Part shown: positions 1 through 64,000 of the stretch, in pieces | Numbering within the stretch: position 1 is the stretch's first letter | Layout of the letters: the number at the start of each line of letters is the position of its first letter | Assembly: GCA_051362555.1 (NCBI GenBank) | Contig: CM120641.1 | Coordinates: forward strand, 22,196,001 to 22,260,000 | Reading direction: 5' to 3' | DNA from: Lingula anatina | Taxonomy: Eukaryota > Animalia > Brachiopoda | DNA length: 64,000 nucleotides | Notes under the pieces: generated by a model | Told to the model about the DNA's origin: nothing | The model's input: only the letters and a program-made list of their open reading frames with translations | The model's database searches: none | Translations under genes and position numbers: made by a program

Positions 1-428
1 CCTGTCTTACAGTCCCAATCATCAAAGAATATCTAGATCACAATCAATACTGTACTTACATAAGCATCATAGGTAACCAGACAAATGCATTAAGATGTCA
101 AATCATTGATGTAAGTATCTGACTGCAACATTTATATGATAGGTAGCTTTTGAAGTATGGAGATCAAACAAAGTCACAGTATGAAATAAACTGCCCTCAT
201 AAGATTATCAACAAGACCAGGACTGCTCATATGTAAAGAGCATGTGTTATTGTCTGTGTTTTAAAAAAAACACAGGTTTCTAAAAAAGAAACACACACAC
301 ACAAACACACACACACACACTGAGCTCATAGTCTTTGAGATATCCTGTTAGGTGCCAGTTGAAAATCCTTGATACTTTGTTTATTCTAGTACTTCAACCT
401 GTCTACTAGAGGATTAAAGGTGGAGTCT

Positions 429-606
429 CTTACTAGTCTATAAACCTGATAGATATTGTTTTAAAATGCTAGCTGAATCATGGATTTGTCCTTGATATTA
501 TTAAATCTTAATTAATCCCTTACTAGTCTATAAACCTGATATATATTGTTTTAAAATGCTAGCTGAATCATGGATTTGTCCTTGATATTATTAAATCTTA
601 ATTAAT
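429..606. repeat. Near-perfect 90-bp tandem duplication (2 copies)
   Basis: cttactagtctataaacctgat...aaatcttaattaat occurs at 429-516 and again at 519-606 with one substitution. Confidence 0.9.
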
Positions 607-840
607 GTCTGACTTCTCATTTCAGAAACCCATAAAGTAAGTGTTGCACCTGTCTTGTTGATGGTTCTAGGCACATATGCAGATCACTTAAAACTTTGCA
701 TATTTATAAAACTTGGCATCTCTTTGTTTCTCTCATGTACACAAACACACACCTTTAAACACACACACACACACACACACACCTAATGGTACAACAATAT
801 TAAGACATGCAGACTTCTATTTGATTTATATTTGACTTAC

Positions 841-1684
841 CGGCTTAAGGTGGGGATGGTCAAGCCTTGGACAGTTAGGTCCAGACAGGTCAAACCCATC
901 TTCTCTCCTCTTGACCTCAAAGTAGTATTTTCTGGAACAATTAAAACATTAACTGTAAAATACTTGTAAAATTCATGATAATCATGTGAAATTAATAATA
1001 TATAGCAAACAGAAATTTGAAAAGCATACCTTAGCTGAAAGCAATAGACATGAAATTATCTTTATTACTCAACATTTACACCTGCAAAAATATTAAACTT
1101 TTAAATAAAATAATTTCCAAGATGACATATCCACTTCAATGCAACTTAAAATAAAAATAATAACATCAAATTCTTTGTGATCATGTAAATTAAATAAATT
1201 TAAGTATACCCATTATACGGGTACACTTTTCAGAGCAAGTGGGTATGCATTTAATTTTCTAGAATAGTGAACAGTTAAATAGAATTAACAATTGGCACTA
1301 GGGCAGGATTTGTCATTTACAAGAGCACACCTAAAAAAAGTCAATCTTCCATTATACTGTATAATATAATGAAATTGACTGCGACTGCAGATACATTCCT
1401 TAACTTAATTAGCACTGCCGAATAACACAAAACTTTATATTTTAAACATCTGTACTCACAATTTTTTCGCAACTGTCTTGACAACAGCGTCGTGAGACAT
1501 CTTGAATTATCAACTGTTCCTTATCTGTATATACTAAGTCATGAAAATCTACTCCATCTTGCTGGCAGAATGTCCCCGGTGTTTTGGAGCTGTTGTTGAG
1601 AGCCTCTACACAGCGTATATCAACAAATATGCATGCGCGGGGCACCTGTTCCTGAAATAAGTCCCTCTTATTTGTAGCCATCAT
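841..1684 (-). CDS. Candidate 5' exons of an unidentified gene divergent from the galectin (partial, low confidence)
   Basis: ORF 1442-1711 has a phase-0 GTGAGT donor after 1460. Segment 931-841 is bounded by ttccag and GTAAGT and is open (KYYFEVKRREDGFDLSGPNCPRLDHPHLKP). The frames join via a 5-nt CTAAG (1034-1030) flanked by tttcag/GTATG. No family recognised. Confidence 0.3.
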
Positions 1685-2234
1685 TTTCAGTTTTGTATCC
1701 CAATAGCACATGTAGCTTCATGTGAGAAAAGAAAATATACGCAAGTCACATCGTAAATAATAAATTGGATAATTTACATTTCTTTAAAGAATTCCTTTCT
1801 TCCACATTAACGTAGCGGATGAATATTGGTTACTAGGAAGAGTAATATATTTGACCTAGTTGAAACCTGCATGCGGTTTCCATCCAATCAAATTGATTAG
1901 GCAAGGCTACATTCAAACTTGAGACGTGCGCGGCATATTTTAAATAGATCACTAATGAAAGCAAGGAAATAACTTATATATCAAACAAAAACGTAAATTG
2001 CTATTAGTGTGGACAGAATAAGAACCAGATAAGTTAAAACAAATTGTTGAGATCTCTTACAAAATAGAAAATATATATCTGCTATTTTCACTGGAGTCCA
2101 TATAGTTTCGGATCACTCTTAGTTTGCTATGCTACTGACCTACTTTCGAACTTCAGTCAACAAGTCACAGTCAACATTAGTCAATACAAGACTTGCAGAG
2201 ATTAGATTCCTATTCTATCTATTTGAAGACAGCT

Positions 2235-5200
2235 ATGGCTTCTCCAATATATGATCCGGTAAGGTGTATATCTGTGCTTATATAGTTTCTGTATGTTAAT
2301 TTAAAACTGCGATTATTTTAACCTTTAGAGTTCTATTCGTTTACTTTCATACTTTCACTTCCGCGTTTCTTGTGTCAAGCATATTTGTACCTTTGCGAAC
2401 TATTACTATATGTTGGAAATGAAATAAATATTTTGATTTTATGATAATAAATTACCTTAGTTTATTGAACAATGCAGTGTTTGGGTTATTTTGAGTAGCT
2501 CCGTTATATATTTCATATTTTTAGCTTTACTGCTAATTTTAAGTGCATAACTGAGGACTGATTAAGTCTATTTCCCCATGATGAGTTAGTTTTTCACTTT
2601 AAGTGAATGTAAAAGTTGTCATTTGTGATGGTTTTCAAATCAGTGGTTTGCAGTTTCGCTGTTTATGATATAATATGTTAGAGCTAAATGACATCAAGTT
2701 AACAACAAAATATCCTTGATTTTTACTCAAAAGACGTTCTCTTTGCACGAAATTCTGATTCTCTTTGCACGAAATTCATGTTATAGCACTTTTATTGATA
2801 TGTACTTGCTGTGCTAGTGCATGGAAACAAATGACTCAGAAAGGGTATAATGAAGACTAGTTTGTGCACCTGCCATGGCGCAGGAGTTCTCAAATTTTTA
2901 TCTTACCTCTCATCTCCTCAACTTGCACACTCCTGTCAAGCCAACCAGTTTTCCCATCAACAGAGATGTGGGTAAGGTTATATTCATCTGCTTGTTTACC
3001 AGTTTGGTCATCATGAAATCGTACAAGAATCCTGGATGGGAGAATCAAATGGCCATGATGAACAGCTTTCTTCTAATCTTGCAAGATTCACCAACCTCAA
3101 AGTCTCTTATAATCAAGTTGCTTATGGAACTTATATTGAATTTGATTCTGCTCAATAGGTTGCTTCCTGGAGGGAAAAATTTTTCAGAAGTCCATTTTGG
3201 TTTATTTTTGCAGTTGCTTGATTTTGCATGTTTAGATACATGTTATATATATATTAGTTATGTATGTATAAGTTATGTATGTCCCCTTTATTATAGCCTA
3301 CCCCATGCAGCAACCCTATCCCAGGCGGACTGACACCTGGTAAGATGATCTTCCTCAAAGGTCACATTCCACACAGAGCCAACAGGTAGGAATTGTGTTT
3401 GTGAAGCAGTAGACACTAAAGAGAAAGAGTATTTTATGAACATTTTTTCCTTTTGGGTAAGATTCTGTCAGTGGTGAAATGACATTAGTGATTTTTTACT
3501 ATTTTCAATTTGTCCCAAGTTTTAATTTGCAGCTGTTCACAATCTTACATAAAATGTTTAATTTTTATTTCCAGCTTTAATGATGCACATAAGCATGTCA
3601 AGCTGAAACATTCTAGGTGTTGTTATAATGTCTATTTTGAGGTGTCAAAATGACATGAACTTTCACTCTGTCCAAAGCTCTTAATTCTTAATTGCTGGCA
3701 TAAGAATGCATTTTATACATCAAGTGATTCACTCAAGCAAGAAATTACAAATAAATTACTAGGGAGCATTCACAACCAGTTAATTCGTGGATTAAATATG
3801 ACATGACCCACAAGTCTGCAGATGAACTCGTTGTGAATGCTCCCTTAGTGTGGATAGTTCTCTGCAGACCCTGGGTCATACCCTTCCCTTCTTGTATACC
3901 AGAATAGTTTAGGAAAGGTTCATGCAGATGGTAATGTTAAAATATATTATATATATATGACCATGTTGAGGTTATGCTGCTATCTGGGTGTCGTACACTG
4001 TATAATGAACATAATTAGTCTTCTAGTTTTTGGACTCCATATTTTATGCCAGAACTTTTGTTGTTTATTAGAATTAGATATAAAATCGTTTTTACCTGTT
4101 TTTTTTTTCACAATGAAACATTTCACTCTCTTTGATTACTTTCTGGGGAAATAATTCCTTGCTTAGGTCATAATTTTTCTGCAATTTAAGAAAAGTATCT
4201 GCATGTATTTTCCAGGTGGTCCTTCAACTTGCAAAGTGGGCCCAATCCAGAAAGTGATGTGGCATTCCATTTCAACCCAAGGTTTGAGGGAACTAATCAA
4301 GTAGTGAGGAATCACCGTCAGTCTGGCAGTTGGGGGCAGGAGGAGAGGCAGGGAGGGTTTCCATTTGTACAGAACAGAGACTTTGAGTGCATTATTCTGG
4401 TGCAGCATGACTGCTACAAGGTAGAAATGGTCAAGTTAACCTTGACATCATTTATTATGTGTGCTATTTTTTAAGGTTTAATTTTTTATTATTAGATCTC
4501 CAAATTTAGTGATAAATTTGTTCATGCTTTAAATACATGATTGTATTTTTACCATTATCTGGCAAAGGATCATTTTGGTTGTGGTTTAATTTTTATATAC
4601 AAAGACTGAAACACAGGAGGATGCATTTTTTTAAATTAGGGTTGACTGGTCTCTATAAACAAATATTAGTATGTACTAATGCTTTCCATGTCATAGTTGA
4701 ATTTTTTATAGGTTGCAGTCAATGGAAAGCACTTCATAGAATTTAAACACCGAATGTCTAAAGACAGGGCAACCTTCCTGAGAATAGAGGGTGATGTAAA
4801 AATAAGAAACATTGCTTTTCAAGGAGGCTCAGTAAGTATATATTATCTTTGCACTGTCTGTGTAGCAAAATGTTTAACCTCAGTAAATTTTATATTGTAC
4901 AATGCAGTATGTAACATCTGTATTATCATTGTATGGAGTGTACCTATTAATCACATTGATTTAAATATAGCTTATATTTCTCCAGGTTCCCTCTATGCCA
5001 CCAGGAGGATATGCTCCACCCACAGGGGCCTATGCCCCTCCCATTGGTGGGTATGGCCCACCTCCTCATGGGGGATTGGCCCCACCCCCTTCAGGAGGAT
5101 ATGCGCCATCTTGCGGATTCATTCCACCACCTGAATTTAATCCTCCTGTAAGTTACAAAAAGTGACTAATGATTTTTTAAATTTTATTTTATATTAATTG

Positions 5201-8200
5201 ATTTATGAAAAAAATAGAATCTTGCATTTGACCATGTGACTTGTGTTTTTTACCAATAACAAACCATGTACACTGCAGTGCACACAGGTTAAAACATGGT
5301 TTTATATTTTGTTAGAAATTAGAACATTTGACCAAGATTATTTATAAATTACAAAGTAGCTGTAATCCCCCTTTTCTGTGTTTTCCTACAGTTTGACTCT
5401 GCAATGGAGAGCTTTAGTCCAGAGGTAAAAATGGAACTGAGCTCCAGTCAGTATTATGTGATAAATGCTTTAGAGAGCTTAATATGTACAATTTTCCTTG
5501 AAAAATGAAGCAATGATGAACCTGCCTTTCTTTGAAACAGGTGTTAATGTACATGCTAGCCTAGACAGTAGAGTATTGTCTTAAGATTGAATAATAATGT
5601 GATTGAAAATTTGAAAATGAAGAGTTTCTATTGCAACCCAAACAACAGGGAACAGATATTTGAAGTAGATTTCACCCTTTCATAAATTGTAAGTGATTAT
5701 TATGCTCAGTAAGTATCAGTCGCCTCCTCCTTTTTTTATGTACAGACACAGATGTGTCTGTACATATTGCCATCGCCTGCGTCTGTCGTCGCCGATGCCG
5801 ATGCCGATGCCATCGCTGTGCACTTTCCTTGTAAACACGATAAGTGGAGGGCAGTTTTACTTTTTGGCTTTATATTTACAGAGCTGATGAATATTCATAA
5901 AACGCAGGTCAAGTTCGAAAATCGGCATGATCGGGCCATTACTGTAGTATTTATGCTGTTTTTTCATTTTTCAGCATATATGCAACACTGTAAACACAAT
6001 ATAAGAAAAACAGATAGGCCATAGGTCATGAAACTCACAGAAGTGGTCAATCTTACTAAAACGCAGGTTGAGTTCGAAAATCAGCATAATCGGGCCATTA
6101 TTTTAGAAGTTATGCTGTTTTTTCACATTTTCCAGATTCAATTCTTAGGCATGTTAACAGTCTTATTATTTTACTAATAAGATACATAAAAGTGTTTGTT
6201 TGACATTTCCTGCATCTTTACAACATTGTTACCCAGCGGGCAAATCAACATTGAATCAATGTTGAATCAACGTTGATGGTCAACGTTGAAACTATGTTGA
6301 TATGACGTTGACTATGAAAGTTGACTCAACGTTGAACCATCAAGGTTGAATCAACCTTGATGTATCAATGTTGAATCAACGTTGACGGTCAACGTTGAAA
6401 CTATGTTGATATGACGTTGACTATGAAAGTTGACTCAACGTTGAACCATCAAGGTTGAATCAACCTTGAGGTATCAATGTTGAATCAACGTTGATGGTCA
6501 ACGTTGAAACTATGTTGATATGACGTTGACTATGAAAGTTGACTCAACGTTGAACCATCAAGGTTGAATCAACCTTGATGTATCAAGGTTGAATCAACGT
6601 TGACGGTCAACGTTGAAACTATGTTGATATGACGTTGACTATGAAAGTTGACTCAACGTTGAACCATCAAGGTTGAATCAACCTTGAGGTATCAATGTTG
6701 AATCAACGTTGACGGTCAATGTTGAAACTATGTTGATATGACGTTGACTATGAAAGTTGACTCAACGTTGAACCATCAAGGTTGAATCAACCTTGAACCA
6801 TCACGGTTGAAACAACCTTGAGGTATCAATGTTGAATCAACATTGATACCTCAATGTTGAATCAATGTTGAAATAAAGTTGAATTTGAAAATTGAATTAA
6901 TGTTGATATATCAATTAGGCTATCAGGATATTTGATTGAAATTTGCCTGATGGCTGAAGGTGTTCTCCATGATCAAGCATTTCTTGAAATAAAAAGACTC
7001 AGATCTGAAAAGGGGGGAAATTAGGAAAATTACCTACAAAAAAAGGTAATTTCGGAAGAAAAGGGGGGGGGGGTCCAGACCCCGGGACCAGGACCAGTTT
7101 GATGCTCAGTGTAACGGACCAAAACTGCCCGAACATAAAAAAACACAAACAACAACTAACTTAACTATGAATATAATATATTACAAACAATGAACATACA
7201 CTACATACACTAACTACATGTAATACTATCATGTTGCATAAACTTTAACATTTGTCAAATACAGTTAAATTCTAACAGATTCGTAGACAGTTAAGTTTTG
7301 AAGACGCAATGTCACAGTTTTACGAGTCCTTTTCTGTTAAACGTTCCTCCTGATAGTGTGGCGTTTTGAATATGCAATGTCACCGTTTTCCATGTCCTTG
7401 TCTGTTGAACGATCCTCCCGATAGTGTGGCCTCACAAAGTACTGTTAATAAAGTACAGTTTTTGTACTGTAAAAGTGTTACACACTGTCCACACTCACGT
7501 GTTGCATCAGTTCATGTTATCCGGAGTCTCGCACTTAATAACAGTCCCGCACTTCATTTACATTATACAAGTATGCAGGCACATACGGTAATTACTCATA
7601 AAAATTGAACAACAAATTAGCTTTACTAAAATAATTATAACGTCACATCAGGTAGTTAAGATAATTTAAAGAATACAAAAACAAAGGGTCACCAGTCTAA
7701 TTTTTTTCTCACAGCTAACTTAAATTTCCAGAAAAACAGGCATTTTTGGCTTTTTCAAGCTTTTTCTTCAACCTTGAGTAAAATTTTGTCAATTTGCCAT
7801 AAAGTAAGGCTGGTGACCCTATGTTTTTTTCATTTTCTTAAAGATAACCTGTGGAAAGTTAAAAAAAAAACTGACGACCGCTTTTTTCACAAAATTAATT
7901 TTAATGAAAAAGGGGTAAAACAAGCGTTTTATGAGGGGTAATTACCCCTATGCATACCTCTCTAGTGAGATAATCATTTAAAACTATTATCAAGGTTATG
8001 ATTAAGGTTATAAAGTTAAGGTTGGCCCAATGTTGAGATATAGTTGATATGTCAACATTGACAAAGGGTTTACAAACACAGGTTGCTTCAATGTTGAAAT
8101 CCTGTTGATCTATCAACATTGAAAACTGATTGACAAAGAAAGGTAAAATCAATCTTTGAGACCCTGTTGATCTATCAACATTGACAATTGGTTGACAAGA

Positions 8201-11200
8201 AAAGGTTGATTCAATGTTGAAATCCTGTTGATCTATCAACATTGAAAACTGATTGACAAAGAAAGGTAAAATCAATGTTGAGACCCTGTTGATCTATCAA
8301 CATTGACAATTGGTTGACAAGAAAAGGTTGATTCAATGTTGAAATCTTGTTGATTTATCAATATTGATGGATCAATATCATCTCAACCTATCCTCAATGT
8401 TGAATCAACGTTGAGTGCCCGCTGGGTAGTTGATTATGAAAAATTGATGGTAAACTTGTTATCGTGTATTGTGTAATAAAGTGTCAAAAATGGAAATAAA
8501 CTCATATCATTGCAGTTTGTCAGATTCAATCATTCACTATGTTCAGAATCTCAGAATGGAGGAAATTGGATATTTAACACTATTCTATTGATATTTTTCC
8601 CATCTCATCAATTTTCTTAGTTGATCATATAAAAATTGCAGTAAACTGTTTATTTTGTTTCATGTTAAAAAAAGTGTTAAAAATGGAAATAAACCCATGT
8701 CAGAACAGTGCTGTCTTGTTTCACATTTCCTCAGATTCAATTTTAGGCATGTTAACAGTCTCATTATTTAACTAATAAGACATGTAAAAGTGTTTGGTTG
8801 ACATTTCCTGCATCTTTACAACATTATTAGTTGATTATGTAAAAATGATGGTAAACTTGTAATCGTGTATTGTGTAATAAAGTGTCAAAAATGGAAATAA
8901 ACTCATATCATTGCAGTTTGTCAGATTCAATCATTCACTATATTCAGAATCTCAGAATGGAGGAAATTGGACATTTAACACTGTTGTATTGATATTTTTC
9001 CAATCTCATCAATTTTCTTAGTTGATCGTATAAAAATGGCAGTAACCTGTTAATTTTGTTTTATGTTAAAAAAATTGTTAAAAATGAAAAAAAAAAAAAA
9101 AACATTTCAGAACAGTGCTGTCTTTGTTTACATTTTGGCATTTTCAAGTTCTGACTTAGAAGTTCCATGGGCCTGAAGACCTTTGCTAGTCACATTTTCT
9201 GAATATCCATGATACTAATATTTTATTATTAACAAGACAGCACTGTTCTGAAATGTTTTTTTTTCCCATTTTTAACAATTTTTAACATAAAACAAAATTA
9301 ACAGCTTACTGCCATTTTTATATGATCAACTAAGAAAATTGATGAGATGGGAAAAATATCAATAGAGCAGTGTTAAATGTCCAATTTCTTCCATTCTGAG
9401 ATTCTGAACATAGTGAATGATTGAATCTGACAAACTGCAATGATATGAGTTTATTTCCACTTTTGAAACTTTATTACACAATACACGATAACAAGTTTAC
9501 CATCATTTTTACGAAATCAACTAACAATGTTATAAAGATGCAGGAAATGTCAAACAAAAACTTTTACGTATCTTATTAGTTTAATAATGAGACTGTTAAC
9601 ATGCCTAAGAATTGAATCTGAGGAAATGTGAAAAATATGCTGAAAAGTGAAAAAACAGCATAACTTCTACAATAATGACCCGATCATGCTGATTTTCGAA
9701 CTTGACCTGCGTTTTATGAATATTCACCAGCTCTGTAAATATAAAGCCAAAAAGGTAAAACTGCCCTCCACTTATCGTGTTTACAAGGAAAGTGCACGGC
9801 ATCGGCATCGCCATCGCCATCGCCATCGGCATCGGCGACGACAGACGCAGGTGATGGCAATATGTACAGACACATCTGTGTCTGTACATAAAAATTGATG
9901 GTCATTATTCTGTTAAACATTATGTAATATTGCATCAAAATCTGAAAAAAATCTATTTTGGGCACTGCTCCCATGATGACCATTTAAGAAAAACCATGTC
10001 ACTTACTGTTCTCAAACAGTACAGTAAATAAGTACAGATGTGTCTGTACATATTGCCATCACCTGTGTCTGTCGTCGCCGTCCTCACTGGCGCTGGCGCC
10101 GGCGCCGTGCACTTTCATTGTAAACACAATAAGTGGAAGGCAGTTTTACTTTTTGGCTGTATACTTACAGAGCTGATGAATATTCATAAAATGCAGGTCA
10201 AGTTCGAAAATCAGCATGATCGGGCCATTATTGTAGAAGTTATGCTGTTTTTTCACTTTTCAGCATATATGCAACACTGTAAACACATTTCAAGGAAAAC
10301 CGATAGGCCTGTTGTCATGAAACTCACAGGAGTAATCGATCTTACTATAACACAGGTAAAGTTCGAAAATCGGCATGATCGGGCCACTATTTTAGTAGTT
10401 ATGCTGTATTTTTCATTTTTCAGCATATATGCAACACTGTAAACACAATATACGAAAAACAGATAGGCCAATTGTCATTAAACTCACAGGAGTGGTCATT
10501 CCTGCTAAAACGCAGGTTGAGTTAAAAAATCAGCATAATCGGGCCATTATTTTAAAGGAATGCCGTTTTTTCACATTTCCTCAGATTAAATTCTTAGGCA
10601 TGTTAACAGTTTCAATTTTTAATTAATAAGATACGTAAAAGTGTTTGTTTGGCATTTCCTGCATCTTTACAACATCATTACTTGATTATGTAAAAATGAT
10701 GGTAAACTTGTTATTGTGTATTGTGTAATAAAGTTTCAAAAATGGAAATAAACTCATATCATTGCAGTTTGTCAGATTCAATCATTCACTATGTTCAGAA
10801 TCTCAGAATGGAAGAAATTGGACATTTAACACTGCTCTATTAATATTTTTCCCATCTCATCAATTTTCTTAGTTGATCATATAAAAACGGTAGTAAACTT
10901 TTAATTTTGTTTTATGTTAGAAATTGTTAAAACTGGAAAAAAAAACATTTCAGAACATTGCTGTCTTGTTCCCATTCTGGCATTTTCAAAGTATCTACTT
11001 GTCTCTCATGAGCCTGAAGCCTTATGGTTCTTACATTTTACTTACATCGGTAATACTTGTTGAGGTTGATTAAAATTTGATTTTAAATTTGCAGTTAACC
11101 ATGATGTACTTTTGCATCAGCATTGGCAGTAGCATATTTTATGCATTGTTATTTCCTGCTTTTTGTCTGTACATTTGACAGCTTTGCTGCCTTGTCTAAC

Positions 11201-11612
11201 CTTCATGACAGATGGATTGTCCCCTCAACCCTGTTAACCACCCTGCATCTCCTTTTTGAGTGGTCTTAAATTCCTGCATATATATAAGTTGCAGTATTCC
11301 TTAACACATTTTTTGACTGACAAAAATTGTGTCATTCTTTTACCTGAAATTTGTAAAACATTTTTGACAAACAATTTAAGGCATTGCTGCCCAGTGTATG
11401 GTTTGTACATTTAGAACAGCCACAACAGAGAAAGTAAAGTTGCCACATTATATTGCTTCCATATTTGTCAGACGTAAGCAGTTTATTCTGTTGACATGTA
11501 CATGTACTATAATATTTCAGGGAACATCTTTCCCAGGGAGTGGGTATCCTCCCCAGCCAGTTTATAACCCAGTGAGTTATTGCCATTTTTTTAATAATTT
11601 ATGGATATTCTT

Positions 11613-11643
<31 letters not shown>

Positions 11644-13002
11644 TTTACAGAGAAAGGATAAAGTTAAAGAAACCCGTATTCTTGACAGACTAGAAATGTG
11701 CAATCTTGGGTTGAACTTATTTCCGTCAAGTTCTGCCTATCACAGTGCCTGTATATATTTCAGTTAGTAATAGTTGTACTATTTCAGAGAGTACCCTACA
11801 GCCAACACATCCCAGGAGGGATGTATCCTGGCAGGATGATATTCATCAGTGGCACCCCAAACATGAACCCCTCCAGGTAGGGCAACTAGCTTTGGCATAC
11901 CTGTACAGCTTTTAAGCTTTTAACTTAAAAGTGTGAAAGTAGAGAATCATTTTATACAGTCTGCACACATCTCTGTCATGGTTCCAGTATATGTATGCCT
12001 GGGTTTCAGCAGTTTAAGAACTGTCCGAAAAAAGTTAGTAACTCTAGATAACTTTTTAAAGCACAGTAAGCTTTCTGCTATAATTGCAGTCTTGTTCTCA
12101 CAGACAAACTGATTGTTAGAAAATGTCATGTGTTTTATGGGTGTTATAATGAAGAAAATCCTGAATTCTGTTTTCATTTCCCCAGGTTTCACATCAACCT
12201 GCAGTGTGGTCAGCACAGCGGCTGTGACATAGCTTTGCACTTTGATGTCAGGTTTAGCTATGGCAGTAATTACAATGTGGTGGTGCGCAATTCCCAACAA
12301 GGTGGAGGCTGGCAAAATGAGGAACGCTCTCATCCATACTTCCCTTTTGCTGCTGGGGCTAATTTTGATGTTGTGATTTTATGTGAGCAACAATGCTTCA
12401 AGGTTATTATCACAGTTTTAATATTTTGAATTGATCTTTATGTATTTAAGGAATCTTTATGTATTAAAGGCCTTTTTTACATTGAGTGTTATATCTTGGC
12501 AACACCAGTATGTTTTAAGAGATAGGCAACTAAATAATAGCCTGGCTATTATGTAAGAAATTGAGCCTTCCCCACACTCAGAATGGCTAATTTTCTATTA
12601 ACAACATCAAGTAAAATCCTGCAGAAGTTGTGAAAGGGAGTACCAGTGATATCCCTGTAGCATAGTTATGTGGTAGAACCTCAAAACAGCTGCATTAAGA
12701 AGTTATAATACTTGATGTGAAAAGGCCTTTAAGCTTTTCCTATAGATTATTTGAGGTATATATAGAGTGTTACTAAACTGAATTGGAAAGTCTGAAAAGG
12801 AAACTATTATTTCACAATTGAAATAATCAAAATTACCAAGTTACAAATACTAGTTCGTATATATTGTAAATCTTGTTTATTTCAGGTGGCAGTAAACAAC
12901 CAGCACTTCATTGAGTTTGCTCATCGCATACAGCCACCCACACTTGCTGACACCTTGGCAATAGATGGTGATGTCAGAATCACGTCAGTCCGTGTACAGT
13001 AA
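2235..13002 (+). CDS. Tandem-repeat (two-CRD) galectin, galectin-4/8/9-like, about 357 aa, 9 coding exons
   Basis: Exons 2235-2258, 3297-3385, 4216-4420, 4712-4831, 4986-5147, 11521-11571, 11788-11876, 12186-12402, 12886-13002; all GT-AG and in phase (1074 nt). CRD1 has FHFNPRF...VVRN...WGQEER; CRD2 has LHFDVRF...VVRN...WQNEER. Pro/Gly/Tyr linker; no signal peptide, as expected for galectins. Confidence 0.95.
3762..3844. mobile_element. 83-bp PIF/Harbinger-like MITE (hairpin) in galectin intron 2
   Basis: TIR GGGAGCATTCACAAC / GTTGTGAATGCTCCC, flanked by CTA and TTA (TWA-type target site). Confidence 0.7.
6256..6800. repeat. 109-bp tandem array, about 5 near-identical copies
   Basis: Unit starts at 6256, 6365, 6474, 6583, 6692; each unit holds several TCAA(C/G)GTTGA palindromes; no unique spacers. 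Confidence 0.9.
7100..7650 (-). mobile_element. Possible orphan LTR (BEL/Pao-like) nested in the CCC element
   Basis: Ends TGATG...CATCA. On - strand it is followed by aacTGGTCCT, resembling the start of a tRNA primer-binding site. No TSD and no internal ORF. Confidence 0.3.
9231..9894 (+). mobile_element. Helentron/HINE-type element, inverted relative to its neighbours
   Basis: Reverse complement of 8745-9130 sequence; ends with (GGCATC/GCCATC)n, hairpin TGTACAGACACATCTGTGTCTGTACA and TAAAAA. Confidence 0.8.
10033..11195 (-). mobile_element. Helentron/HINE-type element (near full length)
   Basis: 5' end ACAAGGCAGCAAAGCTGTCAAATGTACAGAC on - strand from 11195, three 161-bp-type units, GC-rich microsatellite remnant and partial terminal hairpin near 10033-10050. 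Confidence 0.8.
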
Positions 13003-13117
13003 ATGAGTCCTGTAAGTTAATTCAGATCTACTGGTATTGTGCCTTAATTGGATTCCCAGTGTATTTAATTAAAAGTAAAAGCCACCTTTAGATAATATAA
13101 CACTGTCTAGTGGTTAA

Positions 13118-13841
13118 GGTAGTGTCCTTATGCTACACTGTGCAACAGCATCATGCATTAATGCCTTTTTTGTTGCACATTGCATCAGCAGCTAGTACTG
13201 GCAATCTGATGATCTAGCAATACTTGGAAGTTGAAATAAACAGGCTGGCTGAAATTGCATCACAAAATGCTTTTCAATAAAGATTATTCTCAGTTTTAAT
13301 ATTAAAATATTTAAACAAAATGTCAGCAGATAGTGTGGCTAGTTTTGTCATTGAAAATGCTTTGCTTGTAAAGAAAACTTTAAAAATGTGCCAAGAAAGT
13401 AGAAAATATCAGGTTTATCCGAAAACAAGTTGCCATAGCAACAAAATTGACATGGGTTCCCATTACTTTTTCACTCTTCCTGGTTTTGCTATATATACTG
13501 GTGGCCTAGTGTGGTGAATCTAGTCTATGACAGCACTTTACCTGCAAAGAAAACTTCAAAAATGTACCAAGAAAATGAAAAAAAATCAGTTTTATCCTAA
13601 AACAAAATGCCATAACAACAAAAATTGCATGGGTGCCTAGCAATTTTTTTCATTTTTGTCTAACATATGTACTGAAGATCAGGTGTAGGAGATATGGACT
13701 ATGAGTGCACTTCAACTGAAGAAAATTGAAAATACATGCAAAAATAAATAAATTTCCCATTACGTATCACATTTTCAAATCTTAATATGTATGCAATAAT
13801 GTAAAATATCTATCAGACAAATATACCATAAGGACATTACC
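13118..13841. mobile_element. Kolobok-like MITE just downstream of the galectin stop codon
   Basis: TTAA at 13114-13117 and 13842-13845; TIR GGTAGTGTCCTTATG vs GGTAATGTCCTTATG (14/15). Confidence 0.8.
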
Positions 13842-14641
13842 TTAAATGGCTAAGACACAGATGCTGTGGTTGCCTGTACTTATTTCTTTTTATAGGAGTT
13901 TGTAAATTCATACAAAAATTAATTCATATGTGAAAAAGCATCCTCTTTTGCATAAGACATTGTTTCATGGTTGAAGATACTCTTATACCACTCAGATTTG
14001 AGAGCAGTGAACCTTTTTTTTTTTTTTTTTTTTTTTTTTTTCAGATGGAGCCCCTGTCGGTGCCATGAACTGTGCTGTTAATTGCCAGGAATGTTGGTTT
14101 TAAACTAAATATAGAATTCAGGACCAGAACATTTAGTAAAGCTTATCTGGAAAAAATTTGTGCTAGAAATTCTTTTGGTTTAAAAGGGGTGGCTACATAA
14201 TATAATAAGAAGTTTTGGGCCTTTTCTATCTTCCTGAAGGGATTTAGATATATTGGCAAAATCCCAATGGATTCTTGCTAGGGCAGGTTGGCAATTTGCC
14301 CATGATTTGCATATTCACTGTGACATAAATGCTACAATTTGCTGTGATGATAATCTGTGTAAAATTATCCAGGACATTTGAAAAAAAAGGGTGGGTAATT
14401 TATTTCCTATAACTTATAAGTCACATGTTATGTGACTATTTAGTATGTTGCTGTAAATGTTTAATGCTATATGGGTATGGTGAAATGTTGGTTCTTTGTA
14501 GACTGAAAGTGTACATGTGTAATACTGGGTAAATATTGAAAATTAAGGAAAGTACTTAACTTTTTTCTCTTTAAGGTATGGGGGGTGTCCATGTACATGT
14601 AGTTCTAGTCAAGACCAAATGTGACAAAAAATGACCTTTAT

Positions 14642-16439
14642 AGACCTTTTTCATCTTTTCCGGAAATGGCAATTGCATTGTGGGTAGGGGAGCCCTGCTA
14701 TGTCGAAACACAGCGGTGCTAAAAACCATGGCTAAGTTTACGTGCTTTTTGTCCCGCTGCTACAATAACAGTAAGCGAGATAGACACATGAGATTTAATA
14801 AGTTCCCAACAAACCCATTAAAATGAAAAATATGGTAGAAAGAAAGGAAAATATAGCAGGTTTGGATCAAAAGTAGGGCACCGCGTTTGTGCTGAACATT
14901 TCGAAGGCAGGGAAGAAAACTATAATATTAGGAGATCAACGGGTAAACAATGCGAGAAAAAAAAATTATAAAGATCTGAAGAAAAAGTTGAAGAATAGGG
15001 GCCTAAAAAGAAAGAAAAGACTTTAAGCATGAGATTATGGAAAAAGAAAGTAAAAGCTGTGAAGTTTTACACGGGGATTCTACTTACAAAAAATTCAAGA
15101 ACTTTCACAACATTTTGTGTAACAACAAAGAGAAGGTTTGAAAAGTTTTGTATGTAATATCCTTTTTGTGTGTGTTTTATTGATAAGTGATCATTTTAAA
15201 TGTAGCAGGCCTATCACAAGTTTTAGTCTCTCATAACCCATAGTAGGGTGGGTTCTATTTTTTTTAACGTGAGACGTTAATAAAATTTTTATTATTATGT
15301 ATCCAGTCCCATATACGTATTACTGATTTGTACAAATGGGGCTCATATTATCAAGATCAACAGAGACATACGAAGAAGAAAGTACATCGGCTCTTGTTGA
15401 ACGCGTTATCGGCAAAATAAAAAGTAATTTATTTCTTAACACAATGAAAATCAAATAATTTGGCCTATTGCTATAATTTTGTTTTTGCCTGACGGTTTTG
15501 TTTCAGTTTGACAAAATTTTCATACTTGTCAGACCGAAAGTCTGACATTTTTTACCTGTCGTAAATTTTGTACATATACTAGAGTAAGACACGGTAAACT
15601 TTAATTATCGTCTGGGAAAGAGTCGAGAATTCCTGTCTCACCTATTTAACACTTATTAATTAGAAGGTTTCAATTACAGAGGAAAGGTCGTAGTTGAGGC
15701 CGCCACCCTTACCGAACAATTGAACAAGTAACACCTGATGCCTTATCAGGTACCAAATGATTTAATCAGTTCACCGACGAACAATCTGCGTGTCAGTTTT
15801 ACTTGTATACACAGTAGGTACGAGTCAAACAATGCAGGGAATCTTTTCATTTTATCATTTCAAAAATCTCTTAAGACATCCTTCAAACAAGACAAAAATT
15901 GTAATGAATTGATACTGCCGGTAAATGAGGTGATATCGCCACAGCTTGCATATATACATGTAATATTGTGAAGACGTAGGCCTACGCACCTGTCCACACT
16001 CTTGAAAGCTGTGTACGAGTCTGCTGGCTATTTTGATTTAATATATTTCGCATATCTTTATTATCGGAAGCATTTAAAAGAACTCTAAAGCTTTAGTTCG
16101 TCATCACTATTTAAAGTGCAGCCAAGGCTCGGACACTTAGGTGAAGTCTAGTTGTACAGCGCATCGTATTTAAACTGAGAAAAAAAACATTTAATTGCTT
16201 GATTCTCCATCCAAATAGCTGTTTTCTTGCCTACAGTTTACGCATTTCTATGCTTCAGCCACCTTTTTAGTTTGACAGAAAGCAGTGCACGCTTCAAACG
16301 ACCTTTTTATATGCGCACCTTGTACATCATCTATACCTAGCATTGCCATGCTGGAAACAGCAGAGGGCTACTATGACCCCTGTGGCACGCGGTTCCTGTC
16401 ATGCGCACCTCGTATTTCTGCAAAAGATGAAAAAGGTTT
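14642..16439 (+). mobile_element. Decayed, internally deleted ISL2EU (PIF/Harbinger-related) DNA transposon
   Basis: AT TSD (14640-41, 16440-41); about 26-bp TIR AGACCTTTTTCATCTTTTCCGGAAAT vs AAACCTTTTTCATCTTTTGCAGAAAT. Broken THAP domain on + from 14728 (MAKFTCFLSRCYNN...KFP...W...HRVCAEHF); DDE_Tnp_4-type LVERVIGKIK near 15390-15425; convergent SAP-like LKRWLKHRNA*TVGKK on - near 16220-16270. Confidence 0.85.
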
Positions 16440-16947
16440 ATAACTTAAGTGCATAAATATTACTAAAAATTCTAATTTACAAATTGTTACAACTGCCACT
16501 TTCAATTCTCATACCTAGATTTTTTGACAGTTGTAAATAGACTTTTTTTAATAATGATTATAAAATGTAAATGAAAACCTTCACCAGAACCTTTCAAGTT
16601 TTCTTTTTTAAAAATAACTAGTTGATTACTAGTGGATGTTTTACTGAAAAAGACCATGAACAATAAATATTGGTTTCCGAATAATATTTCATTTGCATTT
16701 GAATGTCAGTACATGGTATCTGCAGTTAACTCTCTCTGTCTCTCTCATTTTGCCTCTGCAGTGTCTTTGCTGTAGTTTACCATAAACTGTGTCAAGTCGG
16801 AACATAGATTCTGAAGTAGACGTTGTTGTTATACATGTATATAAAATCATATACTGGTAGTAATAGCCATAAAGCTTGTGCAGCTTCACAAATTAAAAAT
16901 GCATATACAAAAACTTCACATCTTCACAAAACTAAAATAAAGTCAAA

Positions 16948-18246
16948 ACAAGGCAGCAAAGCTGTCAAATTTACAGACAAAAGGCAGAAAATATTGACTC
17001 ATAAAATAAGTTATTTTGTCAGACATGATGCAATAATGCATTATGTTTAACAGCAAAATTAGCACCAAAATTTAGTTATGCACAACAGGTAATATGGATA
17101 TTAGGAATATGTAACTAGCGTGAGGCTGCAGGCTCATTAAATTCAAATTCACAAACTGGAAATGCCAGAATGAGAAAAATGAAAATTTCACCAAAAAAAA
17201 AAAAAAAAAAATGTATTAATTCTGTATGTCAGTCCTAAGAATCGATCTTAAAGTTACAAAATTTTTCTTTCATGGCAATTGTGGTGGCAGTGCACAAATT
17301 GGCCTTTTTTCGTCAATTTTGATGCAATATTACATACATGAGTAACAGCATAATCACCACCAATTTTTAATTATCTACTATACATAACAGGGATATTCAG
17401 AAAGTGTTAGTACCATAAGGCTATATGCCTATGGGAGTTCAAATTCCCACACTGAAAAGCCCAATATATGGAAGCTGAAAATTTCATTTAAAAAAACTAA
17501 CTTCTAGAAAACGAATTCAATCAGACTGGTTTTCTAATTCGAGCTGTATTCCAATCCTATGAATATATTTTTAAGTTAAAGAATCATAAGTTGCATGGTT
17601 TTCCTTTAATGTTCAATATGGCATCAGTGCCAAAAAGGGGTTTCTTCAAATTTGACACAATATTGATGCTTAACAGCACAATCACCATTGGTATTTTTAT
17701 GATATAAGTATCATGGATATTCAGAAAATGTGACTAACAATGACTTTCAAGTTTGAAGTCACACCTTGAAAATGCTGTGATGTGAAAAATGAAAATTGAA
17801 TTAAAATGCAAATATAAAGAAAAAAACAGGTTAGAGAATAATAAGTAAAATGGCCTTCCTTTTTCTGTGCTTTTGTTATGTCAATTTTGGTAATAAGGCA
17901 TTTAAGGAATTCTGAGAAATTCTGCTTACTTAAGTGCTATTGCCAAGTAATTTATGACCACTTGAGAATTAATGTGGCAAGTAATATAATTAGTTAACAT
18001 CTCACACCTAGTAATTATACACAAGGGACAACTAAAGACTGATCAAGACTAGGCGAAACAATATATCACTGACACAAAGTTGGATTTACAAAATACAACA
18101 AATGGTCCAATCATGCTGTTTTTTTAACTGGGCCAGTTTTTTAATGAATATTCATCAGTTCTGCAAGCTTGAAGATAATAGGTCAAACAGCGATGACAGA
18201 CAGGTGATGGCTATATGTTCAGACAGGATGTGTCTGTACATAAAAA
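16948..18246 (+). mobile_element. Helentron/HINE-type element, older diverged copy
   Basis: Starts ACAAGGCAGCAAAGCTGTCAAAT, ends gatgtgtctgtacataaaaa. Confidence 0.7.
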
Positions 18247-18351
18247 ATTAATGAAAATTGTATAAAAATATATTGGTGTTCATATCATAACAGCTTATAT
18301 AACATGTATGTGAACCAGCCAGTGGTCCTATGCTTAGCTGTAAAAATGCAG

Positions 18352-19141
18352 TGCATTGTGTGCAGTGCTTTCAGAGTTCAAATTATAGGTTCCACTTAGT
18401 ATTTTAAAAAGGTAATGATAATACTGATAAAAATATTAACTGTAGTTCTATACCATGTCAAAATGTCTTGAATATATATATATATCCTAAATGTTTAAAT
18501 ACAGTAATCTGTACATGTGAGTGGTTGATTTTGCAGAAGGCATAATATACTTTAAGGCAAAAAATCTGATGAGATATCCCTTAAACTTCACCAAAGAGCA
18601 CTGATACAAAAGCAGATCACTTGTATGCAACAGTCATGGAAGGCAAAACTATCTAGATTAATTTGGTAAGAAAAGGCAAACTAAGATTTGTCAAATATAT
18701 ATTGTGCATGGTAAACGCTGCTAGTCCTGTCTCAAAAGTAGTCATGAAACTGCAGATAACTGCATTGTGTGCAGTGCTTTCAGAGTTCAAGTTATAGTTT
18801 CCACTTAGTATTTAAAAAAAGTTATTATAATACTGATAAAATATTAACTGGAGTTCTATACCATGTCAAAATGTCTTGAATATATATATATATACCTAAA
18901 TGATAAAATACAGTAATCTGTCCTGTTTTACATGTAAAAAAATGATGATATTCCTTACACTTCACCAAAAAAAAAAAAAAAAAAAAAAAAAACTGATACA
19001 AAAGCAGATCACTTGTATGCAACAGTCACCAAGGGCAAAACTATCTGGGATGAATTTGGTAAAAAAAAAAGGCAAACAAAGGTTTGTCAGATATATATTG
19101 TGCATGGTAAACACTGCTAGCCTTGTCTCAAAAGTAGTCAT
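18352..19141. repeat. About 409-bp tandem duplication (2 diverged copies) in the probable 3' UTR of the minus-strand membrane gene
   Basis: tgcattgtgtgcagtgctttcagagttcaa starts at 18352 and 18761; both copies end ...tgtctcaaaagtagtcat. Confidence 0.9.
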
Positions 19142-19209
19142 CAGACTTCAACTATTTTTATGTACAGACACGTCTTGCTTTGAAGATAGCCTCCAGGCAC
19201 CATCGTGGA

Positions 19210-22200
19210 TTACAGATAAGAGACTTCACTTTTGGGGGCCACCACTGGGGCACCTGGTTCGTCTTCAGGGGCTGAACTGGTGGGTTCCTCTCTCAATGTC
19301 TGGTAATGCTTGCTGTCATGCTCAAACAGAGCATTGTCAAATTCCAGCGTCTATTGAAAACAAAATATACATTTAGACTCTTTCTCCAAAGTTGAAAGTA
19401 AGTATCTTTTACTTGCTGTTCTGGTATGGGAATATGTGTCAGAAATTGCCACTGATTTTTGCTGGAACAAGTAGAGGCTGAAAACTAAATGACCCATGAC
19501 CCTTCACAGGTTCTGGCTGTTTATCATGCAGTTAAACTCGGCAATATGCACATTAACCTAAGGTCCAGTATAATTTAAGTAAAGCTCCCAACACTGTAAA
19601 TAAATGTTTTTTTCCTTCATAATTGAAATATTCATGAACACAAGCAATTGACCACCATTTCTCCATTTCATGTGGCAGTGAATGCCTCACAATAATGCAA
19701 AAGACAATTTAGTATTTTCTCGAAGGTAAAATGTGAAGAAAGAAAAGAAATGAGAAAGGGTAGCATGTACCTGGTCATAGCCAGAATCACTGGGAGCAAT
19801 GGAGTCCTTGTCCAACTTTTCCTTAGTTCTTTGTCTTTTTTGCTGATACATCTAAAAATAATAATTCAAGATATTTATAAATATACTCAATAACCATAAA
19901 TTACACTTTTTAAAATCACAAATAAAACTGAAAACATGTAAACTCCAAATTATGTTATTTTTAATTTTCTACTGTAGTTAGTATCTTCTGTGAATTGGTA
20001 TGCATATAAATATTTATTTCTCAAATTTAAAAATAATTGAGATTTCTGAAGTCTCAATAAAAAGGAAAATGTATTTTTTAAAACTTACACAGAATCCTAC
20101 TACTGAACCCACTAGAGCAAAAACCACACAGACCACCACTGGAATCACCATTTTTATCATCTTTCCCCCATCTGCTCCTTTAGTAGACATTGCTATCTTT
20201 GTTCTACCTGGAGCTCTATACTCCATCTGAGCTGACATGGAACCTGGTGCTGCCATGAGCTGATGGTTGTCAAAATTCAAATAGAAATCACCACTGGATA
20301 TCTGCAATTGTACAGTGTAGTTGGTAAACTTTTATTACCATGCATTTGTTGCAAAAAGCATATGGAACACACTTGAATTGAAAAATGAAAAAAAAAATTA
20401 AAAAAAGTTAAATGGCAATATAGTAGTCAAAAGTGATATTACCTTTCCACGCAAGTAATAGGAAATGGCTGACATGTCAGAAGAACCATCTTGCAACACA
20501 GTGAGTTGGACATGTAACAATTTACTGTTTGGCTTGACTGAGATCTGGAGAGAAAATTTTACATTTGGAATAAAAATATAATTAAATGATAATTAGATGG
20601 CTACAAAATTATGCTTGTATTAAGAGAGGAAATTTCACATTTGGAATAAAAATATCACTGAATGATAAAAACATGAAGATAGCTACAAATTGTGCTAATA
20701 TTCATACTTTTTTAGAAACTATCAGGGTCAGTAGATAACGACACACTGACTGTTAATATTGTACTTACTGTGAGGTCTTTTATTTGTTCATTTTTAAGGT
20801 CCAAATCATGCATCAAAAACCCCCTCAAAGCACTAGAAGGTAAAATACAACGTTATTCATGAAATGTCTTTATCAATAAGCTGTCTTTCATTTGCTATTA
20901 TGTAAAAGAAACCTTTGCTAATTCTTTAAGTTTATTGTAGCTCAGGTTCATGTGTTCTTACATCTGATGAACTCATAATGCTTATAATAACTAGGTCATA
21001 TTAGGATTTTGACCCAGGACACGATGCTGTTTATACACAATAATGTGCTTTGGTGGAAAAATTGACTGATTGATTGATTGACAACTCTTGAAATTGAAAA
21101 GTTGACCCTGTTTAAACTTCAGTGTGCCCCCAGTTTCCACACATGTTGTGCTTCAAATCTTTCTTCCGTTTCACCTAGATTACTCTTTACTTGCATGTTT
21201 GTTTGAAGATGGTTGAAATGACAAATTTTGACAGTGTAAGTACATTGGCATAAGTACATGCCAGGGAATCAGTTGTGTTTTGTCAGACAATTGCTGATCA
21301 AGATTTGGTTTCCTGAGCAAAAAAAAAAAAAAAAATTGTTGCAAAATGCACAATTGTTAATGTTGAGCCCTGAGTAACAATTTCTTTTTCTTTTATTTTG
21401 CAAAACTACATATAAATTTATTTCTTTCTTGTGGCCCTGGTGCTTATCAAAATTCATTTCCACAAATACCTGGTCAGCCCTGTGATGGAGGCTGATGTCA
21501 TGCCTGGTGATGCTTGAAGTTCAAACTGAATACGAACAGCAATACTTTTCCTCATCATGCCACACTTCTTGCCATGAGATATTTTCTTCCCCTCTTCATT
21601 AACACACCAACACTTTTTATTATTGCACTGAGTGACCTTGAATGTTCCCCTCTTTGTGCAAGCAAGTAGCTGAACCCTTCCACCAACAAGAGCAGTCATC
21701 ACTGCTACTGCACGTTGTCTCTGACACACTGGGTAGACTGAACAAGAGAGAAAGATGATTAATACAGAAAGAGAAAGGATGAAATTTTAATAATAATTAC
21801 ATATTTATTTAATAAAAATATATTTATCTAAAAACATGTTCTGTAGACTTTTCAAATAAAATACAATACAAATGGAATATAAAGTTAAAAGGATTAATAA
21901 TTGTTAAAAGAATGTTAATATTAGAGATAAGGAACTTTGTTATCAATAACCATAACTAGACTGAAATATGCCATGTTTGAATCTTACATCAGAAAAAAAT
22001 CATTGAAATTCAATATCACACTTGGGGCCTAACAATTGTGGTTTAACATGGCAATGTGCTTTTGGAACTCCAGTTTTGATAGATTATCTGAACAATTAAC
22101 ATATTTGTGTGATGCTTTAAATGAATCATATGTTGATGCTGACATCAGATATGAAGGGAAAAGTATTTTAAATGTAAGAAAAATTTGTTATTGATTATTT

Positions 22201-25200
22201 TTGACTGATGATGTAACCCTACTGAAATATAATATTAAATTTAATAAAACAATCTAAGCATACTTTTGTTGCACTGAATTTCCATTCTGGTGACAATGTC
22301 ATAGTATTTAGGTTGACAAGTCTGTGGGTCAGGAAGACATATGGCCTCTGGATACTTGTCACATGTCACGTTCATACAAACATTATATGGACAGGCCTTA
22401 AGAGGCACTTCTAAAAAAGACAACAAAATAAACTTTATTGTGCATGTGTGTTACATTGTACTCAACAAATTTTTGCAGAATAGTTGCATTGGGTTCTCAT
22501 AATTCAAAATGGAAATATTACTCAAGGTGAAGTTTTTTTTAAGGAGAGAGAGATGAAAACAATTTTAAAAAGAATGAAAATAATTTTTCTATGAGATCAT
22601 TATGCAATAATACTGAATATTACCTGACTGTCCCTGGTCTTGCAAATCATATGCTGAAAATTTTAACATGAACATATTATCACTTAAGAAAAAATCATTT
22701 TGAAAGATATTAACATTTATTTAAAATTGTAAGGCAGATAATAGAGACACTATCAAAACCAGGAAATGTGTCATTGTGAACATATCTAAATAAAGTTTTG
22801 TTTACTAATGAACTGCTTGTTATTATGTAATTATTATGAAAATAAATTGCCAACATGAAAGGGATGTCAACTCTTCATTTTGCTTGGAAAAGTGCCATAA
22901 AATGGATTTTCCTGGGGTAATTGACAATTTTCCCAAACTTTCCAATGGTCAGTGATTCTGTTCTGACATTTAAAGTTAGTCAATGTTTTTTTTAAGTATG
23001 GGTTTTGTACTAATTTAATTTCTTATGAGATGAGGGTCCAGGTGGTCTGATGGCAAGTGCAAAATTCAGAATAACTGTGATATATATATGCAGCTTTGGT
23101 GGTTAAATGATATGAGATATATTTCTAAGTGTTGTTTACAATGTTAGTAATTATTGTGGAATTTTGAATCTCATATGAAACCATAAGTACCTTTACAGTC
23201 CACATGTTTTAACTGTGGTCCTTTCTCCTCCCCATCCTCTACCATCTCCTTTTCTCCATCATCATCATCATCCTTTCCCCATTCCTTTTCTCTATCATCA
23301 GCAACATCCTCTCCAAACTCCTTTTCTCCACCATCGTCCTTTCCCCATTCCTTTTCTCCATCATCAGCAACATCCTCTCCCAACTCCTTTTCTCCATCAT
23401 CCTCCCCGACCTCCTTTTCTCCATTCTCATTTTCACCTTGATCATCTTCTCCACCATCCCCCTCCCAATCTGTTGTCCATCCCTTTGCCATCATTTGTAC
23501 CATCTCTTCATCCTCCATATATCCACTGCCACCAACATTCCTTCCTGTATCAATATTGTCAGCCATTTCGTCAAGTGTCATCCTCTTTAAAGTCTTTATT
23601 TGCATTATATGGTGTTTTAATTCTTTCATCCAGACGCTCTGTGAACTTGCCTGTGCACTAGACACATTTACAAAATGCCTGAAACTAAAATAAAGACTTA
23701 TTAAAGACTTAATATTCAAACTTTGTTTTATAACTTCTTTGCAGCATGAAATTGATTGTTGTTGCAACGGCAACAGGGACATGCAGCCATGACGCGAACA
23801 GACAGACCAATCAGAATATATACAGACACTAAGTGTCTGTATATAAAAACATGATTTTACCAGCTCTTTCCCTGCCTTTTCTGTACTGTTTTGGTAGTTA
23901 TTTTATTTTTGTTTTAAATTTATATAACTTCCTGAGATGCAAGAAATAATCACAATTTGCACCTCTGTATTCATAAATGTGCAATAAGACACCAAAATGA
24001 AGAATGTAGTTTGATTTGAATCTCTATGAATGTATTTCTATTTTACATAACACCTTGGATTATGAATAGAGCTCAATGTCCAGAAAGTAGCCACTGGCAA
24101 GAAAAGCCAATCTAAGTTGACCTTTCTTACCCCAAATAATGATGAGATTCTTTCTTTTACTCACTGGGAATAACATAGCGTGGTTTGAACATCAGGCCCT
24201 TGGGAATGGCAACTGGACTACTTTTTTTTTTTTTTTGATAACAGTAATGTGCTAGGATGTAGTTAGTTATCCTACTGTATTTTTCCAACAGGAAATACAT
24301 TCATTAGTACAAAGTATATCTCTCAACTTCTGGCTGTTTTTCTATTTTCCCTAACAAACTGGCAACCATACTGAAAAATGCTCATCTCAGTAGTAACAAC
24401 CAAGCTAATTTTACTCTCTCTACCCATAAGGAATGCATTTCTGTAAAAAAAAGTTTACAAAAAAGAACTTTGCAGGGTTAGTGTTTTGGCAACTCACCAT
24501 ATTCCCATATTTCCTTTGGTTATTGATATATTTCACAATTAATTTTGAAGAATTATGACAAGGGTGCAGTGTGACAAACCATATGTTTATGCAAATGCGT
24601 TCATTGCCCCCAAAATTTGGCAATTTCAAGTTAAAATGTGATCTGCCATAAGATGAAGACTTAGCCTTTATGATTTATGAGAAGTAAGCAATAATAAAAG
24701 TAGACTTTGTAATTGCCAGACCAAATCCAAGGCACCTCCAGTACAATATACCAGTGAATGAAAACATCAAATGTTCAATTTAAATTGTAGCATAGTTTAT
24801 CATACATACCTAGATGAACAAACAAGAGATGACCTCTTGTCCACAAAGAATGAGATTTTGCAGTTGTCACAAGGATCGGCAAAACACAGTGCCGCAGGGT
24901 AATTTGGGCATGATGCATCCACACAACTGTTGGAACAAATTGCAGGTATACGTCCATTTTTACACTCTAATGAAGAAATAAGAGTTACTAATTGCACACT
25001 GTATAATGCAATAACTGTCGCAGTTTTTTATTCAAGTGATACATGTCAACTACAAAATTAAACAACTCTGATAACCATCAAAATAATTTATATAAAGAGA
25101 ACCATTTTCAGAAAAAACAAAAGTTCAATATGCAAAATGAACTTACTGTACAGAGGGTCGCTTTCATATGCTACCCTGTCACCTGAAATATTTATAATAA

Positions 25201-28200
25201 TTACAGCATGCATGTGGGCATTTAAATTCTACCACTTTTTGTATATGATCAACATCAATTTAATTTGTAGATATTTGTATAAAACATCACAAACTAGATA
25301 CAAGTGTTACCATTTGAGAATATTTGCAAAGAGATAGTTCATGAATTTTAATTGCCTTCAAGCTCCAAATTAACAATTCACATTTTTGAAATCATTACTT
25401 ATTCTATCTTTTTGGCATAATTAAATCAAGAGCAAACTTTTCTTTTAGCAGGAATAAAAATAGAGCAATGCAAAATCCTGTTTAGAACAGAATTTTCAGG
25501 TTTAAGAATCATTTTTCATGGTAACATGCTAATGTTATAGAGGTTGGTTTCTGGAAAAATCTGTAACACAAGATGTACAAGATTAACCTGATATGAATGT
25601 AATTCTCACCACTAGCATCACATTCCAAGTGACCAGTAGTTAAAGTGCCTTGTGTCGGCCTTCCCTCTTTGTTCACACACCAGCACCAAACACCAGAACA
25701 CTGCTTATTGTCAAAGCTGCCCTCAGCATTGCACACTCTGAAGCCAGAAGCTGGTATCAAATCTGAAAAAGTATTACAGGAACATATATTTACAAGTCCT
25801 ATTCTTAAATATACAAAGCAAGAGTTAATGCCTTGTAATGTATCAAGATATATACAGATTATTACTGCCAGTTTTCTTACACCCCCCCCCTCCAAAAAAA
25901 AAAAATGCACCTGTCAAAAACAAACCAAAACTAGAGGATCAGAAAGGCAATACTGCCTCTGGGTATTGTACCACCAGCTGGAGTAAACGCATTCTTTTGG
26001 AAAACCAAAAAAGGGACACCACCTTCAGTGTCCTGCTTGACAATTAAGCTCTACAAATTCAAGTTCATTTTTTTTTTTTTTTTGAAATATATGATTTAAT
26101 TCCTATTTAAGTTCCAAAGTAACTAAGGAATGTGTTTGGCTGTATAGTTTAAACTCCAAAACTTTGACTCCCACTCCAGCACCAGGAGCAGATTAAGAAG
26201 ATGGGTATATGTATCAGGAGCGGATTTAGGCCGTCTTCTGGGTCTTCCGGAAGACGGTCAGATTTTCAAGTTTACATTGAAAGTTGTCTAATTTTTACGT
26301 TGGAAGACGGTCAAAAATGAAGAATAGATCAACAAAGATAATTTGGAAGACTGTCAGAAAATATCTCTGAATCCGCCCCTGCGTATAGTCACTGAGGTCA
26401 TTCAGAACAAGTTGATCCACTGACTAACAGATAAGCAGACTTAATATGGCCGACTCACGTAAAAGCAGTGCAGACTAACCACCTGATGGCATCCCCGCGG
26501 CCTAATCCCCTGATAGCATCCCCACCTCCACACGCACCATCAATGCACAGGCCCTGCAATTAAACCTCCAGCTGAGATTGAACGGTTTAATGGCGCGTGT
26601 GGAGCGAGGTGGTGAGACCATCATCGGACTAAGCTTCACTGTTTTTAAGTGGGGCCGGCCATATTTAGTCAGTGGATCAGTTAGTCCACAGATCAGAATT
26701 TGCTCACTGTGTCTGTACAAATAAATTGAATATTCTGAAAATAAGCACTTTAAGTAATGCATTTCCTATTCTGTGAAAAAAGGATACCAGTCTTTGTTTT
26801 GGGCTTGGGTTGCTTCACAAAATGCAATTAAAGAGGCTGAAAGTGGACTTCATTTGCAACATCATAATGGAATGCATATATCTGGTTTCTAAAAATTAGC
26901 GGAAACAATTTTTAGTCAAATATACGACACTTTATCCTACCTTTACCAGTAACTGAATGAGTAGGCATAAACATTGTAATGATATGTTTTGCAAGAAACA
27001 TCCTTGCCACATTCGAAGCTCCAAGGGTGAAACCTGTCATCTGCTGATTAAACCACGTAGACAGAGCAGTTTGACTGAATACTCTATTGGCTGCAAAATA
27101 AATTGAAAGACCCATGCAGTTTTATGTTAACGTGAGGTCTAATTCTGGTCTTGCATTAAGGTATCGGTATTCAATCATATGCTGATAACAACCAACTTAA
27201 TCAATTAAAATTTCTGATTACTATGTATCACAACCAATATGAGTGTAATTAATAAAACGTTGATTTCTGATTGGTTTATTTGTTACAAAATAGATAAATA
27301 GAGGGTAAAGGCTTCAAAAGAAATTTATCATATTAATCTTTTTAAAAATTACTGGTTGAAATATTTAATATTTGCATGACATGTATCATGTCTGAGATGT
27401 ATAGCAACATACTATTATTCAACAAAGGAGACAACAAAACCTTGGACCAGGTCTCATTGATATTTGCTAGTTGATCTGAAATTTTCTTAAATAGAAGAAA
27501 CCTCTCCATGGTAGTAAGTGGCGCTTGGTCTGGATTGCAAACTGATAGGGGTGGTCTGTCAGTATCTTCTGACTGTGGGACATCTGCCTTAAAAGAAGAA
27601 CCTTCAAATGCTGGTGGTGCAAGAGAAAATCTGGTTGGCAAACGTCTAGTAAATCTGGGGCCATCCAATACAGGTTGTCTACTTATTCCTGGATCCACAG
27701 TAACCCTATCCATTGGTGGGCGTCTACTCGGTGGTTGTCTACTCACTCCTGGGTGAACAGTTACCCTATCCATTGATGGGCCTCTATTTAGTGGTTGTCT
27801 ACTCACTCCTGGGTCCACTGTAACCCTGTCCATTGATGGGCGTCTACTTAGTGGTTGTCTACTCACTCCTGGGTCCACTGTAACCCTGTCCATTGATGGG
27901 CGTCTACTTAGTGGTTGTCTACTCACTCTTGGGTTCACAGTAACTCTATCCATTGGTGGGCGTCTACTCACTCTGGGGTCCACAGTTACCTTATCCATTG
28001 GTGGGTGTCTACTCATTCCTGGGTTCACAGTTACCCTATCCATTGGTGGGCGTCTATTCACCCCATCTGTTTGGGGGTGTCTGTTCCCCACCTGATCTTC
28101 CCTACATTTCCCTAAGAATGATGAAAAAAAGAAATGTACACAAGCATAGAGAAAATATATACATCTGTGATTGATTTCAAAAGTAACTAAGTGATCTCTT

Positions 28201-31200
28201 AATCACATGGTATAGTGATATTATTATATAATCATCCTGTCCTGTGCATCAGTTGGGGGAAGACAAGGCTAGTCCCTCCGTTTTTACAAAAATTGAGGTG
28301 GAAGAAGCACATTTCCATAGGCTGGCAGATTTTTTCTGAAGGAAGTTCATTTATATACATGAACCTAAATTGTGGTATAAAAATCAAAAGTTGGCTGTAA
28401 TTATTTTCAGAGTAAATTTAATTATAAAGCTTCTAATTCAAGTGTGCGAACTTGCACCACTATCCTTTCACTTTCAAGATAAAGCCGATGTGCGGACTTG
28501 CCCTGGGCGCACACTAGCCCTCCCCTTTCCCCTACCATATGTTCTAATGATACAAATAGTCCAAGTTTATTATTTAAATTTGGTCCTTCAATAGAACAGA
28601 TATCAACTTAATTCTGAATAATTTCTTTAAATTAAAAATGTCACCTCTGTTCTTCCCTATATTGTTGCTCCCCAAAGGGCCAAATTTGGGTCTATTGGTG
28701 TTCTAATTAGCCATCCCAGCACTATGGTGCCCCCACACTAGAGCTGGTGGCAAGTATGCTGTCCAAAACAAAAATCCCATTGTCATAGACTCCCCATATA
28801 TTCATCTACTTTTTTATTCTATTCTCTATGTTTTTCTCATTTTCTATAAAACTTTGATTCCCTTTAACATATTTTTTTTAACTCAGCCACGGTGCCAAAA
28901 GCACATGCTTTATAGTATGTTTTTATATATATCTGTCCCTGTACTTTCCCTAGGAAAATTATGATCATATTAATCAATTGTCTTTGGTGGGCCAACGTGA
29001 AAATTCCATTAAAGTCGCAATTTTTCACTAGCATTGGAATAGCTATTATTCCTGCAAAGTAACCTAGACAGCAAGGTGTTAATTGTCAGGCTGATGTTGA
29101 GTCCGATTTATTTATATTCTCTTTCAAGAAAAATCTAACAAAGTATAACAAGTTATATTAAAATAAAAATAAAAAGACATATTGTAATAGGCCATATGCA
29201 GCTGGAAGCAACTTCTGGTAGTTATATGATTTAATTTAAGATTGGTGTCTCTAATTTATTTATTATTTTGAACCTTAAATGCATCTCTTTTTATTAGCCT
29301 GTTTTGTCATCAAGTTTTTCTATGCTATGGTGCTCTAAGCCTCATTGTTTTGCTTGTATATTTGTTTTATGATAACACATGGGAATCAATGCTCCTCTCT
29401 ATGCCACCTTCCAGGGTATTTGTAGTAAACTTCCGTTTAAGTTTGCTTTGTTGCAGTAATATATAGGGGTAGTAGCATTTTGATTGTAAATATTTATTCA
29501 AGGTGTTGTAACAAAATTTAAAAATAAATCAAAATATGTCAAGAAATATTTCCAAGTAATTTAACTGATGTTTTTGATAAATCAGTGAAATGTTTTGCCT
29601 TCATAGACTACTTTATTAAAAACATATAAAGTAACTCATCCATGATGTTCTATTTGTTGAAGCAATATGTTGAATTAATATCCAATTATAAGCAGAAATA
29701 TTAAGAACATGTTAAATATCCATGTGTGGACTGATTAAACCAAAGCAGTAACCAATCTAATAGCTCTCTTTTACTACAAGAGGAAATTGTACTAACCCAC
29801 AATCGGCTCTGGGTGGGTGAGAGTAATAGATAGCTGGGAGGTTACACAGGATTTACAGACAATTCACTGAATTTTTCCTAGTATGTAAAAGGCATTTTGC
29901 TAAAAAAAAGCTATAAATGGCCTTCAAATATTGGGAGATGAAACACTGTTTACAAATTACCCTGGCTGAATTTACATTGACCTTTACATGTACTCTGTGT
30001 TTATCGATTATAATTACAATGCAACCATCAAAGTAAAATCAGACACCTTGTCATTTTTCATAATTTGTGATGGTTCCCTTGAGCTTTTACCTGCGAGATT
30101 ACCCATGCCAAATATCAGATGTAGGGCAACCAGCCTAGATATCACTTTCATCTTCTCTTGGGAAGTGTGACTATTCAGTACGTCAAGCATTTTCTTCCCA
30201 CATGTGCTAAAACCTTTAAATATGAAAAAAAAAACAAACAAATCATCATCCCACGATGGTAATTAAATCAATCTAATTTTATAGTGATTTGATAAATTCA
30301 AAATGAAATTTTATATAATTATTAGCCATATATTGCAACTACTACTGTTAAGATATCTTTTAAAAACATGATCATACATGTACATCTAAAGAGTCATGTT
30401 TCCAAAAACACATTATGCTTTACAAAAGTACTTGTTTGAAGTAAAAATCAATTCAGTGTAAATGTATTTAAAATACAACAGAGATTTACCTTTGAAACAA
30501 TCATATTCAGTTTTCATATGATTCTTAATATATTCTCTTTTGCACCCTCCACATGGGTTAACATGGCAATTTGTACCTGTTGCTGGGCACATTGTCATTG
30601 TGCATGTCAAGAAGTTACAACGGTGTGTGTTTTGGTCATTTGGACAGACTGAATACGAATGAAATACTTGATAAAGTTGTGGAATTGTGCTCTATTGACT
30701 CCATGCTTGATCAGAATAAAACTTTTCAGAACACCAAATCTTTTGAAAAAAAAATAATAAAGATCTAGCAACATTTGCATTTGAATCTATACTGAAGTAT
30801 CATAAAATTTAGAACAAACAGAAGAAATTTTGTGATATATAATATTTTAAAATTTTACAAGTCTTGTTTGACTACCATATAAAACAGTGTTACAGTTTTC
30901 CTTAAAAATATAACTACAAGTAAGTACATAGCAAGCACTTTGCAATATGCTTCTGCCCATTAATCTAACAAGACATATATAACCTGTGATGAATGAGTTT
31001 ATATACATGTAGTTAAGGTAAAAAAAAACCTGTCAGATTTCCCACTCATTACCTGGATCAACTGGTTCTGGTTTTTCTATAATAAACAAATTAAATGAAA
31101 AATAAATATGAATATTCTTATCACCTTATAATGTGATTACTAGAATGCAGTTACGCGTGACAAGCAGTTATGCTAACACTGCTGGTTAAAACAATGTCAG

Positions 31201-34200
31201 AGTTATGTTAAAAATTACCATTACTTTAAACCTAATCTGCATTCTTCTACAGTTTGACAATAAACTCATAGAAAAACAATAAGTGATGCTTTGTGGGAGA
31301 TGGTATTCATATGGATAAAGAACTAATATGCACAAGTGATATGTTGAGGTTATATTGCTCAATGAAACACCTTAGAAGTGTAGCCTAAATTGTCTGGGCC
31401 CTGTACTTACATGTATGTATACATTATGAATATGAATAATTTTTCCTGTTTGAAAAGTTACAAATATTACTAATACCTGAGCAGGATGTGCCACGTTTCT
31501 GTGATCCAGCTATAGGTGTCCCCTGGGGTGTGGCACACCAGCAGATCCCCAGGGAGTCCACACACTGTCGCCGGTACCACTTGTCATGACCACGACAACT
31601 GGGGTAGACAATGAAGAAAAAAATTTGTTGCATATTGTTTAAGATCAAACTGCCCTTTTTACCCAGATTTACTGTAAACTAAAATGGCAAATATTTTTCC
31701 ACAGAAATATAAGCTTTAACAAAATTTTGGCCCATTTGACATCGAAATATAGGTCAAAGGTTAAAACTAATGTTATATAATAAATATCCACATGACTTTT
31801 GGTCAGACTTCTATAGTAACTTTTCCCGTAACTCCTTAGTTTAGTAGACATTTAGCATTTAATTTTCAAAATATATTGAAAATACAAAAAAGCATAACTT
31901 TTGGAAAAATGGTCCTATCAAGCTGATTTTCCAACTTTGACCTGTATTTAAGTAACATTGATTACTCCTGTAAGTTTCAAAACAATAAGCCTGTCAGTGT
32001 TCTTTGTACTGTGTCATCTGTATCACATATGAAAAAAAAAAACAAAAAAAAAATTGGTGTAGCTTTGGGGAAAATGGTCCAATCAAACAGATTATCAAAC
32101 TTAACGGCCTGTACTTTATGAAAGTTTGTCAGTTCTATAAATTTGAAGAAGAAAGGTAAAACTGTTTTCCACAATGTGTCTGCACATGAAAAAAGCATAA
32201 AAAAAAAAAATTGGATCTGGATTTTGGATTTGGATTTTTTTGAAAAATGGCCAGATCAAACTGATTTTCAAACTCTGCCTGTAATATTCATCACTTCTGT
32301 TAGTTTGAAGGCAAAAGGTTAAAGGGATAATAACTCTTCGTATGAGATCTATATTTCACAATAAAAACATTATGAACAACTCATAGAAATATAACATATT
32401 CTATTGTACCACAAAAACGGCAGTTATAGCTTTTATTCTGATATCTGAGCTTGACTTTAGACCATGTGACTTCCATTGATGGCTGTTCTCTGTTATAATC
32501 TCTTAAGAGATAAAAAAAAAAAACTTTTTAGAAAAAAAACAGGGACTAACTTTGAATGTAAAAATGGATTCATTAACCATTGGTAAGTATGGGAAAATAG
32601 TTGTTTACTCCAGGAAAATTCTTTTTTTTTTTTTTTTGGGCCAAAACGAAGAGTTATTATCCCTTTAAGCATTTTTTTACTCATTATGTTATTTCTGAAA
32701 GTACAGAGTGACAATGGCAACAACAACACTGATGACAGACACATGTGATGGTTATACATACAATGTATGATATGGGCTCGTGACAGAAAAAATTAGCAAG
32801 AAATGGAAGCTGTGCATAAGTGCTATAGGGTGATGCCACCGATTTTCTTAAAACCACTCGATCCATTTAGATTTCATCACTAATAATTTAATTTTAAACT
32901 TTTCAATGTACTTTTATTAACAAAACAGTCAAGCAGTTTAAAAGATTTAATAAGCAATGGAAATCACTTGTTTTGGAACAGAGTATTTATGAAACAGAAA
33001 TTAAACAAAAATCTTTAGAACTATGAACAATCTTATTGATTAAGACCCCATTCCCAGAGATTAGATCGATTCAACTCCCTGGGGGTTCACGCTAAATAGC
33101 TGTCAGCCGAGCGACAGCCACGAAAGTTAATTACCCCCTTACAGCTTGTAGTAGGCGGGACGAACATTTAAGCTGGATTATCTGACAGTAATCTAGTGAG
33201 ACTCCCAACGGGGATAGATCGATCTAAAATCTATGGGAATGTGTCCTAAGTTTAGATGTTTTCAAAGATCAGTGGCACCTGATTATTCCTGACACCTTCA
33301 TCAATAGCTACACCAATATTTGTGCTTTTATCCACCAATTTGGAACTGACTCCTTCCTGTGTCTACATCCAATAAGGATTATGAGGTGTGATCAAAATAA
33401 TGCTGCCAGCTACTTGAACAGGAAAAAAAATGGCACCTTTGTGCAATGACAGCCTTATACATGTTATCGATATGTTGAACAGCAAAGATCCTTAGGGCAT
33501 GCCAGATATGATAGCTAAACTGATACATAAATAAAGAAATAAAAGAAATAACTTAAATTAGGTCCCATAATAATGTATTTCAGGATTACATGTATTATCT
33601 TAAGTGTTTCTATATTTGACTTGTATTTCAACCAGCCAGTTAATTTTCCAAGCATTATATTTGTTTTTCCTGATATATAAGGGGTGTGTGGGGTTGGTGG
33701 GGGGAGGGGGTGACAACCTTTTGCATGCTCAAATGTACCAATCAAAATAAATCTGGTAAACCAGCTATGCCAGGCACATAGGTAACATACCCAGCTGGCA
33801 AATTATGTTGTTTTAACGTTGAAACAAAGTTGAACCATAACGTTTATAACATGTTGGATAAATGTTGGATCAACATCAGATATAACAACATTGTATCAAC
33901 CCCAGTTGTTAGACAACATTCTTGCATGAAAAGACATCAAAATGACCTGAAATGTTTTTATTTTTGGTACAAAACACCGGTGTAACATGAAAATCTGACT
34001 CCCATGAAAATGTGACTCCCCAGTCAGATTTTCATTATGAAAATGTGACTCCCCAGTCAGATTTTCATAATGAAAATCTGACTCCCCCCATGAAAATTTG
34101 ACTCCCCCTCCACAAAACTTCATACATCTTATTTTATTTGAGTATATGACTGTGATCTTGTAGTATGTAAAATGGAAGATATGTTGGCACATTTTTTGTA

Positions 34201-37200
34201 GTTTGCAGTGAAAATTCAAATGAAAAAATAAGAAAAATAAAAATGTGCACATAATGAAAATCTGACTCCCCCATGAAAATTTGACTCCCCCATCATAAAA
34301 CTTCATAAGTCTTATTTTATTTTGGGTATATGACTGTGATCTTGTAGTAAGTAAAATAGTTGATACATTGGCACATTTTTTGTAGTTTGCAGTGAAAATT
34401 TGAATGAAAAAATAAGAAAATTAAAAATGTGCACATAATGAAAATCTGACTCCTCCATGAAAATTTGACTCCCCCTCCACAAAACTTCATAAATCTTATT
34501 TTATTTTGAGTATGTGACTGTGATCTTGTAGTATGTAAAATGGTTGATACATTGGCACATTTTTTGTAGTTTGCAGTGAAAATTTTAATGAAAAAATGAG
34601 AAAATTAAAAATGTGCACATAATGAAAATCTGACTCCCCCATGAAAATATGACTGCCCCTCCACAAAACTTCATGAATCTTATTTTATTTTGAGTATATG
34701 ACTGTGATCTTGTAGAATGTAAAAAGGAGGATAGATTGGCACATTTTTTGTAGTTTGCTGGTGAAAAATTATGTGAAAAAGTAAGAAAATTAAAAATGAG
34801 CAAATAATGAAAATCTGACTCCCCCATGAAAATATGACTGCCCCTCCACAAAACTTCATAAATCTTATTTTATTTTGAGTATGTGACTGTGATCTTGTAG
34901 TATGTGAAATGGAGGATACATTGGCGCTTTTTTGTAATTTGCAGGTGAAAATTTTCATGAAAAAATAAGAAAATAAAAAATGTCCACTTAATCGCCTATT
35001 GTCTCCCCTATGAAAAAGTTATTTAATATTTGATCATCATTTCAACACCTTTTCTTTTAGGATACTTTATGAAAAATATATTGGAAATATTTAAAGGTTT
35101 GATGATAAAATAGTGAAAGCATGAAAAAGAATTCATGAAAATCTTTATTTTTACACCTATGAGATTTGGACTCCAATGGAGAAAAGGACCCATTTTATAT
35201 TCAGTCACCATACCACTGTTTTCCACATAGTTTGCATAGAGATGGATATTTTGTCATTATTTGAAAGTTTGATGATGAAAATTTTGGTCAATATTTTTAA
35301 AACAAGTATCCATCTTTATTCTTGTAGGTTTTGCACTCCCATGTCAAAACACTACATTTTTAACACAAGAAATTGGCCCCATCGCCTTTTTATTTAATTC
35401 TTCTTATATAGCATACCCAACAAAACACTTGCTTTTGTTTTCCCATTATTTTCCCCAAAGCTGGATGAAAGATGGGGGTTAAAAATTTTTATTTTCATAT
35501 AGCTTAGTGTGCAGAGTTATCATTATATATACAATGAAAAGTATGTGGAAAATAGTGATATAATGACTGAATAAAAAATAATTGTCCTTTTCATGGGTGT
35601 AAAATAAATATTATACTGAATTTCTCACTATTTTTAAATTTCAAACACTTATTGCAAAAATTTTTACCCACAAAATTTAAATATTCCACATATGTTCTCC
35701 ATAAGAAAACTAAAAAGTAGAAACATTTAAATGTGTGCTAAATATGAAATAAGTGCTTTTAACTAGGGGTGTCAAAATCCCACTGGTACAAGAATGCAAA
35801 TTTATTATCCATTTTTCATTTATTTTCACGCAGTATTTTACCATAAAACTTTTTAACATTTCCAATACATTTTTCATAAAGTATCATAAAAGAAAAGTTG
35901 TCAGAATGATCATCAAACATCAAATAAATAGCTTTTTATAGGGGAGCCATTGGGTGTTAGAAAACAAATCCTTAATTTTTCTTATTTTCATGTGTTTTAT
36001 TACTTTTTTCTCTCAATTTTTTAACCATGTGCACATTTTCAATTTTCTTATTTTTTCATTAAAATTTTCACTGCAAACTACAAAAAATGTGCCAATGTAT
36101 CAACCATTTTACATGCTACAGGATCACAGTCATATACTCAAAATAAAATAAGATTTATGAAGTTTTGTGGCGGGGGAGTCAAATTTTCATGGGGGAGTCA
36201 GATTTTCATTATGTGCACATTTTTAATTTTCTCAATTTTTTATTAATATTTTCACTGCAAACTACAAAAAATGTGCCAATGTATCAACCATTTTACATAA
36301 TACAAGATCACAGTCATATACTCAAAATAAAATAAGATTTATGAAGTTTTGTGGAGGGGGAGTCAAATTTTCATGGGGGAGTCCGATTTTCATTATGTGC
36401 ACATTTTCAATTTTCTTATTTGTTCATTAAAATTCTCACTGCAAACTACAAAAAATGTGCCAATGTATCAACCATTTTACATACTACAAGATCACAGTCA
36501 TATACTAAATTAATTAGAGATTAATGAATGTTTTTATGTAGGGGAGTCAAATTTTCATAGGGGAACCACATTTTCATTATGTGCACATTTTTAATTTTTC
36601 TTTTTTTATGAAAATTTTCACCTGCAAACTACAAAAAAGTGCCAATGTATCATCCATTATGCATACTACAAAATCATAGTCATTTACTCAAATAAAATGA
36701 GATTAATGAATGTTTTTTTGGGGGGGGGGAGTTAAAATTTCATAGGGGGAGTCACATTTTCATTATGAAAATCTGACTGGGGAGTCACATTTTCATAATG
36801 AAAATCTGACTGGGGAGTCACATTTTAGGGGAGTCAGATTTTCATGGTACACCGGTACACAATTATAACGTACACTGTAAAAACATTCAAGTACATGGTT
36901 TGTCTGATTTTTTCAACGCATTTAGCTCCTAAGCATGTTTTGCACTAAAACATGGTACACCCCTTTAGCCTGGATGTGTTTAGCAGTAGGACATGCTTGA
37001 TGGCTAAATATATGTAGGGTATATGTGTATGGCCTTTAAGTTAGGATTTCCAATGTTTAGTTTTATATATATGTATATAACAAAGTAACAGTCACCTCCA
37101 CCCGTCTATCTATAACAGGGTACCGAGAACTGTCAATTTTGTTAACTTCACTCCATCACATTTATAGCAACTTATTCATCCTAGCATTAGCTGATCTTGC

Positions 37201-40172
37201 AAGGAAGTTTATTGGAATGTATTTCTGAATAACAAGTTAAGAAAATTCACTAGTTCACTAAAGACACAAAACAACTGTCACTTTTACTTTAAAACACTTT
37301 TTTTATTATTTTGATAAAGTTAGTTACAGTATTGATAAACAAAGTATCATGTTTTCAATAATTAATATTTTAAATTACAATCCATGTTTTCCATCACGAC
37401 GACCAAACAACAATGTTGAGTCAATGAAATGACCAAAATACAATGTTGAGTCAACGTCACATTATGACAGTGTTTTGGCATGGCTGGATCAATGCTGATT
37501 TTACGTTGAATTTAGGTAGATCAACGGCAATTCAACGTATCAACCTGTTTTCAACGTTGATCCAACGTCACTATGCCTGCTGGAATAAAAGCTAGGCTAT
37601 TTTTAAAGTTGTCAATCAGATGTCAATTGTCAGAAAGCACAAAACACTTAACTGCTCAATAAAAACACTGGGGATGCACTTTATGGTGGTAAACTTTACA
37701 TTCTGTGGTTTAAGTCAATGACATGCATGTTTTTAAAACAAATTTGGTTTAGTCAAATCAATATCTTATACCAATAATGTTGCATAATTCTTATCATAAT
37801 ATGGAAGAGATGAAAATTTGAATATATTTTTAATTTGAAACTAAATACTTATTAATATACTTATTAAAATACTGCACCCATACTGTTTTTCTTTCTTCTA
37901 GATCTATTTTATTCATTTAAACAAACTCTCATCATAATAAACATTTATGCATAATAAAAAATTGACTTTTTACAGGCATAAGGGTTAATTAACCATCACA
38001 AAATGTGTTTTACTAGTATTTCAATACCAAAACTTAACTTACCTAGGCATATGGATAATGGCATCTGGCTTGAAGAAGAGGGCCATAGCTGCTTGGAACA
38101 TTGCCTGTTTACAGCTACCTACAATATCCGTATGTAGCAAGAAGTTTAATATACTGTACATGCAGATACATGTACCGGGTACATTTAAAAGTAGACACTA
38201 ATTCTTGAGATAGAAATAATCAAAAACAGTCTACAGTGCAACTATGTATCAGTGATACATTTGTGACCTTCCTTGTATTACCACAACCCCTCAGTTTATC
38301 TAATAATGAAAAAGAAAGAACTCTCGATCATTCTCTCTGAAAATCCCTCCATCCCTCCCTCCTTTATATGCATGCTGATCACCCTCTTACTCACACAGAC
38401 TTTATCACTCACACACATGGCCTATACAATTAATATATTAATTACCATTTATCTGAAGGCGACCATTTTTGAACAAAAGAGCTGAATCATCCAGAATTTC
38501 CTGCTCTGTATCATCTGCTAAAGTCACATTGATACCTTTCTTTTCAATGTCTTCCCCTAAAATATTTAAATAATTTATAAAAGACTTTATTTGCACTTTG
38601 AAACGGCACTGCATGTCACATAGTATTCAATATTGGAAGGGTATTATGCATGTTGTGTAGGGTTTCAGCAGACATTAAAAGAAGAATACAAGCCATAGAG
38701 ATGAGATGAGACTACTCTACATCCAAAGATATCATGTCACAAATGAGGAAGTAAGGAGCAGAATCAGACAAACCAGTGGACCATACGAGGACCTATTGAC
38801 CACTGTATAGAGTCACAAGCTGAAGTGGTAGATGCACATCCCAAGACCAAAAGGACTTGCCAAAATGAACTAAATATGGCAGACCTACATGAAAGGAAGA
38901 TCGCTTAATCCTGTAATGGTCTTTCCGCCTCTCACACGCCTACCCTTCAGGGGCACAATAATTAAGTCTCGGCTCAATTCAACTGGTCGAGATTCTACGT
39001 GTGGGGAGGCATGTCAGAGGCAGAGAGACCATTACAGGATTAAGCGGTCTTCCTTTCATGTAGGTTTGTCATATTTAGGTCGCAGCCTAGCTAGCACTCG
39101 GCTCTTCTCGATCTGAATGGTCCCTATGTATGTAACAATAATACCCAGTATATTGTTTGACCACAGCCTTTTTGTAAACCAAAAAAAATATTGTAATAGT
39201 AAAAATACAATTTACTCATACCTCAGTGTTGTAGACATGTATTATAAAAAATATATATTGATTCAAAACTAAAGTAAAATTACATTAAACTTTGAACCAA
39301 AAGAATTACAAGGCAGCAAAGCTGTCAAATGTACAAACAAAATGCAAAAAATAATGATGCACAAAATAGATTATTTAGTCAAACTTGAAGAATAAACATA
39401 ATGTTTAACGGCAAAAACAACATCAAGTTTTAATTATGCACAACAGGTATAACACAGACTTTAAGAATAATATTTTGTAACTGGCTTAATTAAGGCTTCA
39501 GCCAATGACAGTTCAAATTCTCCATATGTTAAAAATTAACATGGAGGCACTATGTGTCTGTAAATAAAAAGTACCAGTATATGTGGAACATTTTAAAGGG
39601 GTAACAACTGTTCGTAAGATATCCATATTTCACAATAAATACATTGTAAAAACTCATAGAAATTCTATTTTACCACCAAAATGGTGGTTAATGCAATTAT
39701 TCTGGTATTTGCGCTTGCCATCACATCACGTGACCTCCATAGATGGCTACACTCTGTAATAATCTCTAAAGAGAATATTACAAAAGAACACTTTTTAGAA
39801 AAAAAAAAAAACAGGTTCTAACTTTGGATGTCAGAATGGATTCATTAACCATTGGTAAGTATGGGATAATTGTCCTTTACCACCGGAAAATTCATTTTTT
39901 GACCAAAATGAACAGTTGTTATCCTTTTAAGCAAATAATGATTAAAATTCTTGTAAGGCTGTTGGTTACAGGTAGAAGTAATCACCCCACTACATCTGAG
40001 AATTTCAAACAAAATTTTGATAGTGCCCCTACACTAAATTAAATTAAATATTAAGGGATCTATGACACATACATGTATCCCAACAGATTTCCGCAGAGTA
40101 TTTATGCCTACCTGAAGTGACTATGGATACTGCAGTAACCATGAGGGCAACTGCTGAGACACACTGTAACAT
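19210..40172 (-). CDS. Type-I membrane protein with 3 thyroglobulin type-1 domains, 3 Cys-rich modules and a C-terminal EpCAM/Trop2-like module; about 1067 aa, 17 coding exons
   Basis: Exons 40172-40112 (signal peptide MLQCVSAVALMVTAVSIVTSG), 38118-38043, 31598-31477, 30648-30490, 30213-30091, 28111-27413, 27090-26941, 25762-25610, 24966-24810, 23678-23191, 22410-22264, 21737-21470, 20832-20769, 20544-20443, 20301-20089 (TM MVIPVVVCVVFALVGSVVGFC), 19851-19771, 19350-19210. All GT-AG and phase-consistent, 3204 nt. TY signatures QC...CWCA and two QC...CWCV. Confidence 0.85.
26215..26381. mobile_element. hAT-like MITE; a diverged inverted copy lies at about 44138-44300
   Basis: TIR CAGGAGCGGATTTAG vs CAGGGGCGGATTCAG; TSD not recognisable. 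Confidence 0.6.
26423..26680. mobile_element. MITE with long imperfect inverted repeats
   Basis: tgatccactgactaa...atatggccgactcac vs gtggggccggccatatttagtcagtggatca; shares a CTAAATATGGC-type motif with the 38869 hairpin. Confidence 0.6.
27670..28060 (-). repeat. Coding minisatellite: 45-bp and 60-bp units encoding SRRPPMDRVTVDPGV / SRQPLSRRPSMDRVTVDPGV
   Basis: Seven MD(R/K)VTV(D/N/H)P repeats in ORF 27342-28091, within exon 28111-27413. Confidence 0.9.
32323..32664. mobile_element. Kolobok-like MITE
   Basis: TTAA TSDs; perfect 19-bp TIR AGGGATAATAACTCTTCGT / ACGAAGAGTTATTATCCCT; inserted into a decayed HINE-like repeat. Confidence 0.9.
33043..33246. mobile_element. PIF/Harbinger-like MITE
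   Basis: Inverted ends AGACCCCATTCCCAGAGATTAGATCGAT / ATCGATCTAAAATCTATGGGAATGTGTCC, flanked by TTA/TAA; related to 48952-49205. Confidence 0.65.
33790..37584. mobile_element. Second CCC-terminal CMC/EnSpm-like element, hosting a foldback insertion
   Basis: ta-CCCAGCTGGCA at left, TGCCTGCTGGA at right, AACGTT-rich subterminal motifs at both ends as in 6232-8426. Confidence 0.65.
33977..36855. mobile_element. 2.9-kb foldback DNA transposon with about 1.1-kb modular TIRs made of 184-bp tandem units
   Basis: Ends CCGGTGTAACATGAAAATCTGACTCCC / GGGAGTCAGATTTTCATGGTACACCGG. Left-arm units at 34067, 34251, 34435, 34619, 34804; about four inverted units at 36025-36760; AT-rich spacer about 35140-35810 with no ORF. 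Confidence 0.9.
38869..39080. mobile_element. MITE-like hairpin with about 72-bp inverted arms
   Basis: ctaaatatggcagacctacatgaaaggaagatcgcttaatcctgtaatggtct... pairs with ...agaccattacaggattaagcggtcttcctttcatgtaggtttgtcatatttag. Confidence 0.8.
39308..39570 (+). mobile_element. Short internally deleted HINE-type copy
   Basis: Starts ACAAGGCAGCAAAGCTGTCAAATGTAC, ends tgtgtctgtaaataaaaa. Confidence 0.65.
39597..39926. mobile_element. Kolobok-like MITE, same family as 32323-32664
   Basis: TTAA TSDs; TIR AGGGGTAACAACTGTTCGT / ATGAACAGTTGTTATCCTT; shared internal aatggattcattaaccattggtaagtatggga. Confidence 0.85.
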
Positions 40173-42354
40173 GTTTATAATGTCCAGCCCAGCCAACAAC
40201 TGAAATACAAAATTAAAATGCAATACTTCTTTTTTTAATGGTCTCATACATGCTATATAATAATAATAATAAATAATAAGGATATCTATTTAAAGTCTAA
40301 AATCCAAATATGTTCAGTAAACGTTTATAATATGATTGAAGAATAAAAAAGACTACTAAAAGAAAAGGAAAACATTGATTTAAACAAATACATTAAAAAA
40401 ATATAAAATCACTGGTACAAGGGTTAGTTCATAATGTCATTTTGAAAAAGTCCTTTAAAATCTAGTCATAAAGATAGATTCTCATTTCCCTACTTAAAAA
40501 TTAAAACCCAGCCCAAAATAACAAAAGTGTACAGCAGAGATGGTCTAAAAAACATTTTTAATGTAATGGCAGATTTTTGCAGAAAACAATGTGGGTATAT
40601 TTTGGAAATATAAAAAAAAATTAATATCTTGGAGGTGGGGAAATTCATTTAAATAATTTTAGTATTCTTTTTTCTTTAAACTCCATTTATTTATTCTTTA
40701 TTTCTCTATCTATCTATCTATCTGCTATCTATCTTAAATGTATGTTATTTTTGTTTCATCCTGTAATACCTGTTACAACTGGCCACCATTTATCTAGCGA
40801 CACTTATTTTCAATTGTTTTGTTTATTTTAAAATTATAAATTAATGTTCACATTGCCCAGTGATAAATACAGTAAAAACTTTGAAAATTTCACTGCTTAA
40901 AAATTAATTTAAATTTTTCATTTCATGAATATGACGAAATTTTCAAAACTCCAACTGACTTAAATATGCATACTATTTTGCCATCAAAGAAATCTTTTAA
41001 AATGCCAACTATTGTAATGCAAAGAAGATGATGCCTCTTTTATAAGTAAACTGAAAGGCATTTTAAAAATCTCCACAACAAACAAGTTTCCAATGGTTTA
41101 GTCAGAAGAATGAAAAAGTTCAAGTGATATTTTCATTGCTTGACCATCAACAGAGCCATTACAGCATGTAATTGCCTTCCATAACCTGTCTAGACTGAAA
41201 CACCATCTCTGAGATATTATTTCTTCAGCAAGTACTGCCTAACCCTGCTTCAGGTGCTGCATTTATTGTTGTCTTGAGACATAAGTATTTTCTTTCTCCT
41301 TATGAATACTGCGGATTAGCAATTTGAATGAGGACCAAATTCGCCCACTGGCATGCAAATATGACAAATAAACATGTCATCACCCTGGATGACCAGTACT
41401 TGTGATGTTTTGAACAATCTTTTTAGTTTACTAGTTCAAAAACTTATGCTGCTGGTTTGATGACAACAAAAAATTTTAACTCAGTTTTTTGTTTCCCTCT
41501 TTTTCTTTCAAAATTGAAACATTTTGTGTACAGATAGCCAAAAGTGGAAAGCAACAAGAGTTACACTGCACAAATTTAAAAAAGTGAACAAGTGTCCATG
41601 AAAAGCATAATCATCAAAGTTTTAATTTGAAAAAATGAAAATCTATAAGAAAATCAGACATACAATATACATGTATAAAAAAAAAATAAAATAAAATATG
41701 CTACTAAAACTTACAACTGCATCTGGCAATGACTTTGATAAAGAGCCATAGAAATGACTTAATTACCAGTACCCTACTGGTAGTACATGTATATCACAAT
41801 AAGTCTAAAATTAAGCTGAAATAATATTTTTCATCCATTGGTTACATTAACTATCAAAAATCACAAAAAGAAATAATTTCAAAATACACCGAATTACGTT
41901 GTACTTACTTTTGACAAATACACTTTCTGCCAGACCTAAGAAAGGCACTAATAGGAAGGTGCTACCATCTCATAAATGATACCCAAGTGGTTCTTCCCTG
42001 GTTTCTCTATGATGTGTCTAAATTTTGCAATAATATTTTGAATAAAATTACACAATACAGTCCCTTCCAGAATTTTACTATAAATGTAACAATTTGCATC
42101 ATAATGTTAATCAAAGCCTGTGATTGGTTAAATTCTGCGTGTGTTCTTTCCCTTGGTCAAGAAGGGTGGGTTTCACAGGGTAAAATACAGCAATGTGTAT
42201 ATCATATCAAACTTTCAACTAAATATTTCTACTCTCAAAGGAGAAAACAATTTCCAAAAGTCTCGTCATACCTCTACAAAAACTGTGTTATTTTATAATT
42301 GTAAATTATTCATTAAGTATTGACAAATCAGTCCGTGGAAGTTTACTGTTGAAA

Positions 42355-42805
42355 AATGGTTGGTTATTTAAGAGGTTGGCTGTCTCAAAGGTTGGTTGTT
42401 CAAATTAAAGAATTTATTGTTAAAGGAGTTCGCTGTCCAAGCATTTGGTTGTTGTCAATCACAAAAGTTAGTTATTCCAAGAGCTGGATGCCTAAACAAG
42501 AGTTGGCCATCACAAAAATGGTTATTTCAAAGGTTGGCTGTCTTAATAGCTGGACCTTCAAAGAGTGAGCTGTCACAAAAGTTGGTTACGTATCTAAAAG
42601 GTTGACTGTCCCAACAGTTGGTTGTTCAAAGTGTTGGCTGTCACAAAAGTAAGAAGCTAAAAGAGTTGGCCATCACAAAAAGTTGGTCATTTAAAATGGT
42701 TGGCTATCTCAACAGTTGGTTGTTGAAATTGTTGGCTGTCACAATTTTTTTTTCAAAGGTTGGCTGTCCCAATGGCTGGTTGTTATAAGCAAAGGCTAGC
42801 CAACT
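42355..42805. repeat. Degenerate about 21-22-bp tandem array around a GTTGG core
   Basis: About 20 variants of aaaggttggctgtc(t/a)ca. Confidence 0.75.
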
Positions 42806-44541
42806 TCAGTGGCACATTTGGTTGAAATAACAATGAGCAGCAATAATAGTGCCCCGGTAATTGCCTGATGAATTATTTAGTGTTGTTTAGTGTTGTATGG
42901 AGTGTTGATGTTCAGGCCTTGGACCCATCATATGGGTCCAAGATAACTCAAACAAATTATAACCAAGGTTCAAATGAATGTTTTCCCCTTGCCATAAGAA
43001 GAAAATGTTTGGCATGTGCAACAAATGCAATTCTTATATGGACTGTTTGTTTTGTAAGTTTATAAGTTTTTAAACACACGAATTGTGATGCTCAATATTT
43101 CCAGAATATTTTTAAAACTAAGATAAATGCCATAAGAGTATTTCTTAACTGTGGAGGTACCGTGCAAGCAAACAAACACAATGATGAGGCAACAAATCAC
43201 ATGTGACTGTAAGCCCATGAATCAAATGCATATTTTGCATTCACCAGTGCAGCCATTAAAGGCTAGAGGCACTCATATTTCTCAATTACTGCTCCTGTCA
43301 CACAAGAGCTGCTGCTTGGTGACATGTTAACAAAAAGGTTGCATCTCAGTGCCTCTAGTTTTCACATAAAACTGAGTGATCCCCTGTTGTGAATGTCTCC
43401 CCTCTATAAAGTCCTTTTTTCTTGACTAATATCTGATATTTTTTTCGTTTAATTTTTCACAAATTGAAACATTTTACCTGTTAAAATATACAGAACACCT
43501 TACTGACCAGTATATATATTTCATTGTACAAAGGTTTTAACAAAAAATTATGGGTGACCTAGGAAGACGTCTTCCTGTGGCAAACTAATTGGAGCAGTAC
43601 TCTAGTAATTGGACTTAGTTTTTGCAGTAATCTGGATTAATGCCATGAGAAAACAAGTAAAAGTTGGACCCGCTGTGCCAGGGGTGTCTACCTCACAGCC
43701 AGTGGTCTTTGATCAAACCTGTTCTAAGCAGTCAGGTGTAAACTGTTGACGCTATCCACAGGCGAGCAAGAGACATCTCAAGGACATGGGAAAGTCTTTG
43801 TACATAGCACACATAGCCTTTGGTCATGCAGAACAAATTGGGAAATGACAAAATCTGGTGTCTGATATCTAAGACAAAAACTGATGTCTGAAATCTGGGA
43901 TGAAAGGTGATGTCTGAAATCTAGAACAAATAACTACAAACTTCACTTTGCATAGATTGGTCAAAATGAGGAAACAAGGCAGCAAAGCTGTCAAATGTAC
44001 AGACAAAAAACAGAAAATAAAGATGCAAAATAGGTCATTTTGTCAATTTTGATGCAATAATAAATAATGCTTATAATAGCACTGTCAGTCAACACTGAAT
44101 TTTAATCATGCACAACAGGTAAAATGGTCAATAACATGAGCGGACCCAGAGATATTTTCTGACAGTATTCCAAAGTATCTATTTTGATCCATCCTCCATT
44201 TTGATGGTCTTCCAACAGAAGAAAAAATAGATACCAGGCAATATAAACTTAATAACCTGACTGTCTTCCGGAAGTCCCAGAAGATGGTCTCAATCTACCC
44301 TTTCAATAAGATTACAGTTTCAGGACCATGAGAGTTCAAATTCACATGATGTAAGTCTCAATATTTGAAAAATGATGACAGTGCATAAAATAATATTACA
44401 TAAGTAACATAATGTTTAAAGACATAAAAAACAATACAACTGCTTATGTGGAAAAACAGAAATGTCAGAGTCTCAGGCGGATGAGAGTTTAAAGTCACAA
44501 ATGCAAGTGTTTGAGAAAAAATTATAAAGGAAAACAACAAA

Positions 44542-44724
44542 ACTAGAAAAGCACTCCGAGAGTGCAGACCTCTGCCAAGGTAGCAATTGTTGATTATTAT
44601 TGATTTTTGTCCTCTTTGGCCCACTTCTGACAGTTCCTGAAAATTTCAGCAAAATCGGTCCATAACTTTTTGAGTTATGTTGATGACAAACAGGGGTGAA
44701 AATATAACCTCCTTGGCAGAGGTA
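44542..44724 (+). mobile_element. Short HINE-type element of a second family
   Basis: Starts ACTAGAAAAGCACTCCGAGAGTGCAGACCTCTGCCAAGG and ends ACCTCCTTGGCAGAGGTAA (sub-terminal inverted repeat plus terminal hairpin). Confidence 0.75.
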
Positions 44725-44771
44725 AATATAATTCCAATGAAGCTGCTATTCAAACTTTTAATCTTTCAGTT

Positions 44772-44773
<2 letters not shown>

Positions 44774-44838
<65 letters not shown>
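44774..44838. repeat. (TA)n microsatellite
   Basis: About 32 uninterrupted TA units. Confidence 0.95.
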
Positions 44839-44842
<4 letters not shown>

Positions 44843-47339
44843 TTATTTGCAATATTAAACAAAATTTACCTGCATAATTATCACTGCTTCCTTATTATTA
44901 ATCTAGCAGAGAGCTTAACCTATGGGAGTTTACAGGGAAATATCAACAAGTGTGCTTTATGTAATCTCAAATCACAAGTGTGCTTTATGTAGCCTATCAA
45001 TTAGGCAAATTACTTTATAACTGAAATTAGCGAAGTGATACCCAAGGGAAATTTATAGACTGACCCTCTCAAAGGTCTTTCAGGCCCATAAGTCACAACT
45101 TAAGAAGAGCACAAAACAATAATGCACAAAATAGGAGACTACAACTTCTGATGCAATAATACATTATGTTTAACTGCACAGTCAACATCAAATTTTAATT
45201 TTGCACAACAGGTAACACCGATGAGAGTAAAAGCATAAGGCTTCAGGCCCATCAGAGTTCAAGTTTATACTTAGAAAGTGCCAGAATGAGAAAAATGAAA
45301 TTTCACACAAAATTGCATTAAATTCAATAATAAATGATAACCCAATTGACCTGGCTTTCTAATTTGAACTGCATGCCAATCCTAAAAATCATACTCTTAA
45401 GTTAAATATAATAATAAATAACACAGTTTTCTTTTCATAATGTTTGCAGTAGCAGTGCAAAAAGATTATTGTCAATTTTGATGTAACATTACATAATAAA
45501 TTATAGAATAATTATCACCAATTTTTGATTATTGACTATAAATAGCATGAACATGTAGAAAATTTGATTACCATCCGGCTTCATGTCCATGGGAGCTCCG
45601 AGTCCCACAATGAATATGCCAAAAAGATAATGAATATTTCACTAAAATGAATAACTTCCAGAAAAAGAAGCCCATTAGACTGCTTTTCCAACTTGGGCTG
45701 CATTTTAGTCCTGTGTTTCTTTTTTGAAAGTTTGACAATCATAATGAACACGGTTTTCCCATCATGGTCATCATGGCAGATGTGGATGATTGAATCTGAC
45801 AAACTGCAATGATATGAGTTTATTTCCGTTTTGGACACTTGATTACACAATACATGATAACAAGTTTACCATCATTTTTACATAATCAACTAACAATGTT
45901 GTAAAGATGCAGGAAATATCAAACACACACTTTTACGTATCTTATTAGTTCAATAATGAGACTGTTAACATGCCTAAGAATTGAATCTGAGGAAATTTGA
46001 AAAAACAGTACAACTTCTAAAATAATGGCCCGATAACACTGATTTTCGAACTCAACCTGCATTTTTGTAAGATTGACCACTCCTGTGAGTATAATGACAA
46101 TTGGCTAAGCTGTTTTTCTTATATTGTGTTATTAATGTTGCATATATGTTGAAAAAAGTGAAAAAACAGCATAAAAAAATTAAAAGAAAATGTAAAATAA
46201 AACATAACAAAAAATACCAATAAAGCTGCTATTCAAACTTTTAATCTAGCTGTACAATTACTAACATGATATGAATAACCCTATTGAGTTTGAGAATAAT
46301 AAGGCACTGTTATTCATCTTTAGCATTAATGTAAGCATTACACAAATTTTTTTTTGTAAACTTATTTTCCATATTAAATAACATTTACCTGCATAATAAT
46401 CATCGATTCCTAATTATGTGACACAGTTAAGAAAGCTAAACCGATGGGACTTTACAATGAAATCTCAATGTGTGTTTATGTAATCTCATTTAATACCCAC
46501 TTGAAAATTAATTAAGCAAATTATTTTATAACCCTGAAATAACTTGAAAATCAATTAAGCAAATTATTTTATAACCCTGAATTAACTGCCTACTATCCAT
46601 ATACATTTATTGCACCAAATAGCACTGTACTGCATTGCTTTCAAAACAGAAAACAATTACGATGGTTTTCCAACACAAGCTGCACTTCACTCTTTTCAGT
46701 AAGGTTGATAATCATAAGTAACATGGTTTTCCCTTAATCGCTATCCTGGCAGCAGTGTCCAAAATAGGGTTTTCTTTAACTTTCATGCAATATAACATAA
46801 TACTTAACAGCATAATGACCATCAAATTTTTTATAAAAAAATAAAAGTATCATGGATATTCAGAAAATGTGATATGGAAAGGTCTCCAAGGACATGGAAG
46901 TTAGGGTCACACTTTCAAAATGCCAAAATGTTAACAAGAGATAACTGTACTGAAATGATTTTCTTTCCATTTTCAACACCTTTTTTTACATAAAACCATC
47001 ATAACTGTCATTTTTAAATGATCAACTAGGAAAATTGTTGACATAGAGAAATATCAATAGAACAATTTATAATGTCCAATTAGCTCCATTTGGAGATTCT
47101 GAACAAACTGAATGATTGAATCTGACGAACTGCAATGATGAGTTCCTTTCCATTTTTGATACTTTATTACACAATGCAGGATAATAGGTTTACCGTCATT
47201 TTTATATAATCAACTAACAATATTGTTAAGAAGCAGAAAATGTTAAAACAACACTTTAACATATCCAATTAGTACCGTTATGAGACTGTTAACATGCTTA
47301 AGAATTAAATCTGAAGAAAAACCACTTATATACAAAAAG

Positions 47340-48620
47340 GCTAATAACTTCATCAAAACTTAACTGATCAAGCTTATTTTCAAACTTGATCTGTATACTG
47401 GTCAGATTGATCACTCCTGTGAGTTGCAAGACAAAAGGCTGATTGGTTTTCCTTAAAATGCGTTATCAGTGTTGCATGTATGCTGAATAAAGGGAAAAAA
47501 ACAGCATTACTTTTGTAAAAATAGTCCAATCATGCCAATTTTCAAACTTGACCTGCGTATAATAAATATTCACCAGTTCTGTAAATTTCAATCCAAGGAA
47601 AGGAAAAACATTTTTACACTTATCATGTTATCGGTGTTATAAAAGTGCTGAAAAAATTGAAAAAAAAAAAAAAAAAAAAAACAGGATAACTTCCATAAAA
47701 ATTGCCCGATCTTGCTGATTTTCAAACTTGCCCTGTGTATTATGAATATTCATTAGTTCTGTAAGTTTCAAGCCAAATGAAAAAACAGTTTTCCACTTAT
47801 TGTGTTATCAGTGCTGCATATATGCTGAAAAAAGTGAAAAAACAGCATAAATTCCCTAACAATAATCGAATCATGCTGATTTTCGAACTTGACTTGCGTA
47901 TTATGAATATTTATCAGTTCTACAAGTTTCAAGCCAAAAGGTAAATTGGTTTTCCACTTATGGTGTTATCGGTGCTGCATATATGCTGAAAAATAGTGAA
48001 AAAACAGCATAAATTCCCTAAATATGACCCAATCATGCTGATTTTCGAACTTGACCTGTGTATTATGAATATTAATCAGTTTTGTAAGTTTCAAGCCAAA
48101 AGGTAGGATGGTTTTCCACTTATCGTGTTATCGGGGTTGCATATATGCTGAAAAAAGTGAAAAAACAGCATAAATTCCCTAAAAATGACCCGATCATGCT
48201 GATTTTCGAACTTGACCTGCGTATTATGAATATTCATCAGTTCTGTAACTTTCAAGCCAAAAGGTAAAATGGTTTTTCACTTATCGTGTTATCGGTGCTG
48301 CATATATGCTGAAAAAAGTGAAAAAACAGCATAAATTCCCTAAAAGTGACCCGATCATGCTGATTTTCGAACTTGACCTGCGTATTATGAATATTCATCA
48401 GTTTTGTAAGTTTCAAGTCAAAAGGTAAAATGGTTTTCCACTTATCGTGTTATCAGTGCTGCATATATGCTGAAAAAAGTGAAAAAACAGCATAAATTCC
48501 CTAAAAGTGACCCGATCATGCTGATTTTCGAACTTGACCTGCGTATTATGAATATTCATCAGTTCTGTAAGTTTCATACCAAAAGAAAAAACAGTTTTCC
48601 ATTTATCGTGTTATCGGTAA
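47340..48620 (+). repeat. 161-bp tandem array, about 8 copies
   Basis: gattttc(g/a)aacttg recurs at 47717, 47878, 48040, 48201, 48362, 48523. Confidence 0.9.
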
Positions 48621-48861
48621 AAGTGCACGGCGACGGCGACGGCGACGACGGCGACGGCGACGACGGCGACGGCGACGACAGACGCAGATGATAGCTATAT
48701 GTACAGACACATCTGTGTCTGTACATAAAAATCATTGCTCCATTTGATGATCACGAGTGCCAGAGTGGTATTAAATCCCAAGTGAGATTTTAAACCTCAG
48801 CGTATAAAAAAAATACAAAAGCTTGTTGACTAAAGCTTTTTGGAAAGCTTGCTTGACGGTA

Positions 48862-49406
48862 GGCTGTGTTTAGAATAGAAGTTAGCGTAGCAGCAGGATC
48901 AATCTATCTCAGCAGGGATTCTGGATAAGGTGCAGACAATGTGATCAGTTAGGGACCATTCCCAGACCCTATCATACTAACTGTGATTTGATCTATCTTT
49001 AAGGGGATTCTTGCTAAATTGCAATTAACTTAAGCGACTTAGATGCCTGTCACGCCTGCTGAAGTTGGTAGGGGGTAATTAATTATCGTTTAGCAGCTTC
49101 AGTAGGCGTGCCAGACATCTAACCTGCTTAAGCTGAAAGCAACCCCTTGGAGATGGATCGATAAATTGTTCCTGTTAGATTGATCTAGGTATGGGAACCC
49201 AGTCTTAAATTGTCTGGCATGCACCTCTAAACTTAAAGTGCCTGAGTAAAGTCAGAATAACTGTGTGGTCCATGATGTTGTTCATGTTGCTCTGAGAAGG
49301 GGCATGCCATAGAATTAACTGGATTACATTGACTGCACCTCAGCAAGAGTCCCTGCTGAGATAGATCAATCCTGCCAGTAGTATAACTTCTTTTCTGAGC
49401 ACAGCC
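48862..49406. mobile_element. PIF/Harbinger-like MITE (about 90-bp TIR) containing a nested second MITE at 48952-49205
   Basis: Outer arms ggctgtgtttagaatagaagtta...atctatctcagcaggga vs tccctgctgagatagat...taacttcttttctgagcacagcc; inner element flanked by TTA/TAA with TTCCCA...TGGGAA ends. Confidence 0.7.
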
Positions 49407-50676
49407 TTAAAGTTTGTCATTAGTAAATATACTTCTTTTTAACAAAATCATCAAAAATTTTTCAGACATTTGAGCAATGTCAATAACATATGAAAGTGTC
49501 AAATAAACAAATTTTGTTTTCTATGGAATTAACTAGTATCATGTGATATCCCCTTACATGATACAGCAATATGCATTGGTAGGTAGAGGGATCAAAGCCT
49601 TAACCCCCCATCCTTCCCAACAAAAAAAAGACGTCTTTTTGAAACACCACGGTTTGACTGTCTGTTAACCCAACTTCATGAGAAGAAAAGACTCCATTGT
49701 GACCCAAAGAGGTACAATGCAAAATGTCCCATACAGCACACAGTACTTCACAGTAATTCTTGCAGCAGGGAGTAGCACAGGTTGAAAAATAATTATAGAA
49801 TCTTATTGTATGGCCACAAAGCTTTGTGACTGACTTTTTTATTTTGCAAATTTTAAAGATTTCAACAGATTTTCTCTCATCAATTTAAATTTCAGATATT
49901 TGCAATGAAACTTACTTCTATGTGATGAGATGTGCAGAAGCATTATTCAATTCACCTGCTTAAAGAGACAAATAAAACTGCCCTATTAAGTGTTAAATGT
50001 ACTACTGAGCTCTATCACATATAATGAAATATTGTCCTAAAATGTTTTTAAATAACATATTGGGGATTTTGCAGGTAAAGTGTGATAACATTAGAACACA
50101 AAGTATCTTATTGGTACCATTTAAATTAAAAATTAATCAGATATTTTTAAATTATTAATCAAATAATTCATTCTACTATGCATCTGGGTATGATATCTTA
50201 TATACATGTATTAATATATATAAAACACACCAAGAAACAAGCAGTGTTGTGCTTGTTCACATAATGTATATTTTGTCCTCCAGCAAAAATATGCTTGCTT
50301 ACAATATTTAACAAAAACAACTCTCACATTTCATTGAGAATACACTTACTGCAAGGGTTACTTGATTCTAATAAAAATCAAAATGTATATAAAAGACATA
50401 ATACTAAAATTGACCTATTGTGAAAGCATGCTTTCCATTTTCAAATAAACATTAATCCATAATTAATTTCATATGGTTTTCTCGCAAAAAGTCAAAAAAA
50501 AAAGTTTGGTAATTTTCCTATTTCTAACACCATTTGCAACATGGTTATCTTTGTGGAATACATAGGATCAGTAAATGTTCTAACAGTCTTGTTTAACCTA
50601 GCTTAGCTTAGACTAGTCTAGTCTTCAATGATATAATTCTTGGAAAGTATTTTTGTCTCTTTGGTTTCTGGATTCT

Positions 50677-52227
50677 TCACAGACACTTATCTCTACATTC
50701 CTGGACAGTTTTGAAGTTGTTTCCTCGATAAGGGGTCATGCTGCACCCACTGTAGATAAAGGCTTGGCAACTAAGAGTGTCCCGGTTCCTGACTGGTCCA
50801 ATGGTCCCCTGGACTACCCCATAGCGTATCATGTAGTGGTCTGTACAGTTCCGTGGTCCAACATGAATCTCCATGTCGCAATCTGAAAAAAAACAGAGTA
50901 TCAATATTAATCGAATTGCTAATTCAAACCAAGAAATTAGATAGAGAATTAGAACATTTTTTGTTTAAACATTACACTAAAGATAAGATCTCTTCTACTA
51001 GTTCTTAAAATGAATTGTTCAATCATGAATAATTATGTCTTGTTACCATTATTGCATCTTTAATTTGCCCTATAGTTGACTTAGATTTCAAAATACACAT
51101 TTTCAAATAAAAATGTCTACTTCAGATATTTTATTTTCATGTCAATTTTAGATGCTGTTCACTGACTTATAGATTACAAACCCTAGCTTAAATTTATATA
51201 CTATAATCCGTAATCCGGTTGAAACTAAAAACTGCACATTTGTGCTAAATGCTGACAGTTGGGTATTGTTTCCTTACCTGTGTGCTCCCCTGACATCTGA
51301 CAGTAATCTAGTTTCCTTACCTGTGTGTTCATCTGACAGTAATCTACTGTTTCCTTACCTGTGTGCTCACCTGACATCTGACAGTAATCTATTCTTTCCT
51401 TACCTGTGTGTTCACCTGACAGTTGGGTATTTTTTCCTTACCTGCATGTTCACATGACATCTGACAGTCATCCTTTGTTTCAAAATGGTTGTCTCCTTTA
51501 GAGCAGCCACCCCAGGTAAACATCTCACACATGCAAGTCTGGGGGTTGTAAAAGTAACGAGGGTGCGACTCTCGGCATGTGCCATAATTCACAGGTGTGC
51601 GGCAGGCGCTGTTAGCCATGTTGAGATACTTGCAGCTGGACGTCACAAGAGATCCATCATGGTTAGAGTTATCGACTGAAAAAAAATCATAGTGACATTT
51701 GAATTTTGTCAGTGAGACACGCATCTTTTAAGAAATACAATTGCATGTATTACTTCAACAAGATATACACCCAAAACTACCATGTATTAATATGCATGTC
51801 CTTATAACCCATGCAGCACTCAGTAGCCCTGTTGGATTTTCTTCTCCTTTATCCTATATTAAGTTACATTCTTATATAATTTAACAATGTCACAAATCAA
51901 AATGTAAATTGCAAATTTTTATTTCATATGGACAATTTTACCAGAACACAAAGTGAGCAATTACATCCTGTTATACAAACAAAAAGATGTTACAGGACAT
52001 AAAGTACTTTTCAACATATGTATAATATTTGATAACCTTTAAGAGAAAGTACAAGAGTTTAACAGATGTTGAATCCAAGTTCATCATAATGCTACAGTCA
52101 ATATGAAGCATATTCATGAAATGCCATTTAGTTGATAGGTAGCTGTTTTTTTATAACCTACATTTCATCTGGCATAGCTTGTTGATGTCATTGTAGCATC
52201 ATATTGAGTCATGTCTGGCTTGTCTAT

Positions 52228-52288
<61 letters not shown>

Positions 52289-54201
52289 TTTCTCTTACTT
52301 TTCATCTTGAAAAATATTTTACTAATTTTTCAAGCTCCTTGAAAAATTAGTAACAGAGTGTGATTTTTTTTCCTACATACGACAGCATAACTTTCTGATT
52401 CCTTTTTACCATTCAAATATACAGCCTTCATTACCTATCTTACTCCCTGGGCACGTCTTGTCGGTGACACAGATGCTTGCACACTCCTGCTCTGTCACGA
52501 AGTTGTTGTTATTTCCCCAGCAGCCGCCAAAGTAGAACATTTCACACTGACATGTTGTCTGGTTGAAATACCATCGCTGAAATCTTCCCTTGCAAGGACC
52601 GCTTGCCATCTCCTGCATACAGCGAGCAGGAGGCAGGAGTTTCTTTACTGTTGCTTTGTCTACAAGATGTATGTACACTGAGATTACTCTTCACTTCCAT
52701 AAATATTCCATACTTAGACTTTACAACAATATAATTTTTCAAAAGGCTGTGGCTAAATTCTCAATGAAGTACCCAGTAGATCCAAAAGAATACTTTATCA
52801 CTAACAACTGGTTTTGGAATGAAGCAGAGAAAACTTGTGAAATTTTTTTTCAGAATTCCTCAGCAAATATTTTATGGCGTGCTAGACATTAATAGTCTCA
52901 GCAATATTTCTCCTCCCCACCTGTGACCAAATGACAGGCAGTACTAAGCATCACCAGAGATTAGTCAAGCACAAGTGAATTAGAATTGTTTGATAGTATG
53001 GATTTTTGATGTTTGTGATTTTTTTCTTGAGAAATAAAATCACAGACACAAACACACACACACATCTTAGAAACATGAGCCTGCAACAGCACATAAAGCT
53101 TCCAATCCTGTTGACATCACATCAGGTGGTCAAGAATGAATTCAAATGCAGTTGCTAATATGGAAAGCGAAAGCTATACCTATTAATATGAAATAAAATA
53201 ATAACATGTAAATATCATTATGCATATACCTGTCTCCTTTCTTTTGCACATGTGCTCACATTCTTCTTTACTCCAAAATTTGTTCAGGTTTCCACGGCAA
53301 CCCCCATATAAAAATGTGTGACATGCCTTGGTAGCAGAGTTGTAAAACCAAAGCTCAAGAAGCGCTCTACAGGGTCCAGGGTCAGCTGGCCGATGACACA
53401 AAGCTGGGGGACTAGGGGAAAGAAAGTCCTCTAAAGCAAAGAAACAAATTCCCATTCAAGTTTCAAGTTAACAGCACACATAACAAGCAAGTACCCTCTA
53501 CCAGGGCCACAGATTAATATTTCACTTGATATTCACAGATACATATCTGGCTATAGCTAATTCATGACAATTTTTTCAGTGAGAATTTTGGCATGGAATT
53601 AATTTTATCACCCAACTGGCCTCTGGTATAAAGTAAAAAGCAGGTGTTCCTTCTTCAATCCCAAATAAACGTCTTAAAGATATGGTGGCAAACAGTATAT
53701 ATGATTACTCAAGCTATAACATGCCCAAACAAATTAATCAAAAGAGCATATAAAATAAGATTACAAGGCTATATATTTTATATTGTATTAAAAGCTCTTT
53801 GTTATATCTACAAAAGACTCTCTTTGAGGTAAATATAAAGTAAACATAAAATGGCACTTATGTGTCAGTGATAAAAACACTTCATGGGATAAGACAGAAA
53901 AGTACAATCCCCTGAAAACCAAATTTATGATCATCACTTTTGTCTTGCTTTTCTTTAAAAGTAAATATGCACTATTTCAATAAGGGTAACAATTTTAATT
54001 CGAAACCATTAATATTTCCATTGATTTAAAAATGCAACTATCTAGTCTACAGAATTACAATTATTAAAAGTCTTGTAAATCCAAATATCTTCTTAATCAT
54101 GCCAATATAGGTCAGTGCACTTTACCTTCCTTTTGTGCATAACAGAAGTGGCTGGGCACAAAGATGAAAAAGTAAACAGCAACTCCTAATCTTATTTTCA
54201 T
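50677..54201 (-). CDS. Secreted multi-domain Kunitz/BPTI serine protease inhibitor, 4 Kunitz domains, about 310 aa (TFPI-like architecture)
   Basis: Exons 54201-54126 (signal MKIRLGVAVYFFIFVPSHFCYA), 53430-53230 (GPCRA...FLYGGCRGNLNKF), 52659-52444 (GPCKG...FYFGGCWGNNNNF), 51675-51442 (GTCRE...FTWGGCSKGDNHF), 50882-50677 (FIYSGC...GNNF...C...C). All phase-1 introns, 933 nt. Confidence 0.92.
51254..51470 (-). repeat. About 38-45-bp tandem repeat copying the exon-4/intron-4 junction of the Kunitz gene
   Basis: tttccttacctg (CAG/GTAAGG on - strand) recurs with exon-side base at 51442, 51404, 51359, 51321, 51278. Confidence 0.9.
52229..52284. repeat. (CT)n microsatellite
   Basis: About 28 CT units; a shorter (CT)n lies at 11613-11642 and (CA)n near 291-320 and 759-782. 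Confidence 0.95.
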
Positions 54202-55990
54202 GATTTCTCCTCTTCTTTATCACCTAGCAAACAATATTTACAATACTGAAATTATATCAATTTCAAGAAAGCAAATTCATATTCCATAAAGCGAAATTGT
54301 AAAGAGAAAGCCACCAAGAAAATCTTTGTGATATATGTGGTGAGAATATTAATGCTCACTAAAGTGTCAATTTTTTTTTAACATTTGATCAAACATTTAC
54401 CTACTCAAACAACTTTTGTCTTCCTTGATTCATATTCTATATTAAGTATCTGTTACAGCACAAAAGAAAAAAAACGTAATAACTATGGTGAAAATATTTA
54501 TGCTTAACCTACCTCTTCTTTGCCAAAACAATTTATCTCTTGTCGTTCTTTGTTACTGTATGAAGCACTTTTAATCAGTAGAAGAAAAACACCTCTTACA
54601 CTTAATATTAAGACGCAATTGTAACCGTCTTCAAGCAACAAGAATATTCAAGTTTTGCCACCTTACAGTTATTAGTATCAGCAGACGTCAGGGTGGTGCA
54701 GTCTAACTCAACAGCTGCCTCCAGGAAAATATGAACAAGATTGGTAAGGTCAACTTGTTGATCTGAATATTAAGTGAGTGCTTGGGCTCAAGGCTATAAT
54801 TATGAATCAAGTAGTTGCACAGTTATAATTACCATTTAATAGAGCTTTTCCAATATTTTGCAATAAACTCTGCCATATTATTACACATTTCCCTGGCATA
54901 TTATTTTTTTCTGTTCATTTAATTTCATTTTCTGATTACTTTTGTTTAATTTTTCTCAGGATAAGAAATAACAGTCCAGCCTTAAGGGATTACTTTCATA
55001 AACAATTTATCACTGTCAACTGACCTTAAGCAAATACTCATACCTATTATTACTCATTAACAGCAGTAATTTTCATCAGATCGGAAGAATATGACAAAAT
55101 ATTTCTGAACAATCAATATGTGTGAAAGAAATGCAAATTCAAAAATTTGAGTGAATAAAAAAATTAATAAATAAAAAAAAAAAAGTTCCTGGTTATATCA
55201 AATGGTATTAATTAAAACGCTTTATATATCTTATGAAAAAAAAAATCCGGCTGATGACACTTAGGTTGTAGTTACTGAAAGCAATAAATAATATCAAACA
55301 TTTTTGCACAATATTCCATGAAATGAGAGAAACTGTTTATGCATGTCCACATTTTACTTTAATTCCAAGTTATGTATTTCAAATCATAAACAGCATTTTA
55401 ATTATAGCATACAAGAACTTTAGGAATTGTGACATCCACCAATGAGGTTAAAATGTGTGATGTAATCCTGCCAGAAAATTTAAATGCACATGTACAGAGC
55501 ATCAGCAAAGAACACTGCCGTCATGGTGACACCTTTCTGCACATCCAAGACATGCTACTTAACAAGCCTAGGGTCACACGACAAATTCATTATTTTCATA
55601 GTATTTAGTCGGGTCTCTAGAGTCTACTGATCTAATCTAATAGAGTAACAGGAACCAAATAGCACCACAAAATATTTTCTAAGCAAAGTGACTTCCAACT
55701 GGCATACTTGTAGTTAAATCAATTTCTCTTTATGAGATCATTCAAAATTATAAAGAGACACTGTATGAGAAATTTGAACCGTGAACTAATTGTTAATCAA
55801 TAATGCCGAGACTTATATAGCCAGAAATTCTCCCTGTTGTAGTCTTAAGTAGCTTTACTGCTAAACCCTCAACTGTTCCATTACCTCTACTTGATTATGA
55901 ATGGCTTTATCAGAGGAATTAGTGAGATTTTTTTCCTTGACATTCTCTCTGTAAAAATTCCTCATATACATTAAAATATTCCAATCATTC

Positions 55991-58900
55991 TTATGCTTTT
56001 ATAGCCCTGTGGTCTTTCTTTTCATAAGATTTAGGTTTGTATGTCCATTTAATGTGTTTGGCCCTCTTTCTGGGCTCTATGATGTTTCTTTTCTGGAAGC
56101 TTTTGAATCTGTCCTCCAATAAATGTCCTTCTGGCTGGAAAAAAGACAAAAGACAAAAACATCTGTTATGTCACTTGCTACTGATTGAGAAAATTTTTAA
56201 TCTCACAAGCTGTTACCTCACTTCCTGTGAAGCACATATGGCATATCAAATTGTGCTTGTAACTGAGATATAAAACCTATCATACAGAAATTATGAAAAG
56301 AATTCCACATTTAGCAAATCAAGCCATTCTTCAAACCCTGAGTCCCTCTTTCTCTCTCTCCCTTACACACACACAAAGAAAAAACATCTTTCTTAGGGTT
56401 ACTGACGCACTTAACTTCTTTCAAATTTTCTGATAAACAACTAGCTCAGACTGCTCAAATGAAAAATTGAATAATAGAATTACAGTTAGCTCAACATATT
56501 CATGCAGATAGTTTTAGGTTTCTCAGTTGGCTATGTTGAAACAGACTATCCCAATAAAACACACATGCTATCCCACACCTGTATGTGTTATTATGTGTAA
56601 ATTCTTCACATATGGGTTGTGTCAAGGGGGTTGCATATTGCAAAATGTTTACAGTCTATGAAATGAATCATTGACCAATTTTGGCAGTCAATCAGTAATC
56701 ATTTACCCAAATTTCTCAACTTAAATAATTATTATTTGCCCAACAAAACATTCCCCAACTTTCTTTTCAGCCAAATTTAATCATCTTAAACCAATGAAAA
56801 AATGCACGCTGCTGTAAACCAAACACCTTCAACTGCATGACAAAAATTTAAACTGATAATCTTTCCCCTACCTTTAGGAGTCTAAGTGATCCTTTTAATT
56901 CATCACTTAGCTGAAGTTCTAGGTCAGGGGCTTCAAATCTTGGGTAACGTTAAGGAAGGTTATGGAAAAAACCTGTCACTCAAAAAATTACCTGCTGTAA
57001 ATAAAAACAAGGAAAACATTAATATTGTTAAAAAGGCTTCTAATAATGTTATTGTCTAAAACAAACTATTTTCTTTATCTGATAAAAGATACTTCAGCTT
57101 GCCCAGCTTTTTGGGGTTGGCAATGGCTGCTTTCCTTTTTTCAGCTTTCCGGGAAGCTTTTGCTTCACGTTGCTTTACTATCTCATTCACCTCTTTCTTG
57201 ATAGATTTTAATCTGAAATTGAGAGAAACAGAGATAACATGCCTAGTGATATGATAAAATTGCTCTAATTTTTGGAACCTGTAATTAAATGCACCTGTTA
57301 TAAAATATTTTTGATAAGCGATCAACATATATTTATTGATTTTTTTAAGTTTCACACATTTTGCATGTGTTTCATATGCTTTAGGGACTGATTTAGAACA
57401 CTGTACCTGAGACGCTGGCTGTCTTTTATTTTCTTCATTTTTATCTCCTGTAGCTTTTTCTCCTGAAAACAAACGCACATCACAGAAAAAAATGCTTCGA
57501 TTGAATCTGCAACATTTAAATATCTGTCTACTTCAAAGTATTAGACTTTTAAATCTACTGCTGCCTATTTTTAACTCTTACCTTCTCAAGTTTTAACTTC
57601 TCTTTCTTTCTCTGTTTTTCTGTTTTCTTATTTTCCCGCCTTACTGGGGGATTTGTTGTTAAATCATCAGCATCTTCACTGTCACTTCCATCTTCCTCAT
57701 CGTCCCCATCAAGACCCAAAGACATCTCTTGTATCCAGGATTGCTAAAAATTAAAACACCAGATTGCATGATATTTCATTTGTATCAACTTCTCTCGACA
57801 TATAAGATTTTGAAGTCTTTTCTTGCCAAGTTTCTTTCAGTTTTCAAGTTTCAGTTTCTTGTTTTCTTTTTTTCAGGTTTCATGGATAAACACCAAACAC
57901 ATTATCAATTTAACAGAATCCCACTGACTGTACATAAAAGTCAGAATGAAGGAGTCTTACTTAACAGGAAACCATCTTGGACTACAGAAAAACATAACTA
58001 CACCCGAGTGAGGAAAAAAATTACCTCCATCTCATTCCAACTCATCTTTTGCATTGGAGCAAGTCTCTCCTCCAGTCTGCTCTCCTCCTTCAGTTTTTTA
58101 ATTTCTGCTTCATTTGCTATTTTTAACAGTTCCTGAAGAATAAAGCAATCAATATAACTTGCAGGGTATGGATTTTTTTATCAATCCCTAAGAAATGGCA
58201 AATTGATTTTAAAGCAGATATGAAAGAATGTTATGTTATTTTAGTGGGTCTGGCATAGAATTTATGCTTTATGGTGTATAACATCCAACAAAGTCTGGAA
58301 AATAAAATAAAAAAGGTATGTTCATTAATCATAATTTCTATCATTTTATCATTTTCTTTTGCTGCAATCAGTTATAAATAAATAAATCTTTACTGCAATG
58401 TTAATTTCTGACTGAATTCACATGACTAATGGAGTAACACATTTCATATATCACATCATCAATAACTATATTTTTACAGTTAAAAGTATTATGAAGGCAA
58501 ACCTGTTGCTTTGTTCCTAAATGAGCACTGTAGTTAAGTCATTTAATTAAACCATTCCATTATCTTGCATTGTTACCTCAATAAAACCCCATACTGACCT
58601 GATGATCATCAAAAGCTGGGTTATATGAAGCTCCTGGATGACTAACTTCAATGGCAGGCACCACAGAAGGTTTGGCTCTGAGGCGCTGAGGAGCCTGAAA
58701 CCCAAAGATACCTTACATCAATCTAAGACATTCTTATTACAAACAATCTTCTGAGCAATTTTTGTTTTCTTTTTTTATGAGGCATAAGGAACGGACTTTT
58801 GTTTGATGGTTTGATTTACAGTCAAGTTATTGGGATTTTGGCTTTTTATTGTCCTCATATTTAAGAGCTTGTCCACGAGAGAACCAGCCCAGGGTGGCAA

Positions 58901-61900
58901 GGTGGGGGTCAGCGGATTTCAACCAAATTTGTTGTATGGAGGCATATTAGGAAGTTATTCATGAGTAAGGAAGGAATCCCAAAAATATCCTTTCTTCAGA
59001 GAATTATAGCCTATTATAAGTCATGGCTTATGTAGCCTCTTTGAGACTCCATTTTTACCTTGGAAAAATAATGATATATTTTGTGTAAATTAAACAAAAA
59101 TGGAGAAAACTAAAAAATATTAGACCTTACAATCATTGAAAACAATCATTTGGCTTGCCACAGATATATGTAGAATTCAGATAAGACCCTGCTTGGGCGA
59201 GCCACACCCATTTATAACACCCCTCCCCCCAAAGTCCAATTTTGATACTACCATCTTTAATTGCATATATCTCCATCTTCACAGGGTTTACAGCTATAAA
59301 ACTGCATGAATATTTTAGGCAGATATGGGTCATTCCAAATCAAGTTTCAAAAGTTACTGCTGTATTAAAACAGGTACTGAAAAATACCTCCAAAGTTGGC
59401 CATTTTTAAGGCAAAAAATCGTGGTGGATTCATTCAAGTCTATGTAGACGATAGGTTTGATTAATTTATTAAACCATTTTGCTCTACAATGATGTTACTA
59501 AATTAATAGGGCTGGTGAACATGGAAAGTGGGTGTGTACTAATGAATATCAGGTCAGTAGGTCAAGGTCACTGGGCTTCATATTTGTAAATTGCCATATA
59601 TGGACTTCTTAATTTATATGGACAAAAATTTAGAGGAAATAAATCATAGATTCTGTTACTTTGGATAGGCACTGGCAATTAACTTGAGAGTTTACAAGAT
59701 AATTTTAATATATATATATTTTTTTAATATCATCAATTTGGTGAATACAAATTAAAATCTTAGTTTAGTAGCGATTTCTTTTTGGTGCAATATTTATCAT
59801 ATAGAGATCAGGATATGCCATAGTATTTATGATAGCAAAGCCAGAACAAATCTGTTTTAATTATCAAGAGTTTTTTTTTAATCATCCACACCACTTTTTG
59901 GTGACTATTTATGAGCATACAGTAACTAAAAAATTATTCAATTTAGTTTATTGTTGTCTCAGATGAATAATTACAAATAATAAAAAAAATCACAAAATTA
60001 TAATATAGCAATACATGCAAAGCAGTGCAACATTAGTTGTGATCATTACAAACTATATCATAATGTAGCAAAACAAGATAATTTTCTATTCAAAAAGCAA
60101 AACTAACACAACCGCAAAATATATCCTGGTGTTATGAAACATCTTTGCAGTTTTGTATCAAACATTACAGCTCATAACATCAAAGTTTTTAATACATTCA
60201 AAAATAACTGCCGATTTTTTCTTCCTGAATAGTCTGTAACCCTCCTTACTGACATTTCAATCTCATCTTCATGCTCACAAATGCTAGGTTCTGCTGGCCT
60301 GTTTCTTGTGCCCTTCTAAACTCCTTCAGTAAAAACTCCTTTACTTTATTTGAATATAGTTTCAAAGGTTTAGATGACTTTAAAGCTCATCCATTGTGTA
60401 ACTCAGTGAGATATTCAAGAGGGTGGAGTTCTCTCACAGCTGATGTGCTTTAAGTTTTTCTTTAGTCAGATTGTTGGCCCACTAGACTTTAATTTGATCA
60501 AAAGCTGTTTTTTTTTTTTTGGCACATTTCATAACTGTGGTCTAAAAAAGGACCTTACAAATACTCTTCAGTCTTAGTAGCAAAAGATTTCAGAGAAAAC
60601 TTCTCTGGACAAGAAAAAATTTCCCTGTTTGTGATCTTGCTTGGTATAGTCCCAGTTGGCATATTTGCCTCAGAAAAACCCAAATTAACTTTAACATCAG
60701 TATCACTCATGTTAAAACTGCTCAAGGAAGGAAGACACCTTTTCTCATGTTGTAGGAATCAAGAAAGCTAAATTGTTGTAATTGGACACTCCAGTCCACG
60801 CAGGTTTGGAAGATGTCTGTCTAGCTGGATGTAGAAAATGGCTCCAACTGCAGAAACTAGGGCCTCATGCATCTCCTCAGCATTTGTTATATTGTGGCTT
60901 TCATTTACATACATGCCTTTCTACAACAGCCATCATTTCCACACTAGTTTCAGTTTCTGCAAGACTTTGGACTCTTTTGCTGACCATAAGATCACTGTGT
61001 GTCAAATAACACTTCTCAAATATGCCTGAAATATAAATATAGCTTACTATAGACACATGAAAACACTTATCTGAAAGTTAATTGATACATTGATGAAAAA
61101 TAAATTATTATCCCATTTGTCCATGTTTTATAAGTAAGGCATGGTTTCGAATATTAATTATGATGAGCCTAGCAATTTTGCCAAGACCAGCCCTAGCTTC
61201 AATCTAATTCCAATTGTTACCCTTAAATTTATTTTACCCAAGTACCATTAAACCTACATAAATACCCACACAAATATACCTTAAAAGATAAAATTATCAC
61301 AGGTCCTTAGGCTACAATTTCATTATTTGGGGACATTTTTCTTTTTAAAAAAATGGAGCGTTTACCATTAAAAAATTACATCTAGATCATTTTTCTGAGT
61401 GAACTTTTTTTCTGGATTTTAGCCTGTATTAAAATACAAACAAACCCGTTTCTTACCTGAACCAAGTGGCATCAGTATATTCAAATGGCTTTTTGTCTAC
61501 ACTGACATCTGCAAGTTAATCCCATGACATATTTCGTTATAGGCTCGTTTTCCCCTGTGTGGATGGTTTCCGGCACAAACCAAGCCCATATCCCAGTGCT
61601 GGTCACATGGTGTAACCCATTTATTCTCCCAAAGATACTTGGAAATGTCCAATTACTGTCATCGGATACAAAAGAATTCACACCTGACAAGAATCATTGT
61701 GCTTTCGTAACTCACGCTGTTTTGCTTCACGTAAACGCGACGAAGATGACTGTTAATATCTCTGTTGCAATTTTTCAATACACTACATGTTTTTTTATAT
61801 CTGTAGACAGAGTATAAACCACATTATATACGACTTCGTTGAGGAAGATTTGTAAACAAACAGTCTGCGATTTCCGCCATGTTGGATAATGACGTTGTGT

Positions 61901-64000
61901 TGTTCTGACGTTAGTACATTAGTTTCACATGGTTTTAAAATGTGTTAGATGCTTGTTTTAACCAGAAAAAAATTAGAATAGGTAAAATGAAAATAAAAAG
62001 TTCAACTAACAGTGTTTTAAACCATTCGTTGACTTGAAAGAGATGGCTGAAGTTCAGTGCACCGATATACGTGTTCGGATATATTTACGAAAAATGAAGA
62101 AATTAGGTCATGTTCTATCTGTTACAACGGACAAGTTGTAGAACAGCAGTAAGTTTTGATTTCATGTATAAATAGATTAATGAGTTATCTGTTAGTCCTG
62201 AACACGCTTTACCCCAAAGACCTGTGAAGATGAAGATATTGTCAAAAATAGAAGGGGGGTGTTCAAAGCATGTGGTTTGTAGGCCTGAGAAAAACGCTTG
62301 GTTTGTTACCATGGAAACAAAGAGAGTGGAAAAAGTGTATATCATTTTAATCCCCTATCTTTAGGTTATAATATATCACCAAACTAAATCATTTGGTGAC
62401 ACCTGTATAAACTTTAAGGCCAATCAATATAACCCTGTTTTTCAGAAGAATTTTTGGTTGATAAACCCCCCAAATTGTCACTGGCCATATCTCTGTAAGT
62501 AGGGATTTTTTTCAGGAAATATTGCAGCCTCAGATATTGTTCATATAAAGGTTCAAACACACCAAATATGATGTAAATCCGTTCACCCCCACCTTGCCGC
62601 ATTTTCTACATTTGGTTTGGTTTTCTCGTGGACACACACTTAAGTTCAAATAAGAGTTATAAATAGTACAACTGTGAAAAATTTGTAATAACATGTCTTT
62701 TTATGTTTTAAATATTTCAAAAGCAAGGAATGATATTTCCAGGGTTACTGAAAGTAAAAGTCCACATGTCAACATTAGCAACAGGCAAAAGTATCTGCTT
62801 ACTTTAGGTTTTGTCTTCTTGGTATACTTTTCATGATACTCTGCCACCTCCTTCACAGAGGCTGAAAATGCATAACTTCTGGCATCATTCGCTTTTATTT
62901 TTCAAGATATATGAGATAAATAAACCACAAGTAAAAATGCATTACTGCAGGCGAAACTGTAAACATCTTTCAACAGCACTGTAATATTAGTCAGAAGAGC
63001 ACATTAACTCAGAGATTCGATCATAAAAACCAACTATTAAAAAAACGAAATGCACTGGAAAATCGAAAGATTGGGCAATGGGGAATAATCATGAAATGGG
63101 TCAGTATGATAGAAAACAGTGTATTATATTTTGCTTACAGTTGACACTGTCCTCAGCCCAGAGATCGTAGCCTATATTAGGGAGCTTGTTCCTGGTGATC
63201 CTTCTTATCTTAGCAACCTCAGCTGCTTTCTCTCTGTGTACTTTGCCCTCTCTTTCTCTTGAATTCAAAATGTTCTGCTCATGCTTAATTCTCCTTCGTT
63301 CTGATAACTTCTTGATATTATTGCTTTTGATATTTCTTGGTCTAAAATACAAAATACTTATGAGTAAACAAGAGTCCTATAGATAAACTAAATACTTGAG
63401 AAATTTTAGCAAATGGTGGGCAATTTATTCTGTTAGATAATTTGCAAGCATTTTGTTATATTCACCCATTTAGGTTATCAGTCAAAATGTATGAAGCTTA
63501 AAAAAAATATGCAAGTATGAGCCTGGAGGAATATGACTTGATGAAGAGGGGGAGTCATAAAATGGCTGCAAGTAGTATTTATGTAACAATAGTAACAAGA
63601 AAAGTGTTAAAATGTTTTTAAACTTACATCACAGCTGGTTTAACATCAGTGTTAGCATGTAGGTTACCATGACATCTCAATGGTTTTGGCTCTTTTCTTC
63701 TCCTCTTGGGCACATCTGGTAAGACATTACAATGTGACAAAAATGTCTGCCTAGCACAGTGTACATGTGCCCACAAAGTATGGAGCAGCATATATAGACC
63801 CCATGCAGAAGATATTATAACAATAAAAATTAATTAACATGTGGGTATATTTGCTGGTTAAAATTTTTTTTAAAAAAATGGAATATATTGAAAAAATAAA
63901 AAAATTAAGCTGATAATAGTTTTTTCTTTGCAATAAACCAACAACAATTACCATGCCCCTCAGGATCGGCTTCATCTTCCACAAACTTGTCAACAAAGAA
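55991..64000 (-). CDS. NOP53: Ribosome biogenesis protein NOP53 (GLTSCR2/PICT1), 5'-partial
   Basis: Exons >64000-63952 (FFVDK, AIM-like), 63715-63628, 63341-63139 (YDLW), 62861-62803, 58694-58599 (PAIEVSHPGASYNPAFDDHQ), 58132-58025, 57743-57582, 57462-57407, 57212-57093, 56938-56872 (LQLSDELKGSLRLLK), 56134-55991 (PEGHLLEDRFKSFQKRNIIEPR). These are hallmark Nop53 motifs. Confidence 0.95.
58865..62639 (-). mobile_element. Decayed Sola3-like DNA transposon filling a NOP53 intron
   Basis: TTAA at 58861-64 and 62640-43; ends GAGCTTGTCCACGAGAGAACCA...GGCAAGGTGGGGGTCAGCGGATTT vs GTGTGTGTCCACGAGAAAACCA...GGCAAGGTGGGGGTGAACGGATTT. Stop-interrupted Cys/His-rich reading frame on - from ATG 61880 (CNRDINSHL...MILVRC...LMPLGS/GIFEKC) with a GT-AG intron 61456-61026. 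Family call rests on TTAA plus GAG terminus. Confidence 0.75.

What the first reader, a model, noticed from the sequence alone, without database searches (positions are those of the whole stretch)
19210..22410. Invertebrate EpCAM/Trop2-like module: sequence and intron positions match the vertebrate gene
Seen: the last seven exons encode Cys-rich module, TY domain, an about 140-aa domain, TM and tail, with exon sizes/phases 147(1-1), 268(1-2), 64(2-0), 102(0-0), 213(0-0, ends at the TM end), 81(0-0), 141. Recalled for human EPCAM: N-domain exon phase 1-1 ending ICSK/L (here IQCNK/I); TY exon with first Cys as 5th residue (LAAKC vs IYPVC); a 64-nt phase 2-0 exon T/ALQKEITTRYQLDPKFITSIL (here S/ALRGFLMHDLDLKNEQIKDLT); a 102-nt exon ending DIADVAYYFEKD/ (here DMSAISYYLRGK/); a 201-nt TM exon with LTVNGEQLDLDPGQ (here LNFDNHQLMAAPGS); then two tail exons. 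One EPCAM intron after the TY domain is absent here. EpCAM/Trop2 are usually described as vertebrate-specific. Inference: this is a true homologue, and EpCAM is the trimmed C-terminal end of an older, longer bilaterian receptor.
Basis: partly seen in the sequence, partly recalled or inferred. Interest (0 to 1): 0.93.

Follow-up and report, generated by a model that had tools for sequence, protein, structure and literature searches.

The report
Brachiopod relative of cancer marker EpCAM
This lamp-shell (brachiopod) gene encodes a long cell-surface protein whose last third has the same order of parts and five of the same intron positions as the human tumour marker EpCAM, so it is likely a distant relative, and EpCAM's design likely predates vertebrates.

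Summary
The seven exons are real. They end a 21-exon, 1136-aa gene on the minus strand, matching the 'uncharacterized' Lingula anatina protein XP_013408570.1 (1120 of 1136 residues, same junctions). The end reads: six-Cys module, thyroglobulin (TY) domain, Cys-free SEA-like domain, membrane helix, tail. Five of six EPCAM introns from TY start to helix end recur in phase and place, two exons are the same size (64, 102 nt), and EpCAM's Tyr214-Tyr215 falls on Tyr987-Tyr988. Foldseek ranks Trop2/EpCAM first, but on a poor model (pLDDT 37, best E 0.007). The neighbouring genes fit EPCAM's ancestral linkage group, weakly. Against: no sequence-profile match outside TY, no preference for EpCAM over other SEA folds in a second aligner, a shorter TY loop, and no other invertebrate relative found. 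RNA reads were too thin to test the module's junctions. Verdict: likely a true distant homologue (about 0.72), not a strict family member. 'EpCAM is a trimmed older receptor' is unproven. One paper reports no invertebrate TROP genes. An unchecked note of this scan, on other DNA, already said the design occurs in invertebrates.

The parts
40112..40172 (-). Exon 1: start codon and signal peptide (aa 1-21)
   Evidence: hydropathy peak 1-19
31477..38556 (-). Exons 2-4 (38556-38446, 38118-38043, 31598-31477): leader and first TY domain (aa 21-124)
30490..31076 (-). Exons 5-6 (31076-31053, 30648-30490): linker and first Cys-rich module (aa 124-185)
25610..30213 (-). Exons 7-10 (30213-30091, 28111-27413, 27090-26941, 25762-25610): second TY domain; between its likely first Cys and the rest lies a large insert with Pro/Arg-rich 60- and 45-nt tandem repeats (aa 185-560)
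   Evidence: junction 26941/25762 read in RNA runs X3 and X2, 4 reads each; assignment of Cys189 to TY2 is inferred
22624..25182 (-). Exons 11-14 (25182-25147, 24966-24810, 23684-23191, 22653-22624): second Cys-rich module and acidic repeat stalk (aa 560-799)
22264..22410 (-). Exon 15: third Cys-rich module, six Cys (aa 799-848); stands where EpCAM has its N-domain
   Evidence: no Pfam family
21470..21737 (-). Exon 16: third TY domain (six Cys, CWCV) and first strand of the C-domain (aa 848-937); spans EPCAM exons 3+4
   Evidence: Pfam PF00086 E 1e-9; EPCAM limits
20769..20832 (-). Exon 17, 64 nt, phase 2-0 (aa 937-958): helix and second strand of the C-domain; same size and phases as EPCAM exon 5
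20443..20544 (-). Exon 18, 102 nt, phase 0-0 (aa 959-992): third strand and the Tyr987-Tyr988 pair; same size and phases as EPCAM exon 6
20089..20301 (-). Exon 19, 213 nt (aa 993-1063): end of the C-domain, stalk and membrane helix with a GxxxG motif; corresponds to EPCAM exon 7 (201 nt)
19210..19851 (-). Exons 20-21 (19851-19771, 19350-19210): 73-aa cytoplasmic tail with a YxxL motif (1106) and a C-terminal S-x-L end; stop codon
   Evidence: motif meanings are from own knowledge

Best explanation
The gene encodes a 1136-residue single-pass surface protein whose last third (Cys module, TY domain, predicted SEA-type domain, membrane helix, tail) is likely descended from the same ancestral gene as vertebrate EpCAM/Trop2, which would place that unit in the last common ancestor of protostomes and deuterostomes. 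Shown: the exons, the protein, the TY domain, the membrane helix, and five introns that coincide with EPCAM's. Predicted with low confidence: a ferredoxin/SEA-like fold for residues 910-1030. Inferred working, by analogy: the three outer domains pack into one membrane-proximal unit on an epithelial surface. The helix (GxxxG at 1057-1061) would pair with a second copy or a four-pass junction protein. The tail's YxxL and C-terminal S-x-L motifs would control sorting and scaffolding. Cleavage in the TY loop (Gly-Gly-Arg at 866-868) or near the membrane would regulate turnover. The N-terminal 800 residues (two more Cys/TY units, repeat and acidic spacers) would project the protein far from the surface. 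They may be a lineage-specific extension and not the ancestral state.
For: (1) Introns: between TY start and helix end the window has 5 introns; all 5 match an EPCAM intron in phase (1,2,0,0,0) and place, and 1 of EPCAM's 6 is absent. Of the 15 introns upstream of exon 16, 13 are phase 1 and 2 are phase 2, so the run 2,0,0,0 is not this gene's usual pattern. (2) Exons of 64 and 102 nt in both; null p 0.0006-0.002 with tolerance. (3) With the offset fixed by the introns, 3 of 17 paper-named EpCAM residues are identical, including Tyr214/Tyr215 on Tyr987/Tyr988; that offset ranks 11 of 1080. In the next exon Gln239, Leu240, Pro244 and Gly245 match (4 of 12, offset chosen afterwards). (4) First TY Cys is 4 codons after the phase-1 intron in both; last TY Cys to helix is 138 against 131 residues. 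(5) Foldseek against 350,542 PDB chains: ranks 1-6 and 8 are Trop2/EpCAM over 130-255 columns, though in sequence search their TY match ranked below thyroglobulin and saxiphilin. VIA-align starts the C-domain match at Trop2 149 and EpCAM 140, their C-domain starts. (6) Neighbours are a two-domain galectin and NOP53. NOP53 lies at human 19q13.33. SIX, OTX and MEIS paralogues tie 2p21-14, 14q/15q and 19q13. The ancestral tandem galectin maps to a linkage group that includes parts of human 2, 14 and 19. EPCAM is at 2p21.
Confidence: 0.72

Rival explanations
1. Only the SEA domain plus membrane helix is shared with EpCAM. It belongs to an old SEA subtype that carries these introns and is used in several invertebrate receptors, and the TY and Cys modules were attached to it independently. 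The protein would then be a cousin by one domain, perhaps a membrane-tethered cysteine-protease inhibitor.
For: Four of the five matching introns lie in or after the C-domain. The fifth, phase 1 before TY with the same Cys spacing, also occurs at this gene's internal Cys/TY junction. The TY domain is closer to thyroglobulin and saxiphilin than to EpCAM. Short-loop TY domains are the ones that inhibit cathepsins (PMC7349879 section 2).
Against: No intron lies between TY3 and the C-domain, whereas TY1 and TY2 end at phase-1 introns; shuffling would usually leave one (own knowledge). The order Cys module, TY, SEA, helix would have to arise twice. Neighbouring genes fit EPCAM's linkage group.
Confidence: 0.16
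2. Convergence. A generic juxtamembrane SEA or ferredoxin-like domain follows a TY domain, and the intron and size matches are chance, picked out of many genes.
For: A SEA domain next to a membrane helix is a common arrangement (PMC7349879). No significant sequence match outside TY. VIA-align shows no EpCAM preference.
Against: The phase, size and tyrosine-register matches come together, and Foldseek lists no other SEA or TY entry among the rows shown down to rank 50.
Confidence: 0.1
3. The exon model is wrong or the gene is not spliced this way, so the comparison has no basis.
For: No junction of the module was listed in 8 RNA runs; the two bins spanning 20486-21047, which hold the 64-nt exon and most of the 102-nt exon, had depth 0 in 8 of 8.
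Against: Coverage was too low for any test. All 20 introns are GT-AG, the frame is open for 1136 codons, and RefSeq has the same model. How much of that RefSeq model rests on transcripts was not seen.
Confidence: 0.02

Closest known systems
EpCAM (TACSTD1; PDB 4MZV, 6I07) and Trop2 (TACSTD2; PDB 7PEE, 7E5M, 7E5N)
   Same: Order six-Cys module, TY-1A, Cys-free SEA-type domain, one helix, tail; 5 of 6 EPCAM introns from TY start to helix end; 64- and 102-nt exons; tyrosine pair in register; two tail exons.
   Different: 1136 against 314 aa; two more Cys/TY units and repeat spacers; no profile match for the N- or C-domain; TY loop 21 against 32/34 residues, one Arg and no dibasic site; no TLIYY; no intron after TY; 73-aa tail.
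Juxtamembrane SEA proteins (MUC1, MUC16, TMPRSS6 and related proteases, dystroglycan, IA-2)
   Different: No Pfam SEA hit; no GS-hydrophobic self-cleavage motif in the domain; preceded by TY; their intron positions were not compared.
Multi-TY proteins and thyropins (thyroglobulin, saxiphilin, p41 invariant chain)
   Same: Three TY domains; best sequence matches in the PDB.
   Different: The match covers TY only; none of those hits extends into the Cys modules or the C-domain.
Lingula anatina LOC106172413 (XP_013408570.1) and partial LOC106166852
   Same: This is the same gene, or an allele of it: 1120 of 1136 identical.
   Different: Named 'uncharacterized protein'; no link to EpCAM in the names shown.

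Membership tests
EpCAM/Trop2 (TACSTD) | Type I membrane protein, one helix, cytoplasmic tail | tested here: met
   Signal peptide 1-19 and helix 1044-1062 are the only hydropathy peaks; 73-aa tail
EpCAM/Trop2 (TACSTD) | TY type-1A domain, six Cys, CWCV | tested here: met
   PF00086 E 5.5e-9; Cys 852, 874, 885, 890, 892, 906
EpCAM/Trop2 (TACSTD) | Six-Cys N-domain with I-IV, II-VI, III-V bonds just before TY | tested here: inconclusive
   Six Cys (spacing 4,4,7,6,14) in the same position, but no Pfam or EpCAM match; EpCAM's spacing differs by recall; bonds not testable on a pLDDT 25-33 region
EpCAM/Trop2 (TACSTD) | Long protruding TY loop with dibasic protease site | tested here: not met
   21 residues between TY Cys I and II against 32 (EpCAM) and 34 (Trop2); Gly-Gly-Arg, one basic residue
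EpCAM/Trop2 (TACSTD) | Cys-free C-domain of SEA fold, EpCAM type | tested here: inconclusive
   No Cys from 907 to 1049; poor model gives a ferredoxin/SEA-like fold; Foldseek ranks Trop2/EpCAM first, VIA-align does not
EpCAM/Trop2 (TACSTD) | Sequence similarity to the family outside TY | tested here: not met
   phmmer and Pfam at E up to 10 match TY only; single-sequence tests, no profile-profile test was possible
EpCAM/Trop2 (TACSTD) | EPCAM exon-intron structure | tested here: met
   5 of 6 introns shared from TY start to helix end; 64 and 102 nt exons
EpCAM/Trop2 (TACSTD) | TLIYY motif (EpCAM 247-251) | tested here: not met
   0 of 5 identical at the offset that aligns Pro244-Gly245
EpCAM/Trop2 (TACSTD) | Cis-dimer through TY loop and C-domain; claudin binding; regulated cleavage | not testable with these tools
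   The complex predictor was not available; a GxxxG motif lies in the helix, a common motif
Self-cleaving SEA modules (MUC1 type) | GS followed by three hydrophobic residues | tested here: not met
   The only GS in the C-domain is followed by Met-Ser-Ala; EpCAM also lacks the motif
Thyropins (TY cysteine-protease inhibitors) | Short-loop TY domain that inhibits cathepsins | not testable with these tools
   Loop shorter than EpCAM's; inhibition needs an assay

The most novel reading that the evidence does not exclude
EpCAM/Trop2 is not a vertebrate invention. A Cys-TY-SEA-membrane receptor with the same introns sat on the same linkage group in the first bilaterians and worked at epithelial junctions; vertebrates kept a compact form and this brachiopod a long, repeat-extended form. 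The narrower version, that the long form is ancestral and EpCAM was trimmed from it, I put at about 0.25.
Probability: 0.6. Interest if true: 0.72.

Novelty: new variant of a known kind. Interest (0 to 1): 0.6.

Why it matters
[quoted passage not shown] A protostome homologue moves the origin of the design back to the bilaterian ancestor. It also shows which features are old (TY-SEA-helix unit, tyrosine pair, introns) and which may be vertebrate additions (long dimerising TY loop, dibasic site, TLIYY). That gives a direct test of whether the ancestral job was junction-protein chaperoning, protease control or adhesion. It is also a case where intron positions reveal kinship that profile searches miss.

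Tried and rejected
No whole genome was held. No RNA holder was listed; 8 of 9 same-species raw runs were laid, giving depth 0-1.1 on the module and one upstream junction only. Searches for relatives: TY exon against longer proteins, 0 of 46 candidates at E 0.001. Membrane exon against 1.84 billion representatives, 4 hits, all repetitive proteins that I judged unrelated by eye. Cys-module profile, 1 of 7 candidates, the Lingula record itself. Residues 870-1045 against shorter proteins, 0 of 144 at E 10. Metagenome contigs, 0 of 44 pattern matches. Atlas: TY clusters only, and a 0.77 rotifer lead for the Cys module. These searches need shared exact words or used one short exon, so the blanks say little. 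Single exons against the PDB gave 0 hits. Both AlphaFold runs had no alignment and were poor; the full-length model was not searched. EpCAM/Trop2 is not among the 50 rows of the wide fold search, which excludes nothing. The C-domain was not folded or searched alone. Rejected: the four Kunitz exons at 50.7-53.5 kb as part of this gene; they have their own start, signal peptide and stop, and the RefSeq protein starts at 40172. Literature: searches (listings only) showed no report of an invertebrate EpCAM homologue. Pei and Grishin 2017, which defined the EpCAM SEA domain, is not held and may name invertebrate homologues. The supplement of PMC12211971 could not be read and would have given more EpCAM residue labels.
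Full report
Observation. The seven exons lie on the minus strand at the stated places with AG/GT ends, sizes 147, 268, 64, 102, 213, 81 and 141 nt and phases 1-1, 1-2, 2-0, 0-0, 0-0, 0-0. A profile of the gene's three Cys-rich modules found one protein among 7 candidates, a partial Lingula anatina record. Its cluster holds the full protein XP_013408570.1, 1136 aa, named uncharacterized. Its last 337 residues equal the seven-exon product at 333 positions. A 21-exon model from 40172 to 19210 reproduces it at 1120 of 1136 positions with 20 GT-AG introns. The window is thus from Lingula anatina or a very close relative. Eight of nine listed RNA runs were laid. Depth over the module was 0-1.1 and no junction of the module was listed; one upstream junction (26941/25762) was read 4 times in each of two runs. 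The 64- and 102-nt exons therefore rest on splice signals, the open frame and the RefSeq model, not on reads seen here.

Anatomy. Signal peptide; TY1; Cys module 1; TY2, apparently split by a large Pro/Arg repeat insert; Cys module 2; an acidic repeat stalk; Cys module 3 (six Cys); TY3; a domain without Cys from 907 to 1049; a membrane helix at 1044-1062; a 73-residue tail. Pfam finds only TY, three times, plus two sub-threshold hits. The four Kunitz exons upstream are a separate secreted gene.

EPCAM gene structure. I took the human exon limits from variant names in two papers (passages and tables of PMC6328345 and PMC9679307): c.184, c.425/426, c.491/492, c.555/556, c.657, c.858/859. They give exons of 241, 66, 64, 102 and 201 nt and phases 1,2,2,0,0,0. 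The window has phases 1,2,0,0,0 over the same span, with exons of 268, 64, 102 and 213 nt. So all 5 window introns match, and 1 of 6 EPCAM introns, the one just after TY, is absent. Exons 8 and 9 encode the EpCAM tail (PMC7349879 passage); the window also has two tail exons. The start phase of EPCAM exon 2 and the exon 8/9 limit were not found and are recalled. Simple null models give p 0.007 for five phases (phase frequencies from own knowledge), 0.0006-0.002 for two adjacent exons in phase within 6 nt, and 2e-5 to 7e-5 for exact sizes. They are not corrected for the number of genes that a scan inspects.

Sequence. phmmer of residues 800-1042 against the PDB finds thyroglobulin (E 8e-18) and saxiphilin (2e-4) first; Trop2 and EpCAM match only about 27 residues around CWCV at E 0.2-4. 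Pfam gives TY alone. No EpCAM sequence was available to align, so I used single residues named in papers. With the offset fixed beforehand by the introns, 3 of 17 are identical: Ala165, Tyr214 and Tyr215. That offset ranks 11 of 1080, and the protein has only two YY pairs. The other 14 differ, and Ile193 and Gln197 fall on Lys and Val, so gaps probably cancel inside the 102-nt exon. In the next exon 4 of 12 match (Gln239, Leu240, Pro244, Gly245) at an offset chosen afterwards; TLIYY and Asp253 do not. The first TY Cys is four codons after the phase-1 intron in both genes, but also at this gene's internal Cys/TY junction. The TY loop is 21 residues against 32 in EpCAM and 34 in Trop2.

Neighbours. 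A two-domain galectin lies downstream on the plus strand and NOP53 upstream. NOP53 is at human 19q13.33 (one passage of PMC6896177) and EPCAM at 2p21. SIX, OTX and MEIS paralogues link 2p21-14, 14q22-23 or 15q14, and 19q13 (table passages of PMC2211742). The ancestral tandem galectin maps to scallop chromosome 3, which corresponds to parts of human 1, 2, 11, 14 and, in part, 19 (PMC10343441 section 3.5 read whole). That 2p21 itself belongs to this group is my inference. With two genes, and galectins on three scallop chromosomes, this is weak support.

Mechanism. Most likely (0.72) the C-terminal third shares an ancestor with EpCAM/Trop2 and works like it: a membrane-proximal Cys-TY-SEA unit, a helix whose GxxxG could pair with a partner as AxxxG is presumed to do with claudins (PMC7696911 passage), sorting motifs in the tail, and control by cleavage. 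All of this working is inferred. Rivals: only SEA plus helix is shared and TY was added separately, perhaps as a tethered cathepsin inhibitor (0.16); convergence (0.10); wrong model (0.02). Because the long TY loop, the TLIYY motif and profile similarity were tested and not met, I do not file it as a member of the family in the strict sense; it is a likely homologue of variant design.

Direction of change. The extension carries recent tandem repeats (60 nt x 4.9 at 89% matches, 45 nt x 3.2, 36 nt x 4.9) and a repeated Cys/TY unit with mostly phase-1 introns. Lengthening in this lineage explains it as well. More species are needed.

Novelty. [quoted passage not shown] Four searches (listings only) showed no contrary report, but Pei and Grishin 2017 could not be read and family databases were not seen. 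An unchecked note of this scan on a ray gene says the design is also found in invertebrates; it is not independent evidence. Also seen as passages: PMC8508679, PMC12211971 (supplement unreadable), PMC7072682, PMC13294678 (not useful). Verdict: real, likely homologous, new variant of a known kind, interest 0.6.

Noticed in passing
window 50679-54201, minus strand: Separate secreted gene with signal peptide and four Kunitz domains directly upstream. In vertebrates the Kunitz inhibitor HAI-2 guards EpCAM from matriptase (own knowledge); orthology was not tested and Kunitz genes are common.
   Followed up: partly
window about 4190-13000, plus strand: Two-domain (tandem-repeat) galectin with a Gly/Pro linker, tail to tail with the gene; best PDB matches galectin-9, -7, -8 and -4.
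   Followed up: partly
window about 56000-63400, minus strand: NOP53 exons; three fragments match Pfam Nop53 below the curated cut-off. The 5' extent was not mapped.
   Followed up: partly
window 25610-30213 (aa 185-560): The second TY domain seems to carry an insert of about 300 residues, with tandem repeats, between its first and second Cys, the loop that is also extended in EpCAM.
   Followed up: no
window 22264-22410, 24810-24966, 30490-30648: Three copies of a 6-8 Cys module with no Pfam family and no PDB match under E 0.1; an unnamed domain.
   Followed up: partly
window 26213-26381, 25880-25995, 22866-22941: Intronic repeats that collect hundreds of RNA reads from other loci; the first shows joints to the opposite strand, as a small inverted-repeat element would.
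   Followed up: no
window 33986-36826: Two facing arrays of a 184-nt unit (5.0 and 4.0 copies) inside intron 3.
   Followed up: no
protein P0005 (LOC106166852): A second, partial annotation of the first 225 residues on a 25-kb contig; likely an allele or haplotype copy.
   Followed up: partly
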